Shown here: one piece after another, positions 1-64,000 of the stretch
How positions within the stretch are numbered: position 1 is the first letter of the stretch
How the letters are laid out: each line of letters starts with the position of its first letter
From: Candidatus Uabimicrobium helgolandensis
GTDB lineage: Bacteria > Planctomycetota > Uabimicrobiia > Uabimicrobiales > Uabimicrobiaceae
Assembly: GCF_041508025.1 (NCBI RefSeq)
Contig: NZ_CP165719.1
Location: forward strand, 736,023 to 800,022
Reading direction: 5' to 3'
DNA: 64,000 bases
Translations under genes and position numbers: made by a program
Notes under the pieces: generated by a model
Databases searched by the model: none
Seen by the model: only the letters and a program-made list of their open reading frames with translations
What the model was told of the DNA's origin: nothing

Positions 1-312
1 TTGTTAAAAACTCTCGATATTTCTGAAACAAATATTGACAGCGAAGCGACAAGGTATATTTCGCAAATAACAACTCTAAAAAACCTGGATCTTTCTGATG
101 TAAAAATTAACAATCAAGCAATAAAATGGTTAGTCCAAGCAAAAGCATTAAGGAATTTAGATCTTTCTGAAATAAAAATAGATGATCATTGTGTCAACGA
201 TTTGATACGAATGACGCAACTCAAAAAATTAAATATAGGAAAAACGAATATAAGTAGGGATGGTATTGACAAAGTCAGAAAAGCTCTAAAAAGATGTCTG
301 GTAAAATATTAG
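1..312 (+). CDS. Leucine-rich repeat protein, C-terminal fragment (5' end outside window)
   Basis: The ORF is open at the window start. It carries repeated LxxLxLSxxxI units (NLDLSDVKINN, NLDLSEIKIDD, LNIGKTNIS) and ends at TAG 310-312. Confidence 0.6.
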   Translation: MLKTLDISETNIDSEATRYISQITTLKNLDLSDVKINNQAIKWLVQAKALRNLDLSEIKIDDHCVNDLIRMTQLKKLNIGKTNISRDGIDKVRKALKRCLVKY

Positions 313-324
313 GAGATAGTAAAC

Positions 325-2379
325 GTGCGTAAATTTTCGATTTTTAATATAGTTGCTACTTGTCTTTTGTTTGTAAGTGGTTGTTATACGAAGATTCATG
401 GAATACTTCCACCACCTAAAACATCTTCTAAACAAGAACAATTTGCTATAGGTGCTAGTAAAGTTGACATTACACCGCTACCAGGTATTGCAATGGGAGG
501 GTATTCTATTGTTGGCACAACTGGACGTGGTTATTGGACAAGACTGTATGCTAAAAGTTTATATTTTTGCGACTCAAAAGGGCAAAGTTTTGTTATGGTT
601 TCGTGTGATTTGTGGTCGGTAAGTGGAGGGCTCGCTGACCGTGTTGCTGAGCTGGTCGCATTGCAAGGCAAGCATTTGAGCCGCGAGCAAATTGTTCTTG
701 CTGCAACACATACACATCACAGCCCAGGAAATTTTTCTACTTCTCCAATGTACAACGAGTTTGCTTCCTACCGTAAAGGTTTTGATCAAAGCTTATTTGA
801 TTTTTTTGCCCAAAAAATAGCAGATTCTATTGTCTTAGCTATTGATAATAGCCAGCCTGCGACAGTGGAATTCTCAGTTAAAAAGGTAGCAAAAGTTGTG
901 CGCAATCGAAGCTTACAAGCTTTTTTATTAAATGTCGATAGTCATGAAATACTTCAAGAAAATGCAGAATTACCATTAGAAAAAGTACTTGATTTTGACG
1001 ATGATGCTTATCGTGCGGTCGACCCCAATCTCACAATGGTGCATTTTCGAAATGCTAAGACCAAAAATACTATCGCAGTATCGGGTTTTTTCGCAGTACA
1101 TCCAACGGTAATGGGAGCTAAAACCGAGGTATATCACGCAGATTTATACGGCGTGGCGACGACTCTTACAGAGCAATATTTACAAAAACAAGGTGTAAAA
1201 ACGCCCATTGTAGCTCTTTTTAATGGTGCTGAAGGTGACATCTCTCCTAACTGGAGTGCACGCGATCGTCGTAACACAATGTATTTAGGAAAAAAACTCG
1301 CAAAGGAAATGATTTCGGCCTTACAACAACCCCAACAACAAATGAAATATATTGAATTAAGTTACCGATTTGAAAATATAAATCTTGCGAAGCGTTGCTT
1401 CGAACTCAAAAATATTGAACGTTGCACAGCCGAAAGACCTAGTGTGGGAGTTGCAACAGTCGGAGGAGCTACTGATGGCCGTAGCCGCTTACATAGTTTT
1501 TTGTGGCGTGAGCAGGTAAAAGGAACGCGAAGTAGCGAACAAGGAACAAAACAACCACCAAATAATCCACTTCGTATGGAATTACCTTTTTTAGCGCGTT
1601 TTGTACTTGATTCTCTTATGGGGCAAATAGTTCCTCCCAAAAATTGTCCTCTTGGTATTTATCGCTTGGGAAGCTTGACTTTTGTAACAATGCCAGGAGA
1701 ATTTACTACTACCCTTGGACGCAGAATACGAAACGAAATTGCAAATATAATTCCAGGAGAGACGATCTCTATTGGTTTAGCCAACGAGTATATTTCGTAT
1801 TTCACCACTCCTGAGGAATATGAAATTCAGTTCTATGAAGGTGCATCAACTCTATACGGTCCATTTTCAGGGGCTTTCATTCGAAAAGAATTAGTAAATA
1901 TAGCGAAGAAAATGTCAATGGATAATGTACGTACAAAAAATAAACCATACTCTTATTATCCTGGGCCTAAACGCATTTTTTCATTGGAAGATATAGGCAG
2001 TGAACCTTATTTATTAGATGATGGTCTTTCAAATCTAGTACAAGATCTCGAAACTGGAAAACCAGTGCGCTCCTACCCTCATTTTGTATGGCACGATTCT
2101 ATTTCTCAATTAGATCCAAGTTTAGAGCATAATATTCCACATATAAGTTTACAAATTAAAAAGAACGATTCTTGGCAAAACTTTGAGTACCAAGGTGTTG
2201 CTGAAAATGACCGCGGATTGAATTTTGTAACAGTATTGCTCAGAGTTACAGATAACAAAAGTAAGTGGGGAACAATTTGGCTACAACCTTCCAAGATAGA
2301 AGAGGAATTAATATTGCGTTTTTGCATACAAAAATTAGGAAAAGAAGTTATTTATTCCCCCATTTTCAAGAGCAACTGA
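325..2379 (+). CDS. Neutral/alkaline ceramidase family lipoprotein
   Basis: GTG start at 325 with AGGAGA 9 nt upstream. The N-terminus has a lipobox (LLFVSGC). Motifs VDITPLPGIAMGGY and ATHTHHSPGN match neutral ceramidase N-domain hallmarks. Confidence 0.75.
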   Translation: MRKFSIFNIVATCLLFVSGCYTKIHGILPPPKTSSKQEQFAIGASKVDITPLPGIAMGGYSIVGTTGRGYWTRLYAKSLYFCDSKGQSFVMVSCDLWSVSGGLADRVAELVALQGKHLSREQIVLAATHTHHSPGNFSTSPMYNEFASYRKGFDQSLFDFFAQKIADSIVLAIDNSQPATVEFSVKKVAKVVRNRSLQAFLLNVDSHEILQENAELPLEKVLDFDDDAYRAVDPNLTMVHFRNAKTKNTIAVSGFFAVHPTVMGAKTEVYHADLYGVATTLTEQYLQKQGVKTPIVALFNGAEGDISPNWSARDRRNTMYLGKKLAKEMISALQQPQQQMKYIELSYRFENINLAKRCFELKNIERCTAERPSVGVATVGGATDGRSRLHSFLWREQVKGTRSSEQGTKQPPNNPLRMELPFLARFVLDSLMGQIVPPKNCPLGIYRLGSLTFVTMPGEFTTTLGRRIRNEIANIIPGETISIGLANEYISYFTTPEEYEIQFYEGASTLYGPFSGAFIRKELVNIAKKMSMDNVRTKNKPYSYYPGPKRIFSLEDIGSEPYLLDDGLSNLVQDLETGKPVRSYPHFVWHDSISQLDPSLEHNIPHISLQIKKNDSWQNFEYQGVAENDRGLNFVTVLLRVTDNKSKWGTIWLQPSKIEEELILRFCIQKLGKEVIYSPIFKSN

Positions 2380-2465
2380 TGCTTTTGACTTCGATACATT
2401 TGAGAAGAGCTACAAGTCACTAGTTAACAAAAACGAGAAGTAATCTGAATATTTCCGCTACTTAT

Positions 2466-3119
2466 TTAACGAAAAAGTCTTCTGGTTTCATGGCGTGCTT
2501 TGCGAAATGCAGTAACAACTTCTTGCGACATTTCTCTTGTATCTTGCGTGGTAAAACCTGGCTCAAACAAGGCTGAACCAATAGCAAAACCTGTAGCTCC
2601 TGCTTTCATCCACGATTTAATGTTTCCTGGATGAATACCACCTACTGCAAAGACAGACACATCAGAAGGTAAAACGACTCTTATTGACCGTAAGTATTTA
2701 GGTCCATAAAATTCTGCGGGAAATAGTTTAAGGTGCTTTGCGCCAGAGTTTATCGCATGAAAAGCTTCTGTTGGTGTTGTGAATCCTGGTATTGGAATAA
2801 TATTTTTTTCTAAAATATGCGAAATAATTTTAGGGCAAGTGTTAGGAGCCACGGCAATTTCAGCATTGATTTGTTTTATATTTTCTACATCTTTAGTGGT
2901 AACAACAGTCCCTGCACCACAAACTATGTGATGAGAAAAATTTTCTTGCAAAATTTTGATGCTTTTTAAAGCATCAGGGCAATTGAGTGGAATTTCAATA
3001 ATACGAATTCCTGCCAAAACAAGTTCAGTCGCAATATCGATCACCTGACTAGGTTCAATATTACGTAAAATAGCAATAATCGGCATGCTGTCAAAAATCT
3101 TTTTTTGTTTACTATTCAT
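2466..3119 (-). CDS. eda: KDPG/KHG aldolase family (Eda-like) 2-dehydro-3-deoxy-phosphogluconate aldolase
   Basis: 217 aa. The motifs GAGTVV..., PG..TPTE and LKLFPA typical of the Eda/DgoA family are present. Eda versus DgoA cannot be told apart from sequence alone. Confidence 0.7.
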   Translation of the reverse strand: MNSKQKKIFDSMPIIAILRNIEPSQVIDIATELVLAGIRIIEIPLNCPDALKSIKILQENFSHHIVCGAGTVVTTKDVENIKQINAEIAVAPNTCPKIISHILEKNIIPIPGFTTPTEAFHAINSGAKHLKLFPAEFYGPKYLRSIRVVLPSDVSVFAVGGIHPGNIKSWMKAGATGFAIGSALFEPGFTTQDTREMSQEVVTAFRKARHETRRLFR

Positions 3120-3273
3120 TTTTTTATAACGAGATTATCTCTTCTATCATTTATCAAAATAACCTCGAACCTCCTTTGCGACAGAAAATTTTACTTATAA
3201 CTCTACTTTAGGACAGAAAATAATTTATAAAATAGCAAATTATTTTCCGCCTTAGTTTGATTGTATGTGCTTA

Positions 3274-6200
3274 TCACTTGCCTAAACTAGGTAAGCGAAG
3301 ATTAGGGATGCTTTTGATAGCAAAGGTATCAGATACACGTGAATGATATAAATACTGTGTAATACGAAGAGGCTCGTTGTCCATTGCGTAATCTAATGCT
3401 CTTTCAGGAATACTATTTCGAAATAATAGCTCGTGAGACTTTCTTGGAATTTGTTCATCTTTTTGAGATACAATTTTCAAAATCCATTCGGGCGTTTTTA
3501 TCTGTCGATTGCTAACAGGCAGAGTTTGCCACAGACGAATTGTTTTGTCAAGAGATGCTGTTAACAAAACACCATTATAATGGTCTATACTCAAAACCGC
3601 TTTGCGATGTTGGGCAACAGTACTTACTTTTTTTGAAGTAATGAGGTCCCACCATACAACACTATTATCTTTGGAAGAAGAAAATAAAGCATGGTACTTA
3701 CTATCATAAATAAGCTGTGTGATTTGCGCGCGATGCCCTTCAAAAGTTTGGACTTCTTCACGTTTTTTCAAATCCCATACATGTATTACCCCGGCTTTTT
3801 TTGAAAAAATTAATTGATCTCCGCGTATATATACAAGTGTTTGAACTAAATGTTCTAATTCACATAACGTATATGAATAATCAGCAACTTTTAAATTCCA
3901 CAACTGTATGCTTTTAGAGCCAGTAACAAGCCAATTACCATCATAACTATAATCTAAAACACTTAATTTTTCTTTGTATTTAAGCTGGTAGGTTACCTGC
4001 CCACTTTTCAAATTTTGAATGATGATTTCATTTTTGTTTTTGTAAGCTAAATTGTCTTTGTATGTAGTAAAAACCTTTTCACCAGGAATACTGCGCACAA
4101 ATGAGTAGTCTTTGCTACTCCAAATATAAAGTTCGTTATTATTGCTAGCACCGACAATGTAATTCTTTATGTATTTTACACGTACAACCTTGTGATTATG
4201 CCCATCTAAATTAGCCACAACTTTTTTGTTACTCACATTCCAAACTTTGACCGTTTTATCATCTGAAGATGACACGAAATGTTGTGCATTTGGACTATAA
4301 CTAACCGAGTTTACTTTACTAGAATGGTCGCCAAAAAAAGCGACGTGTTTATTATGTGGAGCACGCCATAAACGCACAATACTGTTTGTGGCGCTTGCAA
4401 CAAATTTTCCATCTTTGCTGTAAGTAATTCCGCGCGTGCTTTTATTTTCTCTATCAATATAAGCAAGAGGAACCTCTGTACCTAAATTGAGCAATACTGC
4501 TGGTTTTGTTTTATAAGCAATGCCAATTGTGTTGCCATCAGGACTAAAACAAATATCATTTACCAAAGCTTGGTCTTCTTTAAAAGTACGTATTTCTTGG
4601 CCTGTCACAATATTCCATAAGCGAGTTGTTCTATCTTGTGATGCAGAAACAATACTGCGTCCTTGCGGATGAAACTTCACAAAGGTTACAGGTTCTTTAT
4701 GTCCAAAAAGTACGAAAATAGCTTTATTTTTTCCCATATTCCAAATACGAATAGTTTTGTCACTAGAGCCAGAAGCAATAAATTGACCTTGTGGACTTAT
4801 AGCAACTTTTAAAATAGAAGAGTTATGTCCAGCAAGAACAGTGACTACTTTCCTGGTTTTTAAACTCCACAGGCGAATAGTTTTATCATCTGAACCTGAG
4901 ATAAGCCACTTACCATCGTTACTAATTACTATGCTATTTACTGGAGAAGTATGTCCAGTATAATTGATGTAGCTAGGTTTTTGAGTTGTAGTGTTCCATG
5001 CAATTGTCTCTTTACGCGAAATAGAGACAATACTATTTTGGATTTGACGTACACTCAAGACTTGGTCGTTGTGCCCTTCTAAAGTAGCAACATTTCTTTT
5101 GGAACGAACGCTCCACAATTTAACCGTTTTATCTGAAGAAGAAGATATTAAATACTTATTGTCAGTACTAAAGGCAATGTCTTTTACCCATGATTTATGA
5201 CCAGTAAGTTGCGCTAGTTTTTGCCCGCTTTGCGCATCCCACAAGTATACATTTTTACCAGCAATTGAAGCAAGTAGAGTTTCATCTTTGGAAAAGGCCA
5301 TCGCTGTAACTTCTGTACTATGTTTGTCGAATGAGCGTACAAGTTTTCCTGAACGCAAATTCCACAATCGCAAAGAACGATCAGAAGAAATCGAGTAAAT
5401 ATAATCTTGCTTACGACTATAATGTATGTTGGTGATTTGTGCTGAGTGTTTTTTTAAAGTATATTTTGGCTGACTATTTGTTAAGGTCCAAACCAGAATT
5501 TTCTTATTTTTATCTCCTGAACAAATAAAATTACTTGTGCGATCAAAAGTTAAACAAGTGATGTCTTTTTTGTGTCCGTTGTATTTTCGTATAGGTTTGC
5601 CTGTTTTTGCATTCCATAGATACACTGATTTACGAGAACTCCCCGCTAATTTTTTACCGTCAGGACTACAGCTGAGTTTGTAGATAGACTCATTTGTTTT
5701 TAACGTTTGCTTCACGCGTCCTGTATTGGTGTCCCATATACGAATTGTGCGATCTTCTGCTGTTGAAATAATTCCTGAGGAGTCTGGCAAAAACGCAATA
5801 TCGTTAATTTCGGCACTGTGTCCTTTGAGAGATCGTATTAGTTCTCCCTTTGTGTCCCATAAACACACAGTATTATCTTTTGCCACAGTCGCATATAATT
5901 GCTGGTTAGGAGCTATTTGTAACATGGTGATTTCGCCATCATGCGCGACCATTTTTTGGGCTTTTTGTTTTCTTGTGTTCCATAAGAAAATACTATTGTC
6001 TTTGTTTGCAGTGGCGATAAAAGAGGAATTTGGATGATACGCTATATCGCGAATTTTGGATGCACTTTTCCATTCACCAATGTATTTGCCATGTTGATCT
6101 AGCAGTTGCAATAAGTTATCTGAAGAAATAGCAATTGTTTTCATGTCTGGTCCATAACGCAAACACTTGATATTTTTTGGGCGATGAAAAATCGCACGTT

Positions 6201-9200
6201 TTTGTTCTCTACTTTTGGAAAATGGATAAACATATACTTGATTATTTATGCCTACAATTGCTTGTAAATGATCATTATAATGCGCTTCATGTATCTGTGA
6301 AGTAAACGATTTTTTTGCTATCAGTTTTAACGAACTAGCCTCAAATAATGTTGCCTGTTTCGAAGAAAAAACGATTAAATTATTACCATCTGCAGAATAC
6401 GAAAGAGATAATGCTTTTGTAGGCAAATCGATGTTTTTTAAAGAACTAAAATCTTTAGTAGAAAGCATTTGTAGTTTATTTTTGGAGTCGATTACTGTTA
6501 TTTGTTGTTTATTCGGATGTAAAGTAATTGCTCTGTAGCTCTCTTTCGATAGATAAATTCTTTTTTTACTGGCTAAGTCCCAAACAATTATACGATTATT
6601 TGTGCTAAGATATACTAGTTTCGAATCTTCGAGGTGAACATCAAATGAGCTACGCGGAATTTCTTTACAAGCCATTGTCGAAATCAGTTCTTGTTTTTGG
6701 GTATTCCAAATGCGAATGGTTTTATCTTTACTTATAGAAACGAGCTTATAGCCTTCATCGAGGTAGATTGTTGCGACTATTTCTCGCTGATGGCCACGAA
6801 GTATTCTTTCGTCACTATTTTCATCTATAGACCAAATGTGTATACTATTATGATTTTGCGACACGGCAGCAATTTCTTTGTTATACGGATGAAAAACACA
6901 AAAAGTAAACTGCGCTGACAGTTGTTGAAAAATATTATTTAAGCGACCAGTACTCGTGTCCCACAAATGTACATTGCTATCTGTTGTTACACTTGCAAGC
7001 ATTTTGCCATCTTGACTGGAGGTAATATGAGAAACAGGAGTGCTGTAATGAGGAGTTGTTTCCCAAACTAAACCCTCTTTCATTAGTGCTAGCTTTACAA
7101 ATTTCTTGTTCTTATTGCGAATCTCATCCACTTCATCTGGTGGTAAATTTTTTGTGAGCTCTAAACTAGCACTTGAAAATAAAAGACTATCTTTCCATTG
7201 CTGATTATCAAACGCTTCGCTAGCCTTTTGTAATGAAATTTTAGCCAATGTTTTTTTTGCAGCTTTGGCTTCAGCAAAACGAATGCGCTCTTCGCGTTTT
7301 GCTTTCATCCTTTCAAATTCGGCTCGTCGTGCTGCTTCTTCAGCTATTTTTTTTTGCTTTTCAACTTTTTCAGTTTCGCGCTTAGCAATATCTCGTTGTT
7401 CCTGGGCTTCTTTCGAGTTAACTTTTGCAATGGCCTCTTGTTTTTTCGCTTGTGTGGCATTTTTTTCTGCAAGCAAATGTTCTTGGCGTATAAAATACAA
7501 ACTAACACTCAATACTAAAAACGTAAGAAGTACTGAACCCAATAACAATAATCGTACTCGTTGCGAAGACTTTTCTGCTTTTATTTTTTGTTGTTTTGCC
7601 TGTTGAATTTGTTGTCGTACTTGTTGAACTTGTGGATCATCGCGGTCTAATTCATCAATCTGAGCTTCACTTAAACCTAAATCATCGTTTCTTAAAGCTA
7701 TCGTTGAATAGGCAATACGTGCAGCATATCTTCCTTCTTTAGCAATTGTATTTCCTGTCCACAGTTTTAACGATTGCTCGAAACAACTAACTGCTTTCGA
7801 AAACTCAGCATAAAGGTGGTTTCTTTGTTTTCCTTTGAGTTTTTTATCTTGAGCTTGTTGGTTTTCTTCTAATATTTTTTGACCTTCTCCAGAGATAATT
7901 AAGCTCTCGCGGTGTTTTAAGAAATAGGCTATAGCTTTTTTGAAATCATCAACATCTTGGAAACGATCTTCTGGAAGTTTTGATAGGGATTTACTGCATA
8001 TATCTTTTAACTCATGTGGAATATGATCTTCAATGAATAAATCATCGCGTTTTTGATCAAAACTTGGCTTGTCAGAAGCAATGGCTTTCATTAATGATTT
8101 CCATATATTCTCATCGTAATGTGGTGGTTTGCCGGTGATAATTTCGTGCAGAATCGCTCCGAGAAGATATGTGTCTGTCCACGGACCTATTTCTTTTCCA
8201 CAGCCTTCAGCTAATTCAGGACTCATATAATGAGGTGTTCCCATTGGGCTTGTAACCATTGATTTATGAAGCGTACGTAACTCCGGTGAAATTTCATCTC
8301 TAGAAACTGCAAGTCCCCAGTCCATCACTAAAACTTCCCCAAATTCACCTATCATAATATTTTCTGGCTTTAAATCATTATGAACAATACCTTTGTTGTG
8401 CGCAAAAGCCATTGCATCACATACGTCGAGTAAAATGCGTAAATGTGCTTCTAAGTCGTACTGTTTAAAACGCTCGTTTTCTGCCGTTTTGTTTAATATC
8501 TTTTTCCATTCCACCCCTTTTACTAATTTCATTGTAAGGAATACATTGCCGTTTATATTTTGACCTAGCTCATAAACAGGAACAATATTTGGATGGTCAA
8601 GGTATGCAGTAACAAGAGCTTCAGAAATAAATTTTTGCTGACTCACATTGTTAATACTTCCAGGAATGATTCTCTTTATTGCAATTTCACGTTTAAGACT
8701 TTTTTGTTCACCTTTGTTGATAATTCCCATACCACCACGAGCTATTTCAGTTCCAATTACAAAATTTTCTGAGCGCGAGTCAAGTTTACTTTTAATGCCA
8801 TCATGTAGGGTATCTTTCATACTGTGAGTTGTTGTGGCTCTTAAAGGATTTTGTGGCGTTTTTTGTTGCGGTTGATCATCATCACAAATAGTTTTTGAAT
8901 CTTCTAGGCATTCATTTTGCACTGCGTCATTGTCTTGTGCGCCAATGATTGTATTTGCTGCACTCATGCTTTTTTCATCGATGATGTTATCAAAAAGAGT
9001 TTGTGCTCCTTTTTCTAAGTCAGATATTTCAGAAGGTAATTCTTCAGAGCTACCATCTAAAGTTTGATTGCCACTTGCACAATCGGGCAAACTTTTTATC
9101 AAATCATCTTTGCTATCAAAATTCGCATCCAAAGTTTGGTCACCTTGTAAGTCATTATTTACAGGGCTATTATCGTTATCTAAAATTTCAGTGGCTATCG

Positions 9201-9813
9201 TTTGGTCGTCTAAAGTTTGGTCACCCTGCAAGTCGTTGTTTACAGGGCTGTTATCGTTATCTAAGGTTTCAGTGGCTATCGTTTGATCGTCTAAAGTTTG
9301 GTCGCCCTGCAAGTCATTGTTTACAGGGCTGTTATCGTTATCTAAGGTTTCAGTGGCTATCGTTTGATCGTCTAAAGTTTGGTCGCCCTGCAAGTCATTG
9401 TTTACAGGGCTGTTATCGTTATCTAAAGTTTCAGTGGCTATCGTTTGATCGTCTAAAGTTTGGTCGCCCTGCAAGTCATTGTTTACAGAGCTGTTATCGT
9501 TATCTAAAGTTTGGTCACCTTGTAAACCATTATTTACAGGACTATTGTTATCAACAGCTGTTTCTTGAACTTGTACAGGAGTTCCAGTAGCTGTTTCATT
9601 AATTGTTTCGTCTCCCTCGGAGATCACTGATCCTTTTGGAGTAATTACTTCAATACTCGTATCGTTTTTGTTGAGCAAAGTCATGAGTGGTAAATATACA
9701 TTTTTGCTTGCAAGAGATTCAGCACCTTTATATGTAGTTCCACCACCACCACGCTCTAATTGCTCAGCTCCAATTGTTTTTGACCAAAGTTCGTGAATTG
9801 TTTTTTCATCCAT
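3274..9813 (-). CDS. Giant Ser/Thr protein kinase (Hanks-type) with N-terminal acidic tandem repeats, TM segment, coiled coil and about 20 or more C-terminal WD40 repeats
   Basis: 2179 aa. The kinase catalytic loop HNDLKPENIMI, the DWGLA (DFG-like) motif and SPE (APE) are present. A hydrophobic stretch (LLLLGSVLLTFLVLSVSLYF) and a K/E-rich coiled coil follow. Repeated WD40 signatures (e.g. GH...V..V.FSPDG, WD/WN dipeptides) run to the C-terminus. The RBS GAGGG lies 8 nt upstream of ATG 9813. Confidence 0.9.
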   Translation of the reverse strand: MDEKTIHELWSKTIGAEQLERGGGGTTYKGAESLASKNVYLPLMTLLNKNDTSIEVITPKGSVISEGDETINETATGTPVQVQETAVDNNSPVNNGLQGDQTLDNDNSSVNNDLQGDQTLDDQTIATETLDNDNSPVNNDLQGDQTLDDQTIATETLDNDNSPVNNDLQGDQTLDDQTIATETLDNDNSPVNNDLQGDQTLDDQTIATEILDNDNSPVNNDLQGDQTLDANFDSKDDLIKSLPDCASGNQTLDGSSEELPSEISDLEKGAQTLFDNIIDEKSMSAANTIIGAQDNDAVQNECLEDSKTICDDDQPQQKTPQNPLRATTTHSMKDTLHDGIKSKLDSRSENFVIGTEIARGGMGIINKGEQKSLKREIAIKRIIPGSINNVSQQKFISEALVTAYLDHPNIVPVYELGQNINGNVFLTMKLVKGVEWKKILNKTAENERFKQYDLEAHLRILLDVCDAMAFAHNKGIVHNDLKPENIMIGEFGEVLVMDWGLAVSRDEISPELRTLHKSMVTSPMGTPHYMSPELAEGCGKEIGPWTDTYLLGAILHEIITGKPPHYDENIWKSLMKAIASDKPSFDQKRDDLFIEDHIPHELKDICSKSLSKLPEDRFQDVDDFKKAIAYFLKHRESLIISGEGQKILEENQQAQDKKLKGKQRNHLYAEFSKAVSCFEQSLKLWTGNTIAKEGRYAARIAYSTIALRNDDLGLSEAQIDELDRDDPQVQQVRQQIQQAKQQKIKAEKSSQRVRLLLLGSVLLTFLVLSVSLYFIRQEHLLAEKNATQAKKQEAIAKVNSKEAQEQRDIAKRETEKVEKQKKIAEEAARRAEFERMKAKREERIRFAEAKAAKKTLAKISLQKASEAFDNQQWKDSLLFSSASLELTKNLPPDEVDEIRNKNKKFVKLALMKEGLVWETTPHYSTPVSHITSSQDGKMLASVTTDSNVHLWDTSTGRLNNIFQQLSAQFTFCVFHPYNKEIAAVSQNHNSIHIWSIDENSDERILRGHQREIVATIYLDEGYKLVSISKDKTIRIWNTQKQELISTMACKEIPRSSFDVHLEDSKLVYLSTNNRIIVWDLASKKRIYLSKESYRAITLHPNKQQITVIDSKNKLQMLSTKDFSSLKNIDLPTKALSLSYSADGNNLIVFSSKQATLFEASSLKLIAKKSFTSQIHEAHYNDHLQAIVGINNQVYVYPFSKSREQKRAIFHRPKNIKCLRYGPDMKTIAISSDNLLQLLDQHGKYIGEWKSASKIRDIAYHPNSSFIATANKDNSIFLWNTRKQKAQKMVAHDGEITMLQIAPNQQLYATVAKDNTVCLWDTKGELIRSLKGHSAEINDIAFLPDSSGIISTAEDRTIRIWDTNTGRVKQTLKTNESIYKLSCSPDGKKLAGSSRKSVYLWNAKTGKPIRKYNGHKKDITCLTFDRTSNFICSGDKNKKILVWTLTNSQPKYTLKKHSAQITNIHYSRKQDYIYSISSDRSLRLWNLRSGKLVRSFDKHSTEVTAMAFSKDETLLASIAGKNVYLWDAQSGQKLAQLTGHKSWVKDIAFSTDNKYLISSSSDKTVKLWSVRSKRNVATLEGHNDQVLSVRQIQNSIVSISRKETIAWNTTTQKPSYINYTGHTSPVNSIVISNDGKWLISGSDDKTIRLWSLKTRKVVTVLAGHNSSILKVAISPQGQFIASGSSDKTIRIWNMGKNKAIFVLFGHKEPVTFVKFHPQGRSIVSASQDRTTRLWNIVTGQEIRTFKEDQALVNDICFSPDGNTIGIAYKTKPAVLLNLGTEVPLAYIDRENKSTRGITYSKDGKFVASATNSIVRLWRAPHNKHVAFFGDHSSKVNSVSYSPNAQHFVSSSDDKTVKVWNVSNKKVVANLDGHNHKVVRVKYIKNYIVGASNNNELYIWSSKDYSFVRSIPGEKVFTTYKDNLAYKNKNEIIIQNLKSGQVTYQLKYKEKLSVLDYSYDGNWLVTGSKSIQLWNLKVADYSYTLCELEHLVQTLVYIRGDQLIFSKKAGVIHVWDLKKREEVQTFEGHRAQITQLIYDSKYHALFSSSKDNSVVWWDLITSKKVSTVAQHRKAVLSIDHYNGVLLTASLDKTIRLWQTLPVSNRQIKTPEWILKIVSQKDEQIPRKSHELLFRNSIPERALDYAMDNEPLRITQYLYHSRVSDTFAIKSIPNLRLPSLGK
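9123..9552 (-). repeat. In-frame 81-bp tandem repeat array (about 5 copies) inside the kinase N-terminus, encoding DNDNSPVNNDLQGDQTLDDQTIATETL
   Basis: Near-identical 81-nt units are visible directly in the DNA (…ggtcgccctgcaagtcattgtttacagggctgttatcgttatctaa…). The + strand shadow ORFs 9003..9590 and 9068..9286 are artefacts of this repeat. Confidence 0.85.
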
Positions 9814-9835
9814 GTATATTACCCTCTCATTTCAA

Positions 9836-10558
9836 CTATTTTTGTTGTAAGGCTGCATCAAGAAAATGTTGTGCTTCAATATTATCAGCATTGATTTTTA
9901 AAGCTTTACGTAAATATAGTTCTGCTCTTTTAGGGCGATCTTTTTTTAGGTAAGATCGTCCTAATAGTGTATATGCCTTATCATCACCACCTAATTTGAC
10001 AGCCTTTTTACACATTGCAATAGCTTTATCCACATCTCCACCTGCAATAGGAGGATTGTAGTAATACATTTTTGCTTTTGCAACATGCGCAAATGCGTTA
10101 CTTTTATCAGTACTCAGAGATTTATTGAGGTCGTTTAATGCTTGCGGACCTTTTGTCATCCCCGATAAAAAGCCAACGATTGCATGAGAAAGTAGTTCTC
10201 CGCGAATTCTGTACAAGTCTGCCCAATTCGGCCTACTTTTAAATAACGGGCTGAGGATTTTTATACCTTTTTCTGCTGCTTTCGCTGTTCCTGGGCGAGT
10301 AATATTTTTGCCTTCTGTATTGGGCAATTCTCGGCGAAAAAATCTTTCGACATTGCAATAAGCTAAACAAACTCTTGCAAACCAGTACCGAGCATTGTCA
10401 TTGTTTGAGTTTTGCGCAATCCAATTTTCTAAATCTTGTTGTATTTTTGATAGATTTTTTAACGAGTAGGTTTTTTCTACTTGTTCTGCTTGTTTTATAA
10501 GCTCAGGAGATGCAGTAACGCTTATTAAAAACAATAAAATAAAACATACTTTTTTCAT
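9836..10558 (-). CDS. TPR-repeat secreted/lipoprotein, co-oriented 22 bp upstream of the giant kinase
   Basis: It has a signal peptide (MKKVCFILLFLISVTAS) and TPR-like A/Y/L periodicity. A strong RBS AAGGAG lies 5 nt before the ATG. Confidence 0.7.
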   Translation of the reverse strand: MKKVCFILLFLISVTASPELIKQAEQVEKTYSLKNLSKIQQDLENWIAQNSNNDNARYWFARVCLAYCNVERFFRRELPNTEGKNITRPGTAKAAEKGIKILSPLFKSRPNWADLYRIRGELLSHAIVGFLSGMTKGPQALNDLNKSLSTDKSNAFAHVAKAKMYYYNPPIAGGDVDKAIAMCKKAVKLGGDDKAYTLLGRSYLKKDRPKRAELYLRKALKINADNIEAQHFLDAALQQK

Positions 10559-10973
10559 GATAAACTCCTTGGTTTTTGTTTGCAGTGGTATTGCAGAGAT
10601 TTATCTGCACCTCAATAGAAAAGGTACTTTTAGATAAAATTGTAACATAAAAAATATAGAAATTCACTCTTATTTACATTGCTTTAACAAAAGTAAGAAC
10701 ACAAAAAGCTACTTTCAATTTCAAGTGGGTTTTGTATAATTTTGTCGTAGTGGAAATAAGTATAATTTAGCAATTTAATGATCTCCAAAAGTATTCAACA
10801 GATAATTACTTTTGTTAGTCACTTAGCTACTCATTTCTTAGTGCTTTCTTACAGGTATAACATTGTTTGTTGTAAAATGTACTGACACATTCTAATTTTT
10901 TATAAGGGATGTGACAAAAAAAATGTAGTAAATTTTTTATCACATTCCCAGATCTAATTTAACGGAATAATAT

Positions 10974-11600
10974 ATGATATGGAATTTTTTTAAACGCGTC
11001 TTTGGTTTCAAAAAAACAGTTACTTTACCTAAAAATAAATATGATTTTGTCGCTATTGATTTTGAAACCGCAAATAATCGTAAAACAAGTATTTGCTCCT
11101 GCGGCATAATTACCATAAAAGATGGACAAATAATTGAAAAAAAACATTTCCTCATTCGTCCAAAGGTACTTGAGTTTTATAAACGCAACACTCAAATTCA
11201 CGGTATTACCAAAGATGATGTTAAAGACCAACCAACATTTGATAAAATTTGGCCCGAAATTAAAACTTATATAAATAACGAACTTGTAGTTGCTCATAAT
11301 GCTAGTTTTGATTTAGGGGTTCTTAAGGCTGTTCTTGACCAGTATCATTTAGACTATCCAAATATTGAGTACTTATGCACTGTTCAGCTAGCGAGAAAAA
11401 CAATAAAGGATAGTGATAATCATAAGCTAAATACTTTAGCAGAATATTTTGGTATTGATTTAAAACACCACGACGCCTTATCTGACGCCCAAGCATGTGC
11501 ACTTCTTGTTTGCAAAATTTGCGAAAAGCAAAATCAAACTATTCGCGAGGTTGTTTTGCAAAACCATATTAAATTTAAAAAATTAACGTCGAAATTATAA
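10974..11600 (+). CDS. DnaQ-like DEDDh 3'-5' exonuclease (Pol III epsilon-like, stand-alone)
   Basis: Exo I motif VAIDFETAN, Exo II HNASFDLGVL and Exo III HHDALSDAQA are all present. Confidence 0.8.
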   Translation: MIWNFFKRVFGFKKTVTLPKNKYDFVAIDFETANNRKTSICSCGIITIKDGQIIEKKHFLIRPKVLEFYKRNTQIHGITKDDVKDQPTFDKIWPEIKTYINNELVVAHNASFDLGVLKAVLDQYHLDYPNIEYLCTVQLARKTIKDSDNHKLNTLAEYFGIDLKHHDALSDAQACALLVCKICEKQNQTIREVVLQNHIKFKKLTSKL

Positions 11601-11822
11601 GTGTGCGAAAGCGCTCATTTTCTATGAGCAAAAGCGCGCAGTTATTGTGCTACTGTATTTGCTAATAAGCTAATCTGTTTATGTTACTTAGATTTTTATT
11701 GTGCTCTTTACCTTTAACTAAAAAGGAAAGGGCGTTTTCTTGGCAAAAAAAATACTACTCTGGCACGCACTTTGCTTTACTACAATAGCAAAAGAAACAA
11801 TAATCTTGTTAAGGAGTAGTGT

Positions 11823-12050
11823 ATGTGGCAGCAAAAAATATCGCATCTATTTAATATCCTAGGACAACTTTCTCCCTACTCTCAGGTGACAATCGAAAGT
11901 TTAGCAAAAGAATATAAAAAAGCCCCAAGAGCGATCAAAAAAGATTTAGAAATTTTAATGTCAGCAAATCTCGGCGTTTTTATCGAAGAGGATAAAATCC
12001 GTATCTCCAAACATGGATATAAACGTATTCGTAGTTGGGTTTTAAGCTAA
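11823..12050 (+). CDS. Small (75 aa) putative HTH DNA-binding protein
   Basis: A strong RBS AAGGAG lies 6 nt upstream of the ATG. The segment VTIESLAKEYKKAPRAIKKDLEIL resembles a DeoR/winged-HTH recognition helix. Confidence 0.5.
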   Translation: MWQQKISHLFNILGQLSPYSQVTIESLAKEYKKAPRAIKKDLEILMSANLGVFIEEDKIRISKHGYKRIRSWVLS

Positions 12051-12124
12051 ATTTAATGAGTCTCCCAAATGAGTTTTCGCAACCTGCAAGATAAAAATCC
12101 ACTTTGGCAAAAGATGTAGGACGC

Positions 12125-12144
12125 CCCTTGTGGGTGTCCAAGGG
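12125..12144. terminator. GC-rich hairpin (cccttg-N8-caaggg) between convergent genes; putative bidirectional terminator
   Basis: A 6-bp GC-rich stem with an 8-nt loop is seen in the sequence. A second hairpin agaac-N6-gttct follows. Confidence 0.35.
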
Positions 12145-12256
12145 AGTCGATAGAACAGAAACGTTCTATGCAAGTTTTATATTATAACCATACACGAAAT
12201 ACCAAATAATACCTACACATCCTAAGATCCTTCATTTTCTTAGAAATTTATAATGA

Positions 12257-14308
12257 TTACTCACAATCACAACGTTTAGTAATATCTTGTTCTGCACAAA
12301 GTTCATGAACCCATTTGCGTAATTGCTTTTCGTTGTATTGTGTTAAGTCTTTTAGCGTTTGCCAGTCATTTTCTTTTCCAGACAATTTCATTAAGCCTCG
12401 GTATATGCGCGATGCACTTTTATAATATGGGTCATCGCTGGGAAGACGTCCGTACCACGCCCAGTAAACCATTGTAAAAATTCCTTCGAAACTAGCGTCT
12501 AAACGTTCCATAACTTGAAACAAATAAAAATCGATATATTTTGTGTGCCGTACACCAAATAATTCCGCTACATGTTCAAATCGCGTTTGGATATTGTTAG
12601 GAGAGAATCCCTGTTTCCAGAGCAAGCCTAAGTGTCTACCAATATTGTTTTGAATTGGCATATAACAAGGTAGGTCATTTATATGACCTAATTCATGATT
12701 ATGAACAGTATCAAGGCGTCTTTCTAGAATTAAATTAAAAAAGGTATCCCACTTTTCATTTTCCGTTTTTGGTAATTTTTTTACTTGTTTTCTTAAAGCG
12801 CGTTTCAAGAAAATATCAGCTATAGATTTTGAGTAAGGCAAGTAATCTTTATCTGCCATGGAAAATTTTTCAGGAAATTTTACTGGTTGAGTAATGCGTT
12901 TGTATAAGTCTTGTAGAGTAACTATGTGAGGACGCAGAGTATCTACTGCAACATAAAATCCGTTATTTGATAAAAATGCACGCCCTGCTATGGTTGGAGC
13001 TCCGGAAAAATAACCACTGTAAGAATCGATAAATGTTTCATCACATGTTATTGCTTGGTAAGTTCTTGGTTTTCCCCATATTTCGCGTTGGTATGTACGG
13101 TGACACAAGCGGTTCATTAAACGTATTTCAATTTGCCCATAGTTATTACCCATATCGAAAAATTTATTGTAGCGAGCAAAATAAGAGCATAGAGTTTGTG
13201 CTTTAGGATTAAAGGGATTTGCTTCGCGAACAACCCAAAAATAATTTTGAAATTCACGACTGGGTGACGCCGGAAGATCAATACTAAACGTCGCGGCTAT
13301 ACGGCGAATGTCACTTAGCATGGTTACAATATCGCGGCGTGTAGTTTGGTAATATTTAGCCACATATTTCCGCAAAGCTTTTAAAAATTGTATGTGATTT
13401 TGTAATTTTTGTTTTTCTTCATCGAACCCTGTTACTTGATCATAAACAATAACCGCTTCTTCTTCCCACCCTACAAAAGTAAGTGAGCGAGCTAGCTCTA
13501 ATAAAGACTCATTATTATTTTCTTGGACGCTTTTTATCGCTTTTTGCAAACGAAGATAGCGCAAGCGAACTTTATTGTCCTCGTGGAAAACTAAACGCTG
13601 CGGAACAATTCTTAGCCAAATATTATAGGCGGTGGCATATTGCTTATTTTGTAGTAAAAATCTTCGGTACAGTTTAACAGTACGTAAAGAATATGGGTTT
13701 TCGATGATCGCCTTTTCCAATAGTAATTTCCCCGTTTGTATTGCGCCTTTTTCGAGAGAGAAATGGCCTTTCATTGTTAGCAAAAAATTTTGTCGAGGAA
13801 AATATTTTAGAGCCTCATCTAATAGTAAATCTCCACTTTCTGGTAGTTCTTTTTCGTAAAGAGTTAGCAATTCTCGCCAATAAGAAGTTAACAGTCCAAG
13901 ATTTTCATCATTGTTAAATTCATAATTCGGATGTAGTATTTTTACTTTGTGTATTTCTTTTGCAGCAGATAAAAATTGTCCGTATAGTAAATAATTCGCC
14001 GCTTCAAAAAAATAAGGTTTGATAAGAGAAGAATCTAATGAATGTGCTGTACGTGCCGCATCTAAAGCATCTTGCCATTTTAATTGACCAAGCAAAATAA
14101 ATGCGCGCAGCTCGTAAAAATTTGGCGCGCTTACGTCATGTTCAATTGCGGCATCAATAAGAATTAGTGCTTCATCAAGATTTTTCTCATCATATTTTTT
14201 TTGCGCTTGTGTAAACTCATTTTGCGCAGTACTTTTATCTACAGGATTCAATTCGAGAAAAGAACAACTACTTGTTATAGTTATCATAAAAATCAAAAAT
14301 ATTTTCAT
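12257..14308 (-). CDS. TPR-containing lipoprotein with HExxH zinc-metallopeptidase-like motif
   Basis: It has a signal/lipobox (ITITSSC). The N-terminal third is TPR-like. A central HNHELGHIND (HExxH) motif is present. Its start ATGA overlaps the thiolase stop. Confidence 0.6.
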   Translation of the reverse strand: MKIFLIFMITITSSCSFLELNPVDKSTAQNEFTQAQKKYDEKNLDEALILIDAAIEHDVSAPNFYELRAFILLGQLKWQDALDAARTAHSLDSSLIKPYFFEAANYLLYGQFLSAAKEIHKVKILHPNYEFNNDENLGLLTSYWRELLTLYEKELPESGDLLLDEALKYFPRQNFLLTMKGHFSLEKGAIQTGKLLLEKAIIENPYSLRTVKLYRRFLLQNKQYATAYNIWLRIVPQRLVFHEDNKVRLRYLRLQKAIKSVQENNNESLLELARSLTFVGWEEEAVIVYDQVTGFDEEKQKLQNHIQFLKALRKYVAKYYQTTRRDIVTMLSDIRRIAATFSIDLPASPSREFQNYFWVVREANPFNPKAQTLCSYFARYNKFFDMGNNYGQIEIRLMNRLCHRTYQREIWGKPRTYQAITCDETFIDSYSGYFSGAPTIAGRAFLSNNGFYVAVDTLRPHIVTLQDLYKRITQPVKFPEKFSMADKDYLPYSKSIADIFLKRALRKQVKKLPKTENEKWDTFFNLILERRLDTVHNHELGHINDLPCYMPIQNNIGRHLGLLWKQGFSPNNIQTRFEHVAELFGVRHTKYIDFYLFQVMERLDASFEGIFTMVYWAWYGRLPSDDPYYKSASRIYRGLMKLSGKENDWQTLKDLTQYNEKQLRKWVHELCAEQDITKRCDCE

Positions 14309-15591
14309 ATTTTTTCCACGACAAAACTAGCCCCTTGTCCACCACCAACGCATAAAGTTGCCAAACCAACTGATTTGTCTTGTCGTTCGAGTTCGTTGAC
14401 AAGGTTCATTACGATTCTTACAGCAGATGCTCCTACAGGATGGCCAAGAGCAATTGCTCCACCATTTACATTGACAATTGTTTCATCTAGTTCTCCTAAA
14501 GCTGGACGTTTCAAATATTTTTCACTTAGTTTATTGCAAGAAAAAATGCGGAGGTTAGCTAAAACTTGGACAGCAAATGCTTCATTGATTTCGACAAGGT
14601 CCACATCTTTCATTGTCATTTTGGCTTTATCAAGAGCGAGTGGCGTGGCGTAAGCTGGTCCAAGCCCCATGTAGGAAGGGTCGAGTCCGGCGAATGCAAA
14701 CGAGCGTATTCGCGCAACAGGTTTGTATCCCATTTTTTTGGCATGTTCTTCTTCCATAACTAGTAACATCGCAGCGCCATCGGTAATTTGACTAGCATTT
14801 CCCGCGGTAACAGTTCCACTTTCTTTTTTGAATACTGTTTTTAATTTTGCTAATTTGTCGGTGTTTTCAAGTTCGCGAACACCATTGTCTTGAGAAATAT
14901 AACTATCTTCATCATCTTCATCAACGAGATAGGGCATAATTTCCGAAGTAAATTTGCCATCGTCGATCGCTTTTTTTGCGCGTTGGTGACTACGTAAAGA
15001 AAAAAGGTCTTGTTCCTCGCGAGAAATCGAAAAATCATGAGCAAGTATTTCAGCAGTGTGTCCCATTTCTAGACCACATGAACGATCAGATAGTATCAAT
15101 TTTAAACCAATCACTGGGCGATAATAATTCATTTTAAACTTTGCTAGCATTCGATATTGTTGCCATTTTCCTCGACAACGCATAAATTTTTGTAGCCAAT
15201 TTCGTGCTCCGGCATTCCACATTAGAGGAATTTGTGACATATTTTCTGCCCCACCGACAATAAAGGTGTTACCCATATCGGCTTGAATTTTTTGGTAAGC
15301 ATAAGCAATGGCTTCCATACCGCTGGCGCAGTTTCTTTGCACTGTTACTGCAGGAATACGATGAGGTAAATCAGCAAGGAGTGCTATATGGCGCGCTAGA
15401 TTAGCCGCTTCTGGAGGTTGGGCCACATTGCCTATAATAACTTCGTCGATATTTTGTGTATCTAGCTCACTTCGTTTTACCAGTTCTTTTACAACTGTCG
15501 CCCCCAAGTCATATGCTGGGATATTCTTAAATTCACTATTTATTTTTAAAAACGGTGTACGCAAACTTCTGACAATTACAACATTTTTCAT
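14305..15591 (-). CDS. Acetyl-CoA C-acyltransferase (thiolase)
   Basis: The thiolase active-site regions NRNCASGMEAI, NVNGGAIALGHPVGASAVRIV and GLATLCVGGGQG are present. The start was chosen at ATG 15591 (MKNVVIV) with AGGAAA upstream, rather than the longer ORF start at 15666. Confidence 0.85.
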   Translation of the reverse strand: MKNVVIVRSLRTPFLKINSEFKNIPAYDLGATVVKELVKRSELDTQNIDEVIIGNVAQPPEAANLARHIALLADLPHRIPAVTVQRNCASGMEAIAYAYQKIQADMGNTFIVGGAENMSQIPLMWNAGARNWLQKFMRCRGKWQQYRMLAKFKMNYYRPVIGLKLILSDRSCGLEMGHTAEILAHDFSISREEQDLFSLRSHQRAKKAIDDGKFTSEIMPYLVDEDDEDSYISQDNGVRELENTDKLAKLKTVFKKESGTVTAGNASQITDGAAMLLVMEEEHAKKMGYKPVARIRSFAFAGLDPSYMGLGPAYATPLALDKAKMTMKDVDLVEINEAFAVQVLANLRIFSCNKLSEKYLKRPALGELDETIVNVNGGAIALGHPVGASAVRIVMNLVNELERQDKSVGLATLCVGGGQGASFVVEKI

Positions 15592-15773
15592 ATAAATTTT
15601 CCTAAAAACTACTTGCACATAACGATGATAACTTTTACGATGGGGGGAAATTTGCCTTGGGCGCATCGACTTTAAGTTTTCATATAATATTTGATATTAT
15701 ACAACGAAGACAAATGTCGACTCACCCTCTACGAATAAGCCCACGATTCTTTCTCATTTTAATGGATACTTTG

Positions 15774-16856
15774 ATGAAAAAAAAGCAATATTATTATCTA
15801 CTAATCACACTTTTGTGTTTAGGATGCAGTTCTTCTCAACCCCAAAAAAATGATAACCCTAAATACATTTACGATTTAAGTGGTTATGTAGAAGCAAATA
15901 AAGAGAAGTATAACATAGGTGAAGATATTGAAGTTAAATATGTTATTCAAAATAATCGTGGTAAATTACACCAAGAACCTGTGACTAATGGTAGTAAAAA
16001 AATAAGTGAAGCTTTTCAATCCTACGGATTTAATGCTGCTTCTAGTAAAGATCAGCTTGTTCATTTAGAAGTAAAAGACTTTGGAAAGCCGATTAATGGA
16101 GCTATCTCTTTAAAGCCCAAGGGTAAAAAAGTATTTGTAAAAAATATTTTTTCTAGTTCACAGCCAGGAAAATATCGATTGACATTTAATTTAAACTGGA
16201 AAGAAAATAAACAAATACTTTTTAAACCGATTGTCATTGAAGTTGTCGATAATCAAAAGCCTCAAGATAATTCCACTTCTGAAAGTATAGATCCACAAAT
16301 AAGAACTTCTGTTCGCAATTTAGTAGATCCAGAAACACGCGAAGAAGCGGAAAAGGAAATAGTAAGTTATGAAGCCAAAGGACTTATTGCTGTTGTTGAA
16401 GCAATGGGTGACAATAATAGTGAACTTCGCTCGGAAGCAATGTTCTTTTTGATACGAATAAAAGATGACTATGAAATAGATCCTATTCGCGCTTTAGAGT
16501 GGGGAGCTTTACACGAAAACCCAGAGATTCGAATGCGTTCTATCCATGTTGCAGGACAAATAGCACCCGATGAAATCATTCAAATTATCAAAGACCGATT
16601 GGTGAATGACCCAGATAAAAATGTTCGTCTGACATGTCTACGCACTGCAAAACCGCTAACAGACATTATTGCTGTTCAGTTAATGGTTTTTGCTCTTAAT
16701 GATCGCGAAGTTGAAATACGTCGAGAAGTAATTAAAGAATTAAAAGAACGTACAAATGAAAACTTTGGTTTTGATCCAGAAGCAAGTGAAGAAGAACGTA
16801 AATCTGCTTTACAAAAGTGGCGCGAATGGGCTGTTTCTAAATACCGCGGAAAATAA
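15774..16856 (+). CDS. HEAT-repeat lipoprotein
   Basis: With the start at MKKKQYYYLLITLLCLGC it has a lipoprotein signal; the alternative ATG at 15762 is possible. The C-terminal half carries repeated HEAT/PBS-lyase-like units (DNNSELRSEAMFFL, ENPEIRMRSIHVAG, DPDKNVRLTCL, NDREVEIRREVI). Confidence 0.6.
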   Translation: MKKKQYYYLLITLLCLGCSSSQPQKNDNPKYIYDLSGYVEANKEKYNIGEDIEVKYVIQNNRGKLHQEPVTNGSKKISEAFQSYGFNAASSKDQLVHLEVKDFGKPINGAISLKPKGKKVFVKNIFSSSQPGKYRLTFNLNWKENKQILFKPIVIEVVDNQKPQDNSTSESIDPQIRTSVRNLVDPETREEAEKEIVSYEAKGLIAVVEAMGDNNSELRSEAMFFLIRIKDDYEIDPIRALEWGALHENPEIRMRSIHVAGQIAPDEIIQIIKDRLVNDPDKNVRLTCLRTAKPLTDIIAVQLMVFALNDREVEIRREVIKELKERTNENFGFDPEASEEERKSALQKWREWAVSKYRGK

Positions 16857-16859
16857 TCC

Positions 16860-17411
16860 ATGCTAGAAGATAATGAACTTATAGAATTGTTCCAACAAGG
16901 TGAAATACAAGTGTTTGAAATACTTGTTGAACGCTATAGCTCGCGTATTATTAATTTTTTATATCGTCTTTGCTGGCATAGAGAGTTAGCAGAGGATCTA
17001 GCACAAGAATCGTTTATAAAACTATATCGTAGTTTGAATCGCTATGAAACAGAAGGTAATTTTAAGGCTTATATGTTTACTATTGCTAAAAACGTTTGGA
17101 TTGATTTTCTACGTAGTAAAAAAGGAAAAACAGAACTAAAAAAACAAGCAGGCGATAGTGAAATTATATTTGAAAATTTAAAATCTACAGAACCTTCTGT
17201 CGAAGACATGGTTTATTATAAAGAAAAATTAGAACTATTAGAAACGACAGTAAATCAGTTATCAGAAGAACAAAAAATGGTTTTTATGTTGTACCACGAT
17301 GATATGAAGTATGCTGAAATTGCAGAGATTCTATCCATTCCAGAAGGAACGGTGAAATCGCGATTGCACCATGCATTTAACAAGATCAAAAAAGTATTGT
17401 TTGAGGAATAG
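16860..17411 (+). CDS. ECF-type RNA polymerase sigma-70 factor
   Basis: It has the sigma70 region 2 (LAQESFIKLYRSL…YMFTIAKNVWIDFLR) and region 4 HTH (YAEIAEILSIPEGTVKSRLHHA). It starts 3 nt after the HEAT lipoprotein stop. Confidence 0.85.
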   Translation: MLEDNELIELFQQGEIQVFEILVERYSSRIINFLYRLCWHRELAEDLAQESFIKLYRSLNRYETEGNFKAYMFTIAKNVWIDFLRSKKGKTELKKQAGDSEIIFENLKSTEPSVEDMVYYKEKLELLETTVNQLSEEQKMVFMLYHDDMKYAEIAEILSIPEGTVKSRLHHAFNKIKKVLFEE

Positions 17412-17412
17412 A

Positions 17413-17970
17413 GTGTATAAAAAAGGAATATTATTAGATCGCGATGGAGTTATTATTGAAAATCGCGAAGATTATGTAAAAAATACAAGTGAAGTCAAAA
17501 TTCTTCCAGGAGTTAGGGAAGCAATTACTTCTTTGTGGATGGAAAATTACATAGTATGTATTATCACTAATCAATCTGGTGTTAGCAAAGGTTTGTACAG
17601 TGAAAAAGACGTGAAAGATATTCATCGATTTATTGAAAAGGAACTTTGTCACGAGATATCTGGTCCTATTTTTTGGTACTACTGTCCACACCAAGATAAA
17701 GATAAATGTACATGCCGAAAACCAAATTCGGGTTTACTTGAAAAAGCTATTAGTGATCACAATTTTTGCAGTGAAAATACGTGGATGGTTGGCGACAATA
17801 TTCGAGATATTGAGGCCGGTCGTAAAGCACAATGCCAAACATGCTTGGTACTTACTGGGCTTGGAAAAAGCTTTAACAAGCCTAAAATGAGTTTAGTTCC
17901 ACACAAGGTTTGCCACGATTTATACGAGTTTGTCGAACAAATTTTAACAGAAGAAGAGGAGAGTCTATAA
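17413..17970 (+). CDS. gmhB: D-glycero-D-manno-heptose-1,7-bisphosphate phosphatase-like HAD-IIIA hydrolase (GmhB family)
   Basis: The DxD motif ILLDRDGVI and the Zn-binding cluster CPHQDKDKCTCRKP are typical of GmhB/HisB-N. A GTG start at 17413 with GAGGAA 5 nt upstream was preferred over the ATG at 17371, which overlaps the sigma gene. Confidence 0.7.
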   Translation: MYKKGILLDRDGVIIENREDYVKNTSEVKILPGVREAITSLWMENYIVCIITNQSGVSKGLYSEKDVKDIHRFIEKELCHEISGPIFWYYCPHQDKDKCTCRKPNSGLLEKAISDHNFCSENTWMVGDNIRDIEAGRKAQCQTCLVLTGLGKSFNKPKMSLVPHKVCHDLYEFVEQILTEEEESL

Positions 17971-17995
17971 GAAACTCTTATAGCAATACTGAAAT

Positions 17996-19519
17996 ATGGC
18001 AAAGAAAATGCGAAATGCTATCGCTCCTACAAGAGTAGAGGATTACCCTGAATGGTATCAGCAAGTCATAAAAGCTGCTGATTTAGCTGAAAATTCAGAA
18101 GTTCGTGGTTGTATGGTGATTAAACCGTGGGGATATAGCCTTTGGGAGAATATTCAGCGCTGTTTAGATAAAATGTTTCGAGACACAGGACATCGCAATG
18201 CCTATTTTCCGCTATTTATTCCTTTGAGTTATATGGAAAAAGAAGCAGAACATGTTGAAGGGTTCGCCAAAGAATGCGCTGTCGTAACTCATCACCGCTT
18301 AGAACCAGGAGAAGACGGAGGTCTAGTTCCTGCAGGTAAACTAGAAGAACCTCTTGTTATACGTCCGACTTCAGAAACTATTATTGGTGCAGCATTTTCG
18401 CGTTGGGTACAATCGTATCGCGACTTACCACTTCTCATTAATCAGTGGGCAAACGTAGTACGTTGGGAATTGCGCACGCGGTTATTTTTACGTACTGCAG
18501 AATTTTTGTGGCAAGAAGGACATACCGTGCACGCCACAAAACAAGAAGCGGTAGATGAAACACTACAAATGCTAGATGTCTATGCTGACTTTTGTGAAAA
18601 CTTTATGGCAGTACCAGTAATAAAAGGATGTAAAACAGCTAGCGAAAGATTTCCTGGCGCAGTGGATACATATTGTATTGAAGCGATGATGCAGGACAAT
18701 AAAGCTTTACAAGCAGGAACATCGCATTTTCTAGGGCAAAATTTTTCACGCGCATCAAATATAAAATTTCAAGACAAGAATGGTGAAGAAAGTTTTGCAT
18801 GGACAACTTCTTGGGGAGTTTCAACGCGTTTGGTAGGTGCACTTATTATGGCTCATGGTGACGATGATGGATTAGTTATGCCTCCGCGTATCGCTGCAGC
18901 CCATGTTGTTATCGTACCAATGCTTAACAAAGCTGAAACTAGAGACCAAGTACTAGAATACTGCGACGACTTAGTACAGCAGTTGAAAAAAATCAACTAC
19001 TACGGAACAGAATTGCGTATTGAATATGATAAACGCGATATTGGCACTGGGCAAAAAACCTGGGAATGGATCAAAAAAGGTGTACCAATTCGCATAGAAG
19101 TAGGTGGCAGAGAACTACAAGAAGGAAATGTCTTTATGGGCAGAAGAGACAAAGGACCAAAAGAGAAAGAAGCAATGCCTAAAAGTGATTTTATTGCAAA
19201 AGTAACTGACATTCTAGACGATATTCACAATAATCTTTACACCCGCGCCGCAAAATTTCGCGACGAAGCGACGAAGAAGATAGATAGCAAAGAAGAGTTC
19301 TACGAATTCTTTACTCCAAAAAATAAAAAGAAACCTGAACTTCACGGTGGTTTTGCTCTATGCCACTGGAGCGGAGAAGCAGAAGTAGAAGAACAAGTAA
19401 AGAAAGATTTAAAAGTAACTATTCGCTGTATACCTCTAAATGGTGAAAAAGAAGAAGGTAAATGTATTATCAGCGGAAAACCAAGTAAACAGCGTGTTGT
19501 TTTTGGAAAAGCATACTAG
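17996..19519 (+). CDS. proS: Prolyl-tRNA synthetase, archaeal/eukaryotic-type class II
   Basis: 507 aa. The conserved blocks EVRGCMVIKPWGYSLWE, RPTSETIIG and RWELRTRLFLRTAEFLWQEGH are characteristic of ProRS type 3. Confidence 0.9.
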   Translation: MAKKMRNAIAPTRVEDYPEWYQQVIKAADLAENSEVRGCMVIKPWGYSLWENIQRCLDKMFRDTGHRNAYFPLFIPLSYMEKEAEHVEGFAKECAVVTHHRLEPGEDGGLVPAGKLEEPLVIRPTSETIIGAAFSRWVQSYRDLPLLINQWANVVRWELRTRLFLRTAEFLWQEGHTVHATKQEAVDETLQMLDVYADFCENFMAVPVIKGCKTASERFPGAVDTYCIEAMMQDNKALQAGTSHFLGQNFSRASNIKFQDKNGEESFAWTTSWGVSTRLVGALIMAHGDDDGLVMPPRIAAAHVVIVPMLNKAETRDQVLEYCDDLVQQLKKINYYGTELRIEYDKRDIGTGQKTWEWIKKGVPIRIEVGGRELQEGNVFMGRRDKGPKEKEAMPKSDFIAKVTDILDDIHNNLYTRAAKFRDEATKKIDSKEEFYEFFTPKNKKKPELHGGFALCHWSGEAEVEEQVKKDLKVTIRCIPLNGEKEEGKCIISGKPSKQRVVFGKAY

Positions 19520-19524
19520 AAATT

Positions 19525-19559
19525 AAAGTGTTAGAGCGCAATTTGCGCTCTAACACTTT
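19525..19559. terminator. Perfect 16-bp palindrome hairpin immediately after the proS stop
   Basis: aaagtgttagagcgcaa-t-ttgcgctctaacacttt. There is no strong U-tract, so this may be a processing or protein-binding site rather than a canonical terminator. Confidence 0.45.
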
Positions 19560-19630
19560 AATGATTAAGAAAACGTTTATCATCATCTGAATTGATTGAA
19601 AATTCATGAATAAAGCCAGCTTTACTTCGT

Positions 19631-20012
19631 GGATTCCTGGTCAAGCCAGGAATGACAGTGAAGTTGAGTTTAAGCGCTATATCGAAGGCTTGTACAAGAA
19701 GAGTTGTAAGTTTTTTAATTTTAGACTTTTCGAACACACCCAAATCAATCGTCTTCGCTCGACCATCATCTCAACCTTCCATTCCAAACTCGACCATAAT
19801 CCTCAACCTTCTCCGTCATTCCAAACTTGACCATAATCCTCAACCCCGTCATTCCAAACTCGACCATAATCCTCAACCTTCTCCGTCATTCCAAACTTGA
19901 CCATAATCCTCAACCCCGTCATTCCAAACTCGACCATAATCCTCAACCCCGTCATTCCAAACTTGACCATAATCCTCAACCCCGTCATTCCTGGCTTGAC
20001 CAGGAATTCACG
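19631..20012. repeat. Hairpin-bounded tandem repeat block: inverted 26-bp palindromic ends flanking six 33-37-bp direct repeats
   Basis: The ends are ggattcctggtcaagccaggaatgac (19631-56) and its reverse complement gtcattcctggcttgaccaggaat (19984-20007). Between them lie six units gtcattccaaac(t/c)(t/c)gaccataatcctcaacc(cc|ttctcc). Confidence 0.8.
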
Positions 20013-20028
20013 ATCACAAGAAAACCGT

Positions 20029-20310
20029 CTATAATAAAAAAAGATCATTCCAATCAGGATTATTTCGTTTAATAAGATCTATTTTCCATTGCCGCTTCCA
20101 TTTTTTCAGCTGTTTTTCACGATAAATAGCGTCATAGACTTCTGTAAACATTTCTATATACACAAGTTTATTAACACTATATTTTTGTGTAAACCCGCGC
20201 GTAAATTTCGACTTATGTTCATACATTCTTCTTTCTATATCATTGGTCACACCAACGTATAAAGTGCCATTTTTTCGGCTAGCAAGAATATACACAAAAT
20301 AATCTTTCAT
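20029..20310 (-). CDS. GIY-YIG nuclease superfamily protein (small, URI-domain)
   Basis: The motifs YFVYILASRKNGTLYVGVTNDIERRMYEHK (GIY…YVG) and the conserved R/E/N residues are present; 93 aa. Confidence 0.85.
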   Translation of the reverse strand: MKDYFVYILASRKNGTLYVGVTNDIERRMYEHKSKFTRGFTQKYSVNKLVYIEMFTEVYDAIYREKQLKKWKRQWKIDLIKRNNPDWNDLFLL

Positions 20311-20454
20311 AAAACTCCTCCGAAATAGTATTGTATAGATTTTATAATACCTTTAGTTGCGACAAGTTGGCTTTTCTCGCGAAGAATTGGCACAACTATT
20401 CATCTTAGATTTATAAACAAAACACTAGTACAATACTCTTTGGAGATTACAAAA

Positions 20455-21411
20455 ATGAAATTACAACAAATTGTTAAAACACCATACTTGGCATCGCGTA
20501 TTGCTTACGGATGTATGGGAATTGGTGGTTCTTGGGATCATAATTCTTTAAATATAAACGAACAGAGAAATGCCACCATAGCAATTGAAACAGCATTTGA
20601 AACTGGCATTAATATTTTTGATCACGCAGACATATACTGCTTCGGTAAATCGGAACATGCTTTTGCTCAGTTTATTATTGATAAACCCCACTTACGCGAC
20701 AAAATTATTTTACAGAGTAAGTGTGGCATTCGCATTGCAACAGATAATCATATAGGTCATTACGATTTTAGTTATGATCATATTATTAATTCTGTTGAGC
20801 AGAGTTTAAAACGTCTGCAGACTTCTTATTTGGATATTTTGCTTTTACATCGCCCAGATGTTCTTGTAGAAGGAGAAGAAGTTGCGAAAGCTTTTTCAGA
20901 GCTCCATCAAAGTGGTAAGGTACGTTTTTTTGGTGTCAGTAATCATACTGTTATGCAGATAATGTATTTACAAAAATACATACAACAACCTCTTGTTATT
21001 AATCAAGTGCAGCTCAACGTTATTGACAATGATTTGTTCAATTCTGGAATTGTTGGAGGTGGAGGAAATTCGTTAGATAGTGTTGGTTTAGTAGAATATT
21101 GTCGCATCAATGATATTACAATTCAAGCATGGGGACCATTAGCATCAGGAAAGATATTTGTGGAACAGCCTCAAAACCATCGAGTTGCTGCGGTACAGAA
21201 AGTACTTCATAAACTGGCAGAGAAGTATTGTACAAATACTATGGCTATTGCTCTAGCATGGATACTCCTTCATCCTGCCCAAATACAACCTGTCATTGGT
21301 AGTTCTAATCCTTCACGTATTCGCAATGCTTGTGAGGCCATTAATGTTGATCTTACGCGTTCAGAGTGGTATGAACTTTTCGTTGCGGGGCGAGGAGCAA
21401 ATTTACCCTAA
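20455..21411 (+). CDS. Aldo/keto reductase family oxidoreductase
   Basis: RIAYGCMGIGGSW, FDHADIYCFGKSE and LLHRPD motifs are present. The ATG at 20455 with GGAG 9 nt upstream was preferred over the TTG at 20440. Confidence 0.8.
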   Translation: MKLQQIVKTPYLASRIAYGCMGIGGSWDHNSLNINEQRNATIAIETAFETGINIFDHADIYCFGKSEHAFAQFIIDKPHLRDKIILQSKCGIRIATDNHIGHYDFSYDHIINSVEQSLKRLQTSYLDILLLHRPDVLVEGEEVAKAFSELHQSGKVRFFGVSNHTVMQIMYLQKYIQQPLVINQVQLNVIDNDLFNSGIVGGGGNSLDSVGLVEYCRINDITIQAWGPLASGKIFVEQPQNHRVAAVQKVLHKLAEKYCTNTMAIALAWILLHPAQIQPVIGSSNPSRIRNACEAINVDLTRSEWYELFVAGRGANLP

Positions 21412-22769
21412 TCAAATACCACTTCGCAATTTGGTAACCATTTGCGTATTTTGTCTTGCTCGGTTAGAGAAATGTTATTATCTATTAGATAAATTTGCGA
21501 AAGCTTCGGTAAATTTTTGATTGTTTGTGGAAGAAATTGTAGCTTGTTGTTATCTAAATGCAAAACTTTTAAAGACGATAGATTACCAAATTCTAGGGGA
21601 AGTACTTGTAGTTGGTTGCTACTTAAATCTAAAAACGCTAAATTGGTGAGAGAGCCAAATTCAGATGGTAAGCTTTTAAGCTCATTGCTTGATAGATTTA
21701 GTCTATACAGACTTTTTAATTGTCCAAACTCTAACGGTAAAGTGGTTAAATAGTTACTTGATAAATCTGCCTTATACAAGCTATGTAAATTCCCAAAATG
21801 TGATGGTAAAGTATACAATTTGTTTTTACATATTTCTAGTTTGCGTAAATTATGTAAGTTCCCAAAGTCTTTTGGTAACGACGTTAGGCTATTTTCTGTT
21901 AAATCCAAATCCGTCAATTTAGTCATGCCACTCAAATTTTTTGGCAAGGCGGTTAGTTCATTTCCTTGGAGATTAATACTTATAATATTTTGTAGCTGAC
22001 TTATGTTTATAGGTAGTTTTTGTAGTTGGTTATCTTTTATCGTCAATCTTTCTAAATTTGAGAGTTGCGAAAAACCCTCAGGTAAAAATTGTAAATTATT
22101 ATTAGTTAAAACCAAGCGCTCTAACTTTTCTAACTTTCCTAGATAATCAGGAAGAGCAACAAATAAATTGTTTTGCAAATTAAGGTATTGCAATTTTTTC
22201 TGAGTGTATAAACTTTGTGGTAGAGTTTGCAGTTTATTATATGAAAGGTCTAGTGTTTCTATATTCGATAAATAAAAATTTGGGCATAGTGAAGAAATTT
22301 GGTTGCCTGATAAATCGAGTGTTTGCAATTCTCGCAACTGATTTATTTGCTGAGGAACAGTTACAATTTTATTGTTAGATAAATCTAATACTGACAGCTT
22401 TTCTATACAACCAATTACCGTTGGAATTTGTGAAATATTGCGCCAGCGTAGAGAAATAATCGTATTTTTGGGAGCTTGATGAAAATAAGCTAGATCTTTC
22501 GTTGTTATTTGTGAAATCCTCCAATCACTTGCTCTCCAAACAGCTAGTTCGTAGCTTCCTCGTCCAATCACAATGTAAATAGAAAAGTAGTTTTGAAAAG
22601 AAAAAGAGCAGATTTTGTAGTTATTGCCATAAGCTTTTTGTAATTCACTTCGCGCTCTAAAGTATACTACCGTTAACGTTGCAATAGCTACATTGGATAG
22701 AATAAAAATGATGATCAAAGACTTGACAATCCAGCCTGTTTTTTTGTGTTTAGTATTTTTAGAATTCAT
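21408..22769 (-). CDS. Membrane-anchored leucine-rich repeat protein (about 15 LRRs)
   Basis: It has an N-terminal TM (IIFILSNVAIATLTVVYF) followed by consecutive 23-aa LxxLxLxxNxLxxLPxxxxxLxx units. Its 3' end overlaps the aldo/keto reductase gene convergently by 4 nt. Confidence 0.8.
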   Translation of the reverse strand: MNSKNTKHKKTGWIVKSLIIIFILSNVAIATLTVVYFRARSELQKAYGNNYKICSFSFQNYFSIYIVIGRGSYELAVWRASDWRISQITTKDLAYFHQAPKNTIISLRWRNISQIPTVIGCIEKLSVLDLSNNKIVTVPQQINQLRELQTLDLSGNQISSLCPNFYLSNIETLDLSYNKLQTLPQSLYTQKKLQYLNLQNNLFVALPDYLGKLEKLERLVLTNNNLQFLPEGFSQLSNLERLTIKDNQLQKLPINISQLQNIISINLQGNELTALPKNLSGMTKLTDLDLTENSLTSLPKDFGNLHNLRKLEICKNKLYTLPSHFGNLHSLYKADLSSNYLTTLPLEFGQLKSLYRLNLSSNELKSLPSEFGSLTNLAFLDLSSNQLQVLPLEFGNLSSLKVLHLDNNKLQFLPQTIKNLPKLSQIYLIDNNISLTEQDKIRKWLPNCEVVFD

Positions 22770-22968
22770 ACAAAAAAAGACCTTATAAATTTTCAAAATC
22801 AATAGAGGTATAGTGAGTTGGTGAAATAACACCGCTACCAACTTCTACGATATTATATTTTAAATAGTCTTACCATAAGCTGTTTTTTTCTGAATAAGCC
22901 AATTTTTATGTTCGAATTTACAAAAAAATAGATGCCAAAACTATTCTAAACCATTATAATTTAAGCAA

Positions 22969-23126
22969 GTCGCAAAAAGTTTTTAAGAGCACGCAGCTTG
23001 CCTTTGAGTATCATAGTGGCGTTGAGCCTTCGGTTACATAGTTACAGTTATGTGCCTCTCAGGCTTTCCTTCTTTGACACTCAAATTCTACGCTGACTTG
23101 AAACGTGCTCAAAAACTTTTTGCGAC
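22969..23126. repeat. Long-range inverted repeat (about 23 bp arms, about 110-bp spacer) in the hydrolase upstream region
   Basis: gtcgcaaaaagtttttaagagcacg at 22969-93 pairs with cgtgctcaaaaactttttgcgac at 23104-26. Confidence 0.6.
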
Positions 23127-23175
23127 TCACTTAAAAACGAGTGATTACTTTCAAGTCGAAAATATTGAGGGAAAT

Positions 23176-24036
23176 ATGATGAAGATAGTCATTTTTATAT
23201 GTATATTATTTGCAAGTTGTTCACATAAATTTTACAAACCATATGTAGGCCCATATGCCGAAAATCCAGAATTTGTAGAATCTGTAACATTCCAAACGGA
23301 AGATAATCACCAATTGAAAGGTTTTTTACTAAAATCTCAAAAACCATCCAAAGGTATTGTTATCCACTTTCATGGTAACACAGGAAATGCACAAACATAC
23401 TTTATTTTTGTTGAATGGCTAATTGCTAGAGGTTACGACGTTTTTACATTTGACTATCGTGGTTATGGAGAATCACAAGGATCTCCAAGTCGTTCAGGAT
23501 TAGTGAAGGACAGTCGCGCAGCCATTAAGTACATAACTGACCAAAGAAAATGGGATAATATCTATCTTTTTGGCCAAAGTTTGGGTGGAAACCAAGCTAT
23601 CGCCGTAGTCGATGATAGTAATCGTCACTTTATCGATGGCATGATTATAGATAGTACTTTTTATTCTTACGCTTCGGTTGCGAATTACCATGTAGGAGAT
23701 TCATCTCTTTTTTATCCTTTTACTTGGATGCTAGTAGGTGGTAACAGTTATAGCGCTGCTGATTATGTCAAATCTCTACATGTACCGATCATGTTTATAC
23801 ATGGTGATAAAGACGAAATGGTTCCGATTTCTCATAGTTATCAACTATTCCAAGAATCAAGTTTTCCTAAATCATTCATAGGTGCAGTAAATTGTGGGCA
23901 TGTTGAAGCTTTAGCACGAGAACCAATCAGAGATGCCATTGTACAATTTTTAGAATCAAATTCTTTAGAATTTCAGTACATTAGAGAATCAACTGATCCC
24001 GAATATAAAAAACCTCCGAGCGAAAATCAAAATTAA
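23176..24036 (+). CDS. Alpha/beta-fold hydrolase lipoprotein
   Basis: GAGGGA lies 4 nt before ATG 23176. The signal/lipobox is ILFASCS. HGNTGN and the nucleophile elbow GQSLGG (GxSxG) are present, with a downstream D…H. Confidence 0.75.
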   Translation: MMKIVIFICILFASCSHKFYKPYVGPYAENPEFVESVTFQTEDNHQLKGFLLKSQKPSKGIVIHFHGNTGNAQTYFIFVEWLIARGYDVFTFDYRGYGESQGSPSRSGLVKDSRAAIKYITDQRKWDNIYLFGQSLGGNQAIAVVDDSNRHFIDGMIIDSTFYSYASVANYHVGDSSLFYPFTWMLVGGNSYSAADYVKSLHVPIMFIHGDKDEMVPISHSYQLFQESSFPKSFIGAVNCGHVEALAREPIRDAIVQFLESNSLEFQYIRESTDPEYKKPPSENQN

Positions 24037-24042
24037 AAGAGG

Positions 24043-24960
24043 TTACAACGTACAACAAAAATGTTCTAAGTATTTTTTTTGTTGCTCTTGGGATAGAGTA
24101 TGCCAACAGTCGCTTAACCAACTCAACAAATATAAACATGCTATAGTAATAAATTCATTGAGCATACGATGTTCTTGTTTTGAAATAGGGGCGATTTTTT
24201 GATAGTTTTCAAGGTAATTTTTGGCTTTGTGTGGACATAAACAATGCATTTTCCAGCAACTGCAGAAATAAAAAATAGCAAGTGCAATGTCAAAGATACG
24301 ATAGGTGTAAAAAATCCAATCGAAATCTAAAATCGCTACCGCTTTTTGTTGGTGAAACATAATGTTTTCTAAGTGGTAGTCACCGTGAATCATTACTTTT
24401 GGTAAGTTTGTAATTTGGGGAATAAAAGCAATACTCTTGTTGATGTTTTTCTCGATACATTGGTTATAAGAACCAAAAATTTGCTGTTGGTTGTTTTTTG
24501 CACGCAAGTTTTCCAGAAATGCTTTTATTGATATATTTTTTTGATGTGGTGGTTGCCAAGAGAAGATTGCACGATGATATGAAGCTTGTAGTTGCGCTGC
24601 ACTTTGTAAATAAATGGTATCACAGTTTGCGTCCCAATCGCCTACTATTTCATAGTCTAAAAAACCAAAAAGTGCACCATAGCGTTCACTATAGTGCACA
24701 TATGTTTTTTTGGTTTTCGTGAAAAGTAACTGTGGTGAAGTTTTGAACCTCTGTTTTTGTAAATAGCAAAGCAAATCGTGCTCGATAAGGATATCTTGTT
24801 CGCAATTATTCTTATATAAACGAAAAAAGTAGCGGTTATTATTTATAGTTACAATGTAACTATCATTTACCATTCCACCTAAACAGACACTTATATTGTT
24901 GATTTTACCTAGCGAATAGTGGCCTTCGATAAGCTCGATAATTTTGCGTTTGTTAGTCAC
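24043..24960 (-). CDS. Phosphotransferase enzyme family (APH/ChoK-like small-molecule kinase)
   Basis: The catalytic loop MIHGDYHLENIMF (HGDxxxxN) and the ILDFDW (DFD) motif are present. Confidence 0.7.
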   Translation of the reverse strand: MTNKRKIIELIEGHYSLGKINNISVCLGGMVNDSYIVTINNNRYFFRLYKNNCEQDILIEHDLLCYLQKQRFKTSPQLLFTKTKKTYVHYSERYGALFGFLDYEIVGDWDANCDTIYLQSAAQLQASYHRAIFSWQPPHQKNISIKAFLENLRAKNNQQQIFGSYNQCIEKNINKSIAFIPQITNLPKVMIHGDYHLENIMFHQQKAVAILDFDWIFYTYRIFDIALAIFYFCSCWKMHCLCPHKAKNYLENYQKIAPISKQEHRMLNEFITIACLYLLSWLSDCWHTLSQEQQKKYLEHFCCTL

Positions 24961-24976
24961 TTATTAATTATTTGCC

Positions 24977-25354
24977 TTAAAATTGATCTAATGAATAGTC
25001 ATCGTCAATTGGATTTTCATCCAGATTATATTTACCAATTACGTTGAATTTTAGTTGCGGTACTTTGCGACGGTTGATCGAAGAAGCGATTTCCGACAAT
25101 AGTATATTCATATTAAGCTGTAAGCGTTCTAAAATTTCAGCGGATGATGATGGTAAAGAGTTTGGCATAACAGTTACTAATAAACGTGAACTATTTGGTG
25201 AAGGGATCACCGAGTCTACATATAAATCACGTAAAATATCATCATCACACTCTCCAGCAAGTGCATAATTGAGAGCTTTTGCTATTTGGCCACATAGGCG
25301 CAAATCCTTGTAACTTTTTCCTGTGCTGCGGCGCCTCGGTTTTTTACGACTCAT
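24977..25354 (-). CDS. Small basic protein, tentatively RbfA-like (ribosome-binding factor A family)
   Basis: 125 aa. By eye it aligns with RbfA blocks (DLYVDSVIPSPNSSRLLVTV ~ V.V…DL..AKVYV; RRKVPQLKFNV ~ R.R.VPEL.F). The call is weak. Confidence 0.35.
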   Translation of the reverse strand: MSRKKPRRRSTGKSYKDLRLCGQIAKALNYALAGECDDDILRDLYVDSVIPSPNSSRLLVTVMPNSLPSSSAEILERLQLNMNILLSEIASSINRRKVPQLKFNVIGKYNLDENPIDDDYSLDQF

Positions 25355-25438
25355 GTTTAATTTCCTTATTTAACGAATGCAGTATATTTCAACTACACTC
25401 CAAATAACCGACGCAAAGTTTCTCAAATTTTTGCTCGG

Positions 25439-26074
25439 TCACCTACTTAAATTATAATAATGAAGCATTATATCTCCTGCTTCCCTTGTTGATCTTCCAA
25501 AGCTAATAATGCCATCTTCGTGTCCTCCCATAGAAAATATTTTTAATTTAGCCACATCTGTACGATTAAATAATCTTTTTACTTCATTTGCCATAGCCAC
25601 TGTACCGTAAGGAATATCGGGGTTAGTAACTGGTATTCCTAAAGCTTTGGCATTTTTCCAGATCTCTGGACTATGAGTGTGAAAAACATAGCGAATATTG
25701 GTATCGGCATCGTAGATCGCTCCATGCGTGAGTGATTCAGATGATGGCTTTACAGGACCTTCTGCAACTATAAGGTTTTCTTTGATATTATATTCTAATA
25801 CGGTTGTGTAGTCATGTGTAGTTAATTGTCGTTTTAAACCTGTTTGTGTTCCGGTAATAAAAAAACTTCTTTTTCCACACGGCTGAAAAAAAGGCGGACA
25901 ACGTTTACTAACATTTCCAAAACCAGCACCATCATAACGCAGAGGATCTTGACCTATAATTTTATATGTATATAGTATATCGCGCCATTTGTCTAAACAC
26001 TCAATATTTTTTTGATGAACTGCTGGATAAGGAAAAAAGCGCAGTTGAAATTTTATGACACCCTCTTGTTCCAT
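25439..26074 (-). CDS. Class II aldolase/adducin family protein
   Basis: SSESLTHGAIY and HTHSPE (metal-binding His) are present. The ATG at 26074 with AAGGTGGA upstream was preferred over 26107. Confidence 0.7.
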   Translation of the reverse strand: MEQEGVIKFQLRFFPYPAVHQKNIECLDKWRDILYTYKIIGQDPLRYDGAGFGNVSKRCPPFFQPCGKRSFFITGTQTGLKRQLTTHDYTTVLEYNIKENLIVAEGPVKPSSESLTHGAIYDADTNIRYVFHTHSPEIWKNAKALGIPVTNPDIPYGTVAMANEVKRLFNRTDVAKLKIFSMGGHEDGIISFGRSTREAGDIMLHYYNLSR

Positions 26075-26078
26075 ATCT

Positions 26079-28262
26079 TTAATCCACCTTAAAATAATTA
26101 TGAACACCTTGTTGTAGTAGCTGCATATCGCCAGGAATCGTAAAGAAATAATACCCGTGTTTTTGTTTTTGTAAAGCCGTTTCTAGATTGGCCGCATAGC
26201 TTCCAAGAGGAATGTTGTATTTGCGCGCAGTGGTTTCTATTTTTTGTATAGCTGCTTTTAATTCAGGAGAGTCGATAACAACTCCCATTGAAACTGATAA
26301 ATCGAAAGGACCTACATGCCACAAGTCTACTCCAGGCACTTGCGCTATTTGCTCTAAATTTTCTACAGCTTCAGGTGTTTCGATCATTAGTATTGTTAGT
26401 ACAACATTATTTGCTTCAGCGAAATACTCTCTAAACTTACCTAAATAACGATTTCCTCTTTCAGCACCAACAGGCCTTTTCCCAATAGGAGGGTATTTTG
26501 TGGCATCGACAGCTTTTTTAGCATCGTCAGCGTTTTTTATACTAGGAATAATAATTCCTTTTGCTCCAGTGCCAATATATTTTTTTATGTGCGAAATATC
26601 ATTTGTCGGAATTCGTACAATGGGTACCGTTTTTTCATTTTCAGCTACACGCACGAGGTTTTGTACATCTTTTACGCTCATTTCAGTGTGCTCTGCTTCG
26701 ATCCAAAAGAAATCAAGTTGATTTCCCATTGCCATATTTTCAATTATTTTAGCGTCGGCAATAGTTACAAATCCACCAAACGTAGGTTTTTTTAACAGAC
26801 TAATTTTTTCTTTTACTTTATTGTTCATCGTTGTTGATTTTAGCTCTTTTACAATACAACGTGTGATACGTGGATATTGTTCTCCTGTTTCAACGATAAC
26901 AAAATTTTGCTCTGCTTTAAATTTCATTTCTTCATTATCTTTTGTGGTACCTTGCCATTCCAATTTTACTTGCACAACATAATTACCATCGCGATCAATT
27001 TCGACTTTTACACTTTCGATATTGTGCGTCGCTTTTTTTATTTGTGATGCTACTAGTGAGTGCCATTTTTGAAAATCAAACACTGAATACAAATTTACAT
27101 CTGGAAATTGCATGTATAAACTTGTTTGTGATAATAACGGTAGAAAGTTTTTTAAATCGGCGTTATTGTCTAATAGTGAAAACCAGTGATAAATAAAACT
27201 AATGATTTGATTTTTATTGCGTAGTTCTGGACTTATAGGTATTTTGAAAATTCGGTACGGATTTGTGGGACTGCTGCCTAAATGTATTTGTGCTGTAGTA
27301 AAATAAAGTTGTCCATTACTTATAGAAAAACTATCGGGCCAAGAGATACTTTCGTGTTGTACCAAGTATTGCACTCGTAAACCAGGTGTTAAGCGCAAAA
27401 TAGCGTTGTTTTCCAAGCTTGAAATATATAAATTACCATGAGGGTCGAAAATCAAACCATCAGCGGCACCCGTTTTTCCTAAGACTTGTACGTTTTTATG
27501 TATAGTTTCTTGTGCAATATTTTGGTCGCGTAAAACCTGTGTACGTATGCGGTATAGACTTTTTGCCGTTAAAGCTTGGTAATATAAATACTCATTGTTC
27601 GGACTTAGGGCAATGCCATCTGAGTGAACCTGTGGCGCTTTACCACCGCGCAGCCATTTCTTACCTTCGATTTCTAATACCACGTCTTCAGCATTTGTAG
27701 AAGCGTGGTTATCTAGTAATCTACGCGAAATTCCCGTTTTTAAATCGAGAACAACAATTGCACCATCACCCGAGTCTGTCATATAAGCAAATTGGTTAAT
27801 CGTGTCCACACGCACGTCATTTAAGTAGCTATTTTTTAAAACAATACTTTCGTTGAAAGTATATATTTTCAGTATTTCATTGCTACTCAGATCTATTTTG
27901 AGGAGCTTGGGTCCACCTTTTATTACACCAGAAAATTTTGGATTTGCAGGATCAAGTACCCACAAAAAATTCTGATTATCTATATACACACTTTGGACAC
28001 AGACAAAGCGATTTCGCGGAGATAAATCAAGAGTCCACCCATTCCAGTTTTTATTAGGAAAAGGTATGACACGTCCATTTTTTTGCAGTTCTCCAACAGA
28101 AATAGGTGTACGTGCTCCCCATCTTGGGTAATTAACAAATGTGCGACCACTTTGTGAAACAGCGATTCCCGTCCACTGTCTTTTGGAGTTAGCCACTTCT
28201 TCGAGAATTTTTTCTTGGGCAACACAAGCGATAAACAGTAATACAAATATAAATTTTTTCAT
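26079..28262 (-). CDS. Secreted three-domain fusion: six-bladed beta-propeller (MRJP/yellow- or SMP-30-like), a central NTF2/SnoaL-like segment, and a C-terminal HpcH/HpaI-family aldolase
   Basis: The signal peptide is MKKFIFVLLFIACVAQ. FLWVLDPANP is MRJP-like. The C-terminal 250 aa match HpcH/HpaI aldolase blocks (FFWIEAEHTE…, LTILMIETPEAVENL, DLWHVGPFDLS). The start was chosen at 28262 with AAGGAA upstream. Confidence 0.65.
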   Translation of the reverse strand: MKKFIFVLLFIACVAQEKILEEVANSKRQWTGIAVSQSGRTFVNYPRWGARTPISVGELQKNGRVIPFPNKNWNGWTLDLSPRNRFVCVQSVYIDNQNFLWVLDPANPKFSGVIKGGPKLLKIDLSSNEILKIYTFNESIVLKNSYLNDVRVDTINQFAYMTDSGDGAIVVLDLKTGISRRLLDNHASTNAEDVVLEIEGKKWLRGGKAPQVHSDGIALSPNNEYLYYQALTAKSLYRIRTQVLRDQNIAQETIHKNVQVLGKTGAADGLIFDPHGNLYISSLENNAILRLTPGLRVQYLVQHESISWPDSFSISNGQLYFTTAQIHLGSSPTNPYRIFKIPISPELRNKNQIISFIYHWFSLLDNNADLKNFLPLLSQTSLYMQFPDVNLYSVFDFQKWHSLVASQIKKATHNIESVKVEIDRDGNYVVQVKLEWQGTTKDNEEMKFKAEQNFVIVETGEQYPRITRCIVKELKSTTMNNKVKEKISLLKKPTFGGFVTIADAKIIENMAMGNQLDFFWIEAEHTEMSVKDVQNLVRVAENEKTVPIVRIPTNDISHIKKYIGTGAKGIIIPSIKNADDAKKAVDATKYPPIGKRPVGAERGNRYLGKFREYFAEANNVVLTILMIETPEAVENLEQIAQVPGVDLWHVGPFDLSVSMGVVIDSPELKAAIQKIETTARKYNIPLGSYAANLETALQKQKHGYYFFTIPGDMQLLQQGVHNYFKVD

Positions 28263-28272
28263 AGAGTATTCC

Positions 28273-29031
28273 TTAATTTTTACGAGCAATAAAAATCATT
28301 TTTTGACTAGTATGTTCGAATGGTCTTTCATCGTACCAACCAAAAACATTTTCCACTGTGAAATTTGCTTGCTCTAATAATAGCTCCATCTCATAGCGAT
28401 GCACATAACGCAATATTTCGGTATACGGATAACGTTTTACTTCGCCGTCACAGCAAAGTTCTATGATATTGTTAGCAATAAGAACTTGTCGTGCGCTATC
28501 ATAGCGTCCACTGCACCAATGGTTCAATGTTGTATTTTCTTTGTAGTTTTCAATACACATAAGCAAAGATAGTTGCCCTTGGCACTGGGGTTGTTTTAGC
28601 AAATAAAATGGATGGAATACATCAATAACAAGTTTTGCGCCGGAAGTAAGATGCTTTGATATGTTTTGCAAACATATTTTTTGATGGGTAATAGAGGGGA
28701 GTAGTAAAAAAGAATTTGCTGCAATAAAAACACCCGATATTTTTCGAGGCAAGTTAAATTTTGTCATGTCGTCTTTTTGCCATTGTATGTATTTTTGTAA
28801 ATTTAAAGGGCATTTCTCTTGTCCCTTATCCAACATTGCCTGACTGATATCTAGAGCAATCATATGATGTTTTTTGGCAGCAAGTTCAATCGCTAAACGT
28901 CCCGTACCAGTGGCAAGCTCCAATAATGGATCTTCACTAGGAGTAAATACCCTTTCGTACAGAGGGAGATCATGAAGAAAACTAACGCAGACATCGTAGA
29001 AATCAACTTCATTATGACTGGGAGCACCCAA
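28273..29031 (-). CDS. Class I SAM-dependent methyltransferase
   Basis: Motif I is LELATGTGRLAIELA and motif post-I is MIALDIS. The apparent start is TTG at 29031 with AAAGG upstream. Confidence 0.7.
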   Translation of the reverse strand: MGAPSHNEVDFYDVCVSFLHDLPLYERVFTPSEDPLLELATGTGRLAIELAAKKHHMIALDISQAMLDKGQEKCPLNLQKYIQWQKDDMTKFNLPRKISGVFIAANSFLLLPSITHQKICLQNISKHLTSGAKLVIDVFHPFYLLKQPQCQGQLSLLMCIENYKENTTLNHWCSGRYDSARQVLIANNIIELCCDGEVKRYPYTEILRYVHRYEMELLLEQANFTVENVFGWYDERPFEHTSQKMIFIARKN

Positions 29032-29109
29032 AATAGACCTTTCTTTATTCTGTTATGTTTCAATGGCGTAATCTTAAATTATGTAAAAAATATGATCTTT
29101 ATATTTGTA

Positions 29110-29358
29110 GGGCGTGTCATCATTCAAAATATTGTGTGTTTTTTCGAGCCCGAGCCCGTTTGCGAAACTTTCACTAACAATTTATCAAAGAAGCAAAGTT
29201 TCTTTTTCCATCGCAAAAAACTAGTATTGAACCAATAAATCACTTTCTGTCGCTCTCAAAAAGTTTTCGGACGCGGGCTCGCAAACGGGCTCAATACTAC
29301 TGGCGTATCATTAAATGAATCCGTTATATTTTTATCTGTATTGAATGATGACAGGCCC
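29110..29358 (-). mobile_element. MITE copy A (inverted orientation, about 249 bp, internal 12-bp deletion)
   Basis: Its terminal inverted repeats are gggcgtgtcatcattcaa…ttgaatgatgacaggccc. The interior is the reverse complement of copies B and C. Confidence 0.85.
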
Positions 29359-29445
29359 TAAATGTTTGCGATGTAACAAAATAACTTTTTTAGTTGGGGT
29401 AACCTCATAATTACACAATTATGAGATCGTACCCATTTAGATAAA

Positions 29446-30039
29446 CTACGCCATATAAATAGTAAGACCAATAGAAACAAATACAGAGCTAACTAAACCA
29501 ACAACTGCCATAACACTTGAAGAGTTTAATTTTCTTTGTGTGCTTCTCTCTAAGTTTTCGCATACTTGTGGAAGAATTTTGTAATTTTGATACAAAATAA
29601 TGGGGGATATCACAAAGGAAAGTCCGTAAACCAGAGACATATAGCCTAATTTGTAATTTTTTTCGGCTACCGCTTTAATAGAGTCATAGTCGCGCAGTAA
29701 ATCTTCGTCTTTTATTTGCTTGCCGTTACTTTCTTTTAAGAGATTAGTGTATCTTTTGTAAACAGAGCATTCTTTGCCTTCATACACTAATTGTAAACAA
29801 ATAGGACACTCTTTTTCTGTTATTTCTTGTTTTTCCAGCTCTATTGCTTCAAGCGAAGGATCAGCTTCTGGCAAAGGTAAAGCAGTTAGTTTCGTAGGCT
29901 GAGGAACTCCAAGAGTTAATGTAGCTAGGCACCTTGGACATTTGATTTTTTTCCCATAAAAATTATCAGGGACACTCTTTCTGTAAGAGCAGAATGGACA
30001 ATCAAAAGGAATAGACATTGCGATTACCTTTATATTCAT
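29446..30039 (-). CDS. Double zinc-ribbon membrane protein (hypothetical)
   Basis: CPFC…CPRC and CPIC…C pairs are present, with two C-terminal TM helices. Confidence 0.55.
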   Translation of the reverse strand: MNIKVIAMSIPFDCPFCSYRKSVPDNFYGKKIKCPRCLATLTLGVPQPTKLTALPLPEADPSLEAIELEKQEITEKECPICLQLVYEGKECSVYKRYTNLLKESNGKQIKDEDLLRDYDSIKAVAEKNYKLGYMSLVYGLSFVISPIILYQNYKILPQVCENLERSTQRKLNSSSVMAVVGLVSSVFVSIGLTIYMA

Positions 30040-30138
30040 TTAAATTTTTTATACATAAGGCATGCAAAAGAAATCTCTTTTTACATGCTTAAAACGATAA
30101 AAATAGAGTCTAGGCTCCATTGCGAATGTTATAAAATG

Positions 30139-30786
30139 CTAGGTAAACAGTTCATCTTGTTCGCCAGCTAATTTTCTTTTTACTGTCGACCAACTATGCC
30201 GAATATAATCAGGAAGAGGTGGTTTGCTTTGACATAGTTTTTGAATAAATTTTTGGGTTTTGGCGTCGGAAGGATAACCAGAACCAAAATCTCCAAATTT
30301 TTTGCGTAGTTTTTCTATTTCATCGTCTCTTTTTACTTTTGCGAGAATACTAGCTGCAGCAACAACAGGATAATTATCATCTGCATGATTTTCAGCAACA
30401 ATACATATTTGACGTTCGTTTAGTAATTTCTCAAGTTGTTCTTTAAATTTATGACCTCCTCTTCCAGGAGCATCAATGTAAACAACATCAGGATACCTTC
30501 TTTTTATAAGTTCTACAGCGACTTCTGCTTCTAAAACATTTAAACGTTTTTTTAAACAGTACTCATCTATTTTAGGAGGGGGAACTACGATAATTTCTGT
30601 TCCAAGTGCTATATCTTTAATTTCATCTACCAAAGCTTCGCGCTTTTTTTGAGTAAGCTTTTTGGAATCTTTGACACCGCATTTTAAAAGTTTATCCCAA
30701 CTTTTTTGTGTAACCATTACTGCGGCCAGTACCATGGGACCTATAACACACCCGCGGCCAGCTTCATCTATACCTAAAATTTTCAT
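30139..30786 (-). CDS. rnhB: Ribonuclease HII
   Basis: The N-terminal MKILGIDEAGRGCVIGPMV, including the catalytic DEAGRG motif, matches RNase HII. Confidence 0.9.
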   Translation of the reverse strand: MKILGIDEAGRGCVIGPMVLAAVMVTQKSWDKLLKCGVKDSKKLTQKKREALVDEIKDIALGTEIIVVPPPKIDEYCLKKRLNVLEAEVAVELIKRRYPDVVYIDAPGRGGHKFKEQLEKLLNERQICIVAENHADDNYPVVAAASILAKVKRDDEIEKLRKKFGDFGSGYPSDAKTQKFIQKLCQSKPPLPDYIRHSWSTVKRKLAGEQDELFT

Positions 30787-31108
30787 TGTAATATGGCGAG
30801 GATGTTCCCGAAGGGAATGCCAATATGTTCTTCATCGTAAATGTTTGCCCCGCACTTCCTTTCTGCATCTTAGAACTTTTGATTGACAAAACATCACTTT
30901 TTGCGTCGATACGTCCTAATAAGTATATAAAAAAGTTTCTTAGTATTCAACATGGTTTCCCACTGTTGCTCACAACTTCAGTATCACAGGCTTAAAACGA
31001 GAAACTAGATTTGTAATTATTTATCGTTTTATCGAAAATTAACTATCGTTCCGACGATTTTACTTTGTAATTTGTTACTAGACATACCGTTTTAGATCTT
31101 TTTCATAA

Positions 31109-32893
31109 TTATTCATCTTCAGAATTTCCGATGCGAATGCCGTAGCTTTGAAGCACAGATATAATACTCGCTATAATTCCTGGCAAAGAGGATCCATTTC
31201 CATCTCCGCTAATATTGACACTATGTTTTGGATGCGGAAGGGATTTGGCAATATCCGGCATCATTGCTATCGCTTGTGATTGAATTTGTTGTTGAGAAAG
31301 CATGTTCGCCGTTTTTTGCCTTTTTTCATCGAAATCGAGCTCTATATTCGTTTGTTTGTTATTTAAGTCATTTCTCTTCTGTTTACATTGCAATTCTGTT
31401 TCGAGTGCAAGGTCTTCGAAATGCGCTTCTAGTTCTTGCTTTCGCTTACGAAGTTTTGCGTCGCTTTCCATTTCAAGTTCTTGTATTTGACGCTTGGCTT
31501 TGATTTTATCTTCTTTTAGCTGATATGAATGAATTTCTAATTCCATATTTTGTTGGCGTTGAGCAAACTCTTTTTCCAATTCGATTGTTTTTATTTTGTG
31601 ATTCAATTGCAATTGTTTTTCGCGAATAACTTGTTGTGCATCTTGTTGTGTTTGTTCTTCTTCAAGCTCTCTTTTATTCACCGTTGATTGGTTTTCAATT
31701 TCTGCTAAGCGCGCGGCAGCCATTTGGCTTGAACGAAATGGTTTCTGTAAATTTTGCCATAAATTTGCCGATGATACGATGGCTTCTTTTATTTGCACTG
31801 TGATAATCTTAATTCCCAAACCACTGTCATCACCGAAACCTTCAGCCACTTCTTTCAAACGTTTTGTCAATTCTTTGATAATCGGTTGTTTGTCGGATAA
31901 AACTTCGTTAATCGACATAGTAGCGACTTTGTCTTTAATAGCCGCTTCTGCTTGCTCTCGTAACTGTAAGGTTACAACGCGCATCGGATCTTCAGCATCA
32001 GAAAAATCGAGACGACGATAGGCCGTTTCTACATCATCAATAATCCACTGAACATAGGCTTGAATTAAAATACCTTGTAATTCTTTGCAAATGGTATTTG
32101 CACTGATAAGAATTGTTTGCATTGAGCTAGGAACAACTAAAAAAGAATCGCTGCGCGGATTATAGCGAAACGACATTCCGAGACCTATGTGTAAAGGTTT
32201 TTCATGCCCTCTACGTGTATGAATAACGTACATGTTGGGAGGTACAACTACAGATTTAAACAATCGCCCTGTTACTTTTACTCCGAGAGAACTAACTATT
32301 TCTTTTTCTTCTTCTTCTATTATTTTGGTGTTGTTATCTTTGCGCGGAGCAGCGGGTTTCGATTTTTTGTGCTTGCGGTTTACACGTAATTGTTTCTCCA
32401 GATTATCTACCTCGGCTATAGCTTGCTGCATATAAATATTACCTTTGGCGTCCATAGATTCCTCCTGATTTTGTGGATTGTTTTCAAAATTTGTAATACG
32501 AACAGGTATAACATTACTTGGTTTATTTGTCATGTTTATTTCGTTTGAAAAATTCCCTCCAGATTCATCGTTTGAATCGTCAATATCACTGTCGCAATCG
32601 TTAATACCACTATCGGAATCGTTGACATCACTGTCGGAATCGTCAAAGCTGCTGTCAAAATCGTCGTCGTTTAAGTTGCTTGCGTTTTTCTTAACAATAA
32701 AACAATCTTGTTCCTCATCAAATATGCTGGCGCTAGGTAAATCGCTAAATATATCTTCTGCAGGCATATTACTTTGAGGTACAATGTCTAGAAAAGGGGC
32801 ATCTTGTTCTTGTTCTTCTTCGTCGCTAAATATGTCAGGCTCTTCATTTTCAAACAAATTTTGGGGCGACATACGTTGTTGTCTTCTTCTCAA
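31109..32893 (-). CDS. SPFH/flotillin-like protein with poly-acidic N-terminal extension and long C-terminal coiled coil
   Basis: The central SPFH-like region is NMYVIHTRRGH…IQAYVQWIIDD…ITVQIKEAIV. The N-terminal 150 aa are D/S/E-rich (DDSDSDVNDSDSGINDCDSDIDDSNDE), encoded by an about 21-nt DNA microsatellite at about 32560-32680. A K/E/Q-rich coiled coil follows. Confidence 0.6.
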   Translation of the reverse strand: MRRRQQRMSPQNLFENEEPDIFSDEEEQEQDAPFLDIVPQSNMPAEDIFSDLPSASIFDEEQDCFIVKKNASNLNDDDFDSSFDDSDSDVNDSDSGINDCDSDIDDSNDESGGNFSNEINMTNKPSNVIPVRITNFENNPQNQEESMDAKGNIYMQQAIAEVDNLEKQLRVNRKHKKSKPAAPRKDNNTKIIEEEEKEIVSSLGVKVTGRLFKSVVVPPNMYVIHTRRGHEKPLHIGLGMSFRYNPRSDSFLVVPSSMQTILISANTICKELQGILIQAYVQWIIDDVETAYRRLDFSDAEDPMRVVTLQLREQAEAAIKDKVATMSINEVLSDKQPIIKELTKRLKEVAEGFGDDSGLGIKIITVQIKEAIVSSANLWQNLQKPFRSSQMAAARLAEIENQSTVNKRELEEEQTQQDAQQVIREKQLQLNHKIKTIELEKEFAQRQQNMELEIHSYQLKEDKIKAKRQIQELEMESDAKLRKRKQELEAHFEDLALETELQCKQKRNDLNNKQTNIELDFDEKRQKTANMLSQQQIQSQAIAMMPDIAKSLPHPKHSVNISGDGNGSSLPGIIASIISVLQSYGIRIGNSEDE

Positions 32894-33004
32894 AACATGT
32901 CCTTTATCGTTTACGTTACTATATAGAGTATAGCACTACATTGATTCTTGCAGTACGGTTGACTTGGAATCGTCGGTGTTTTTTATTGCAAGATAATATA
33001 TATT

Positions 33005-34213
33005 ATGTTATGTTCACCAATTATGAAAACAAAAAAACAATACACTGTGTTATGTAAAATTATATGTGTAATTTCTTGTTATGCAATCGCATTTTTTATA
33101 ACCGATCCAACTCTTTCGAAGTGGAACAATCAACAAGTTATTACAACGACAAACCACGAAACAGAGCAACCCGCATTTTCTACGACATATATCGCTCCTG
33201 AATTTCCACATGAAAAAAATCATGTATCTTCTATTACTCCGTTAGATGAAAATCGCATAATGTGTGTGTGGTATGCAGGATCAAAAGAAGGAGCTCCTGA
33301 TGTTTCTATTTATGCGGCTATTCGTGAAAAAAACAAATGGTCTTCTCCACAACGCCTTGTCGATTTAAATATTAGTTCAAAAGAACTAAATCGTTACGTT
33401 CGCAAGGTAGGCAATGCAGTTGTTTTTAAAGACGCAGAAGATACTTTATGGCTTTTCTATTGTAGTGTTAGTCTTGGTGGTTGGGCAATGGCAAGAACTA
33501 ATTACCGTTACTCGCGCGATAACGGAAAAACTTGGAGTCGAAGTAAGGAACTCTTTTTAAATCCATTTTTGAGTTTAAGCAATAATGTAAAAAATAAGCC
33601 TCTTGTATTTAAAAACGGTAGCTTTTTATTACCTCTCTACCAAGAATTTATTAATAAATATGGCATTGCGTTATGGGGAAAATGGGAAGACAATGAACTC
33701 AAATACATAGTAAAGCGTATTGGAAATCATCAGCGAACTTTACAACCAACACTTGTTCGTAGTGAAGATGCTGGTCTAATAGCTTTTTTTCGTAATCGTG
33801 ATAAAGGTTCGATGTTGCAATCAAAAAGTATAAATTCTGGTATAAATTGGTCACCAGTAAAAAAGGCAAATTTACCCAATCCTAATTCTGGTTTTGATAT
33901 GTTGCATATTCGCGAAAAGGAATTTATTGGTGTTATTAACTATTCTCCTACAGAGCGCGATAATCTTGTGCTTGTTTATACCAATAATAGCGGTAAAAAA
34001 TGGCATATTTTACACTATCTGGAAACAGCTATCCCTGTCGAACAAGATGAGCGCTTTAAGCTTATCGGCAAAAAATCACATTACTATCAATATCCAAGCA
34101 TAATAAAACACAATGGAAACTATCATCTCTCTTATACTTGCTTCGAAAAAATAAAACATACTACGTTTAATGAGGTATGGTTACGTGAAAAAATAAAAAA
34201 GGTGAACAAATGA
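33005..34213 (+). CDS. BNR/Asp-box repeat protein (sialidase/exo-alpha-sialidase-like glycosyl hydrolase fold)
   Basis: Asp-box motifs SRDNGKTWS, SEDAGLIAF, NSGINWSP and NNSGKKWH are present, with an N-terminal hydrophobic signal. The start is uncertain (33005 or 33023). Confidence 0.65.
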   Translation: MLCSPIMKTKKQYTVLCKIICVISCYAIAFFITDPTLSKWNNQQVITTTNHETEQPAFSTTYIAPEFPHEKNHVSSITPLDENRIMCVWYAGSKEGAPDVSIYAAIREKNKWSSPQRLVDLNISSKELNRYVRKVGNAVVFKDAEDTLWLFYCSVSLGGWAMARTNYRYSRDNGKTWSRSKELFLNPFLSLSNNVKNKPLVFKNGSFLLPLYQEFINKYGIALWGKWEDNELKYIVKRIGNHQRTLQPTLVRSEDAGLIAFFRNRDKGSMLQSKSINSGINWSPVKKANLPNPNSGFDMLHIREKEFIGVINYSPTERDNLVLVYTNNSGKKWHILHYLETAIPVEQDERFKLIGKKSHYYQYPSIIKHNGNYHLSYTCFEKIKHTTFNEVWLREKIKKVNK

Positions 34214-34797
34214 TGCATGGATTAATAGAGTACGCAACTATCTTTCTATTTGTGTTGTGGATAAGTAATAAGATTTTTACAAATTTGTTTATTGCAATTT
34301 TAATTGGTGCTTGTAGCCTGTATATTCCCCTAGGAGAACTTACTCTAGCGCAATATATATTGTCATATCATCCAAGCTTTTCTTTTTCCAGCTGTGCACT
34401 ATGTGGCCTTTTAGTATATCACCAATCTTTGGATGAACTACTCCTTACAAAAAAAGATATGAAGTACTTTTTGTGGGGAAATGTTGTACTTGGAACAACT
34501 TTATATTTGAGTTCTTTTGCAATCATACCTTTTGATATTTATTTTTATGGGTTTTTCTTCTCTGAGTGGTTTGTCGTTTTTCTTGTTATAAATTTATTTT
34601 GCATTTTACTTAAATATAATACTATTTTTTACATTTTGTTGGGCTGTATATTCTCTTTTCTTATGCACTTTGGTTATTCTCCCAACTATTTTGACTATCT
34701 CATAGATCCTCTATTATTTTTGTGTTGTACAGGAATTTTAATAAAAAACAATGTTGTCGAGTGGTTTCGTAAAAAAAATCGATCCACTTCTAGTTAG
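34210..34797 (+). CDS. Polytopic membrane protein (hypothetical)
   Basis: About 6 hydrophobic helices. An ATGA overlap with the upstream BNR gene stop suggests translational coupling. Confidence 0.5.
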   Translation: MMHGLIEYATIFLFVLWISNKIFTNLFIAILIGACSLYIPLGELTLAQYILSYHPSFSFSSCALCGLLVYHQSLDELLLTKKDMKYFLWGNVVLGTTLYLSSFAIIPFDIYFYGFFFSEWFVVFLVINLFCILLKYNTIFYILLGCIFSFLMHFGYSPNYFDYLIDPLLFLCCTGILIKNNVVEWFRKKNRSTSS

Positions 34798-34808
34798 AAA
34801 GTTTAGTC

Positions 34809-35483
34809 ATGTTTCGCGAAAAAAACTCGTGGATTGAATACCTTGTAGTATTTACAGTATTTACATTCGTTATTATCGGAATTTTCTTATCTATTTATAA
34901 TTTAGATTACTACCGCAATTCTTACGCAGTAGAAGATGGACTCATTGAATGGCTTACAGTTGTTTCATTGTTATTTGCTAGCATGATTTGTGTAGTAAGA
35001 GCATTCAAAATCAGACTAAAGCGCGGTTCTCTTTTTCTTGCGTGTTTATGTTTCTCGAGTTTAGTATTTATTTTTGGTGCAGGAGAAGAAATTTCTTGGG
35101 GGCAAAGAATATTCGATATCCAAAGCTCTGAATTTTTTCAACAGCACAATGCACAAAAAGAAACAAATTTTCACAATTTAAAAATTGGCGGAGTTAAAAT
35201 TAATAAACTACTCTTTGGAACTATCCTATCTATTGTCGTTGTTATATACTTAACATTGTTCCCTATAGCTTATAGACGCACTGATTGGGGAAAGAAAATA
35301 ATAGATATGTTTGCTATTCCTCTTCCCAAACTACTCTATATAATGAGTTATGCAGCTTTGTTCTTGATACTTCTCACCATACCTACAAAAAACCGCGGTG
35401 AATTGTTAGAGTTTGGAGGAGCAACACTGTTTGCTTTTATTGTATTATTTCCAGCGAACAAAGAATTGTTTGAAAGTACCTAA
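34809..35483 (+). CDS. Polytopic membrane protein (hypothetical)
   Basis: About 5 hydrophobic helices, 11 nt after the previous gene. Confidence 0.5.
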   Translation: MFREKNSWIEYLVVFTVFTFVIIGIFLSIYNLDYYRNSYAVEDGLIEWLTVVSLLFASMICVVRAFKIRLKRGSLFLACLCFSSLVFIFGAGEEISWGQRIFDIQSSEFFQQHNAQKETNFHNLKIGGVKINKLLFGTILSIVVVIYLTLFPIAYRRTDWGKKIIDMFAIPLPKLLYIMSYAALFLILLTIPTKNRGELLEFGGATLFAFIVLFPANKELFEST

Positions 35484-35499
35484 TTAGTTTCGGAGTGTA

Positions 35500-35766
35500 G
35501 GGCGTGTCATCATTCAATACAGATAAAAATATAACGGATTCATTTAATGATACGCCAGTAGTATTGAGCCCGAGCCCGTTTGCGAGCCCGCGCCCGAAAA
35601 CTTTTTGAGAGCGACAGAAAGTGATTTATTGGTTCAATACTAGTTTTTTGCGATGGAAAAAGAAACTTTGCTTCTTTGATAAATTGTTAGTGAAAGTTTC
35701 GGAAACGGACTCACAAATGGGCTCGGGCTCGAAAAAACACACAATATTTTGAATGATGACACGCCC
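35500..35766 (+). mobile_element. MITE copy B (267 bp)
   Basis: The 19-bp TIR is gggcgtgtcatcattcaat/…attttgaatgatgacacgccc. Internal 25-bp inverted repeats gagcccgagcccgtttgcgagcccg / cgggctcgcaaatgggctcgggctc are present. It is about 98% identical to copy C. Confidence 0.9.
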
Positions 35767-36020
35767 TGGTTAAAAATAATTTACTGATTTTATCTGTCGC
35801 GACTATGTACGTCCAGATAACCAGTTCATTAGTAAAATTTCTATGTAAAATTTGGTGTATTGTTTTTCGCTACACTCTCAATACATACTCTATATAAAAT
35901 CTTTAACGTTCTAAGTGGTTACTTTTAACTTCTTTAAAATATTTTTCAAAAAAAATAGCGTTTTAAAATATTGATACAAAACGTCTTAGGTAAAACTTTC
36001 TTATTTTTTATTTTTTTGTA

Positions 36021-36048
36021 TTGATTTTTAAATTACTTCATCTATAAT
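36021..36048 (+). promoter_or_regulatory. Putative sigma70-type promoter for tRNA-Pro (TTGATT-16 nt-TATAAT)
   Basis: The -35 box is at 36021-26 and the -10 box at 36043-48, placing the predicted TSS about at the mature tRNA 5' end (36056). Confidence 0.5.
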
Positions 36049-36055
36049 TACGGGC

Positions 36056-36130
<75 letters not shown>

Positions 36131-36137
36131 TACTATA

Positions 36138-37616
36138 ATGAAACATTTCTATAAAAACACAAAAAACTTCCGCAAAAACACAGAAGCATTATCCTCATAC
36201 ATTATACATCAACGTTGGTATCGAGGGAAATCACAATCCAACCACAACATTTCTATCGATGATGTTATTGAAATTGCAAATGAACAATATATTTTTATTG
36301 TAACGGCAAACAATTCTATAAAACATAAATACATTCTTTTTCTAATTCTCTCTGAACAAAAACAACAAAATTCTATGTTTAATTTATATATAGATAATAA
36401 ACAATTATTTGTTTATGATGGATGTCAAAATGAGGAATATTGTAATAATCTGTGGAACATAATACAATTTCCAGATACATATCGTAATTTGAGTAGCTTT
36501 ATTATTCATCAAAATTTAGATCTCTCAATTAACAACTCAAAACTGCAAGATATTGAGCAGAGCAATACGAACATCATCTATGATGATCGCTTGTTACTCA
36601 AAATATTTAGGCAACCTCAACCTGGCACCAATCCTGATTTAGAAATAAATGTCTTTTTAAGCGAACAAGGTTTTTGTCACGTACCAAAAACAGTCGCTGC
36701 TATTCGTTATACATCAGACAGTGGTAAAATTTTCGATATTGCTATTGTCCAAGAATTAGTGAAAAACGCTAAAGATTGCTGGGAGCATACCGTCGATTTA
36801 GCAAGTAAGTTTTTAGTCCAAAATCGCGAAGAAAATTTAGCACAACGTTCGATTTTTAGCAGTTTAAAAACAATACCAAGCACAATGGAGTTATCCGCTA
36901 ATTTTGCCAAATTACTAGGGCAACGAACAGCCGAACTTCACCTAGCACTTACTAATACTAATGACAATGCTGATTTCACGCCATCAAAAATCGATAATCT
37001 TTATTTACTAAATCTATATAAAGGTTTTTGTGGTATATTGCAAGAGGTTGTCGATACATTAGAGAATAGTGATATGAGGACTAATCACAATGTCATTAAA
37101 TTTCTTGAGGCAAAGAATTATCTACAAACGCACTTTGAATCGTTGACAACGATAAAAACAGAGGGATTCCGTATTCGCTGCCATGGAGACTATCATCTTG
37201 GACAAATTTTAAAGTTAGAAACAGACATTGTTATTCTAGACTTTGAAGGCGAACCACTTCGTCCCATAGAAGAAAGGCGCCAAAAACAATCTCCTTTTAA
37301 AGATGTAGCAGGAATGATTCGTTCTTTTAACTATGCTGGATTTAAAGCCGCCATGGATTTAGGAACTACAGATATCTCTCGTGCAAACTATTGGGGGAAT
37401 ATTGTTTCCACAACATTTTTAAGTGAATACCTGAAAGTCGCTGAAAGTGGAAAGTTTTTATCGCAGAATAAACAACAACAAAGAGTTCTACTACAATTAT
37501 TCTTGTTTGATAAAGCTCTTTATGAATTGAAATATGAATTGAACAATCGCCCTGACTGGGTTCATATACCACTATCTGGTATAATCTCATTATTAAATGA
37601 TGTCATCGAAAAATAA
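36138..37616 (+). CDS. Maltokinase-like (Mak/Pep2 family) APH-fold kinase
   Basis: The C-terminal catalytic motifs RCHGDYHLGQIL and ILDFEGEP match maltokinase. The ATG lies 7 nt after the tRNA 3' end, so the longer ORF start at 36072 overlaps the tRNA and was rejected. Confidence 0.65.
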   Translation: MKHFYKNTKNFRKNTEALSSYIIHQRWYRGKSQSNHNISIDDVIEIANEQYIFIVTANNSIKHKYILFLILSEQKQQNSMFNLYIDNKQLFVYDGCQNEEYCNNLWNIIQFPDTYRNLSSFIIHQNLDLSINNSKLQDIEQSNTNIIYDDRLLLKIFRQPQPGTNPDLEINVFLSEQGFCHVPKTVAAIRYTSDSGKIFDIAIVQELVKNAKDCWEHTVDLASKFLVQNREENLAQRSIFSSLKTIPSTMELSANFAKLLGQRTAELHLALTNTNDNADFTPSKIDNLYLLNLYKGFCGILQEVVDTLENSDMRTNHNVIKFLEAKNYLQTHFESLTTIKTEGFRIRCHGDYHLGQILKLETDIVILDFEGEPLRPIEERRQKQSPFKDVAGMIRSFNYAGFKAAMDLGTTDISRANYWGNIVSTTFLSEYLKVAESGKFLSQNKQQQRVLLQLFLFDKALYELKYELNNRPDWVHIPLSGIISLLNDVIEK

Positions 37617-37748
37617 TTAGTTTTACCTAGCTCAACAAACAATTGAGTTCTCAGAAGCTTTACTTCAAGTATTCGTATATTAAAGACCTCGACTTCAGTA
37701 CCTAAATACATTCAGTGGTACAATTTTTGGTTGAATGCCCTTAAATTA

Positions 37749-38013
37749 GGGCGTGTCATCATTCAATACAGATAAAAATATAACGGATTCATTTAATGAT
37801 ACGCCAGTAGTATTGAGCCCGAGCCCGTTTGCGAGCCCGCGCCCGAAAACTTTTTGAGAGCGACAGAAAGTGATTTATTGGTTCAATACTAGTTTTTTGC
37901 GATGGAAAAAGAAACTTTGCTTCTTTGATAAATTGTTAGTGAAAGTTTCGGAAACGGGCTCGCAAATGGGCTCGGGCTCGAAAACACACAATATTTTGAA
38001 TGATGACACGCCC
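37749..38013 (+). mobile_element. MITE copy C (265 bp)
   Basis: It has the same TIRs and interior as copy B and lies in direct orientation relative to B. Confidence 0.9.
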
Positions 38014-38450
38014 TAAGTAAAATTGACAAATTGCATAAAACTTTTACTACTCGCTTCCGTGATAGAGCTTTACTATAGTCTATTGCAAAGGTTACATTCA
38101 TTATTTGAACGGCTGAATGCATTCTACTTCTCTCCTCTAAAATTGTACAAAAGAATTTTAGTTCTTTTAAAGGCATTATCTTTGGAATCTTTCCAGTATT
38201 ATAAAGGATGAATGTCTTTACTTCTTTGGATTTTTTAGTTTGAAAGAGTGGTGAATTCGCACTATTTTCCTATGTAAGTTATCAATAAACTTGACGACTA
38301 ATAACAAAAATTGATTTACTTACAATGTTTTGTCAAATAAAGTACGCATTTTCCTTTTCTTATTATTCAATTTTATGAGTACGTTTTGAGAAAGCGCTGC
38401 TTACAAAGATCCAAGTAAAACTCCTGAAATCATTCAGAAAGGATTTTCTT

Positions 38451-40604
38451 ATGAAGATACTATGGTTGTGCATTATCTTACTACTACCGTGCTTACAAGC
38501 GCAATTTGATATGCCAGATCCTGTAGATGCAGAACTTATTTCGCAACAACAAACCGTTGAGCCTGGCTCCTCGTTTTGGGTTGCTGTTAATTTGAAAATA
38601 GAAGACCACTGGCATACCTACTGGCGAAATCCTGGGTCTTCAGGTTTGCCTACAACTATTAAGTGGACACTACCAAAAGGAGTGACAGCGAGTGATATTC
38701 ATTGGGCAACACCACAGTGGATAAAATCAAGTGGTTTAGTCTCTCTTGCTTACGAACACGAAGTAGCGCATCTTGTCAAGATATCAGTGGCAAAAAACTT
38801 TGCCGAGAAAACCCTTAAACTTAGTGCGGCAGTAGATTGGTTAGTTTGTTCAGATGTCGGCAAACTTGCTGGTTGTTATCCTGGCGATGCTAAATTGACA
38901 ACATCTGTTGCAATAGGTAAGTCGCAAGAAAGCGATAAAAACAAAAAGTTTTTTAGTAAAGCCCATGCGCAATTACCAAAAACAAATGACAAGTGGCAAG
39001 TTTTAGCTAGTCGTGACAATAAGACTGTACGAATATTTCTTGTTGATGGTAGCAGTGCACAACAAAAATATGAAAATATGACGTTTTTTCCTCACCAAGA
39101 GTTCTTTAAACTAGAATCACCACAAAAATTTTCTTATGAAAATGGGGTGTATGTTATTGAAACTGAACTTGCAAGTACTGCTCCCAAAAAACTAAAAGAG
39201 GCTTTTGGAGAGATAAAGCTTGCAAATGGAAATTTACTGATATCAGTGGGAGTTATCAACCAAAAACTAGATTCGCAACAAGTAAAAGACTTAGTGAAAA
39301 ACGGTGGTATTGACAATCTTTCAACTACAGAGAGCTCTGATATTCTCGCAATATTATTTAATGTGTTTTTCGCATTTTTAGGCGGAATTATACTTAATGC
39401 AATGCCTTGTGTCCTTCCGGTAATCTCATTGAAGATTTTTGGATTCATTGAAGATGCCGGAGGAGACAAAAGTAAAATTTGGAAAAGTGGTCTTGCTTTT
39501 ACAGCAGGTGTTTTGGTGTCTTTTTGGATATTAGTTGGACTTTTATTTGCAATACGTGATTTTGGTCTTTTTGGTATAGAAGGTGCTGGATGGGGATATC
39601 AATTACAATCTCCTACTTTTGTTATTGCTTTAGTTATGGGCATAGTTTTGTTTTCATTGAACTTATTCGGCGTATTTGAAATTGGAACTTCACTAACAAG
39701 TGTTGGAAGCCAAACTAAGAAATCAGGGCTACTTTCATCGTTTTTGACAGGTGTGTTTACTACTATTATTGCGACACCATGTAGTGCTCCATTTATGGCA
39801 GCAGCGGTTGGTTTTGCAATGGCTCAAACTACAATAATTGGATTTTCTATTTTTACATCTCTTGCTTTAGGATTGGCATTCCCTTATCTAATGTTGTCTT
39901 TTTTTCCAAGTTGGTTAAGTGTACTACCGAAACCTGGGCGCTGGATGGAATCTCTTAAGAAATCTTTAGCGTTTCCTTTATTGGGAGCAGCAGTATGGCT
40001 ATTTTCTATTTTTGTGGTACTGATGGCCGAAAACGTTGCACAAGCAGAATATGTTGTATTCTACGGCTTAGCAGGTGCCTTTTTTCTAACACTTGCCGCT
40101 TGGATTTATGGTCGTTGGGGAATGGTCGGTAGCAAAAAACGTCCTCAAGGAATTGCTTACACTTTGATATGTGCTGCCGTAACAATTTATTGTTGTTATG
40201 CTTCTTTAAATCCACCATTTGAAACTTGGGTAAAGTTTTCACCGCAAAAAGTTGAACAACTGTTAGAAGAAGATAAACCAGTGTTTATTGACTTTACAGC
40301 TTCGTGGTGCATTACTTGCCAAGCAAATAAAAAAAATGCCTTACGTACAGATAAAGTAACTGAGCAATTTGCAAAATATGGCGTGGTAACAGTGACAGCT
40401 GACTGGACAAAGCGCGATAAAGTGATTGGCGATTACTTGCAAAAATTTGGAAGAAACAGTGTTCCTTTATATCTGCTTTATCATGGCAAGAGCGGTGAAT
40501 ATACAATATTACCACAATTACTTACCACAAGTATTGTTATTGAGGCTCTTGAGAAAAATCTAATTTTGCCACAAAAAGAAAAGCCAGAGGAGTTGAAAAA
40601 ATAA
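38451..40604 (+). CDS. dsbD: Thiol:disulfide interchange protein DsbD (N-terminal periplasmic domain, 8-TM core, C-terminal thioredoxin domain)
   Basis: It has a signal peptide. The TM-core Cys motifs are CVLPVISLKI and ATPCSAPF. The C-terminal thioredoxin CxxC is FTASWCITCQ. Confidence 0.85.
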   Translation: MKILWLCIILLLPCLQAQFDMPDPVDAELISQQQTVEPGSSFWVAVNLKIEDHWHTYWRNPGSSGLPTTIKWTLPKGVTASDIHWATPQWIKSSGLVSLAYEHEVAHLVKISVAKNFAEKTLKLSAAVDWLVCSDVGKLAGCYPGDAKLTTSVAIGKSQESDKNKKFFSKAHAQLPKTNDKWQVLASRDNKTVRIFLVDGSSAQQKYENMTFFPHQEFFKLESPQKFSYENGVYVIETELASTAPKKLKEAFGEIKLANGNLLISVGVINQKLDSQQVKDLVKNGGIDNLSTTESSDILAILFNVFFAFLGGIILNAMPCVLPVISLKIFGFIEDAGGDKSKIWKSGLAFTAGVLVSFWILVGLLFAIRDFGLFGIEGAGWGYQLQSPTFVIALVMGIVLFSLNLFGVFEIGTSLTSVGSQTKKSGLLSSFLTGVFTTIIATPCSAPFMAAAVGFAMAQTTIIGFSIFTSLALGLAFPYLMLSFFPSWLSVLPKPGRWMESLKKSLAFPLLGAAVWLFSIFVVLMAENVAQAEYVVFYGLAGAFFLTLAAWIYGRWGMVGSKKRPQGIAYTLICAAVTIYCCYASLNPPFETWVKFSPQKVEQLLEEDKPVFIDFTASWCITCQANKKNALRTDKVTEQFAKYGVVTVTADWTKRDKVIGDYLQKFGRNSVPLYLLYHGKSGEYTILPQLLTTSIVIEALEKNLILPQKEKPEELKK

Positions 40605-40606
40605 AA

Positions 40607-41704
40607 ATGAGCATTGAACAAAATTCCTACACAGTACCAGGAAGATATTGGACAATGCTAGACAACGGCAAAGTTCGCTGCGATCTTTGCCCACGTTATT
40701 GTAAATTACAAGAAAACCAGCGCGGACTATGTTTTGTCCGCGCTCGCAAGAACGATCAAGTGGTCTTGACGACATATGGTCGTTCAAGTGGTTTTTGCGT
40801 TGACCCTATTGAAAAAAAGCCACTCAATCATTTTCTTCCTGGCACTCCTATTCTTTCATTTGGTACAGCAGGTTGCAATCTCACATGTAAATTTTGCCAA
40901 AATTGGGATATTAGTAAATCGCGACAAATAGATACTCTTGCTGATAGCGCTTCGCCACAGCTCATTGCTAAAGCAGCACAGGAACTGGGATGTTCAAGTG
41001 TTGCTTTTACTTATAATGACCCTGTTATCTTTTTAGAATACGCGGTAGATGTCGCCAAAGAATGTCGTAAATTGGGTATCAAAACTGTTGCGGTAACCGC
41101 AGGAGAGATATGCGAAGAACCCCGCCGTGAATTCTTTGATCACATTGATGCTGCTAATGTTGATTTAAAAGCTTTTACACAAAAATTTTACAAGGAAATT
41201 TGTACAGGAGATTTGCAAACAGTTCTTGATACACTAGTTTATTTAAAGCATAATACCAATGTATGGTTTGAAACAACAACCTTGCTAATTCCAGGAGAAA
41301 ATGATTCTTCGCAAGAAATCGACGCTATGACATCTTGGGTCGTTGATAATCTCGGTCCTGAAATTCCCATGCATTTTACTGCTTTTCATCCTGATTGGAA
41401 AATGTTAGATAAACCGCGTACACCTCCAGAAACACTATCTATGGCTCGCGAAATTGCCATAAAAAATGGCGTTCGTTATGCTTACACTGGTAATGTTCAT
41501 GATAAGAAAGGTGGTAGTACGATTTGTCACCATTGTGGGGAATCACTTATTGTCCGAGATTGGTATGTGCTCCACAAGTGGAATTTGCAGCAAGATGGGC
41601 TTTGTAAAAACTGTAAAGTGAAGTGTGCAGGTGTTTTTGAAGAAAAACCTGGGAACTGGGGAACTAAGCGTTTACCTGTACGTCTAAAAGATTTTGTTGT
41701 CTAA
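40607..41704 (+). CDS. AmmeMemoRadiSam-system-type radical SAM enzyme (PFL-activase-like)
   Basis: The N-terminal Cys cluster is CDLCPRYC…C, the radical SAM CxxxCxxC is CNLTCKFCQNW and the C-terminal cluster is CHHCG…CKNCKVKC. The ATG lies 2 nt after the dsbD stop. Confidence 0.75.
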   Translation: MSIEQNSYTVPGRYWTMLDNGKVRCDLCPRYCKLQENQRGLCFVRARKNDQVVLTTYGRSSGFCVDPIEKKPLNHFLPGTPILSFGTAGCNLTCKFCQNWDISKSRQIDTLADSASPQLIAKAAQELGCSSVAFTYNDPVIFLEYAVDVAKECRKLGIKTVAVTAGEICEEPRREFFDHIDAANVDLKAFTQKFYKEICTGDLQTVLDTLVYLKHNTNVWFETTTLLIPGENDSSQEIDAMTSWVVDNLGPEIPMHFTAFHPDWKMLDKPRTPPETLSMAREIAIKNGVRYAYTGNVHDKKGGSTICHHCGESLIVRDWYVLHKWNLQQDGLCKNCKVKCAGVFEEKPGNWGTKRLPVRLKDFVV

Positions 41705-41774
41705 AATCTTAGAAATATTATGTTGAAAAAGATTACCATTTTTACTGTTCCTTAGCCCGAACAAGGAGAAGTGT

Positions 41775-43826
41775 ATGTCCACAAATCAAAATCGACACAA
41801 GGAAAAGCAAAAAAGTCAAACAGTAGAAACGTTATTTACTACTTCACAAAACCTTGTAGATTCAGAAGAAAATCAAGAATTAGCAACACAACATACGATG
41901 ATTGATAATTCTCAATTGCACACGCCACCAGCGAAAACAGAGCATACGATTGTTGAAAATAAGACAGCGCAAACGCAGCAAACAGTTCTATTCAATTCTC
42001 AGGAACGAATTGATTGCGAAGAACGAACGCGACAAACAATAGTTCAAAAAGATTCACTACAAACAAAATTGCCTGCTGTTTTTGCAGAAAAATACGAAGT
42101 ATTAGGTATTTTAGGTTCTGGAGCAATGGGAAAAGTATTTAAAGCTCTAGATAAAACTTCTAATCAACAAGTGGCCATTAAAGTAATCCACAAAAGTCAG
42201 GAAGATTCTCAGGATATAGTGAAGCGGTTTTATCGCGAATCAAAATTACTAGAGAAGTTAAATCATCCTCATATTATTAAGATTTATGAACAAGGAGAAT
42301 ATGAAGGACAACCTTATTTTGTCATGGACCTTGTACAGGGAACAACTTTAACAGCTGTATTGAAACAAAAAAATTATCCACTAAGACGCAAATTATCTTT
42401 ATTAATCCAAGTGCTTGAGGCAGTTGATTGTGCTCATAACGAAGGTGTCATTCACCGTGATTTAAAACCAGACAACATAATGGTGACTCCAAAAGCAAAA
42501 GCCCTTGTTATGGATTTTGGTATCGCACGCGATCAAGATGATCAAAACGCAACTAAATTAACAAAAACTGGCATGTTAGTAGGAACACCTCTTTATATGT
42601 CTCCAGAACAAATTAACGGAGAGAAAGTAACAGATGCCAGCGATATTTATACCTTGGGTGTTATTATGTATGAAATCATTACTGGAAAAGTCCCTTTTTG
42701 CGGAAATCTTAGCAAGATTATGTGGCAAGTAGCTCACAGTGATCCTACCCATCCTCGCGAAGTGTCCAACAATATAGCTAAAGATTTATCAAAAATATGT
42801 TTGAAAGCTATGGCAAAAGAACAAGAGGAACGTTATACAACAGCAAAGGCTATGGCAGACGATATCAGGTGTTATTTAAAGGGGCAAAAAATATCTGCTA
42901 AATCTTCTTTTGGTGTAAAAAAATGGGTCTCTAAAAATCGTAATTCTTTACTGTTACCATGTGTGGTTTTGATTGTAGGACTTATATTTTTAAGTCAAAA
43001 CAAAGACAAAATAACAGGCGAAAATAATGTGGTAGAAAATGATGGGCAAAATTTAGAAAACTCTGTAACAAAACGAAATGATACTGTTAACGATAAGCAT
43101 CCAAAAGATAAGTTTGGTAGACCACACGACGACGGACCACATGGTCAAAATAAACACCCACACAACGACAGACCACACCACGACAGACCACACGATAACG
43201 GACCACATGATAAAAATAAACATCCACACGACGACAGACTACATGATCAAGAGCCAAATGACGAAGACAAACATTCAGAAGATGGGAGACTGCATAAAGA
43301 ACCGCACCATAAAAATAAACGCCCAGGTAGATCACATGACAAAGAACTACACGACGAAGATAAACAGCCCAGAAATAATTTTGGCAGACATCATGGCAAA
43401 AATAAACGCTCAGAAAATAGTAGATTGCATGATAGAGATAAACGCCGTAATAAACTTGACAAGCCAATAGATGAAGAGTTTTTCGATGAAGAACTCGAAG
43501 ATAATTTTGGCGAAGATAGACCACGTCGCCGTAGATTTGAAGATATAGAAGAGCGTGTAGATAAAAGATTTGAACGCGGTAATCGAAATGTAGATAAAAG
43601 ATTCGAAAACGGTGAACACCCAAATCGACGTAATAGGCTTGGATCAATAGATAGAAAAAAAATATCTCGCAGCGAAATGCATAAATTAAATAAGCACTTT
43701 CGTTTTTGTAAAGAGTGTCACCATCTTTTGCGTAAAAACCGTATCAAACCAAGTCGTCCTCCGCGGTTAGCAAAATTACCAAAAGAAATCTTCTTAAAAA
43801 TTAAAGCGCATGCTGAAAAAGAGTAA
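41775..43826 (+). CDS. Membrane Ser/Thr protein kinase with C-terminal His/Asp/Pro-rich repeat region and Arg-rich tail
   Basis: The kinase motifs GSGAMGKV, AIK, HRDLKPDNIMV, DFGIA and SPE are present. A TM helix (LLLPCVVLIVGLIFLS) follows. The tail has repeats of the form [KN]KHPH[DN]DRPH, then R/E-rich segments and a CKECHH motif. The RBS AAGGAG lies 6 nt upstream. Confidence 0.85.
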   Translation: MSTNQNRHKEKQKSQTVETLFTTSQNLVDSEENQELATQHTMIDNSQLHTPPAKTEHTIVENKTAQTQQTVLFNSQERIDCEERTRQTIVQKDSLQTKLPAVFAEKYEVLGILGSGAMGKVFKALDKTSNQQVAIKVIHKSQEDSQDIVKRFYRESKLLEKLNHPHIIKIYEQGEYEGQPYFVMDLVQGTTLTAVLKQKNYPLRRKLSLLIQVLEAVDCAHNEGVIHRDLKPDNIMVTPKAKALVMDFGIARDQDDQNATKLTKTGMLVGTPLYMSPEQINGEKVTDASDIYTLGVIMYEIITGKVPFCGNLSKIMWQVAHSDPTHPREVSNNIAKDLSKICLKAMAKEQEERYTTAKAMADDIRCYLKGQKISAKSSFGVKKWVSKNRNSLLLPCVVLIVGLIFLSQNKDKITGENNVVENDGQNLENSVTKRNDTVNDKHPKDKFGRPHDDGPHGQNKHPHNDRPHHDRPHDNGPHDKNKHPHDDRLHDQEPNDEDKHSEDGRLHKEPHHKNKRPGRSHDKELHDEDKQPRNNFGRHHGKNKRSENSRLHDRDKRRNKLDKPIDEEFFDEELEDNFGEDRPRRRRFEDIEERVDKRFERGNRNVDKRFENGEHPNRRNRLGSIDRKKISRSEMHKLNKHFRFCKECHHLLRKNRIKPSRPPRLAKLPKEIFLKIKAHAEKE

Positions 43827-43886
43827 GATGCTACATGAAAATTGAAATAGCGATGTTTTTTACATTTGATAATGGAATTAAGAGAC

Positions 43887-43928
43887 TTAGCTTTCCTTTC
43901 CCACTGGAGCTACGGAAAGGAAAGCTAA
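43887..43928. terminator. Bidirectional terminator hairpin (15-bp stem, 12-nt loop) between convergent genes
   Basis: ttagctttcctttcc-cactggagctac-ggaaaggaaagctaa. Confidence 0.6.
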
Positions 43929-44003
43929 ATCTTTTATCAAAAAATAATTGTGAGTTACGAATTTAGCGAGAATACATCGTTTTTTACGATGTTCTCTTCA
44001 CAA

Positions 44004-45683
44004 TTAATGACGTATGTAGTAAAAATAATCTACTTGCGGCATAAAACTTTCTCCTGCCTTAATTGTTTTTTTCCATTTCACAGTGGTGCTATTGTTTACG
44101 GCAGAACTACCACGGTAATTATTCCAATCTCTACTATTGTAAGCGTGTAGAGTTACGTTGCCATCATCTGAAGCTTGTGTTGCTTTACCACCAAAAGCAA
44201 AAATAATTTCAATATCAATTGCTCCACGTTTATTATTGCAAACATCTAATTTTGCTTGGTTGTTTACTTTTACATAGTGATATCCATCCCACTTCAAATC
44301 ACGTGGTTGGCGTTTAGTTTCTTTTTCGTTAACAGTCCCCTGAATATCCACAGCGATAGTTACTGGTACGCGAACTTTACTTCCAGAAGATGTATATGTA
44401 AGAAGTTCTTGGGCTAGAGGTTGTTGACCTTGCATAATCATTGCTGCTCCGGTTGTCCACGGAAGTTCCGTATTGTTTAGCAATTCAATTTCATGCCAAA
44501 TTTTATTCTCTGAAAACTCTAACTGCGTTCTATTTTTACTAGAGTAACTTAAATTATGCTTGATAGCAGCTTTCCACGTGTAAATATCGCGGTACTTAAC
44601 CTTCGCGGTAAAGATATGAACTGCTGCACGTCCACCTTTTCGAATAGTGAGTTTCGGTAATTTGTAAACAAATAAATCCTGCGAACCTTTTGCTGTAAGT
44701 TCTGAAGGCAAAGTAACATTTCCACTTTGTTGCGAACGTTGAGGAGCGCTATATGCATTTATTTGTTGCAAACTAACTGCAGCATTGGAAAAAGAGTTTG
44801 TTCGATTTTGACGTTGAGAATTGCGTAATACATTGCGTAAAGTATTTTCTAAACTCAGAGGACTTACCGTATCGCGAAAACGAAAATTGGGAACACCTAC
44901 CACTATATCCATTGGAACATCTAATAAATCTTCATTTTCATTGATAATTTCCGCTTGTAGTGAAATTGCGGCGATATTTTTGGGTTGCAAGTCAATGCGG
45001 TAAGAAGGAATCCAACGCATTCCAGGAGTAAAATACATTAGAGTAATGTTGTGTTTTTTATTTGCTTGTGCAAAATGAAAAGTCAGTTGTTTACGGCGCT
45101 CTTTGGTTTCGATCTTACGTTTTATTGTCGTTATCATATTGCGAACAAATAAACTACGAATTTGCGATACTGGTAGTAGCATGTCTCCTGTTTCGGTACG
45201 CAACACAAAATAAGAGCCTGAAATGCTTGAAATGGTTGCTTGTGAATTTTGCGTATTAAATACATTCTGTGACAAATTACTCACTGACTTACTTAGTAAA
45301 ACACGATGAATTCTTCCTTCGTATTTTGTTTTATCATTCATGACTATTTTGCATTTTTTGCCTTTGTTTACTTCTAGAATTTCAACATACTCAGTACAAG
45401 TAAAATCTTTTTCTTCGGTTTTTGTAACTTCGCGCCACTCAGCATTTAAACTGGTAATATCGGCCTCTTTTGCTGTTGCCCATAGCGAACCAAGAACAGC
45501 TGATTGCGGGACGTCATAGCTTATGATTTCACCTTTATCATTAGAAGTTGCACTTCCTTTTTTCACAACGAGACAATAACCATCTTTAAAAACAATGACC
45601 CTTTGTGTTTTAAATTTAATATCAACTGCGCCAACAAAAATAAACGAGAATGAAACAACTGCAAGCAATGTATATTTATACAT
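44004..45683 (-). CDS. Secreted beta-rich hypothetical protein (possibly DUF4139-like)
   Basis: The signal peptide is MYKYTLLAVVSFSFIFVGA, and the RBS TAAGGA lies upstream. No catalytic motif was recognised. Confidence 0.55.
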   Translation of the reverse strand: MYKYTLLAVVSFSFIFVGAVDIKFKTQRVIVFKDGYCLVVKKGSATSNDKGEIISYDVPQSAVLGSLWATAKEADITSLNAEWREVTKTEEKDFTCTEYVEILEVNKGKKCKIVMNDKTKYEGRIHRVLLSKSVSNLSQNVFNTQNSQATISSISGSYFVLRTETGDMLLPVSQIRSLFVRNMITTIKRKIETKERRKQLTFHFAQANKKHNITLMYFTPGMRWIPSYRIDLQPKNIAAISLQAEIINENEDLLDVPMDIVVGVPNFRFRDTVSPLSLENTLRNVLRNSQRQNRTNSFSNAAVSLQQINAYSAPQRSQQSGNVTLPSELTAKGSQDLFVYKLPKLTIRKGGRAAVHIFTAKVKYRDIYTWKAAIKHNLSYSSKNRTQLEFSENKIWHEIELLNNTELPWTTGAAMIMQGQQPLAQELLTYTSSGSKVRVPVTIAVDIQGTVNEKETKRQPRDLKWDGYHYVKVNNQAKLDVCNNKRGAIDIEIIFAFGGKATQASDDGNVTLHAYNSRDWNNYRGSSAVNNSTTVKWKKTIKAGESFMPQVDYFYYIRH

Positions 45684-45807
45684 AATAGCGTCCTTAAGTA
45701 ATCTTGTTGTAAGAAAAGTAACATCACGTACAATATACCATAGTATCAGAGTTTCTTTTGTAACAGGTTTGTAAAAGAAGATGTTAGTTTATGTGAGTTA
45801 AAGAAAT

Positions 45808-45840
45808 CACAAGTGCATGACATAAAACGATGCACTTGTG
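45808..45840. terminator. Perfect 11-bp inverted repeat (cacaagtgcat-N11-atgcacttgtg) just downstream of the ABC operon and in the upstream region of gene 44004-45683
   Basis: Seen directly in the sequence. It could be the terminator of the permease operon or an operator. Confidence 0.5.
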
Positions 45841-45849
45841 GATACTACT

Positions 45850-47493
45850 TTATTTCATATTGAGAATTTCTTGTTCTTCTTCTTCTAATTTTTTCCATCG
45901 TTGTAGGGAAGATCTTCTATTTTGAAAATGAAAAATGACCCCAATAAACAAGTATATAAAAATGTGATAGTAGTGGAGAGGAATTTCATAGATCAAATAA
46001 TTATAGTAAGTAGTTTTCAAATCCGCAACAGGAGCTAGGCTTAGTCCAAAACATAAGCTAGGTGATAAATATTGAAGATTAGCTAGGTTTGCACCAAAAT
46101 AATTTTCTGCCTCCATGTAGAACAAAGCATAAAGAGGTAAAAGCACAACTAAAAATAATGAGATACAAAAAAGAATGGCGCGGCGAAAACCTGCTTGTTT
46201 AATTCGAAAAGATAAGAATGTTGAAAGCATACAAAAAAAGTAGGTAAAGCTAAAAACGACTAATCCTGAAATGGCTAGTTGCTCGATATAGCTATGAGTA
46301 TATTTTTTAAAAAAACGATTATTTTTTATACCAAGTGATTCCACTAAAAACATAGTACCTACTAAGAAGATTAGCATCCACAAGATACTCATTGTACAGA
46401 CAAAACGCCCTCCTCGGTAAGATCCGGGTCCTAAAAGGGTGATGAATAATTTCCAATTAAATATTTTCCGTATACGACCAGCTTTCAAATACTCCGATAA
46501 ACGCTTCATAACAAATTTTTCTGGTACGGCATTTTCTCCTGCAAAGCCAATTGCCCCAATTAAGGAAAGTAGGCCTACTACCCCAAAGCAAAAACCACTG
46601 CTGACAATAATCATCTCATAATCTAGTTTTTGCCCTACAGAGAATATCGTGTTTATATAGTAGGTAAGAAAAATAGCAAGCAAACTTGTTCCGAATATTA
46701 CAAAGTACGCCCTAAGAGCTGTGGAACGATTGTTTGCATAGGTACGTAGAGAATTTTTTGCAACTAGATAAGGAGCAAAGATGAGCGAAAAAAATAGAAA
46801 AGGTGGCATAATATAAATTGTAAGAAAAACGTTTAGGCTTCCATAACCACCAATACTGATAAAAAAGCGGCTAATTTCGGAGAAATACAAATAATCTACA
46901 AGTAAATAAAATAATACTGGTGAGACAAAACTGTTTAATACAATAATAACAACATAACTTGCAATAATAGCACGCGTTATAGTCTTATATATACTTGAAA
47001 TAGCAAGACATAACATCACAATAAGAGCAGAATATGCAAACAAAACACCATATGTTATTGCAAGAAGATCAGGGGTTATTCCACCAAAAAGAAAAGCCAT
47101 CATCACTACAGGCAGTGAAGAAATTAAAAACATTGCGCAGTGAGTAAATGCTGAAAGAAATTTTCCCCAAACGATATCAGAGGGAGATAAATTTGCTGTA
47201 ACTAACAAATCGTATGTTTTGCCTTCTTTTTCCGAAATAATAGCGGTGCAACTAAAAGCTGGAAATACTAGACTAACAACAATGTATTGCATAATACTAA
47301 AAATCATAAATAAACTTTTACCTATACTTGCTGTTGCCATGCGTTCCATTGACATAAAGAAAAATCCCAGTAGCATAGCGCCGATCATAAGTAATATTGT
47401 AAGATTAAAAGTATAAAGAAAGCGTTTCGTGCGTAAGTGGGACCGCAACCCAAGTAAATGAATAGGGTTTATATATTTATCAAAGAATTCCAT
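45850..47493 (-). CDS. ABC transporter permease (ABC-2 type, about 12 TM)
   Basis: 547 aa, highly hydrophobic with repeated TM helices. Its start overlaps the ATPase stop (TAATG). Confidence 0.7.
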   Translation of the reverse strand: MEFFDKYINPIHLLGLRSHLRTKRFLYTFNLTILLMIGAMLLGFFFMSMERMATASIGKSLFMIFSIMQYIVVSLVFPAFSCTAIISEKEGKTYDLLVTANLSPSDIVWGKFLSAFTHCAMFLISSLPVVMMAFLFGGITPDLLAITYGVLFAYSALIVMLCLAISSIYKTITRAIIASYVVIIVLNSFVSPVLFYLLVDYLYFSEISRFFISIGGYGSLNVFLTIYIMPPFLFFSLIFAPYLVAKNSLRTYANNRSTALRAYFVIFGTSLLAIFLTYYINTIFSVGQKLDYEMIIVSSGFCFGVVGLLSLIGAIGFAGENAVPEKFVMKRLSEYLKAGRIRKIFNWKLFITLLGPGSYRGGRFVCTMSILWMLIFLVGTMFLVESLGIKNNRFFKKYTHSYIEQLAISGLVVFSFTYFFCMLSTFLSFRIKQAGFRRAILFCISLFLVVLLPLYALFYMEAENYFGANLANLQYLSPSLCFGLSLAPVADLKTTYYNYLIYEIPLHYYHIFIYLFIGVIFHFQNRRSSLQRWKKLEEEEQEILNMK

Positions 47494-48428
47494 TAGCTAA
47501 CCTCTCCTTGGGTTACCCTCATAAAAATATCTTCTAAATTACTTTGTGAAGATGTCACCTCTGTAATAGGAATATCGGCATTAACCAAGTTTTTTATTAC
47601 TAAATACAAGTTTTCTGTTTGTCCAGAATATTCAATTAAAATAGAATCATTTTCGTTGTGAACATTTATAATTTCATCGGTATTTTCTAATACGTTAAGC
47701 GCTGTTTCTATTTTCTCTTTGCTATGAATTTTGATGCGTACTTCTGTGTGATTTTTGCTAGAGAGTTGTGAAATCGTTTGTAGATTTCCACTTACAACTA
47801 AACCTCCTTTTTCAACAATTGCAACTGAATCAACAATATCCGAAAGTTCTGTTAGTATGTGACTTGAGATAAAGACAGTTTTGTTCATATTGCGTAGTTC
47901 TCTAAGAAGTGAGCGAAATTCAATACGAGCTCGCGGATCTAAACCAGCAGCAGGTTCGTCTAATATCAAAACATTTGGGTTGTGTAATAAAGTCTTTGCA
48001 AGACAAAGTCTTTGCTTCATTCCTTTTGATAGAGAAGAAACAAGCTTTGATTCTAGTTTTTGCAAGTCTGTCAATTCCATACAACCTTTTATTGTACCTG
48101 TACGGTTTTTTGGTGGAATACGATAGGAACGAGCAAAAAAATCTAGAAATTCAAAAATAGTTACATTATCGTATGTACCAAAATAGTCTGGCATGTATCC
48201 CATCGCCATACGAACTTTTTCTGGATCAGTATAGACACAGTGTCCATCAATCCAAGCGTTACCGCTATCTGGCTGCAATAAAGTAGCCAACATTTTTATG
48301 GTAGTTGTTTTTCCAGCACCGTTGGGACCGATAAATCCAAATATCTCGCCAGAAGGTACTTCAAATGACAAATTGTCCACGGCTAAAAAATTACCAAAAA
48401 TTTTTGTTAGGTTCTTCAACAAAATCAT
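47493..48428 (-). CDS. ABC transporter ATP-binding protein
   Basis: Walker A GPNGAGKTT, the signature LSKGMKQRL, Walker B LILDEPAAGLD and the H-loop SSH are present. Confidence 0.9.
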   Translation of the reverse strand: MILLKNLTKIFGNFLAVDNLSFEVPSGEIFGFIGPNGAGKTTTIKMLATLLQPDSGNAWIDGHCVYTDPEKVRMAMGYMPDYFGTYDNVTIFEFLDFFARSYRIPPKNRTGTIKGCMELTDLQKLESKLVSSLSKGMKQRLCLAKTLLHNPNVLILDEPAAGLDPRARIEFRSLLRELRNMNKTVFISSHILTELSDIVDSVAIVEKGGLVVSGNLQTISQLSSKNHTEVRIKIHSKEKIETALNVLENTDEIINVHNENDSILIEYSGQTENLYLVIKNLVNADIPITEVTSSQSNLEDIFMRVTQGEVS

Positions 48429-48429
48429 C

Positions 48430-50295
48430 TTAATTTTTCCTAGGTATGGGCATAAATAAAGCGCTTATTTTTTCAGTTATATTTATGCTTGGTTCTGTTT
48501 TTATGGGAGTCCAGTTTTCACGAAAAAGTAATATCACAAAATCGCGATTGTCACACTTTAAATAGTTTGTTATCTCTGTGTTGATAACTTTTGCCAAATG
48601 CGAAGAAATATTATCATCTAAAAGGTCTGTATTGTATCCATAATTGTTGAGCGTACGTAGTTTTTTATTGTAATGAAAAGTGGTTTTATTTGTACTGTTA
48701 TTAGACAAATTATAGATTTCTCTAGTTTTGTATTTAACATAAAAACTCTTGATAATTTCAATATTGTTCTCACCTTTATCAATTACAATATCATTGCCTT
48801 GTTTGTTGAGAACAATAGCACTGCTATTGAACACTGTGTCTATACGAAAAAACTTTGTCTCCCATAAGTTAATAGGATAATTGTGTATAAAGAGTCCTTT
48901 ATCTTGTTTATACTTAAGATTTTCGCTTCCTTCACTAAATATTTTAGTAACAATAGATTTTTCTTTCCCTTGAATTCGATAGAGGTTTTTAGCTCCTGAT
49001 GAAATAGCTAAGAATTCTTTACTATAATATTTATTATTTTCTAATGGATAATAAATTGAAATTTGCTTCCCTATATTGGAAACACCTTTGGAAAAAAAAC
49101 CATAAAATAACACAACAGCGCAAAATACTAAAGCAATTGCAGGTATGCTAAAAATCAGATACAAGGTTTTGTTTCTTTTTCTTAGAAATGTAAAGTTAAT
49201 AGGACCGATGAATAAAAAATATAAAATCATCATTATGATAATTAAACTAAGTATAGGTGCACGTTCTTTTGTAAACATTGCTTGATCAATATAACTGTTT
49301 TCACTCCCCAGTTTAAAAATTTTTTCATGCACTGAAGGTGTTTTTTGTTTAGGTAAACATTGCAACCAAAAATTACTGGTAGACTCTGAACGAGCGTAGG
49401 TTTTTAGATCAACTCCAACATATGTTATTGAGCCATAATTGTAGTCTAATTTCCAAAACAAGTCTTTGATAATCGCTCGTTGTTGCGGATGAGCAAAACG
49501 ATATTGGGTTTTGGAAAAAACTAAATTTTCAAACGCCTTAGAAGTATGTGATTCAGTTGTAATTTCGTCCAGTTGAAAAAGGTGTTGCATAAATTTATTC
49601 TTTGATAGCCACAAATTACTGGCGCAACTGACGACTAAATGACCACCCATTTTTAACCAATTGAGTAGTGCTTGAGCCTTGTCGTTATTTACATCACCGA
49701 ACTCTAAAAAAGGACGATCGCTATTTATAATAATGACATCAATATTCGAGTATTCTAACCAGTGCGATGGCAAGTCTTGTACCCCTATTTGTTCTATTTC
49801 TACAGTACGATACTGCTTTAAATCGCGACGCATCATCGGAGCAAGAAAGGAGGCATCGAAATGCTTTGGAGGGCAGATATACAAAATCCTTAGCGCATTG
49901 TAACCCGAACGAGGTTGAACACTTGAGCGTATGATTTTTCGACTATTAGCAAATACAAAAAATTTAATTTCATAAGTATTGGAACTAACCTCGCCATACA
50001 ATCGAAAATAACGTCTACTACTTGGTAAAATTTCAATATCTTTGTCGATCGTTGTTTTTTTTCTCCAACTAGTAGAATGAGCTTGTAGAGAAATTGTTTG
50101 TTTTTTCCATGAACTGTTAGTTACTAATACACCAGATATGGTTATATATCCTCTTTCTGATGACGAGAAATTGGTTATGGCTTTGAGGTTTTCAATCTTT
50201 AAATTGTTTTTTGAAGATGTCAAATTTTCATACGACATGCTTTGGCTACAACAAAAAGAAAGAAATAAGTAATTTAATAATAATATTGTTCTCAT
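48430..50295 (-). CDS. Membrane-anchored accessory protein of the ABC operon (GldG-like architecture, hypothetical)
   Basis: 621 aa. It has an N-terminal signal/lipobox-like FLSFCCS, two central TM helices (LSLIIIMMILYFLFIG…, LYLIFSIPAIALVFCAVVLFYGFF) and large extracytoplasmic domains. Its stop lies 1 nt before the ATPase start. Confidence 0.55.
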   Translation of the reverse strand: MRTILLLNYLFLSFCCSQSMSYENLTSSKNNLKIENLKAITNFSSSERGYITISGVLVTNSSWKKQTISLQAHSTSWRKKTTIDKDIEILPSSRRYFRLYGEVSSNTYEIKFFVFANSRKIIRSSVQPRSGYNALRILYICPPKHFDASFLAPMMRRDLKQYRTVEIEQIGVQDLPSHWLEYSNIDVIIINSDRPFLEFGDVNNDKAQALLNWLKMGGHLVVSCASNLWLSKNKFMQHLFQLDEITTESHTSKAFENLVFSKTQYRFAHPQQRAIIKDLFWKLDYNYGSITYVGVDLKTYARSESTSNFWLQCLPKQKTPSVHEKIFKLGSENSYIDQAMFTKERAPILSLIIIMMILYFLFIGPINFTFLRKRNKTLYLIFSIPAIALVFCAVVLFYGFFSKGVSNIGKQISIYYPLENNKYYSKEFLAISSGAKNLYRIQGKEKSIVTKIFSEGSENLKYKQDKGLFIHNYPINLWETKFFRIDTVFNSSAIVLNKQGNDIVIDKGENNIEIIKSFYVKYKTREIYNLSNNSTNKTTFHYNKKLRTLNNYGYNTDLLDDNISSHLAKVINTEITNYLKCDNRDFVILLFRENWTPIKTEPSINITEKISALFMPIPRKN

Positions 50296-50543
50296 TAGAA
50301 CTTTCCCAAAAATATTACGTTTGAGTTATAAGGGACGCTCCCATAGAATGGAGACACCATTGTTTTATTCAAGTAAAACTACATTTCATTTTGTAATGTA
50401 GTTTCAGAGAACTGTACTCCTTAAACAAAGTATTCATATTTCGAAATAAAAAATAACAGTACAAAAGAATATTGCATTCTAAACAGCTAGAAATTATAAT
50501 CAAAAATCCACCGACTGCTAACTTTATTTTAGAAAGGCAACAG

Positions 50544-53500
50544 ATGATTCGAAAATTTATTGTATGTGTTTTTGCCATTTGCAGCTTAAACATTTACGCG
50601 AACGATGGGGTTATAAATGGTCGCGACGATGTTGAATTCGCAAAGGCCTTAGCTCGTAGTGGATATTATGATTTAGCAGAAGATATCCGCCAGCTTATCC
50701 AACAAAAAGGTTCTAGGCAACAACGTAAAGAAACAGAATTACTGAGATGTTTATTTATTAAAGAAAAAGCTCAGCGTGAACCTGACCCACAAAAAAAGAA
50801 AAACACATATAGCGAAGCTATACAATGTTACGAAAGTCGCCTCGGATCTGTTGGCGGAATTGAAAATGCAAAGTTAAAATTAGAGCTTGCCGATTTAATG
50901 GTAACACAAGCACAAGAAATTATTGAAGAAAGTCGTCAAAAAAACGAACAGATCTCAGGAGTAAATGAAATACTTGCTGGTGCAGGAAAACGTTTTCGCG
51001 AAGTTAAAAGTGAATATGACGATGCAGGAACAAATCTCGAAGCAAAATCAGCAACTGTTCGCGACAAAGCAAACCTTCGTTATCATTCGTGGTATGGTTT
51101 GTGCCGCGTTTACTATTTTCAAGGACTAGCCGGTGGCCAAGGCAAGCTAGATATGTGTAGCAGTGAACTAGAAAACTACATGGGTGATTATGAAGGGCTT
51201 ATTGGTTCTTACTACGCAATGCTACTTAACGGACTCGTTTTGCACGAGAAAGGTTCTTACGGTGACGCTATTATATTCTACGATGGAGTTTTACGCCCTC
51301 TTATGAATGTTGATCACCCCAAAGCTATAGAACTAAGTATTCAATCGTGCTACTATCAAATACAAACTTACAATAAATGGAAAAGATTTTCTAAATCTGC
51401 ACAACTTGCCGGTGACTTTGAAAAACATATGAATGACAAGTTGGCAGTGAAGTTGGAACGCGAAAGCTATGGACAAGCACTCTTATTAGAATTAGGTAGA
51501 GCTTATGTTGGTCAAGGTGAATATGGAAAAGCTCTTAAAATAGCCGAAAAAATAGCTGGTCTGCAAACTTACTGGTCAATAGTTGCTAAAAGATTACTAC
51601 TTGAGTGGGGAAAGTTAAGTCCGACGGCCTTACAAAATGCTAAAAATGCTCATTTAGTGGCGAGTGGACTTGCCAGTAAAGAAGAATATCACGAAGCTAT
51701 TCTTGCTTATCTTAAGGTGATTAAGTATTCTAAGAAAAAGTCTGACATTGCTAAGTATGCTATTGATTCTTGGGAAAAGATGGGGCAACTTTATTGGCAC
51801 CTTGGTTTATATCAAGAATCGGCAATGTGTTATGAAACATGTGCTACAAGTAAAAAATATCGCCTTAAAAAAGTAGTGGAAAAAAAGATAAATGGTAAAA
51901 TTGTTGAACAAAAAATTAGTATTACCGCAAAATCCGCTTACTGGGCGTATCGCGGCTTCAAAGAAGCCTACAAGCAAACCAAAGATGGCTACTTAAAAAA
52001 TAAATCAGATAAAATGCGTAATTATCTGGTTAAAAAATATAGTAATTCTCCTTATGCGAAAAACCTTTCCTATAGTGCGGCAGACGACAAAGAACGCATT
52101 GCTCGCTCCACAAAGAATTATGTTGCTTCTGCTAAGGCATACGAAAAAGCTGCTAATGCTTATCGTAGTGTTTCACCACAAGCAGATGCTTACGAACGTT
52201 CACTTGTGAATATTGGTAAGTGCTACTACAATGCAGCGAAGAAATATGAGCAAAAAAGTAAAACCTCAACAAAGAAGCCTGGCTCATTTCGTATGAATAA
52301 TAAATCCGAAAGCCTATACAAACGCGCAGTTTCGGAACTTAAAAATTATCATACCTACACAAAACAAAATCGTTTATCTGATTTAGAACTTGATAAAAAA
52401 TCTCGCCGTAAAGAAGCAATGGCAGAGTCCTTTTATTTCTTGGGACGTTCTTATTTAAGATTAAAAGATGTTGCTAGAGGAAGTAAGTATTTAGAGACAC
52501 TATGTGAAAGATATCCAGAACAGTCTGACATGTTAGCACAAGCAACTTATCTACTTGTTAAATCAAACCTCAATGCTAATAATTTAAAAAAAGCAGAGAG
52601 CTTTATTAAACGTACAGAAAAAATATATGGCGCAAAAGGTGGTTCTTCCGCAAGCGCTATCTATCGCAGTGCTGCTTACAACCTGGCTGGAAGAAAATAT
52701 TATTCTCTTGCTGCAAATGCTGACGAAAAATATGACGCTCTAAAAAAGAAAGACACTCTAGATCAAAAAGAACTAAAAAAAGCTTTGGATCTCAGAGTTG
52801 ATTATTACACAAAAAGCGCTGATTATTTGAATAAATGGTATTTGTATCGCAGCAGCTTAAAAGTAAATTCATTGGACTGGATTGCTAGTACACAAGTGAT
52901 CACTGCTAAATTGCTTAAAGAAACTGGACAAACACAAAAAGCAAATACAATGTTCAGTAGTGCACTTAAAGTATTTCGCAAGTGCCTTTCTCGTAATAAA
53001 GACCCTAAAAAAGAAAAAGAACTCCAAGAAAAAACAGCAGAATGTGCAATAGAAACAGGAAATTGGGAACAAGCAATTTATGTTTTTTATCCTATTTTTG
53101 CTCAAGACCGTATAGAACGCAAAGAGAAAAATGATTCTCAAACAGAAGATGCACTATACCTTGATTATTTATCGCGTATACTAGCAGGATTAGCGCAACA
53201 AGTGTCCTACAAAGACGCAGATAAACTACACAGTTTTTTGCAGACTTACCTCAGCAAGGAATTAGTAAGCGATATAAGTAAACATATTCCAACAAAAGTA
53301 TCAGAAACAGTATTTTATAACGAATACATTCGCGCACAAATTATTATTGCCAAAGTAAATGACTCGGCTCTAAGTGATGGTGAGCGTAAAGAATTGTCTG
53401 ATGAATTTAATAAGCAAAAAGATGAACTAAATCAAATCACAGAGGAAGAACGTCTTGATCGAGGTATTAAAACACTACAAGTGACATATCGCGACAAAGC

Positions 53501-53834
53501 TCTTAATCTCATTGAGGAAAAATTACCACAAAATTCAAAAGAAGCGCATGGAGATGCTGGACAACGTATCAAAAATATGTGTCTTTACTTATCATATGAC
53601 TACACATCTAAGCTTCTCGATCGCCTATCTCCATATCAAAATCCACAAGTTCGCTTTGGAAATTACGATAACCCACAGTGGTGGGAAACAAAATATCGTC
53701 AGTTTCTCATTTTGCAGTTACGTGGAGAAGGAGCAAGAGTCAAAGGGCTTATTAAAGCACTACGCCTCAATCAACGCAAAATGGGTGGACCTGTTTATCA
53801 AAGGAAATTTCAAGAACTGTCAGAACGTTCTTAG
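50544..53834 (+). CDS. Large (about 1100 aa) TPR-repeat protein with signal peptide (GltD/AgmU-like architecture)
   Basis: The start at MIRKFIVCVFAICSLNIYAN has AAAGG upstream. TPR-like repeats run throughout (many A/Y/L-periodic helices). Confidence 0.7.
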   Translation: MIRKFIVCVFAICSLNIYANDGVINGRDDVEFAKALARSGYYDLAEDIRQLIQQKGSRQQRKETELLRCLFIKEKAQREPDPQKKKNTYSEAIQCYESRLGSVGGIENAKLKLELADLMVTQAQEIIEESRQKNEQISGVNEILAGAGKRFREVKSEYDDAGTNLEAKSATVRDKANLRYHSWYGLCRVYYFQGLAGGQGKLDMCSSELENYMGDYEGLIGSYYAMLLNGLVLHEKGSYGDAIIFYDGVLRPLMNVDHPKAIELSIQSCYYQIQTYNKWKRFSKSAQLAGDFEKHMNDKLAVKLERESYGQALLLELGRAYVGQGEYGKALKIAEKIAGLQTYWSIVAKRLLLEWGKLSPTALQNAKNAHLVASGLASKEEYHEAILAYLKVIKYSKKKSDIAKYAIDSWEKMGQLYWHLGLYQESAMCYETCATSKKYRLKKVVEKKINGKIVEQKISITAKSAYWAYRGFKEAYKQTKDGYLKNKSDKMRNYLVKKYSNSPYAKNLSYSAADDKERIARSTKNYVASAKAYEKAANAYRSVSPQADAYERSLVNIGKCYYNAAKKYEQKSKTSTKKPGSFRMNNKSESLYKRAVSELKNYHTYTKQNRLSDLELDKKSRRKEAMAESFYFLGRSYLRLKDVARGSKYLETLCERYPEQSDMLAQATYLLVKSNLNANNLKKAESFIKRTEKIYGAKGGSSASAIYRSAAYNLAGRKYYSLAANADEKYDALKKKDTLDQKELKKALDLRVDYYTKSADYLNKWYLYRSSLKVNSLDWIASTQVITAKLLKETGQTQKANTMFSSALKVFRKCLSRNKDPKKEKELQEKTAECAIETGNWEQAIYVFYPIFAQDRIERKEKNDSQTEDALYLDYLSRILAGLAQQVSYKDADKLHSFLQTYLSKELVSDISKHIPTKVSETVFYNEYIRAQIIIAKVNDSALSDGERKELSDEFNKQKDELNQITEEERLDRGIKTLQVTYRDKALNLIEEKLPQNSKEAHGDAGQRIKNMCLYLSYDYTSKLLDRLSPYQNPQVRFGNYDNPQWWETKYRQFLILQLRGEGARVKGLIKALRLNQRKMGGPVYQRKFQELSERS

Positions 53835-53857
53835 ACAAAGAAAAGGAGGCTACATAA

Positions 53858-54976
53858 GTGGTAACTCTCAGGATAAATATGACAAGATTAGTTCAATGTC
53901 TGATCTTTATGTTAATTGCGATCCATATTGTATCGGCAGATACAATATATTTCAAAAATGGTACGTCGCGTACAGACGTAAAGATCATCAAGGATAGCTA
54001 CGCAAAAATTGCTTACGAATTGCGAAAGCGTACTGTGTCTGTGCAAACAGAAAGAGTAGATTGGATAGAATATTCCGATAGTCCTCAAGAACTTATCGCA
54101 GGTAGAGGAGCTTTAAACAAGGGTGATTACGAAGGAGCTGTTTCATTGATAAATAGCGCTGCAGAAGCTGCTAGTTTACCGCCGGCTGCAGGACCTTGGT
54201 TTTTTGTTTATAGTAACTATCTTTTAGGTAAAGCGTATCAAGGTTGGGCAGATAGTGATCCTCAACAATCTGATTTGTATAAAACTGCTATTAAGCATTA
54301 CCAAGACGCTGCATCTAAACCCGAAAGTCGTTACCTACATGAAAGTTATTTTGGTATTGCACAGTGTTACATTAATTTAAAAGAGTATAGCAAAGCTAGT
54401 CAATCTCTAAGTAAACTAGAAGCTGATGCTGGAAGAAATAGTTCTGACTACTGGAAAATACAAGCAACATTATGGCAAGGCCACAAATCTCTTGCCCAAA
54501 AAAGTTTTACTTCTGCCGTTAGCAAATATCAACGTGCGCAATCCTTAGCAAGTAAAAAAGAGTTGACCAAATTGGAACGCGAAGCAGCAATTGCCATTGG
54601 TAATTGTTACATCCAAGATAAAAAGTTTTCTCGCGCCAAAAGCCATTTTGAAAGCTTAAAAGACGCAGCAGAAAAAAATGATTACGAGCTTCTTGCTGCC
54701 GTTGAAAACGGCCTTGCTATGAGCCTTCTAGAAGAAGGAAAAATAACTTCGGCAAGGCGAAAAGCACTTAATGTTATTCTTGACTATTTTGAGGCAGAAG
54801 AAGAGCGCCCGCAAGCTCTGTTTATTGCTGGTTTGTGTAATGAAAAAGCTACAAAAGAGAAGAATCACTTAAAAAGAGCACAAGCATGCTACCGATTTCT
54901 AACCCAAGGTTATCCAGGTAATCCTTGGACAACAAAAGCACTGCGCCGGTTACAAAAAATTACGCAACAAGAATAA
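53858..54976 (+). CDS. TPR-repeat secreted protein
   Basis: The GTG start has a strong AAGGAGG 8 nt upstream. It has a signal peptide and TPR motifs (LGKAYQGWAD, AIGNCYIQDKKFSRAKSHFE). Confidence 0.7.
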   Translation: MVTLRINMTRLVQCLIFMLIAIHIVSADTIYFKNGTSRTDVKIIKDSYAKIAYELRKRTVSVQTERVDWIEYSDSPQELIAGRGALNKGDYEGAVSLINSAAEAASLPPAAGPWFFVYSNYLLGKAYQGWADSDPQQSDLYKTAIKHYQDAASKPESRYLHESYFGIAQCYINLKEYSKASQSLSKLEADAGRNSSDYWKIQATLWQGHKSLAQKSFTSAVSKYQRAQSLASKKELTKLEREAAIAIGNCYIQDKKFSRAKSHFESLKDAAEKNDYELLAAVENGLAMSLLEEGKITSARRKALNVILDYFEAEEERPQALFIAGLCNEKATKEKNHLKRAQACYRFLTQGYPGNPWTTKALRRLQKITQQE

Positions 54977-55196
54977 AATCATTGCAGTGTTATTGTCGTA
55001 CTGATACAATAGAAAAACATGTACTTTTTTGGTCGCTGCCCAAAAAATAAGTGACTTAATAAAAAAATTATGTAGGGATATCTCTCTTGTACAATAGATA
55101 CTTTTTTAAGTCACTTAATACTTTTGCTAGGTAGTTTTATCAGGTAATTCTGTAAAGAAATTTTTACAGAAAGTTCATTTATATAGAAAGGCAGTC

Positions 55197-55928
55197 ATGA
55201 GTAGCAAAAAACTGCTGTGGACAACATTATTATTGATAATGTCTCTATTTTGTGCAACCACTTTTTTAGGTGCACAAGACGACGCGGGTCTCGGAGAAGA
55301 ATTCCAAGACGATTATACTCTATGGGGTCTTATAAAAGTTTCAGGTCCTATTGGATGGTTAATTATTCTTCTATCTGTTGCGACCTTAGCACTTGCAATT
55401 GAGCACTTAGTATCTCTACGCCGCGATAAGCTCATTCCTCCTGATCTTTTGCAAGAAATTGAAGATCTATTTGAAGAAGAGGCTTATGAAGAAGTCATGG
55501 AGACATGTGCTGCTGAACCAGGCTATTTCACAAATGTAATCGGTGCAGCATTACCACGAGTTAACTCTGGTTATGATTCTATGATGGAAGCTGTACAGAG
55601 CATAAGTGAAGAAGAGTCTGTAAAATTACAGCAGAAAATCTCGTGGATGCAATTGATTTCAGCTGTAGCTCCGATGCTTGGACTACTTGGTACTGTAACT
55701 GGTATGATTGGGGCTTTTAGCCAAATCGCAACCATGTCTGGTGCACCGAAACCAAAAGACCTTGCGAAAGGTATTTACCAAGCGTTAGTTACTACATGTC
55801 TTGGACTCATCGTAGCGATTCCTGCTATTGCCTGTTATTTTTATTTCCGTAATAAAGTAGTTCGTATTAGTATGGAAATTAATGGTATATCTGAAGAATT
55901 GCTAGAACGTTTTAGACAAGATGCTTAA
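55197..55928 (+). CDS. MotA/TolQ/ExbB-family proton channel
   Basis: 243 aa with 3 TM helices and the conserved C-terminal channel helix region (GLLGTVTGMIGAFSQIA…TTCLGLIVAIPA). Confidence 0.85.
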   Translation: MSSKKLLWTTLLLIMSLFCATTFLGAQDDAGLGEEFQDDYTLWGLIKVSGPIGWLIILLSVATLALAIEHLVSLRRDKLIPPDLLQEIEDLFEEEAYEEVMETCAAEPGYFTNVIGAALPRVNSGYDSMMEAVQSISEEESVKLQQKISWMQLISAVAPMLGLLGTVTGMIGAFSQIATMSGAPKPKDLAKGIYQALVTTCLGLIVAIPAIACYFYFRNKVVRISMEINGISEELLERFRQDA

Positions 55929-55947
55929 AATGAAAAGGTAAAAAAAT

Positions 55948-56400
55948 ATGAAACGTCGCAAGTCTAAAGATATGGAAGATATCGAAATGGACATGACTCC
56001 CATGATCGACGTCGTCTTTAACTTAATCATATTTTTCATGTTAGTAACACAAATGGTAACTATTGAACGTGCAGAGTTAGAGTTACCAAGAGCAAGTAAC
56101 GCAGAAGAAGAGGAAGTCGAAGACAAAAATCAATTTATTGTTAATATCCATCAAAAACCAGATGAAGAAGGTCGTTGGATTGAAACAAGTCTTGGTAAAC
56201 ACTCGTGGGCAGAATTGTCTCAACTTCTTTACGAAGAAGCGCAAGCCAAATTTAATGAAAACGAAAATATCTCAGATCGCCAGGTATTAATACGTGCAGA
56301 CATTTTTACACCTTATCGTATGGTTCAACGTGTCATGATTGAGTGCTCAAAACAAAAAATTTACAAAGTTTCCTTTGCAACCAAAATACAATCTGAGTGA
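55948..56400 (+). CDS. ExbD/TolR-family biopolymer transport protein (paralog 1)
   Basis: It has the N-terminal DMTPMIDVVFNLIIFFM signature and TM helix. Confidence 0.85.
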   Translation: MKRRKSKDMEDIEMDMTPMIDVVFNLIIFFMLVTQMVTIERAELELPRASNAEEEEVEDKNQFIVNIHQKPDEEGRWIETSLGKHSWAELSQLLYEEAQAKFNENENISDRQVLIRADIFTPYRMVQRVMIECSKQKIYKVSFATKIQSE

Positions 56401-56416
56401 TTAAGGAGTTTTTCAC

Positions 56417-56917
56417 ATGGCTGTTTCTCGATCTTTAGAAAAAATAGCAAACGAAAAAGCAGATATGGACATGACACCAATGATTGATGTCACGTTCTTA
56501 CTGTTAATTTTCTTTATGTGTACTTTGCATTTTAAAGTTCTAGAAGGAATACTGCAAGCGCATTTACCCAAAGATCAAGGAATGCAGAACACATCAGCAG
56601 AAAAAGATCCTGAAGAACCTATCACCGTAAAAATATTAACATCTTCTAGAGATGTTACGGTTGTATGGGTTGGGAGCGAGCAATTTGAAGGTCAAAGAAA
56701 ATTTACGCGTTTGTTTAACAAAATACGTAGCATTGTACAAGCAAGTCCCAATTCTAATCCACCAGTCGTTATTGATCCCGACATTGATGTTCCTTTTCAA
56801 GATATAATTTCAACGCTGAATGCCTGTCGTAGAGTAGATGAGACCCGAGAAGGGAAAAAACCTCTACAAGTTAAATTTGCGGCTAAAGCGCTCGATGACT
56901 TGGAAGATGAAAATTAA
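56417..56917 (+). CDS. ExbD/TolR-family biopolymer transport protein (paralog 2)
   Basis: The signature is DMDMTPMIDVTFLLLIFFM. The RBS AAGGAG lies 9 nt upstream. Confidence 0.85.
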   Translation: MAVSRSLEKIANEKADMDMTPMIDVTFLLLIFFMCTLHFKVLEGILQAHLPKDQGMQNTSAEKDPEEPITVKILTSSRDVTVVWVGSEQFEGQRKFTRLFNKIRSIVQASPNSNPPVVIDPDIDVPFQDIISTLNACRRVDETREGKKPLQVKFAAKALDDLEDEN

Positions 56918-56933
56918 GAACTTTATATACAAA

Positions 56934-56967
56934 GTAGGGTGTCTCTGTTAAGGCGTGTGACACGCCC
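56934..56967. mobile_element. Degenerate mini-copy or footprint of the MITE (joined terminal repeats)
   Basis: tagggtgtctctgttaaggcgtgtgacacgccctgg. The left part resembles the TIR start tagggcgtgtc. The right part, gacacgccctgg, is identical to the right end of copy B. It also contains the palindrome ggcgtgtgacacgcc. Confidence 0.4.
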
Positions 56968-57354
56968 TGGTATTTGATATATGTTTATTATATATCAGTG
57001 CAACCAGGGACTCCTAATTTGGTAAAGTATTGTGTTTAGTCATTTTGATCTAACAATACTTTAAAATGTGTAATTGACAAAAGGAATAATGATTAGAGAA
57101 GTTTTAAATGAGTGGAAAAAATAGGACATGCTCTGGAAAGTCTTAAAATTATCAAATTTGGAAAAAGCAACTGTGTTGATTATTCTTTTCCGCTCATCTA
57201 CTCAATTTTCCTAAAAATTTTCAGGCCACTTTAAATCGAATTTCCAGGAACAGTTTGCAAATGTATTTTACATTGACCTACTGTTTTTGCTTTGTGGTCG
57301 CAAACCTAAATCCCACCAAAATAACAAGTATTCCAATAACAATGAGGAAAATTT

Positions 57355-58281
57355 ATGTCGCAAAATAAAACATCTATTGCATCGCGAAAAGAGTGGGTTT
57401 CCTTAGGCATTCTTTTCTTTATGGCCTGTGCGATAGGTACTTATATTGTATCTAATATCGAAAATGATATTAAAAAAATAAAAGACAGTTCTTCAAACGA
57501 CTACGAAGACTTTGAGTTAGAATATGACAAAGAGAAACAACAACAAATAAAGCCAACAAAATTTGTGGAAAAAAAGTTTACAGAAGAAAATATTCTAGAC
57601 TCAAAATATATAACGACTGAAGCCTATTATTATTTTGTTCACAAGCTTCTTTTTACGACTAATAAACAAATTGAAGAACAAACAGATCCTAATCTTGGAT
57701 GGCGCAATTTAATAAAAATTAAAGAACGCGATCAATTGCGTGGAAAATTTATGCGCATTAAGGGAGAGCTAGTAAAACTAGACAAAGAAGTCTTAAAAGG
57801 AAAATACGCAGACAAGCGAAATATTAAAGGCCTAGTGGTGTGGCGCGGCGTTATTTTCTCTTCCGATGGTCGCCTGTATTTATTTACTATTACTGATCCG
57901 CCAGAAGGTATCAAGAAAGGACAAGCTGTTGAACTGTACGCGATGTTTTTCAAAATATGGATTTATGAAACAACGTCCGGTGGTGAAGCAAAAAACCCAT
58001 ACTTTTTGGGAAAAAATGTTAAATTAATACCACAAGTTCAAACACATCAACAAAAGAAAATAACTGTAGTTTTTCTCCTCATATTTGCAATTACTTGTAT
58101 TTTACTAGGGTATGGAATTGTTGTAGAACGACAACAAGCGAAAAAATTTAGCAATGCTTATGCTGAACGAAAATTAAAGCGTCTGAAAGAAAAGCGCGAA
58201 AAGCGTGAGAAAAAAGTTGGTGAGAAAGACGAAAACGAGAAAGACGAAAACGAGAAAGATGAAGATAAAGATATCTCGTAG
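57355..58281 (+). CDS. Bitopic membrane protein with C-terminal KDENE repeats (hypothetical)
   Basis: It has an N-terminal TM and a second TM near residue 240. The C-terminus is EKDENEKDENEKDEDKD. The RBS GAGGA lies upstream. Confidence 0.5.
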   Translation: MSQNKTSIASRKEWVSLGILFFMACAIGTYIVSNIENDIKKIKDSSSNDYEDFELEYDKEKQQQIKPTKFVEKKFTEENILDSKYITTEAYYYFVHKLLFTTNKQIEEQTDPNLGWRNLIKIKERDQLRGKFMRIKGELVKLDKEVLKGKYADKRNIKGLVVWRGVIFSSDGRLYLFTITDPPEGIKKGQAVELYAMFFKIWIYETTSGGEAKNPYFLGKNVKLIPQVQTHQQKKITVVFLLIFAITCILLGYGIVVERQQAKKFSNAYAERKLKRLKEKREKREKKVGEKDENEKDENEKDEDKDIS

Positions 58282-58334
58282 AATTCTCTTTAACAGCCGT
58301 GTATAGGGCTACTGTTAAGAAATATAGGACTCAT

Positions 58335-58352
58335 TCCCTGCTCTCGCAGGGA
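58335..58352. terminator. Hairpin tccctgc-tctc-gcaggga between convergent genes
   Basis: A 7-bp stem and 4-nt loop, positioned after gene 57355-58281 (+) and after the SRPBCC gene (-). Confidence 0.5.
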
Positions 58353-58360
58353 GTAATATG

Positions 58361-58798
58361 TTATTGTAAGTTCTCAGCGCGTTTTTTCAAAGCGTTCATT
58401 GAATCGACTAAGCTGACGTTCTTTAATGTGTTCATTATTTTTTTAGGAACCCATAGCCCTAACTCTATTTCGAAATTACAAGTTGCTGATGTTGTTTGGT
58501 CGTTTACTTTAGCAAAGACGTAACTACCTTCAATGTTTTTGAGATCACCACCAACATAGCCCCAAGTTAGAGTGTGTTTTTCTTCGTCGTACTCGTAGCG
58601 CAGGGTATAGTTTAATTTTTTTACAAGTATTTTTACATCGTACTCTACAATAATAGGACGATTTTTTGTATCTCTTTCTAAAACAGATATGTTTTTGATT
58701 GTGTCTTGCCACTGTGGGTATGTTTCAAAATCGCAGATAGTTTTGTAGCATTTTTCGATATCTGTATTTATCATTATTGTTTTTTGTTGTTTTTCCAT
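58361..58798 (-). CDS. SRPBCC (polyketide cyclase/dehydrase-like, RatA-like) family protein
   Basis: 145 aa. INTDIEKCYKTICDFETYPQW is a typical SRPBCC N-terminal beta-strand/helix. The RBS GAGGA lies upstream. Confidence 0.6.
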   Translation of the reverse strand: MEKQQKTIMINTDIEKCYKTICDFETYPQWQDTIKNISVLERDTKNRPIIVEYDVKILVKKLNYTLRYEYDEEKHTLTWGYVGGDLKNIEGSYVFAKVNDQTTSATCNFEIELGLWVPKKIMNTLKNVSLVDSMNALKKRAENLQ

Positions 58799-58818
58799 CT
58801 TTTCCTCAGGAGTTACCT

Positions 58819-59835
58819 ATGAAATGGCTATATTGTGTTTTTCTTATTTGCGTGCCAATATTTAGTCAGCAGCAAAGATCGGATACTATTGTAGCTATTG
58901 TAAACAAAGATATAATAACATATGGAGATGTACTCAAAAAAGTAAAAAGTATCATTCAGAGTATTGAAGCTTCCGGCTTGCCAAGAAAGCAAAAAGAATT
59001 ACGTAAAGCAGCAAGTATGCAAGCAAAATTACGTGATATGGTCGATACACTACTTATGCAGCAAGAAGCTAAAAAATATAAGCTAGAGCTGCCTAATCGC
59101 GAAAATATTAAGAAGCAAGTTGAAAAACAGCTAAAGAAACAAAAAGAAACACGTGGGCTAGATGAATTTGCTCTAGAAGACGTTTTTTATTCGCGAGAAT
59201 TATTACGCAACTTGCTACAAGCTCGTTCTGCATACTCTCAAGGGGGTGAACGGCGTGCTGATATTGATACTTTTGTACAACCCGCTGAAATTTGCCAGTA
59301 CTATAAAGATAACCTTGGTAAATATACCAAACCTCCTAAGATAAAAACGCGTATTATAACTTTGTTTTACAGTAAAAATGATGGCCGTGAACAAACACGC
59401 GCCAAAGCAGAATCAATTGTTCGCGAACTTCGTAACGAAGCTGATTTTGCAGAAATAGCAAAACTATACTCTAATGACCCTTATGCTGAAAGCGGTGGAG
59501 ATTGGCCGCGAAAATTAAAAGATAATAAAGAAGTATGGGATTTTATCGGTAAAGGGGAATTGCCAAAAGAAGTAGATGATATTGCTTTTAGTATGAGCAA
59601 AGGAGAAATAAGCGAACCTATCATGCTCGATGGTGAATCCTACTGTCAAATTGTGAAAATAGAAGATATGGTAGAAGGAGGAGCCGTTCCTTTTACAGAA
59701 GTACAGCCTGAAATACGCCGTCGATTGCAAAATGAAAAAATAGTAAGCGCTTTGAAAGGTATGCTTACTCAACTTCGTCGTCGATCTTTTTTATGGCCAG
59801 AGAACATTTTTCGTAATCCAAACGAATTAGAGTAA
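58819..59835 (+). CDS. SurA-like periplasmic chaperone / parvulin-type peptidyl-prolyl isomerase
   Basis: The signal peptide is MKWLYCVFLICVPIFSQ. A SurA-N-like helical region is followed by a PpiC/parvulin domain (FAEIAKLYSNDPYAESGGDW…GEISEPI). GGAG lies 6 nt upstream of ATG 58819. Confidence 0.7.
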   Translation: MKWLYCVFLICVPIFSQQQRSDTIVAIVNKDIITYGDVLKKVKSIIQSIEASGLPRKQKELRKAASMQAKLRDMVDTLLMQQEAKKYKLELPNRENIKKQVEKQLKKQKETRGLDEFALEDVFYSRELLRNLLQARSAYSQGGERRADIDTFVQPAEICQYYKDNLGKYTKPPKIKTRIITLFYSKNDGREQTRAKAESIVRELRNEADFAEIAKLYSNDPYAESGGDWPRKLKDNKEVWDFIGKGELPKEVDDIAFSMSKGEISEPIMLDGESYCQIVKIEDMVEGGAVPFTEVQPEIRRRLQNEKIVSALKGMLTQLRRRSFLWPENIFRNPNELE

Positions 59836-59846
59836 GAGGTATAGTG

Positions 59847-61640
59847 ATGAAATGGTTATGTGTGGTAATGAGTTTGACCTTTACTTTTGCACAAATACAA
59901 AATGAAGAAGTATTACAATTACTAGGTGAACAAAACAGTGAACAATTTCACAAGCCTTATCCACTTGCCATACTATATCAACTTGTTGATATGCCTTATC
60001 ACCAGGTTTATGAAAGAGTACTTCGCGCTCAATTTGAAGATAGATTATCAAATAACTATGAAAATTTTTACAATGCAAAATATTACCACACTGCATTAAC
60101 AAAAAGAATTATTGAAGCTTCTTCAGTGAAAGATATACCGAAAAAAATGTTAAGTACTCTCAAACAAGAGCATTTTTTAGCTATTGAAATTCATGGATAC
60201 GATCGTTATTTTGTTATGAGAGCTTTTTGCCCAAAAACCAGAACATTTAGTCCTATAGTGCGTCGTTCTTTTAACTCAAATGAAACCCTTGCCAAAGATA
60301 TTTGTAGTATTATTCCACAGATATTTGGTATTGAAGGTATTGTTGTAAAAAAAGAAGAAGAACACTATTTGTTTTTGCGCGGGAATAACACGACTATGCG
60401 TAGTATACTAAAGAGTGGAGGACATACTTTTTATTTGTATCGACAAAACGCACGTATTGTCAATACCTATGCTCAAATAGGTGAGTTGCTTTCAGTTGGT
60501 ACTTTTGTGTATAGTAAGATTGATGTACTAGGCGATTACAAATTGCGTGGTTTTGAAACAGCTCAGAAAATTTATTTTACAGGTGGTTTTCAAAAAATAA
60601 AATTAATAAATCACGAAGAGCAGTCGCAAGAAGCCTTTTCTATCTTTACCAGTTACGAGGGGTTTTCTGATAATTCCAAGAACTATCGCGGAACTACAGA
60701 CATTTCAGGCAGTTTTAAAATCGAAGATACTGAAAAAGCGCCTATATTTTTGATGATCATGAAAAATATGAATAATGTTAATTTTCCTATTGTACGTAGG
60801 CATATTATTGTCGAAAACAATAGTGCTACTCTCAAACTCGTAGCGCAAACGTTAGAAGAAGTAGAAGCAATTTCAAAACGAAAGCTTTCACAAAGACAAC
60901 TCTTACAAATAAAAAACGAAGTGGTTCAGAGAATACTACAAGCGAAGAATTATATGAAGTTGAACGACTTTGAGAAAGCAATTATTTCTTTGGAATATGC
61001 AAAAAAATTAACCCAAAAAATGAATAAAGAACCCTCATTGCAGAACGCTCTTACAAAATTAGAAAACGTCTATCAGCAAGCTTTGAAACAAAAGAAAATG
61101 AATCGCAACAAGAAAGAAGCGATTGCGCTTTTGAAAAAAACAGACAAAAAAGTAAGTAATTTTTTCTATAAAGAAGCTTTAGAACTTGCAAAAAAAGCAC
61201 AACGCCTCTGGCCGTTTGCCAACGATGAAAACAAAGGGTACCAAGAAATTCTTAAACGATTAAAAAAAATTGAGATTTTGCTTCTTCAAGAAAACACTAG
61301 TTTCGGTGAAGCACGACTACTACTATCAAAAACTCTATTTTCTTTTAATTCAGACAACATAACCATTAGAAATATCGAAACAATTCACGGTGCTGTTAAG
61401 ATATTAAATACTCCACAAAAACACCAAGAAATTTATAATGACCGCTATATTTTAACAGCAGCAAGATCTTTTTTAGACAAGCTCGCAAGTGATCTTATCA
61501 CAATTGCAAACTTTCATTTGGAAAAATACAAAAATAATGAAAACACCAATGAAAGGCGTGAAGCTTATAAGAATTATGAAAAATATTACAACAGTAGTAA
61601 GAAGATTGACGTGATTTTAAGTGAACTCCAAAAAATATAA
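59847..61640 (+). CDS. Secreted hypothetical protein with C-terminal helical/TPR-like region
   Basis: The signal peptide is MKWLCVVMSLTFTFAQ. The RBS AAGAGG lies upstream. Confidence 0.5.
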   Translation: MKWLCVVMSLTFTFAQIQNEEVLQLLGEQNSEQFHKPYPLAILYQLVDMPYHQVYERVLRAQFEDRLSNNYENFYNAKYYHTALTKRIIEASSVKDIPKKMLSTLKQEHFLAIEIHGYDRYFVMRAFCPKTRTFSPIVRRSFNSNETLAKDICSIIPQIFGIEGIVVKKEEEHYLFLRGNNTTMRSILKSGGHTFYLYRQNARIVNTYAQIGELLSVGTFVYSKIDVLGDYKLRGFETAQKIYFTGGFQKIKLINHEEQSQEAFSIFTSYEGFSDNSKNYRGTTDISGSFKIEDTEKAPIFLMIMKNMNNVNFPIVRRHIIVENNSATLKLVAQTLEEVEAISKRKLSQRQLLQIKNEVVQRILQAKNYMKLNDFEKAIISLEYAKKLTQKMNKEPSLQNALTKLENVYQQALKQKKMNRNKKEAIALLKKTDKKVSNFFYKEALELAKKAQRLWPFANDENKGYQEILKRLKKIEILLLQENTSFGEARLLLSKTLFSFNSDNITIRNIETIHGAVKILNTPQKHQEIYNDRYILTAARSFLDKLASDLITIANFHLEKYKNNENTNERREAYKNYEKYYNSSKKIDVILSELQKI

Positions 61641-61767
61641 AATCGCTGTTGAAATATTATAGAATATAGAATACAATCATGAAAATAATTTTGAGCATGC
61701 TCCTAAAACAGCTGCTCCATAGTATCATAAACAAACCTCGTGTAAAATTTGAGAAAGGCTCAGTCAA

Positions 61768-62829
61768 ATGCAAGACCAAGATCCTAAAGAGTTATTAGTA
61801 CAATACGGGCACATCCTTGCTTTTGTTGTTTGCATCGCATTCAACGGTTTTTGGTATATGGGAGCAGGGGATGCAAGAGCGGACGCTTTGATCACCAAAG
61901 TAGAAAGATCGCAAAAAAAGATCGCAAAGATGAAAAGAGCAAGTAAAACACCACCTGACGAGAATATGGACTATAGCAAGACAGTAGAGGCTAACTGGAA
62001 CAACACCACGGCTTTGTCACCTTCTCCAGGATTCAAATCTATTTACCCTTCGGCAAACATCACATTTGAACGCGAAGTTCCTCCTGAAGATCAGTGGATT
62101 AGTAAGCCTACAGGACTTCAGGTTAGTGTTGGTAAAGAAAAACTTTCTTTGCAGTGGCGTGCTCCGTTTCCATTAAGAGACAAAACTGGCAAACAACGAC
62201 AAATGACAAAAGTAGCCGGCTACGAATTAGTAAAACTTTGGAGAAATCCTAAAGGCAAATCCAAGAGAAAGCGCTATACTTTTGGTAGTGGTACTACTAG
62301 CTTTGTCGATGAAAAAGTAGAAACCAAAACTCTATATTCTTATAAAGTACGTGCCTATAGCTTTAACACCGCAGCAAAAGGTGGTGGCGAAGGCGAAGTA
62401 AAGGGAAAGAAAGCTGTATTAAGTGATTTTAGCGGCACCAAAAAAGGTAAAATTAAATCTTTGTATGAGATTGAGCTTTTAGGTGTAGCGGGAGAAAGTG
62501 CTTTTATTAAATTACGTCGTTACTACAAAGGGCAAAATCGCGAAACCACCTGCACCATAAAAAAAGGTGCGGACATTGAAGCCAAAAACGTTAAGGTTTC
62601 TGGTTTAGATAAGCGTATGGATTTTGTTCCTGGTTGGAAGCTTCTTCACTTAACTACTCGTGCAGAACGCACAAGAAAAATCACAAAAAAGGTTTTTGTT
62701 CGTATCAACCCTGATACAGGTAAGGGCGAATACAAAGATGTAACTACTGAGCAAAAATATGAAACCGCTGCGATTATTTTTAAAGATGAGAAAAATAAAC
62801 AAGTAAAGAGATTTAAAACAAAAAAGTAA
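61768..62829 (+). CDS. Membrane-anchored fibronectin type III domain protein
   Basis: It has an N-terminal TM (ILAFVVCIAFNGFWYMGAG). The FN3 hallmarks are PTGLQVSV…LSLQWRAP…GYELVKLW…YSYKVRAYS. Confidence 0.55.
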   Translation: MQDQDPKELLVQYGHILAFVVCIAFNGFWYMGAGDARADALITKVERSQKKIAKMKRASKTPPDENMDYSKTVEANWNNTTALSPSPGFKSIYPSANITFEREVPPEDQWISKPTGLQVSVGKEKLSLQWRAPFPLRDKTGKQRQMTKVAGYELVKLWRNPKGKSKRKRYTFGSGTTSFVDEKVETKTLYSYKVRAYSFNTAAKGGGEGEVKGKKAVLSDFSGTKKGKIKSLYEIELLGVAGESAFIKLRRYYKGQNRETTCTIKKGADIEAKNVKVSGLDKRMDFVPGWKLLHLTTRAERTRKITKKVFVRINPDTGKGEYKDVTTEQKYETAAIIFKDEKNKQVKRFKTKK

Positions 62830-62897
62830 CCCACTTGCACCAAAAGAGTAAGTATAGATTGGAAAAGATCCCCTCCACGATTAGAAGGTGAATTTCG

Positions 62898-64000
62898 ATG
62901 GTACAAACAAATTTCTTCCAAAAAGAAATCAGCTTAAAATTTATTTATTATGGTCGAGACAGTGTAGGTAAAAAAACTACGCTTCATAGCCTACATAAGC
63001 ATCTTGAGTCAAAACAAAAAACTAAAATACAAGATGAAAATTTTGATGATGTGATTGTCCATCATTTTATCCACATTCCGAGAAAAGCACTTGCTGGAAT
63101 GAAAATTAAATGTGGAATATACTGCATACCAGAGGAAGGACTTCACTCTAAAAAAGTACTGTCTTTACTCGAAAGCGTTGATGGGATCATTTTTGCTGCT
63201 GACCTAAATTCTACTACAGAAGAAGCTGCAGAAAGTTATAAAAAACTGGAAGCGGCTTTCAAAAAAATAGACGAAAAACTGATGTTTCGTTCTATGGTTA
63301 TGCAGTATACCAAAAAAGATCTTGTTGATAACGTTGATGAAAAAGTAGAAGCTTTCAACACTTCTTTTAACAAGCTAAAGAAAAAACATTTTGCTAGCGG
63401 AGAAGGTTCAGCTCAAGAAATTCTTGATACATGGGAATGTGTATATTCCCAAGTAATGATCGAAGTTAGAGCAAAACTTGACTCAACGACAAAGAGCATG
63501 CCTAAAACAAAATTGAAGTTTAATTTTAACCGCAAAAAAGAGGTAGAAGAAACGGAAGAAGACGACAAAGGTTTAAAAATACCCAAAAAATTTGCTAAAA
63601 AAGATGAAGAACCCGACGAATATAACGACACTAGAATTGATTTGCATGTTTCAGAAGATGAAAGTAAGAAAGCTAGCGAAATAGAAGTAATCGCAAATGA
63701 AGATAATAAAACCAGCGAAACGGAAGTAATCGCGGATGAACGCAAGAAAGCTAGCGAAACCGAAACAATCGCAGAACATAATCAACATCTTATAAAAAAG
63801 CAAATGCCTATAGACAGTTTCTTCGAAGAAAGTTCTGAAGAAGGGTTAACCAGCGCAAAAACGGAATCTTTTTCTGTTGATGAAAAAGAAATGGATTCTA
63901 TTAACAGACTAAAAGTGACAAACCAACTACTTTCAGAATTAGATACCTCTTTACGTGAACAACGCGCGCCTGAAACTCTATTTTTTGAATCTACCTCCGA
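62898..64000 (+). CDS. MglA-like Ras-superfamily small GTPase with long acidic repetitive C-terminal extension (3' end outside window)
   Basis: The N-terminal 150 aa align with MglA: KFIYYGRDSVGKKTTL matches the MglA P-loop KIVYYGPGLCGKTTNL, VDGIIFAADLNS matches VDGVVFVADSQ, and QYTKKDL matches QYNKRDL. The G3/catalytic region reads IPEEG instead of VPGQ. The tail carries KKASE(I/T)E(V/T)IA repeats. Confidence 0.7.
   Translation, partial: MVQTNFFQKEISLKFIYYGRDSVGKKTTLHSLHKHLESKQKTKIQDENFDDVIVHHFIHIPRKALAGMKIKCGIYCIPEEGLHSKKVLSLLESVDGIIFAADLNSTTEEAAESYKKLEAAFKKIDEKLMFRSMVMQYTKKDLVDNVDEKVEAFNTSFNKLKKKHFASGEGSAQEILDTWECVYSQVMIEVRAKLDSTTKSMPKTKLKFNFNRKKEVEETEEDDKGLKIPKKFAKKDEEPDEYNDTRIDLHVSEDESKKASEIEVIANEDNKTSETEVIADERKKASETETIAEHNQHLIKKQMPIDSFFEESSEEGLTSAKTESFSVDEKEMDSINRLKVTNQLLSELDTSLREQRAPETLFFESTS

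What the first reader, a model, noticed from the sequence alone, without database searches (positions are those of the whole stretch)
26079..28262. Signal-peptide-bearing fusion of a six-bladed beta-propeller, an NTF2-like segment and an HpcH/HpaI aldolase
HpcH/HpaI aldolases are normally cytoplasmic, stand-alone enzymes of about 250 aa. Here the domain is the C-terminus of a 727-aa protein. That protein begins with a cleavable-looking signal peptide and an MRJP/yellow- or SMP-30-like beta-propeller (FLWVLDPANP). An about 110-aa linker follows that resembles NTF2/SnoaL folds. To my knowledge this architecture is undescribed. It suggests either an exported aldolase, or a propeller lactonase/hydrolase activity channelled to aldol cleavage.
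Basis: partly seen in the sequence, partly recalled or inferred. Interest (0 to 1): 0.6.

Follow-up and report, generated by a model that had tools for sequence, protein, structure and literature searches.

The report
Exported propeller–NTF2–aldolase fusion enzyme
A prey-engulfing planctomycete encodes a real, conserved, signal-peptide-bearing protein that joins a Yellow/royal-jelly-type propeller to an NTF2-like domain and a normally cytoplasmic pyruvate aldolase, and the aldolase belongs to a small, apparently undescribed family of exported aldolases whose substrate is unknown.

Summary
The minus-strand ORF 26079..28262 encodes 727 aa. It comprises a short signal peptide with a lipobox-like Cys13, an MRJP/Yellow propeller (about residues 17-345), an NTF2-fold domain (350-471) and an HpcH/HpaI class II pyruvate aldolase (477-727) with all catalytic residues retained.

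It is not an assembly artefact. Intact 727-aa orthologues in the same gene order occur in Ca. Uabimicrobium amorphum and in a metagenomic relative. All three domains are under strong purifying selection.

The main new point is that the NTF2-like + aldolase half is itself a pre-existing exported module. About 30 clusters, mostly from Riflebacteria, form a monophyletic HpcH clade. 27 of 30 carry signal peptides, against 1-3 of 90 canonical relatives.

The NTF2-like domain is a mobile partner. It occurs on either side of the aldolase and on either side of the propeller.

The best reading is a Sec-exported, probably lipid-anchored, multi-step small-molecule enzyme ending in metal-dependent aldol cleavage. 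The substrate is unknown.

It is a new variant of known kinds, of moderate interest.

The parts
28270..28274 (-). Ribosome-binding site AAGGA, 7 nt upstream of the ATG, overlapping the stop codon (28273-28275) of the upstream methyltransferase gene
   Evidence: Sequence read directly; ORF coordinates. The overlap implies translational coupling.
28215..28262 (-). Signal peptide, residues 1-16 (MKKFIFVLLFIAC VAQ). The lipobox-like FIAC has Cys13 at codon 28224-28226.
   Evidence: Crude hydrophobicity test: best 9-residue window Kyte-Doolittle mean 3.44, no charged residues, KK before it. Cys13 and the [F][IV][AS]C motif are conserved in P0002 and U. amorphum. SignalP and LipoP were not available.
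27228..28214 (-). Bacterial MRJP/Yellow-type beta-propeller domain, residues 17-345
   Evidence: Pfam MRJP 101.9 bits against a 19.8 cut-off. 2qe8 E 5e-32 with the single sequence and 1e-55 with a family profile. Residues at least 90% identical across the 122-sequence alignment: Q90, D104, N148, D149, R151, D215, D268, W308, D310.
26850..27215 (-). NTF2-fold domain, residues 350-471 (FIYHWFSLLD motif). Invariant in the 18-sequence alignment: W360, F361, D365, F373, P387, F397, W400, H413, W436, Q452, I466.
   Evidence: Local HMM search, alignment A2, AF2 pLDDT 95.7, Foldseek PDB TM 0.77-0.88 to NTF2-like structures at 8-17% identity. Pfam NTF2 is only sub-threshold.
26082..26834 (-). HpcH/HpaI class II (metal-dependent, pyruvate-specific) aldolase domain, residues 477-727. 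Catalytic residues: E524/H525 (H525 codon 26688-26690), R550 (26613-26615), E628 (26379-26381), D654 (26301-26303).
   Evidence: Pfam, NCBIfam sub-threshold equivalogs, PDB alignment to HpaI with residue counting, conservation analysis, AF2 module pLDDT 92.7, Foldseek target TM 0.83-0.89 to HpaI/HpcH/GarL/YfaU.
26079..26081 (-). Stop codon. The next gene's ATG lies 4 nt downstream at 26074.
28273..29031 (-). Upstream co-oriented gene: class I SAM-dependent methyltransferase (252 aa, no signal peptide). Conserved neighbour in all three Uabimicrobium loci.
   Evidence: Pfam Methyltransf_25/31/11; NCBIfam hits all far below cut-off; synteny.
25439..26074 (-). Downstream co-oriented gene: divergent Aldolase_II/adducin-family protein (211 aa, no signal peptide). 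Conserved neighbour.
   Evidence: Pfam PF00596 45.5 bits; NCBIfam hits all far below cut-off; synteny.

Best explanation
The gene encodes a genuine three-domain protein that is exported by the Sec pathway and probably lipid-anchored at Cys13. It is specific to the prey-engulfing planctomycete genus Ca. Uabimicrobium.

It arose when a secreted bacterial MRJP/Yellow-type propeller was fused in front of a pre-existing exported two-domain module, an NTF2-like domain plus an HpcH/HpaI class II pyruvate aldolase. That module occurs on its own, behind its own signal peptide, in Riflebacteria and other uncultured bacteria.

Shown here: the domains, their folds, the retained aldolase catalytic set, the signal-peptide character of the whole aldolase clade, the recurrence of the fusion and purifying selection on it.

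Inferred: outside the cytoplasm (in the periplasm or on a membrane surface), the aldolase domain uses a divalent metal held by E628 and D654. With R550 and E524/H525 it cleaves, or forms, the C3-C4 bond of a 4-hydroxy-2-oxo acid, giving pyruvate plus an aldehyde. The NTF2-like domain, with its invariant D365/H413/Q452 and a ring of tryptophans, supplies a small-molecule pocket that prepares or delivers the substrate. The propeller performs or captures an upstream step.

The substrate is not known. The most likely class, judged from the company these domains keep, is an aromatic/quinone-derived or reactive-carbonyl small molecule met in the cell envelope. Sugar or ulosonic acids are the second candidate.
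For: The architecture is real and conserved. P0001 is 100% identical and annotated only as 'L-dopachrome tautomerase-related'. P0002 is 80% identical, 727 aa, with the same neighbours. The U. amorphum chromosome L010 has an intact 727-aa orthologue with the same neighbours. Synonymous differences are saturated (pS 0.73-0.79) while pN is only 0.08-0.15 in each of the three domains, and the junctions are preserved.

Exported aldolase clade. The C-terminal 392 aa match stand-alone proteins of about 398 aa at 44-55% identity over 96-99% of their length. 27 of 30 clade members have signal-peptide-like N-termini, against 1-3 of 90 canonical HpcH proteins. Typical -3/-1 cleavage motifs such as SYA|E, SFA|N and LSA|N are visible. 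The clade is monophyletic with NJ bootstrap 79/100.

Aldolase competence. E524/H525, R550, E628 and D654 align with HpaI E44/H45, R70, E149 and D175 and are at least 85% conserved in both clades. The roles of these residues are taken from PMC8560999. The modelled fold matches HpaI.

The NTF2-like domain is a functional partner, not a linker. It has a high-confidence fold and invariant polar residues. It is found as middle-aldolase, aldolase-middle (P0138), middle-propeller (P0004), propeller-middle-SnoaL (P0010) and peptidase_C69-middle-propeller (P0003).

Origin of the fusion. Both the NTF2-like and aldolase parts are closest to Riflebacteria P0122 (42% for the domain, 54-55% for the module). 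The propeller is closest to the multi-domain secreted propellers P0003-P0005 (54-58%).

Substrate class. The propeller's fusion partners are DJ-1/PfpI, VOC/glyoxalase, peroxiredoxin, SnoaL, Polyketide_cyc2 and alpha/beta hydrolase. The NTF2-like domain's partners are DJ-1/PfpI, cupin, ABM monooxygenase, ankyrin and SnoaL. DJ-1_PfpI plus AraC sit directly upstream of the module in two Riflebacteria contigs. Most propeller relatives also carry signal peptides. The only bacterial MRJP studied, DR1790, is membrane-located and its loss alters oxidative-stress and radiation survival (PMC4507557).
Against: Export is inferred from a home-made hydrophobicity test and visual motifs, not from SignalP/LipoP or experiment. 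Cys13 is unusually close to the N-terminus, and the strict lipobox regular expression fails by one residue (K3).

No enzymatic activity has been shown for any member of the exported clade. The clade also replaces a residue that is Asp in 100% of the canonical comparison set by Gly564, and changes Q147 to M626 and F to H649, so its chemistry may differ from HpaI.

NCBIfam equivalog models for HpaI, GarL and RhmA are all missed by a wide margin (127 bits against a cut-off of 369).

The genomic neighbourhoods give no pathway. The window's neighbours are generic cytoplasmic genes, and other contexts are not conserved.

The two conserved DJ-1/AraC contexts come from related Riflebacteria and may reflect shared ancestry only. 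The domain-partner argument for the substrate class is circumstantial.

pTM for the module is 0.74 and no error map was available, so a fixed NTF2-aldolase interface is not shown.
Confidence: 0.6

Rival explanations
1. Sugar-lactone pipeline. The propeller is a lactonase that opens a sugar lactone, the NTF2-like domain dehydrates or isomerises the sugar acid, and the aldolase splits the resulting 2-keto-3-deoxy sugar acid into pyruvate and an aldehyde. A variant has the protein degrading prey-surface ulosonic acids such as KDO or sialic-type acids in the engulfment compartment.
For: The HpcH family includes the sugar-acid aldolases GarL, RhmA/YfaU and KDGal-cleaving AbHpaI (PMC8560999). The SGL lactonase model gives a weak hit at residues 193-296, and JGI names relatives 'sugar lactone lactonase YvrE'. 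The best-scoring relative outside the exported clade, P0151, is fused to an AGE-family sugar epimerase. The domain order matches the pathway order. The host obligately feeds on Gram-negative prey (PMC11481906).
Against: The SGL hit is below its cut-off (21.4 against 26.3 bits). A family profile reaches the lactonase Drp35 only over 69 residues at E 1e-4 and streptogramin lactonase at E 0.02, while MRJP/Yellow structures score 1e-55 to 5e-5. No NTF2-fold sugar-acid dehydratase is known (own knowledge). No sugar dehydrogenase, transporter or glycosidase is a conserved neighbour. The exported module is mostly in Riflebacteria, which are not known predators.
Confidence: 0.2
2. Scaffold or pseudo-enzyme. 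The aldolase barrel (normally a hexamer) and the NTF2-like domain (often oligomeric) serve mainly to assemble several propellers on the membrane, and the aldolase chemistry is vestigial.
For: HpaI-type aldolases are hexamers (PMC8560999). NTF2-like hubs such as CaMKII oligomerise and are among the structural matches. The clade lost an Asp that is invariant in the canonical comparison set (G564).
Against: All five catalytic or metal-binding residues are conserved throughout the exported clade. Many clade members are signal peptide + aldolase only, with nothing to scaffold (P0139, P0141, P0143-P0147). Purifying selection on the aldolase domain is as strong as on the others.
Confidence: 0.08
3. 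Cytoplasmic enzyme. The N-terminal hydrophobic stretch is not a functional export signal, and the protein is an ordinary cytoplasmic multi-domain catabolic enzyme.
For: The signal is very short (Cys at position 13) and was not scored by a trained predictor. A subgroup of MRJP propellers (PF16247 + MRJP) clearly lacks signal peptides. The flanking operon genes are cytoplasmic.
Against: An N-terminal signal of the same kind is conserved in all three orthologues. Both parent modules, propeller and NTF2-aldolase, are signal-peptide-bearing in nearly all close relatives. The mature N-terminus aligns with that of secreted P0010 (LLEEVANS...). Even an uncleaved KK-hydrophobic N-terminus would place the bulk of the protein outside by the positive-inside rule (established knowledge).
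Confidence: 0.07
4. Artefact. A frameshift or mis-assembly in the Nanopore-based HlEnr_7 genome has joined two or three separate genes.
For: The genome was assembled from Nanopore reads of amplified DNA (PMC11481906).
Against: An identical 727-aa architecture with no gaps occurs in the independent complete genome of U. amorphum (AP019860) and in a Logan metagenome contig. The junction regions are conserved at protein level (65-87% identity) despite saturated synonymous change. The bridging NTF2-like domain is found attached to each flanking domain in unrelated organisms.
Confidence: 0.01

Closest known systems
HpaI/HpcH, GarL, RhmA(YfaU): class II divalent-metal-dependent pyruvate aldolases (Pfam PF03328; PDB 4b5s, 2v5j, 1dxe, 2vws, 7et8)
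   Same: Same (beta/alpha)8 fold (target TM 0.83-0.89) at 26-32% identity. The same metal ligands (E628, D654) and catalytic residues (R550, E524/H525) are present.
   Different: The known enzymes are stand-alone proteins of about 250-260 aa without signal peptides. This one is the C-terminal third of an exported 727-aa protein. It belongs to a separate clade with its own signature (G564 in place of an Asp invariant in the canonical set, M626 for Gln, H649 for Phe, GGFVTI, GYxFFTIPGDMQLLQ). It misses every equivalog cut-off. Its substrate is unknown.
Stand-alone exported 'NTF2-like + HpcH aldolase' proteins of Candidatus Riflebacteria (P0122-P0137, about 398 aa; NCBI names them 'HpcH/HpaI aldolase/citrate lyase family protein' or 'hypothetical protein')
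   Same: Co-linear with residues 336-727 at 44-55% identity and 96-99% coverage. They have the same two domains and the same catalytic and NTF2 invariants, and all are signal-peptide-bearing.
   Different: They lack the propeller. Their signal peptides look like the type I (AxA) kind rather than lipobox. Their genomic contexts differ (DJ-1/PfpI + AraC upstream in some). None has been characterised.
Bacterial MRJP/Yellow-family propellers (PDB 2qe8 from Anabaena variabilis; Deinococcus DR1790) and insect Yellow / dopachrome conversion enzyme / MRJP1 / sand-fly LJM11
   Same: Pfam MRJP membership. Full-length homology to 2qe8 (E 1e-55 with a profile) and to DCE, MRJP1 and LJM11. The family is typically secreted or membrane-associated (PMC6678240; PMC4507557).
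   Different: Most family members are single-domain (PMC6678240), and an HpcH partner is not listed there. The bacterial family's invariant polar residues (N148/D149, D215, D268, D310) are largely kept in 2qe8 but not in insect DCE (alignments). Dopachrome conversion should therefore not be assumed despite the NCBI name.
NTF2-like/SnoaL superfamily small-molecule enzymes and binders (ActVI-ORFA 5bka, Aln2 6p7l, putative scytalone dehydratase 3ef8, limonene epoxide hydrolase 5aih, NTF2 1oun)
   Same: Same alpha+beta cone fold (TM 0.72-0.88). There are invariant polar residues inside an aromatic-lined pocket, as in the enzymes of this superfamily.
   Different: Identity to any solved structure is only 8-17%. 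No Pfam model reaches its cut-off. It belongs to a distinct family of at least 731 clusters with the FVYxWFxxFD motif, mostly secreted stand-alone proteins. Its catalytic residues could not be mapped to any known member.

Membership tests
HpcH/HpaI class II pyruvate aldolase (PF03328) | Significant match to the family model above the curated cut-off | tested here: met
   83.9 bits against a cut-off of 25, residues 497-704.
HpcH/HpaI class II pyruvate aldolase (PF03328) | (beta/alpha)8 barrel with C-terminal helix | tested here: met
   AF2 module model pLDDT 92.7 with eight beta/alpha units. Foldseek target TM 0.83-0.89 and rmsd about 2.1 A to HpaI, HpcH, GarL and YfaU.
HpcH/HpaI class II pyruvate aldolase (PF03328) | Metal ligands Glu149 and Asp175 (E. 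coli HpaI numbering; Glu151/Asp177 in AbHpaI, PMC8560999) | tested here: met
   E628 and D654; at least 85% conserved in both the exported and canonical sets.
HpcH/HpaI class II pyruvate aldolase (PF03328) | Catalytic Arg70 and Glu44/His45 (PMC8560999) | tested here: met
   R550 and E524/H525.
HpcH/HpaI class II pyruvate aldolase (PF03328) | Orthology to a characterised specificity (HpaI, GarL, RhmA equivalog models) | tested here: not met
   Scores against cut-offs: TIGR02311 127 against 369, PRK10558 119 against 393, TIGR03239 114 against 407, PRK10128 93 against 441 bits. It is a family member but not an orthologue of any named enzyme.
HpcH/HpaI class II pyruvate aldolase (PF03328) | Cytoplasmic, stand-alone protein of about 250 aa (the usual form, not strictly defining) | tested here: not met
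   It is the C-terminal domain of a 727-aa protein with an N-terminal signal. The clade shows 27/30 signal-peptide-like N-termini against 1-3/90 in canonical relatives.
HpcH/HpaI class II pyruvate aldolase (PF03328) | Metal-dependent aldol cleavage / pyruvate enolisation activity; hexameric assembly | not testable with these tools
   Needs enzymology and SEC-MALS or multimer modelling.
MRJP/Yellow (PF03022) | Significant match to the family model and to solved members over the whole domain | tested here: met
   101.9 bits against a cut-off of 19.8. With a family profile: 2qe8 E 1e-55, DCE 7e-18, MRJP1 7e-15, LJM11 5e-5.
MRJP/Yellow (PF03022) | Six-bladed beta-propeller fold | not tested
The fold is inferred from homology to structures that the literature describes as six-bladed (PMC6678240, PMC6105727).
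MRJP/Yellow (PF03022) | Dopachrome-converting activity (basis of the NCBI name 'L-dopachrome tautomerase-related') | not testable with these tools
   The bacterial-family invariant polar residues are not conserved in the DCE alignment, which argues against assuming this activity.
SMP-30/gluconolactonase/LRE (SGL, PF08450) | Match above the curated cut-off | tested here: not met
   21.4 bits against a cut-off of 26.3, partial match at residues 193-296. The profile reaches lactonase Drp35 only over 69 residues at E 1e-4.
SMP-30/gluconolactonase/LRE (SGL, PF08450) | Central divalent-metal site (Glu/Asn/Asp ligands) | not tested
   Motifs YLNDVRVD, HSDGIAL and AADGLIFD resemble SMP30 motifs as I recall them. 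This is a lead only; no alignment was made here.
NTF2-like superfamily (SnoaL clan) | alpha+beta cone fold | tested here: met
   AF2 pLDDT 95.7. 202 PDB matches at E <= 0.001, all of the listed top matches NTF2-like, TM 0.77-0.88 among the top ten.
NTF2-like superfamily (SnoaL clan) | Membership of a curated Pfam family | tested here: not met
   Best hit is NTF2 PF02136 at 14.9 bits against a cut-off of 21. Only 25 of 147 family relatives touch SnoaL_2.
Bacterial lipoprotein (type II signal peptide) | Positive n-region, short hydrophobic core, lipobox [LVI][ASTVI][GAS]C with conserved Cys | tested here: inconclusive
   MKK + FIFVLLFIA + C13. FIAC or FVSC is conserved in three orthologues. However, Cys13 is earlier than usual and the strict pattern of six uncharged residues before the lipobox fails at K3. 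No trained predictor was available.

The most novel reading that the evidence does not exclude
Exported HpcH/HpaI aldolases, usually teamed with a dedicated NTF2-like domain, constitute an undescribed extracytoplasmic carbon-carbon bond-cleaving system. In the phagocytosis-like predator Ca. Uabimicrobium it has been welded to a Yellow-type propeller to form a membrane-anchored three-step enzyme. That enzyme would break down or detoxify a prey- or environment-derived small molecule in the periplasm-derived engulfment compartment, releasing pyruvate outside the cytoplasm.
Probability: 0.15. Interest if true: 0.75.

Novelty: new variant of a known kind. Interest (0 to 1): 0.5.

Why it matters
Class II pyruvate aldolases are textbook cytoplasmic enzymes of aromatic and sugar-acid catabolism and are popular biocatalysts. 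A monophyletic clade of them that carries signal peptides, usually with a conserved NTF2-like partner domain, points to aldol chemistry in the periplasm or on the cell surface. I found no description of this in the literature.

The Uabimicrobium fusion acts as a Rosetta stone. It functionally links three protein families: bacterial Yellow/MRJP propellers, an unmodelled NTF2-like family of at least 731 clusters, and the exported aldolases. No bacterial member of any of the three has a known biochemical function.

Because the host is one of the only bacteria known to engulf prey, an envelope-located catabolic enzyme is also a candidate component of its digestive machinery.

If the protein turns out to act on an ordinary substrate, the finding reduces to a lineage-specific domain fusion of modest interest.

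Tried and rejected
1. Full-length alignment A1 for structure prediction. MAFFT dragged the last third of the propeller-only sequences onto the aldolase region, so I abandoned it and predicted by module. As a result the propeller itself was never modelled.

2. The third homologue search, with the 134-aa middle domain alone, found no candidates because of the word index, so that search was wasted. I replaced it with an exhaustive profile search.

3. An exact look-up of the window protein in the contig collection found nothing.

4. Gene neighbourhoods gave no conserved pathway. Window neighbours are generic and far below family cut-offs. Six other contexts share only DJ-1/PfpI + AraC, and that in two related Riflebacteria.

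5. There are no paralogues of any of the three domains elsewhere in the 64-kb window.

6. Literature searches for exported, periplasmic or signal-peptide HpcH aldolases returned nothing relevant. One search failed on syntax.

7. The afdb50 fold library was unavailable.

8. The lactonase reading was rejected as a membership claim.

9. The assembly artefact was rejected.

10. The idea that NTF2-bearing aldolases form one subclade was rejected. They are not monophyletic within the exported clade (0/100 bootstraps), so the domain was gained or lost repeatedly, or the tree is unresolved.

11. A Tat signal was considered. The N-termini read show no clear twin-arginine consensus (only P0124 has an RR pair). 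The aldolase needs only a metal ion, so Sec export is plausible.


Full report
**1. What is in the sequence**

Between 26079 and 28262 the minus strand carries one uninterrupted ORF. The ATG at 28262 gives 727 aa. An in-frame TTG at 28289 would add nine residues. It would overlap the end of the upstream gene, and no orthologue uses it.

An AAGGA ribosome-binding site sits 7 nt before the ATG and overlaps the upstream gene's stop codon. The next gene starts 4 nt after the stop. GC content (0.34-0.38) matches the surroundings.

The protein is 100% identical to an NCBI entry from Candidatus Uabimicrobium sp. HlEnr_7, named only 'L-dopachrome tautomerase-related protein'. This organism is the prey-engulfing planctomycete 'Ca. 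U. helgolandensis' (PMC11481906).

**2. Domains**

Pfam places an MRJP domain at residues 88-290 (101.9 bits against a cut-off of 19.8). It places an HpcH_HpaI domain at 497-704 (83.9 bits against 25).

Against solved structures, residues 28-335 match the uncharacterised Anabaena propeller 2qe8 (E 5e-32). Residues 492-718 match E. coli HpaI (E 2e-28).

A profile of 51 propeller domains scores as follows:

| Structure | E-value |
|---|---|
| 2qe8 | 1e-55 |
| Insect dopachrome conversion enzyme | 7e-18 |
| MRJP1 | 7e-15 |
| Sand-fly LJM11 | 5e-5 |
| Lactonase Drp35 | 1e-4, over 69 residues only |
| Streptogramin B lactonase | 0.02 |

The SGL lactonase Pfam model is below its cut-off. The propeller is therefore a member of the MRJP/Yellow family. 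'Lactonase' is no more than a superfamily-level resemblance.

The bacterial family has a sharply conserved polar set: Q90, D104, N148, D149, R151, D215, D268 and D310. This set is largely kept in 2qe8 but not in the insect enzyme. The dopachrome name should therefore not be read as a function.

**3. The middle segment**

Residues 350-471 are not a linker. A local HMM search finds the same 122-aa domain in 23 of the fetched proteins. An alignment of 18 excised copies has these invariant residues: W360, F361, D365, F373, P387, F397, W400, H413, W436, Q452 and I466.

AlphaFold2 models the domain at pLDDT 95.7 and pTM 0.88. Foldseek returns 202 PDB matches at E <= 0.001. The listed top matches are all NTF2-superfamily structures: ActVI-ORFA, NTF2, a putative scytalone dehydratase, the CaMKII hub and limonene epoxide hydrolase. 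The top ten have TM 0.77-0.88, at only 8-17% identity.

No Pfam model reaches its cut-off. An exhaustive profile search finds 731 representative clusters. Most are stand-alone proteins of 140-180 aa, and about 90 of the top 147 have signal-peptide-like N-termini. The domain belongs to a sizeable family that is essentially unmodelled.

**4. The aldolase**

By residue counting on the HMMER alignment, HpaI H45, R70, E149 and D175 correspond to H525, R550, E628 and D654. These four residues and E524 are at least 85% conserved in both the exported and canonical sets.

Their roles are documented for EcHpaI and AbHpaI (PMC8560999). Glu and Asp are the metal ligands. Arg stabilises the enolate and anchors the C4-OH. 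His/Glu act through water as general acid and base.

The NTF2-aldolase module models at pLDDT 92.7. Its barrel superposes on HpaI, HpcH, GarL and YfaU with target TM 0.83-0.89. No solved structure covers both domains.

The motifs are therefore not degenerate. However, every NCBIfam equivalog cut-off is missed by a factor of about three. The clade also has its own signature: G564 for an Asp invariant in the canonical comparison set, M626 for Gln, and H649 for Phe.

**5. Not an artefact**

Three lines of evidence remove the concern:

- A metagenomic relative, P0002, is 727 aa and 80% identical, with the same neighbours.
- The complete Ca. U. amorphum chromosome encodes an intact 727-aa orthologue in the same gene order: RNase HII, zinc-ribbon membrane protein, methyltransferase, fusion, Aldolase_II, RbfA-like.
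- Between the window and either orthologue, synonymous differences are saturated (pS 0.73-0.79) while pN is 0.14-0.15, 0.08-0.09 and 0.09 for the propeller, NTF2-like and aldolase domains. Both junctions are preserved.

**6. The wider picture: an exported aldolase clade**

Searching with the C-terminal 392 aa alone found stand-alone proteins of about 398 aa. They are 44-55% identical over 96-99% of the query and are mostly from Candidatus Riflebacteria. Each consists of a signal peptide, the same NTF2-like domain and the aldolase.

Other members show different arrangements:

- **Signal peptide + aldolase only:** P0139, P0141, P0143-P0147.
- **NTF2-like domain after the aldolase:** P0138.
- **Two aldolase copies plus a C-terminal membrane anchor:** P0121.

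With a simple hydrophobicity test, 27 of the 30 closest clusters have signal-peptide-like N-termini. The three exceptions are two fragments and one mis-called start. Among 90 canonical proteins of about 255 aa, only 1-3 pass the test. Classical -3/-1 cleavage motifs are visible.

In a neighbour-joining tree the 33 exported-type domains form exactly one clade, with bootstrap 79/100. I found no literature on such enzymes.

**7. How the fusion was built**

The same NTF2-like domain also occurs with propellers and without any aldolase:

- **In front of the propeller:** P0004.
- **Behind the propeller:** P0010.
- **Between a C69 peptidase and a propeller:** P0003.

Both the NTF2-like and aldolase parts of the window protein are closest to Riflebacteria P0122. 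The propeller is closest to multi-domain secreted propellers (P0003-P0005, 54-58%). The simplest history is that a secreted propeller was fused in front of an exported NTF2-aldolase module, keeping only the first signal peptide.

That signal (MKKFIFVLLFIAC) has a lipobox-like FIAC with Cys13 conserved in all three orthologues. Lipid anchoring is therefore plausible but unproven.

**8. What it probably does**

Shown: the domain folds, the catalytic residues, the signal-peptide character, the recurrence of the fusion and the selection on it.

Inferred: the protein works outside the cytoplasm and ends with metal-dependent cleavage or formation of a 4-hydroxy-2-oxo acid.

The substrate is unknown. 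The best hint is the company the domains keep:

- **Propeller fusion partners:** DJ-1/PfpI, VOC/glyoxalase, peroxiredoxin, SnoaL, Polyketide_cyc2, alpha/beta hydrolases and ankyrin repeats.
- **NTF2-like domain fusion partners:** DJ-1/PfpI, cupin, ABM monooxygenase, ankyrin and SnoaL.
- **Neighbourhood:** DJ-1/PfpI plus an AraC regulator sit directly upstream of the module in two Riflebacteria contigs.

These are typical of enzymes handling aromatic, quinone-like or reactive-carbonyl small molecules. The only studied bacterial MRJP protein affects oxidative-stress survival (PMC4507557). I therefore rank that substrate class first, at roughly 0.35.

Sugar or ulosonic acids come second, at roughly 0.2. 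The support is the sugar-acid members of the HpcH family and the AGE-epimerase fusion P0151.

Neighbouring genes in the window are generic cytoplasmic genes far below family cut-offs and do not help.

**9. Verdict**

The 'exported aldolase' reading is supported by comparative sequence evidence. The 'lactonase channelling' reading is not.

The three-domain architecture is confined to Ca. Uabimicrobium and is a new variant built from known kinds of domain. The more general and more interesting result is the exported HpcH clade and its NTF2-like partner.

Interest is moderate (0.5). A specialist would be surprised by signal-peptide-bearing class II pyruvate aldolases. However, no function has been established and no long-standing question becomes directly testable.

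Noticed in passing
P0121 (ENA contig, 685 aa); also P0149, P0150: An exported-clade aldolase with a signal-like N-terminus, two identical tandem aldolase copies and a C-terminal transmembrane anchor with a charged tail. With P0149 and P0150 it forms a subclade with sequence features that look eukaryotic to me. It could be a eukaryotic type I membrane protein or a gene-model or assembly artefact.
   Followed up: partly
P0151 (Bdellovibrionales MAG, 683 aa): An HpcH aldolase fused to an AGE-family (N-acylglucosamine 2-epimerase-like) domain, without a signal peptide. It is the best-scoring relative outside the exported clade and hints at ulosonic or amino-sugar acid chemistry.
   Followed up: no
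L002/L003 8049-11197 and L006 6335-9197: A DJ-1_PfpI gene, an AraC-type regulator and the exported NTF2-aldolase gene lie in a row in two Riflebacteria contigs. The AraC gene overlaps the aldolase gene by 8 nt in L006.
   Followed up: partly
NTF2-like family (P0241-P0387): The FVYxWFxxFD NTF2-like domain defines a family of at least 731 representative clusters. Most are secreted stand-alone proteins of 140-180 aa, and some are tandem. Only 25 of 147 touch Pfam SnoaL_2, so it appears to lack a dedicated family model.
   Followed up: partly
window 23050-24036 (+): An alpha/beta-hydrolase ORF whose listed ATG start is probably too far upstream. The internal start MKIVIFICILFASCSHKF is a lipoprotein-type signal very like that of the fusion protein.
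   Followed up: no
window 29446-30039 (-); L001 870-1442; L010 3554-4135: A protein of about 190-197 aa with an N-terminal zinc-ribbon-like CxxC...CxxC and C-terminal hydrophobic helices. It has no family assignment and is conserved next to RNase HII in all three Uabimicrobium loci.
   Followed up: no
window 24977-25354 (-) and 24043-24960 (-): An RbfA-like ORF and a homoserine-kinase-like (APH-family) ORF both score well below the curated family cut-offs. The divergence may simply reflect this deep-branching planctomycete lineage.
   Followed up: no
window 28273-29031, 26079-28262, 25439-26074 (-): Three tightly packed genes. The fusion gene's ribosome-binding site overlaps the methyltransferase stop codon, and the Aldolase_II start lies 4 nt after the fusion gene's stop. 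An exported enzyme is thus flanked by two cytoplasmic enzymes in a gene order conserved across the genus. No functional link could be established.
   Followed up: partly
Propeller hits P0093, P0098, P0106-P0119 (PF16247 + MRJP): A subgroup of MRJP propellers carries an N-terminal domain (Pfam PF16247) that I did not examine and no signal peptide. The family is therefore not exclusively exported.
   Followed up: no

Follow-up and report, generated by a model that had tools for sequence, protein, structure and literature searches.

Uabimicrobium is a planctomycete that engulfs bacteria. We analysed a stretch of 64,000 nucleotides (the window) from the 9.3-Mb genome CP165719 of Candidatus Uabimicrobium helgolandensis HlEnr_7 (PMC11481906). 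Three open reading frames follow each other on its forward strand (Table 1). They encode a three-domain DsbD, a radical SAM enzyme of the AmmeMemoRadiSam type and a Hanks-type Ser/Thr kinase, the same identities that an earlier note had given them.

Table 1. Features of the gene block, with positions in the window.
Feature	Position	Strand	Evidence
Maltokinase-like gene (TreS_Cterm/APH-fold), upstream member of the conserved block	36135..37616	+	TIGR02457, E 4e-97
MITE-like element, 18-nt terminal inverted repeats	37749..38013		Lies between the maltokinase-like gene and dsbD
dsbD: signal peptide, DsbD_N, DsbD/CcdA transmembrane core, C-terminal thioredoxin-like domain (WCITC)	38451..40604	+	Pfam
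AmmeMemoRadiSam-type radical SAM enzyme, 365 aa	40607..41704	+	TIGR04337 match
CX3CX2C radical SAM cluster motif (C90, C94, C97)	40874..40897	+	Sequence reading; 100% conserved
Hanks-type Ser/Thr kinase, 683 aa (P0241)	41775..43826	+	Pfam Pkinase, E 4e-56
Kinase catalytic domain, residues 107-362	42093..42860	+	PF00069, 190.8 bits; motifs
Single hydrophobic (transmembrane) segment, residues 390-408	42942..42998	+	Kyte-Doolittle mean 2.06
Charged low-complexity spacer, residues 409-632	42999..43670	+	Composition and linker comparison; length and sequence unconserved
Tandem repeat in the DNA (period 66 nt, 1.9 copies; 15-nt units nested in it); encodes KHPH(D/N)DRPH units	43119..43243	+	Single array
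HCCH module (H-[FY]-x2-C-x2-C ... PP ... P ... H-A), ~50 residues, C-terminal	43671..43823	+	Alignment

The mechanical start of the maltokinase-like ORF, at 36072, reads through a tRNA-Pro (36056-36130). The true start should therefore lie at about 36135. Between this gene and dsbD there are 834 nt, which contain the MITE-like element, compared with 159-211 nt in the sister genomes. No terminator-like site was found on the forward strand between the genes of the block in the window. The radical SAM gene begins 2 nt past the dsbD stop (TAA-AA-ATG), as had been noticed before. The kinase gene follows after 70 nt and has its own Shine-Dalgarno sequence (AAGGAG).

The window DsbD agrees at 100% identity with the DsbD family protein that NCBI lists for Ca. 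Uabimicrobium sp. HlEnr_7. Its DsbD_N, DsbD_TM and Thioredoxin_7 domains score above the Pfam cutoffs and place it in the DsbD family. The six catalytic cysteines (C133/C142, C320/C444 and C620/C623) are all invariant in the orthologue alignment. Its role would be the usual one, in which thioredoxin in the cytoplasm provides electrons that DsbD hands on to thiol proteins of the periplasm.

The radical SAM enzyme matches TIGR04337 over its full length with 640 bits (cutoff 220); residues 13-360 cover profile positions 2-349 of 349. The cluster motif, the N-terminal cysteine group (C25/C28/C32/C42) and the C-terminal group (C307/C310/C333/C336/C340) had been pointed out from the sequence, and all are 100% conserved in 118 homologues. 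Every one of the 16 cysteines that reach at least 97% conservation in this set is retained. Likewise, 172 columns are at least 97% conserved, and the Uabimicrobium clade alters few of them, conservatively. Identity to homologues in many phyla is 72-75%. The protein is a canonical member of TIGR04337 under strong constraint, and nothing points to an altered function.

The description of this enzyme as SPASM-like did not survive. Pfam searches gave no SPASM match (PF13186) in the whole protein at E<=0.01 or in its C-terminal 74 residues at E<=1. Matches to SPASM families are confined to core residues 83-181. Among solved proteins, pyruvate formate-lyase activase (PFL-AE) and lipoyl synthase come closest in sequence and fold, and on these grounds a SPASM/twitch-type enzyme is ruled out. 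The AF2 model (pLDDT 78) has PFL-AE as its best PDB fold (3c8f, 8fo0; Foldseek E ~1e-10, TM ~0.7 on the target), with which it shares a partial TIM-barrel core. However, identity to PFL-AE is only 17-18%, and the score against the PFL-AE model is 62 bits, below the cutoff of 232. Unlike PFL-AE, the enzyme also carries two additional regions, a beta-rich one with Cys4 at the N-terminus and one with Cys5 at the C-terminus.

The AmmeMemoRadiSam neighbourhood was first noticed by Balaji and Aravind in 2007 (PMC2034487). In NCBIfam, the set consists of TIGR04335 (AMMECR1-like protein A), TIGR04336 (Memo-like protein B) and TIGR04337 (radical SAM enzyme). As far as the searchable literature goes, no function is reported for the system in any organism. 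Neither AMMECR1 nor Memo was found anywhere in the 64-kb window, in agreement with the earlier note. The window has 45 ORFs of 150 aa or more; 39 of them were searched with Pfam and two more, at the 3' end, with NCBIfam. All six frames were covered by tblastn and six-frame phmmer with a Memo::AMMECR1 fusion as query. Both partners are likewise not found in the related loci L001, L002, L009 and L016/L017. The window enzyme thus differs from the three-component system in its surroundings, wedged between dsbD and a kinase with no adjacent partner. The earlier note had treated this "orphan" state as special. Nevertheless, in three of the four contexts from other phyla (L010, L014 and L015) the homologues, at about 74% identity, stand alone, and neither partner gene lies within about 10 kb of them. 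Only in L003 does the homologue adjoin a Memo::AMMECR1 fusion, and the window enzyme has not diverged from such partner-linked proteins. A partner-less neighbourhood is not distinctive of the window.

The kinase agrees at 100% with a protein kinase that NCBI lists for HlEnr_7. Its motifs are intact (Gly-loop GSGAMGKV, AIK, HRDLKPDN and DFG), and it belongs to the Hanks type. One strong hydrophobic segment follows the catalytic domain, in agreement with the single TM described earlier. The N-terminal flank of this segment has a charge of +5 and the C-terminal flank of -2. This N-in/C-out pattern is present in 8 of 8 subfamily kinases, and the HCCH module at the end of the tail is also found on a protein with a signal peptide. 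Both observations make an extracytoplasmic tail, as previously proposed, the more likely topology. One relative goes against it. In L002, the kinase tail runs on beyond the HCCH module into an intact-looking Hen1-type RNA 3'-end 2'-O-methyltransferase domain (TIGR04074, E 9e-38), seen on one short-read contig. Such a domain fits poorly with a tail in the periplasm.

The whole tail is charged and of low complexity, with 10% H, 11% D, 10% E, 12% K, 13% R and 10% N. It had been described as consisting of [KN]KHPH[DN]DRPH repeats that form a plausible metal-binding domain. We found two matches to [KN]KHPH[DN]DR[PL]H (residues 459 and 481) and two or three shorter DRPH units, which span about 45 of the 271 tail residues. 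Across orthologues and paralogues, the spacer sequences are unrelated and their His content varies from 1 to 12% (1-3% in L002, P0243 and P0245). The L002 spacer is a K/E coiled-coil-like stretch, and that of the "short" clade is only about 50 residues long. A conserved metal-binding or sensor domain made of His-rich repeats is rejected, given that the two motif copies come from a 66-nt tandem duplication and lie in a spacer that differs in every orthologue. The units are a young duplication within this fast-evolving spacer.

The conserved part of the tail is the HCCH module, restricted to the Uabimicrobium lineage. Its invariant positions are H, C, C, PP, P, H and A. Of 1.84 billion cluster representatives, only six match it, and neither Pfam nor NCBIfam has a matching family. 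The AF2 model consists of three helices (pLDDT 75) and matches no fold in the PDB. The module also occurs, in one or two C-terminal copies, on a signal-peptide YHYH protein in L009, L016, L017 and L001. There, the YHYH gene lies just beyond the kinase gene and is convergent with it.

By its domain order, the kinase belongs to a small lineage-specific subfamily that joins a kinase domain, one membrane segment, a charged spacer and the HCCH module. It resembles the PknB/PrkC-type single-pass receptor kinases in having its Pkinase domain in the cytoplasm, a single transmembrane helix and a predicted extracytoplasmic C-terminal part. It is also part of the lineage-specific expansion of membrane Ser/Thr kinases reported for the genus from Ca. 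Uabimicrobium amorphum (Odelgard et al. 2024, PMC11032199). In contrast to both, its outer part lacks PASTA, WD40 and TPR domains. Instead, a charged and disordered spacer, 50-320 residues long in the subfamily, leads to the HCCH mini-module. Identity is 73-75% to a "long" clade and 60-62% to the "short" clade, which is the one adjacent to the radical SAM gene in U. amorphum. From genome to genome, the kinases next to the radical SAM gene are not strict orthologues of one another.

The order maltokinase-like gene, dsbD, radical SAM gene, kinase is present in five of five other loci of the lineage (L001, L016/L017, L009 from Ca. U. amorphum, and L002), and the dsbD-radical SAM adjacency that the earlier note had singled out is conserved in all of them. 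Among the loci examined, the block appears only in Uabimicrobium and a relative. Counting the window, the gaps from dsbD to the radical SAM gene are 2, 2, 2, 12 and 4 nt, and those from the radical SAM gene to the kinase 70, 43, 31, 12 and 8 nt. The maltokinase-like protein upstream is 61-63% identical in L001, L009 and L016 and 42-44% in L002. The closest DsbD outside the lineage, outgroup L012, is followed by a Redoxin/AhpC-TSA gene, the usual neighbour, and not by a radical SAM gene.

We consider that the genes form a vertically inherited, operon-like block specific to the Uabimicrobium lineage of Planctomycetota, in which each one is a normal member of its family; the probability of this reading, with its DsbD-HCCH link and radical SAM partners encoded elsewhere, is about 0.5. 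The three genes would be co-transcribed, and dsbD and the radical SAM gene translationally coupled. With the kinase tail in the periplasm, the invariant CxxC and the two His could form a thiol or metal site. DsbD could control the state of this site, and the kinase could report it. Within the block, this would be the one link that makes biochemical sense. The radical SAM enzyme presumably catalyses what its homologues in other organisms catalyse, probably together with AMMECR1 and Memo supplied from a different locus. Its place in the operon would then serve co-expression and not a direct chemical link to DsbD. It lacks both a signal peptide and a membrane segment, and so it cannot come into contact with the DsbD domains in the periplasm. 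The envelope module of three genes proposed before holds as a conserved, tightly spaced unit, and nothing ties the cytoplasmic enzyme mechanistically to DsbD or the kinase. Overall, it is a lineage-specific operon of modest interest.

Descent alone is a possible explanation, although a less probable one. Here, a housekeeping DsbD, a radical SAM enzyme with unlinked partners and one of more than 500 kinases would have stayed together with no functional relation. All examples come from one clade and the block reaches an unrelated maltokinase-like gene, so the conservation may be residual synteny, with no selection to keep a functional unit together. The presence of a kinase next door carries little weight because Ser/Thr kinases make up 8% of the proteins in the genus (PMC11032199), and one is to be expected by chance fairly often. 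Moreover, the gene downstream of the block differs between HlEnr_7 and U. amorphum, the adjacent kinases come from different sub-clades, and a MITE was inserted upstream of dsbD with no apparent constraint. On the other hand, the 2-12 nt packing and the Shine-Dalgarno sequence overlapping the dsbD 3' end persist in L002, where DsbD is only 52% identical. That contig keeps the block with the maltokinase-like gene upstream, and none of its remaining genes has a homologue in the other loci. The slot after the radical SAM gene is always filled by a kinase of the HCCH subfamily in the recovered lineage loci. Finally, a second CxxC-module protein, YHYH, is clustered there in the sister genomes.

It is improbable that the block serves RNA modification or repair. 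[quoted passage not shown] The Hen1-type domain of L002 and the net basic tails (+11, +9 and +47) are consistent with this, and a role in RNA base modification has been predicted for AMMECR1, the radical SAM enzyme and a dioxygenase (PMC2034487). However, in all eight proteins one hydrophobic segment stands between kinase domain and tail, and its flank charges predict C-out. The module is shared with the signal-peptide YHYH protein, and the Hen1 fusion is a single case.

About as improbable is a single envelope redox and signalling machine along the lines of the earlier note, with a repurposed, SPASM-like orphan radical SAM enzyme, a DsbD conduit and a His-repeat metal-sensing kinase: gene order, tight spacing, the partner-less window and related loci, the probably periplasmic tail and the recurrence of His-rich stretches beside HCCH in some relatives and in YHYH (10-14% against a background of 1.9%) speak for it, but the enzyme is undiverged from partner-linked homologues, has no SPASM domain and cannot reach the periplasm, lone neighbourhoods are common in other phyla, and the His repeat is absent from orthologues.

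The inherited operon-like block has parallels among known reductant pathways. DsbD/CcdA-type proteins supply dedicated periplasmic clients, as in DsbD-DsbC/DsbG/CcmG and in TlpA-ScoI, which acts in copper-site assembly. The window DsbD has the same full architecture with all its redox cysteines. The kinase tail is a probable periplasmic protein part with an invariant CxxC, the motif that such pathways keep reduced. The putative client differs from the known ones; it is a helical module of about 50 residues on a Ser/Thr kinase and not a thioredoxin fold. In the sister genomes, YHYH adds a second CxxC protein.

The block consists of three open reading frames, lying as an earlier note had placed them. 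The first (38451-40604) encodes a three-domain DsbD, with DsbD_N, DsbD_TM and Thioredoxin_7 in Pfam and a signal peptide. Its six redox cysteines are all invariant across orthologues. The second (40607-41704) encodes a radical SAM enzyme (rSAM) of the AmmeMemoRadiSam system, with an end-to-end match to TIGR04337 at 640 bits (cutoff 220). In the third (41775-43826), residues 107-362 form a complete Hanks kinase domain. The rSAM gene does begin 2 nt past the dsbD stop, as claimed. A further ORF overlapping dsbD, at 39134-39469 (-), is a by-product of coding or repetitive sequence and not a gene.

The order dsbD-rSAM-kinase recurs in all the relatives recovered. These are L001, L016/L017 from a marine metagenome, L009 from re-sequenced Ca. 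U. amorphum, and the more distant L002, and all keep the dsbD-rSAM adjacency. More precisely, L001 shows 72% identity to the window for DsbD and 90% for the rSAM; in L002 the values are 52% and 78%. The end of dsbD carries an AGGAG box. In the window and related loci, dsbD and the rSAM are separated by 2, 2, 2, 12 and 4 nt, the rSAM and the kinase by 70, 43, 31, 12 and 8 nt. A consensus scan of the + strand gave no terminator-like site between the genes. Likewise, Rfam returned no RNA element there, and nothing except tRNA.

In the L002 contig a DUF547 gene is inserted into the block. All remaining genes differ, except a maltokinase-like homologue, which precedes dsbD in the window too. So, the conserved block comprises four genes. 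Immediately before the maltokinase-like gene of the window lies a tRNA-Pro(UGG) at 36056-36130. The mechanical start of the maltokinase-like ORF (36072-37616) runs through this tRNA ('GRWFESSHPD'), and the true start is therefore at about 36135.

The arrangement was not seen outside the Uabimicrobium clade in the loci examined. A Redoxin/AhpC-TSA gene comes next in the nearest DsbD outgroup. Scans with the DsbD alignment gave no closer relatives, with two distant matches in species-representative genomes and three in JGI metagenomes, all of them DsbD without an adjoining rSAM. The gene block is thus real, conserved and confined to one lineage. Because of this confinement, its conservation may be residual synteny. 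The Ser/Thr kinases of Ca. U. amorphum number 525 and make up 8% of the proteome (PMC11032199), so a kinase neighbor alone is weak evidence of a link. In every locus recovered, the kinase following the rSAM belongs to one small subfamily.

The rSAM family shows extreme conservation, with 72-75% identity to proteins annotated as Thermoanaerobaculia, Gammaproteobacteria, Nitrospiraceae and Anaerolineae. We considered 172 columns conserved at 97% or more in 118 other homologues. Over these, the Uabimicrobium-clade enzymes present a handful of conservative substitutions only, and all the conserved cysteines are retained. We read this as an absence of drift: judged by sequence, the enzyme would perform the same reaction as its homologues, under the same constraints. 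A scan of viral contigs with the rSAM returned a single irrelevant fragment.

The rSAM had been described as an orphan. No AMMECR1 or Memo homologue was found in the 64 kb. This result comes from Pfam scans of 39 ORFs out of the 45 with 150 aa or more, NCBIfam scans of two further ORFs at the 3' end, and tblastn and six-frame phmmer searches. The last two used as query a Memo::AMMECR1 fusion from L003, an rSAM locus of another phylum, and covered all six frames. However, this absence is not special. We examined the 10-kb flanks of four rSAM homologues from other lineages, at about 74% identity. The fusion adjoins the rSAM in L003 only; the other three loci (L010, L014 and L015) have no AMMECR1 or Memo within those flanks. 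The idea that a second rSAM in L015 is a paralogue was rejected, as it shows no similarity at E 1e-5. Since the constraint on the rSAM is unchanged, the AMMECR1 and Memo partners are probably encoded at another place in the 9.3-Mb genome.

The enzyme had also been called SPASM-like. Pfam gives no SPASM match, even when the C-terminal segment is scanned with a relaxed threshold. By sequence, the only solved relatives are pyruvate formate-lyase (PFL)-activating enzymes. The AF2 model (pLDDT 78, pTM 0.83) matches PFL-AE and lipoyl synthase in a fold search, over the core region only. The Pfam and fold results together rule out the SPASM reading.

The kinase subfamily shares one architecture. An optional Q/T-rich N-extension comes first, followed by the kinase domain, a single segment of strong hydrophobicity, a spacer of low complexity and, at the C-terminus, a conserved module. 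Kinase-domain identity separates two sub-clades, 'short' and 'long'. A short-clade kinase adjoins the rSAM in U. amorphum, L001 and L016, and U. amorphum carries a long-clade kinase two genes farther along (L009:16206-18383). Identity to the window kinase is 73-75% for the long clade, 60-62% for the short one and 65% for the L002 kinase. The window copy is closer to the long clade, which means that the slot is conserved at the subfamily level and not by strict orthology.

The spacer is unlike in every subfamily protein compared. It presents DRHPPRHDRFSS-type repeats in the relative P0242, EEMNSRSHRPRKKRQ-type repeats in the relative P0243 and a K/E-rich stretch in L002. In the short clade it has about 50 residues. 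The His-rich repeats of the window kinase had been proposed as a metal sensor. Nevertheless, the motif occurs only twice, and its DNA is a single 66-nt x 1.9 tandem repeat at 43119-43243. The His content of the linker varies from 1 to 12% across relatives. A tandem duplication of this kind, without conservation, rules out the His repeat as a domain. By these comparisons, the His-rich units are a young expansion inside a disordered spacer and not a conserved sensor domain. Two more long ORFs overlap the kinase tail in other frames (43078-43470, +, and 43087-43647, -), with T/H/D-rich and V/Y/R-rich translations. They arise from the repetitive, low-complexity coding sequence there and are not genes.

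The C-terminal part of the tail is a different matter. It carries a module, here HCCH, with the consensus H-[FY]-x2-C-x2-C-...-N-[IV]-...-PP-x-W-...-P-...-H-A. It has no family in Pfam or NCBIfam. Searched against 1.84 billion cluster representatives, the HCCH profile matched six proteins. These are subfamily kinases or a fragment of one, except a single YHYH-domain protein. The AF2 model (pLDDT 75) consists of three short helices, with the CxxC opening helix 2, and gives no fold match in the PDB. The YHYH gene lies convergently, directly after the short kinase, in L009, L016, L017 and L001. Its product has an N-terminal signal peptide, the YHYH domain (230 bits), His/Arg-rich linkers and then one or two C-terminal HCCH modules. 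In the window the module is present in the kinase copy only, and the corresponding position has no YHYH gene. HCCH is a previously undescribed small Cys/His module found on a kinase and on a secreted-type protein.

Coordinates of the MITE-like repeats of the window and of the YHYH protein genes in related loci
Feature	Coordinates	Strand or position
MITE-like repeat copy 1	29110-29358	intergenic
MITE-like repeat copy 2	35500-35766	intergenic
MITE-like repeat copy 3	37749-38013	intergenic, ~440 nt upstream of dsbD start
YHYH protein gene	L009:14509-15804	-
YHYH protein gene	L016:11236-12525	-
YHYH protein gene	L017:2436-3725	-
YHYH protein gene	L001:10843-12048	-

The tail had been placed outside the cytoplasm, and this is probable. 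In all eight kinases, the flank on the N-terminal side of the hydrophobic segment is positively charged, and that on the C-terminal side is neutral or negative. These flank charges, together with the module on a secreted-type protein, favor an extracytoplasmic tail. Conversely, in the L002 orthologue (6073-8481) a Hen1-type RNA 3'-end 2'-O-methyltransferase domain is fused on, after both the hydrophobic segment and the HCCH module (TIGR04074, profile positions 238-446 of 462, E 9e-38). A Hen1-type methyltransferase domain requires SAM and RNA, in conflict with a periplasmic tail. The fusion is a single case on one short-read contig, and it could be real or an assembly artefact. It faintly echoes, with one sequence behind it, the uncharacterised RNA base modification predicted for the AMMECR1/rSAM/dioxygenase neighborhood (PMC2034487).

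Overall, what the earlier note observed largely stands. Its reading holds for the gene block as a conserved unit and for a tail that probably lies outside. Three attractive but unsupported ideas had to be corrected, namely the SPASM domain, the metal-sensing His repeats and the orphan status of the rSAM.

Conservation of AMMECR1 and MEMO1 extends from archaea to humans, and the two have disease links. Burroughs et al. 2019 (JBC) is reportedly the principal paper on the Memo/AMMECR1/rSAM contexts. To our knowledge, the reaction of the bacterial system is not yet known, so each new gene neighborhood of the rSAM that proves reproducible is a possible clue. The literature searched gave no experimental characterisation of AmmeMemoRadiSam, or of AMMECR1 with radical SAM, and nothing on the function of the YHYH domain. 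The association found here is real but narrow, in one lineage, and a mechanistic tie is putative. The locus places a known rSAM family in a variant context specific to this lineage.

The block is probably one transcription unit. DsbD would supply reducing power to the periplasm, as in other bacteria. There, the two invariant cysteines and two invariant histidines of HCCH may form an exposed thiol or metal site; DsbD could set its state, and the kinase could report it. For the rSAM, which is cytoplasmic, no direct chemistry with DsbD is plausible; it most likely shares the operon for co-expression. In the boldest reading, the block would encode a new kind of envelope signaling circuit. DsbD would set the thiol or metal state of the lineage-specific periplasmic module (on the kinase, and on the YHYH protein in sister genomes), the kinase would relay it inward, and the co-translated rSAM would be the regulated output. 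We give this circuit roughly one chance in eight. If true, it would provide a first physiological input signal for the enigmatic rSAM/AMMECR1/MEMO pathway, in bacteria that are the only ones known to engulf their prey. The DsbD and the kinase of the window match NCBI proteins of Ca. Uabimicrobium sp. HlEnr_7 at 100% identity; this is Ca. U. helgolandensis (genome CP165719), a planctomycete with such phagocytosis-like engulfment (PMC11481906). For Uabimicrobium, a small subfamily of kinases is now defined, as is a secreted protein with which it has a Cys/His module in common, beside dsbD. In an organism that encodes more than 500 kinases, HCCH offers a concrete candidate sensor of redox state or metals.

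The window presents other features. The MITE-like family has a size of about 250-265 bp. Its ends carry 18-nt inverted repeats (GGGCGTGTCATCATTCAA), and another inverted repeat lies inside. For the terminal repeat, 6 matches were counted where 0.05 would be expected; copies 2 and 3 are almost identical. The convergent cluster at 44004-50295 (-) encodes an ABC-2 permease and an ABC ATPase, flanked by two proteins without a family match, one of 559 aa with a signal peptide and one of 621 aa. It stands where U. amorphum has the YHYH/long-kinase neighborhood. Three genes are eukaryote-flavored or unusual. Two of them encode a neutral/alkaline ceramidase homologue (325-2379, +) and a major-royal-jelly-protein (MRJP) domain fused with an HpcH/HpaI aldolase (26079-28289, -). 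The third, at 17996-19519 (+), encodes a prolyl-tRNA synthetase of the archaeal/eukaryote type, with a ProRS-C_1 domain. Finally, the gene at 3274-9813 (-) encodes one of the kinase-WD40 giants known from this genus (PMC11032199); its product has 2179 residues, with a Pkinase domain and long arrays of WD40 beta-propellers.

Follow-up and report, generated by a model that had tools for sequence, protein, structure and literature searches.

In the Agl/Glt system, the core complex combines two exported TPR proteins, one long and one short, with a TolQ-like channel and a pair of nonidentical TolR-like subunits; these are the products of gltD (1191 aa), gltE (471 aa), aglR (245 aa), aglQ (162 aa), and aglS (194 aa) (PMC3169522). 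A 2011 survey confined the core clade to Proteobacteria and Fibrobacteres; the complex has been transferred horizontally between phyla and, as reported by Luciano et al., is insufficient for gliding by itself (PMC3169522).

Candidatus Uabimicrobium sp. HlEnr_7 (Ca. U. helgolandensis), the source of the DNA analyzed here, is a planctomycete that engulfs prey in a phagocytosis-like manner; it feeds on this prey and is missing several biosynthetic pathways. Published descriptions portray a host without a flagellum that glides on surfaces with shape change and, for Uabimicrobium, an unusual mode of division. Within the window, by which we mean the whole 64-kb stretch, one region encodes a putative proton-driven motor of the TolQ/ExbB type together with two TPR scaffold proteins. 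Because relatives carry this module and MglA in one same-strand gene array, we see in it a good candidate, though an unproven one, for a new machine that serves gliding or generates envelope force. The genes of the region are as follows.

50544..53834, + strand: TPR_L, 1096-aa exported TPR protein, the marker gene of the module (TPR Pfam matches; signal peptide)
53858..54976, + strand: TPR_S, 372-aa exported TPR protein (Pfam TPR_19 at 1e-8; signal peptide)
55197..55928, + strand: ExbB/TolQ-type proton-channel subunit, 243 aa (MotA_ExbB PF01618 at 1.3e-27)
55948..56400, + strand: ExbD1, TolR/ExbD-type subunit type 1, 150 aa (PF02472 at 6e-24)
56417..56917, + strand: ExbD2, TolR/ExbD-type subunit type 2, 166 aa (PF02472 at 2.4e-18)
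57355..58281, + strand: 2TM-300, 308 aa, two predicted TM helices (no family match)
58361..58798, − strand: SRPBCC (polyketide-cyclase-like) gene (PF03364 and PF10604 matches)
58777..59835, + strand: SurA-like periplasmic PPIase (Rotamase and SurA_N Pfam matches)
59844..61640, + strand: 598-aa exported protein (signal peptide; no family match)
61768..62829, + strand: 353-aa membrane-anchored protein (N-terminal His-containing TM helix)
62898..64000, + strand: degenerate MglA paralogue, continuing past the window end (PDB match to MglA, 1e-11)

Motor subunits and neighboring envelope proteins

An earlier note on this DNA had described two TPR proteins, a MotA/TolQ/ExbB-family channel, and two tandem ExbD/TolR paralogues, and all of these were recovered by Pfam on the plus strand. 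Against NCBIfam, the channel scored best with the TolQ model at 81 bits (cutoff, 221) and reached 49 bits with the ExbB model (cutoff, 206), while the TolR model was best for both ExbD proteins, at 56 and 44 bits (cutoff, 127). Among PDB sequences, the channel matched TolQ (3e-10) and ExbB (1e-8). Its N terminus resembles a signal peptide, and its Thr166 and Thr200 are invariant and line up with the pore Thr residues of TolQ and ExbB from E. coli. The transmembrane Asp21 of ExbD1 is invariant in the alignment with TolR and ExbD from E. coli, and the conserved transmembrane Asp of ExbD2, counted by hand on the alignment, is Asp24. The channel is 96% identical to that of U. amorphum and 67% identical to that of L001, one of the planctomycetal loci compared (numbered L001 onward); between the window and L001, the cytoplasmic domain of ExbB is 81% identical and TPR_L is 35% identical. 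ExbD1 and ExbD2 share merely 28% identity, and in L001, L006, and L009 the orthologue of ExbD1 is the first ExbD and that of ExbD2 is the second (and third). Since separate orthologues of the two subunits are found in distant clusters, the ExbD pair is old.

TPR_L matches an NCBI protein from Ca. Uabimicrobium sp. HlEnr_7 at 100% identity; its signal peptide was read directly from the N-terminal sequence, and its AF2 model is all-helical, with a mean pLDDT of 79.7. TPR_S begins with a small domain, continues with TPRs, and gave weak, sub-threshold matches to the YbgF/CpoB and BamD models. In 2TM-300, a TM helix lies near each end, flanking a beta-rich middle of ~200 aa, and the C-tail is charged; family searches against Pfam and NCBIfam returned no match, and the AF2 model (pLDDT 40.6) was unusable. 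This protein is 36% identical over 221 aa to the product of L001:17880-18791, which belongs to the same cluster, and a distant homologue of like topology is encoded beside the ExbB/ExbD genes of L009 (E value, 4.5e-6).

The minus-strand SRPBCC gene, which is kept in U. amorphum, forms a divider between the motor operon and the genes from SurA-like to MglA-like. The SurA-like, secreted, and membrane genes that the earlier note had drawn into the neighborhood are present in the window but absent from the clusters of relatives. Specifically, the SurA-like PPIase gene is found in U. amorphum and is missing from the L001, L006, and L007 clusters; the 598-aa protein has a counterpart, 64% identical, only in U. 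amorphum; and the 353-aa protein is 60% identical overall to that of U. amorphum, where its TM helix core, YGHILAFVVCIAFNGFW, is identical. Neither of the latter two proteins matched Pfam, NCBIfam, or PDB, and the FN3 label given to the 353-aa protein, which had come from a sequence pattern alone, was left without HMM or PDB support. These three genes were found only in Uabimicrobium, and the SurA-like gene lies outside the conserved module.

The planctomycetal module and its linkage to MglA in three lineages

TPR_L, TPR_S, ExbB, ExbD1, and ExbD2 constitute a module that, among the relatives sampled, was found only in Planctomycetota and is often joined by a protein of ~300 aa with two TM helices. 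Synteny comparison, as proposed with the original description, revealed an identical order of TPR_L, TPR_S, ExbB, ExbD, and ExbD in U. amorphum, L001, and L006. TPR_L also adjoins TPR_S in L007 and L011, and TPR_S follows TPR_L in the majority of relatives, with orthologues immediately 3′ of TPR_L in L001, L003, L006, L007, and L011. In the distant version carried by L009, ExbB is accompanied by three ExbD genes, a gene resembling 2TM-300, and genes for a 567-aa protein and a 962-aa TPR protein. Full-length homologues of TPR_L at 28 to 37% identity were found in planctomycetal MAG loci L001, L005, L006, L007, L008, L011, L012, and L013; the proteins of L001, L006, and L012 share ~37 to 44% identity with one another. 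Across planctomycetal TPR_L proteins, identity drops to ~20%, and any link to GltD would therefore be very remote. A profile search with TPR_L yielded 468 matches (E ≤ 1e-3), all nine of the named relatives sampled belonged to Planctomycetota, and the module family spans MAGs of this phylum with very different GC content. This wider family of ~950-aa TPR_L relatives, with its 468 matches, suggests a general function in the envelope of Planctomycetota more than a machine devoted to motility. Module-bearing MAG lineages without known gliding also count against a motility reading.

The association with MglA proved stronger than the basis on which it had been proposed. In three divergent lineages (L001, L006, and L012), a canonical MglA, its GPGLSGKT, TVPGQ, and NKRD motifs all intact, is encoded immediately 5′ of TPR_L on the same strand, preceded in each by an orphan SBP_bac_5 protein. 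The latter, an OppA/NikA-like protein of the periplasmic substrate-binding type, is the most constant upstream neighbor of TPR_L (L001, L006, L007, L012, and L013). No MglA gene was found adjoining the module in L007, L011, L013, or the distant L009, and no MglB (Roadblock) gene was adjacent in any locus examined. The orthologous SBP5-MglA pair is present on the Uabimicrobium-like contigs L016 and L017, and the HlEnr_7 genome encodes this same canonical MglA, P0187; in Uabimicrobium the pair sits elsewhere in the genome, away from the module.

The MglA-family gene within the window, 9 kb away, was correctly assigned to its family, as MglA provided the sole PDB sequences matched below an E value of 0.1 (1e-11), but it is not the canonical copy. 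In place of the MglA motifs GPGLCGKT, DRT, TVPGQ, and NKRD, it carries GRDSVGKK, DDV, CIPEE, and TKKD, respectively, and these degenerate motifs are conserved in U. amorphum. Identity to the canonical cluster-linked MglAs is ~24 to 26%. An N-terminal G-domain-like fold is followed by an acidic, repeat-rich extension that runs past the window end, and in U. amorphum the orthologue reaches 953 aa and contains pentapeptide repeats. The gene is a conserved paralogue whose nucleotide-binding motifs are degenerate.

Candidate functions of the motor cluster

In NCBIfam, the channel and the two ExbD proteins score best with TolQ and TolR, TolQ tops the PDB matches, and TPR_S shows its weak likeness to YbgF/CpoB and BamD. 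Together with the breadth of the module family in Planctomycetota MAGs of very varied GC content, and with the unusual division reported for Uabimicrobium, these matches fit a Tol-Pal-like housekeeping role, in which the motor and CpoB/BamD-like TPR proteins would serve outer-membrane stability or constriction and keep growth or division of the envelope coordinated, with no direct role in motility. We consider this unlikely, as every Tol score falls far under its curated cutoff, neither the cluster nor the window holds a TolA, TolB, or Pal/OmpA-like gene, and Tol-Pal is characterized neither by a heteromeric ExbD pair nor by co-orientation with MglA. Less probable still is a TonB-like energizer that powers outer-membrane import, with cargo such as peptides or polymers captured by the SBP_bac_5-like protein and with 2TM-300 or another protein replacing TonB. 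A prey-feeding host without several biosynthetic pathways and the constancy of the orphan SBP_bac_5 protein 5′ of TPR_L would suit such a function, as would the occurrence in Bacteroidota Ton clusters of ExbB-ExbD-ExbD arrays accompanied by a TPR gene and a gene resembling those for binding proteins. However, the SBP5 gene is not adjacent in the window, the TolQ model outscores the ExbB model, and an uptake role leaves the co-orientation with MglA unexplained. The reported lack of a TonB gene also extends to the whole 64 kb, as none of the ORFs of 150 aa or more matched TonB_C, Plug, or a TonB-dependent receptor.

True membership in the Agl/Glt core clade, by descent or horizontal transfer, would equate TPR_L with GltD, TPR_S with GltE, and ExbB, ExbD1, and ExbD2 with AglR, AglQ, and AglS. 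Gene order and sizes resembling those of gltD, gltE, aglR, aglQ, and aglS, export of the TPR proteins, the link to MglA, and the record of transfer between phyla speak for this assignment, which we nonetheless judge quite improbable: the defining partners GltG (FHA plus TonB_C) and GltC are missing, the named TPR_L profile matches sampled are all planctomycetal, the 2011 survey placed the clade in two other phyla only, and TPR_L identity within Planctomycetota is already down to ~20%. The Agl/Glt likeness drawn in the earlier note applies to the architecture, which parallels the core complex, and not to its partners. No GltG-like (FHA/TonB_C), GltC, GltF, GltA/B/H/K, AglZ, or GltI protein was seen in the window, no relationship to GltC was detected, and no outer-membrane component or adhesin was identified. 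The 1+2 arrangement of ExbB and ExbD is real but not diagnostic of AglRQS.

We favor, with a probability of about 0.5, an envelope force module that is a functional analogue, and possibly a very distant relative, of the Agl/Glt core, with gliding as its most likely output. The region would then be the Uabimicrobium copy of a planctomycetal envelope force-generating module. Judging from the protein families and their conserved residues, the motor unit would have five ExbB/TolQ-like subunits around two nonidentical ExbD/TolR-like subunits paired as a heterodimer, and proton flow via a conserved Asp/Thr pathway would power it. Conserved synteny suggests that the work may be handed to the periplasmic 1096-aa TPR solenoid, the 372-aa TPR protein, and the ~300-aa two-TM protein, which could stand in for TonB, TolA, or a GltG-type transducer. 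From the order SBP_bac_5-like, MglA, TPR_L, TPR_S, ExbB, ExbD, ExbD in the nearest lineages, we infer that an MglA-type polarity GTPase may place or switch the machine, the SBP5-MglA pair having moved elsewhere in the Uabimicrobium genome. As its output, the machine would most likely move or position complexes of surface adhesion or of the envelope, which would amount to surface-dependent gliding. Gliding as the output of the motor cluster is plausible, and the gliding context of the original proposal agrees with a host that glides without a flagellum.

Comparison with known systems

Like Tol-Pal (TolQ-TolR-TolA-TolB-Pal-CpoB), in which CpoB fills this place, the window encodes a periplasmic TPR partner; unlike Tol-Pal, it has two different TolR-like subunits and TPR partners of 372 and 1096 aa, which are not CpoB-sized. 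Ton systems with a duplicated ExbD include exbB-exbD1-exbD2 of Xanthomonas and exbB-exbD-exbD-tonB-TPR arrays of Bacteroidota. The 1+2 arrangement and a neighborhood with a TPR and a binding-protein-like gene are common to these systems and the planctomycetal module, whereas the module is linked to MglA and the window lacks TonB_C and nearby TonB-dependent receptors. A tolQ/tolR cluster from the same superphylum resembles the window in that a TPR gene is followed by a tolQ-like and two heterologous tolR-like genes. That cluster has one TPR gene, in contrast to two, one of them giant, in the window, and its motor genes are followed by a vWA-domain transducer with an SHLS/His TM helix, where the window has 2TM-300, which matched no family. 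In excerpts of its description, a gliding role is a speculative suggestion and linkage to MglA or SBP5 goes unmentioned.

Compared with MglA, the Ras-like polarity GTPase of Myxococcus, Thermus, and Bdellovibrio, the window copy has Lys for the P-loop Thr, carries other residues in place of the Arg finger, the Thr of switch I, the Gly-Gln of switch II, and the Asn of NKxD, and adds a long repeat-containing C-terminal extension, while the cluster-linked genes of relatives retain all signature motifs, including TVPGQ.

With Myxococcus Agl/Glt (PMC3169522; PMC11761067), the window shares one TolQ-like channel, two different TolR-like subunits, and an exported TPR protein of ~1100 to 1200 aa whose ends are helical but not TPR, next to which a shorter exported TPR protein is encoded; TPR_L and TPR_S are likened to GltD and GltE by size, order, and features, as compared with the published description. 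Both Agl/Glt and the planctomycetal module are tied to MglA, functionally or genetically, and both hosts glide flagellum-free. Where Agl/Glt has a GltG/GltJ-type transducer (FHA/ZnR-GYF, TM helix, TonB_C), the window has a ~300-aa two-TM protein, and in planctomycetal relatives, but not in Myxococcus, MglA lies within the gene array of the module, which also includes an SBP_bac_5-like protein that Agl/Glt does not have. Overall, we regard the cluster as an analogue that resembles Agl/Glt and as a variant among motor systems of the TolQR/ExbBD type.

Gene content of the cluster and its surroundings

The genes that the earlier note had placed in this cluster were all found at the positions it had assigned to them, as follows.

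Features of the window cluster
50544-53834, + strand: TPR_L, an exported TPR protein of 1096 aa
53858-54976, + strand: TPR_S, an exported TPR protein of 372 aa, directly 3' of TPR_L
55197-55928, + strand: MotA_ExbB protein (PF01618), here ExbB
55948-56400 and 56417-56917, + strand: ExbD1 and ExbD2, two PF02472 matches
57355-58281, + strand: 2TM-300, a 308-aa two-TM protein without a family match
Between 2TM-300 and the SurA-like gene, opposite strand: SRPBCC gene
After the SRPBCC gene: SurA-like PPIase, 598-aa exported protein, 353-aa anchored protein and an MglA-like gene (62898 onward)

The absence of a TonB gene, also claimed previously, was borne out, as window ORFs of at least 150 aa contained neither a TonB_C domain nor a Plug domain or TonB-dependent receptor. 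The same set of ORFs held no FHA, vWA, TolB or OmpA/Pal domain, and no OmpA-like, autotransporter or further giant TPR protein was found within the 64-kb window. A promoter and terminator scan gave signals not above shuffled expectation, no Rfam elements were present in the cluster, and the 437-bp gap after ExbD2 contained no plausible small ORF. GC content across the window was 33-41%, consistent with the 35% that has been reported for the HlEnr_7 genome.

For the 308-aa protein, a word-indexed homologue search returned Uabimicrobium-level relatives only, its AF2 model was unusable (pLDDT of 40.6), and its first TM helix lacks His. The 598-aa protein (best TPR match no better than E 0.42) and the 353-aa protein gave no Pfam, NCBIfam or PDB match, and no vWA match was obtained for the 308-, 598- or 353-aa protein even at E≤1. 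Therefore, neither an FN3 assignment, the label previously attached to the 353-aa protein, nor a vWA assignment was confirmed. The N terminus of the 353-aa protein (window 61768-61870) carries a single TM helix whose core, YGHILAFVVCIAFNGFW, is the same in U. amorphum, the whole protein being 60% identical. This His-containing helix recalls the motor-binding helix of TonB/TolA, although the full SHLS pattern is absent from it. The SurA-like, 598-aa and 353-aa genes had been listed in the earlier note as neighbours; they were seen in Uabimicrobium alone and lie outside the conserved core.

Upstream of the cluster, a divergent ABC-2 operon (window 45850-50295, - strand) encodes a 547-aa permease, a 311-aa ATPase and a 621-aa protein of unknown nature, and occupies the position held in relatives by SBP5, an orphan SBP_bac_5-like gene, and MglA. 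Assignment of this operon as GldA/F/G was rejected: GldA was only the second-best NCBIfam match of the ATPase (233 bits; cutoff, 402.6), and neither GldF nor GldG was matched. Elsewhere in the window, a 2178-aa protein (3274-9813, - strand) has a Ser/Thr kinase domain joined to several WD40 beta-propellers, consistent with an expansion of this kinase type that has been reported for Uabimicrobium. A neutral/alkaline ceramidase homologue (325-2379, + strand; Ceramidase_alk, E 1e-65) belongs to a family regarded as uncommon in bacteria, a hint that sphingolipids, possibly from prey or host, are turned over. One tRNA gene was identified (36056-36130; Rfam tRNA, 63.5 bits). Because it extends into the mechanically assigned start of the ORF at 36072-37616, translation of that ORF must begin further downstream.

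The motor and its TPR proteins across loci

Loci from genomes and metagenomes were compared with the window by tblastn and blastp; a metagenome scan yielded one further locus only.

Gene order at the compared loci
Window (HlEnr_7) and L003/L004 (U. amorphum): divergent ABC operon, TPR_L, TPR_S, ExbB, ExbD1, ExbD2, 2TM-300, SRPBCC (opposite strand), SurA-like, 598-aa, 353-aa, degenerate MglA-like
L001 (metagenome contig): unknown, SBP_bac_5, MglA, TPR_L, TPR_S, ExbB, ExbD1, ExbD2, GT87-like membrane protein, 2TM-300
L006 ('Ca. Brocadiia' MAG): unknown, SBP_bac_5, MglA, TPR_L, TPR_S, ExbB, ExbD1, ExbD2
L012 (assembled sequencing-run [Logan] contig): SBP_bac_5, MglA, TPR_L
L007/L008 (Planctomycetota MAG; metagenome contig): SBP_bac_5, TPR_L, TPR_S
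L013 (metagenome contig): SBP_bac_5, TPR_L
L011 (assembled sequencing-run [Logan] contig): TPR_L, TPR_S, contig end
L009 (distant, 67% GC): ExbB, three ExbD (types 1, 2, 2), 307-aa distant 2TM-300 homologue, 567-aa protein, 962-aa TPR_L relative

From these gene orders, the constant core consists of TPR_L and TPR_S, ExbB, ExbD1 and ExbD2, often with 2TM-300. Two loci carried additional features. At L009:4701-12889, from a planctomycetal MAG, the type-2 ExbD copies are nearly identical, and the 567-aa TM protein between the 2TM-300-like and TPR genes bears a squalene-cyclase-like alpha/alpha toroid domain. At L012:9268-11246, two paralogous soluble proteins of 305 and 351 aa follow MglA-TPR_L; a faint Copine match to the 351-aa protein, not seen for its paralogue, suggests that both may be vWA-like.

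The channel protein scored best against the NCBIfam TolQ model (81 bits, cutoff 221), with the ExbB model lower (49 bits, cutoff 206), and its PDB relatives were TolQ and ExbB. The ExbD proteins reached 56 and 44 bits against the TolR model (cutoff 127) and at most 25 bits against ExbD models. A TM aspartate is essential in TolR and ExbD, and alignment with the E. coli proteins showed it to be kept in both paralogues (ExbD1 Asp21 and ExbD2 Asp24, counted by hand). In the alignment of ExbB with E. coli TolQ/ExbB, the pore threonines Thr166 and Thr200, of TM2 and TM3, were invariant. The proton-pathway residues of 5:2 proton-driven MotA/TolQ/ExbB-ExbD motors, TM Asp and pore Thr, are thus present. 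ExbD1 and ExbD2 share 28% identity, and each has separate orthologues in distant planctomycetal clusters. Given these conserved residues and distinct paralogues, the natural reading is a heteromeric ExbD pair, which would sit within an ExbB pentamer; we infer this stoichiometry by analogy with AglR5-AglQ-AglS, where a heteromeric pair has been modelled inside the pentamer.

Conservation of ExbB was not confined to its membrane helices. In its cytoplasmic domain (residues 73-150, window 55413-55646), the window ExbB shares 81% identity with that of L001, as much as in the TM helices, in contrast to only 35% for TPR_L between the same loci; against L009, which lacks MglA, the domain is only 33% identical. 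This pattern is a soft observation, compatible with a conserved cytoplasmic partner.

TPR_L consists of a signal peptide, helical ends and central TPRs. It matches an NCBI protein of Ca. Uabimicrobium sp. HlEnr_7 (Ca. U. helgolandensis) with 100% identity, and identity to the orthologue in Ca. U. amorphum is 81%. When 1.84 billion representative proteins were searched with a TPR_L profile, 468 matches were obtained at E≤1e-3, comprising a few full-length relatives of 1100-1230 aa and then a large family of ~900-1050 aa. Twenty of the 468 were sampled; the nine with names were without exception from Planctomycetota or 'Brocadiia' MAGs, so that the sampled matches argue for a planctomycetal family. 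The TPR_L model (pLDDT of 79.7) matched only generic long TPR solenoids (Ski3, Ctr9) in a Foldseek search of the PDB; bacterial periplasmic TPR scaffolds (a Campylobacter motor scaffold chain and T9SS SprE) gave low TM-scores. Just past the signal peptide (window 50604-50630), the motif G-[IV]-x-N-G-[KR]-D-D is near-invariant in all close relatives, conserved enough to serve as a scan pattern, and may be a docking site. TPR_S keeps its position directly downstream of TPR_L in relatives; the YbgF model reached 31 bits (cutoff 90).

Association with MglA

The last gene of the window had been described as an MglA-family GTPase. Its G-domain similarity to MglA held, as its sole PDB matches below E 0.1 were MglA (E 1.2e-11, residues 4-190), but its nucleotide-binding and catalytic motifs are not intact. 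Where intact MglA has GxxxxGK[ST], an Arg finger and switch I Thr, TxxGQ and NKxD, this protein has GRDSVGKK, DDV, CIPEE and TKKD, which are kept in U. amorphum; the P-loop Thr is changed to Lys, and the Arg finger, switch I Thr, switch II Gly-Gln and NKxD Asn are also replaced. No Pfam or NCBIfam match was obtained for it, and identity to canonical MglAs is ~24-26%. Most likely, this protein serves as a scaffold that either does not hydrolyse nucleotide or binds none, and its relation to the motor is positional only. The U. amorphum orthologue has 953 aa, with pentapeptide repeats, and the C-terminal extension of the window protein (63640-63790) contains the acidic near-repeats SEIEVIANED, SETEVIADER and SETETIAEHN.

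Canonical MglAs were found next to the TPR_L genes of relatives. Those of L001, L006 and L012 have intact GPGLSGKTT, TVPGQ and NKRD motifs and lie on the same strand, immediately 5' of TPR_L. As the TPR_L proteins of these loci are ~37-44% identical among themselves, the MglA-TPR_L adjacency is old. Canonical MglA paralogues, P0187 and P0213, are encoded at other sites in the HlEnr_7 genome; P0187 carries the canonical motifs and shares 68% identity with the MglA of L001. In two Uabimicrobium-like loci (L016:5480-7710 and L017:8409-10639), the SBP_bac_5 orthologue is followed directly by an MglA of the P0187 cluster and then by a PTS_EIIA_2 gene; an FHA-GGDEF protein is encoded two genes upstream. 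The simplest history would be an ancestral array of SBP5, MglA, TPR_L, TPR_S, ExbB, ExbD and ExbD that was split in Uabimicrobium. No Roadblock/MglB gene was adjacent in any locus examined. Exact-protein look-up of the window ExbB and TPR_L, of P0187 and of the U. amorphum MglA P0291 returned no record. A 2014 survey of prokaryotic small GTPases did not list Planctomycetes among the MglA-bearing phyla.

Interpretation and relation to known systems

All functional claims made here are drawn from genomes. With high confidence, the module is predicted to encode a functional PMF-driven motor of the TolQR/ExbBD family that contains two different ExbD subunits; its genes are coupled to those of two exported TPR proteins, and the module was seen only in Planctomycetota. 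With moderate confidence, it would be functionally tied to MglA. What such a motor might drive is suggested by its host. Published descriptions present Uabimicrobium planctomycetes as lacking flagella, gliding on surfaces with shape change and engulfing prey, and theirs is the only cultured bacterial lineage known for whole-cell engulfment. The accessible text of the Uabimicrobium papers searched makes no mention of MglA, ExbB or TolQ, that of the 2024 description of Ca. U. helgolandensis makes none of Agl, and the literature searched names no motility or engulfment machinery in the portions available. The host therefore makes the module an attractive lead. The chance that the module powers surface gliding or envelope dynamics in Uabimicrobium is put at roughly one in three. 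To the fuller reading we assign a probability of about 0.3; here, the MglA-steered module would be the gliding motor of Uabimicrobium, possibly also used for deformation during engulfment, and a planctomycetal TolQR-TPR machine with a new type of transducer. Such a trans-envelope machine would have arisen independently of the myxobacterial Agl-Glt focal-adhesion system, or be no more than a remote relative of it, and the two-TM protein together with the TPR solenoids would act as transducer in place of a TonB-like protein.

The module may instead serve a Tol-like role in envelope maintenance or a Ton-like role in uptake. The former would fit a channel and ExbD proteins that score best against TolQ and TolR, and the latter draws on the constant SBP_bac_5 neighbour, which hints at ligand binding. 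Membership in either system fails because of the scores and the missing partners: the TolQ, TolR, YbgF and ExbB scores fall below the cutoffs, no TolA, TolB or Pal was found in the window, and no TonB_C, Plug or TonB_dep_Rec occurs in the 64 kb. Were the module a planctomycetal equivalent of Tol-Pal, it would still supply a missing piece of the phylum's envelope biology. An anti-phage (Zorya-like) reading was rejected, there being no PADLOC matches.

As a conserved motor of the TolQR type that is linked to MglA and has giant periplasmic TPR scaffolds, the module is a concrete, testable candidate. If the gliding reading were true, the family of 5:2 proton-driven motors would be extended, the pairing of an MglA polarity switch with a TolQR-like motor would reach beyond Myxococcota and Bdellovibrionota, and a further transducer type, neither TonB/TolA-like nor vWA-like, would be added. 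The literature searched contained no account of the linkage to MglA and SBP5, of the giant TPR_L family or of the two-TM accessory.

The Agl/Glt core comprises the exported TPR proteins GltD (1191 aa) and GltE (471 aa), GltG (FHA, TM helix and TonB_C), GltC and AglR/AglQ/AglS (Luciano et al. 2011, PMC3169522). Several parts of it differ from the module. No FHA or TonB_C match that would mark a GltG-type transducer was obtained in any cluster or window ORF, and the position of GltG is held here by the two-TM protein without a family match. For GltC, an exported TPR protein of ~670 aa, the sole window candidate is the 598-aa protein, with no TPR match better than E 0.42, and none of the group A parts (GltA, GltB, GltH, GltK, GltF, GltI and GltJ) lies within the window. 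Other features are common to both: one channel gene with two distinct TolR/ExbD-type genes, a connection to MglA and, in architecture, two exported TPR proteins as candidate counterparts of GltD and GltE. The 1+2 arrangement, regarded in the earlier note as characteristic of gliding motors, is present but not exclusive to Agl/Glt. The designation 'Agl/Glt-like' thus stands as an analogy of architecture and regulation rather than as a statement of family membership, and the original interpretation is partly supported. PVC clusters of the order TPR-tolQ-tolR-tolR-vWA (PMC12204202) offer a second comparison. They encode downstream a TM-anchored vWA transducer with an SHLS/His motif, which is absent from the module; the TPR gene, the tolQ-like gene and the heterologous tolR-like pair are present in both, and a role in gliding is one that its authors, too, suggest with a 'perhaps'.
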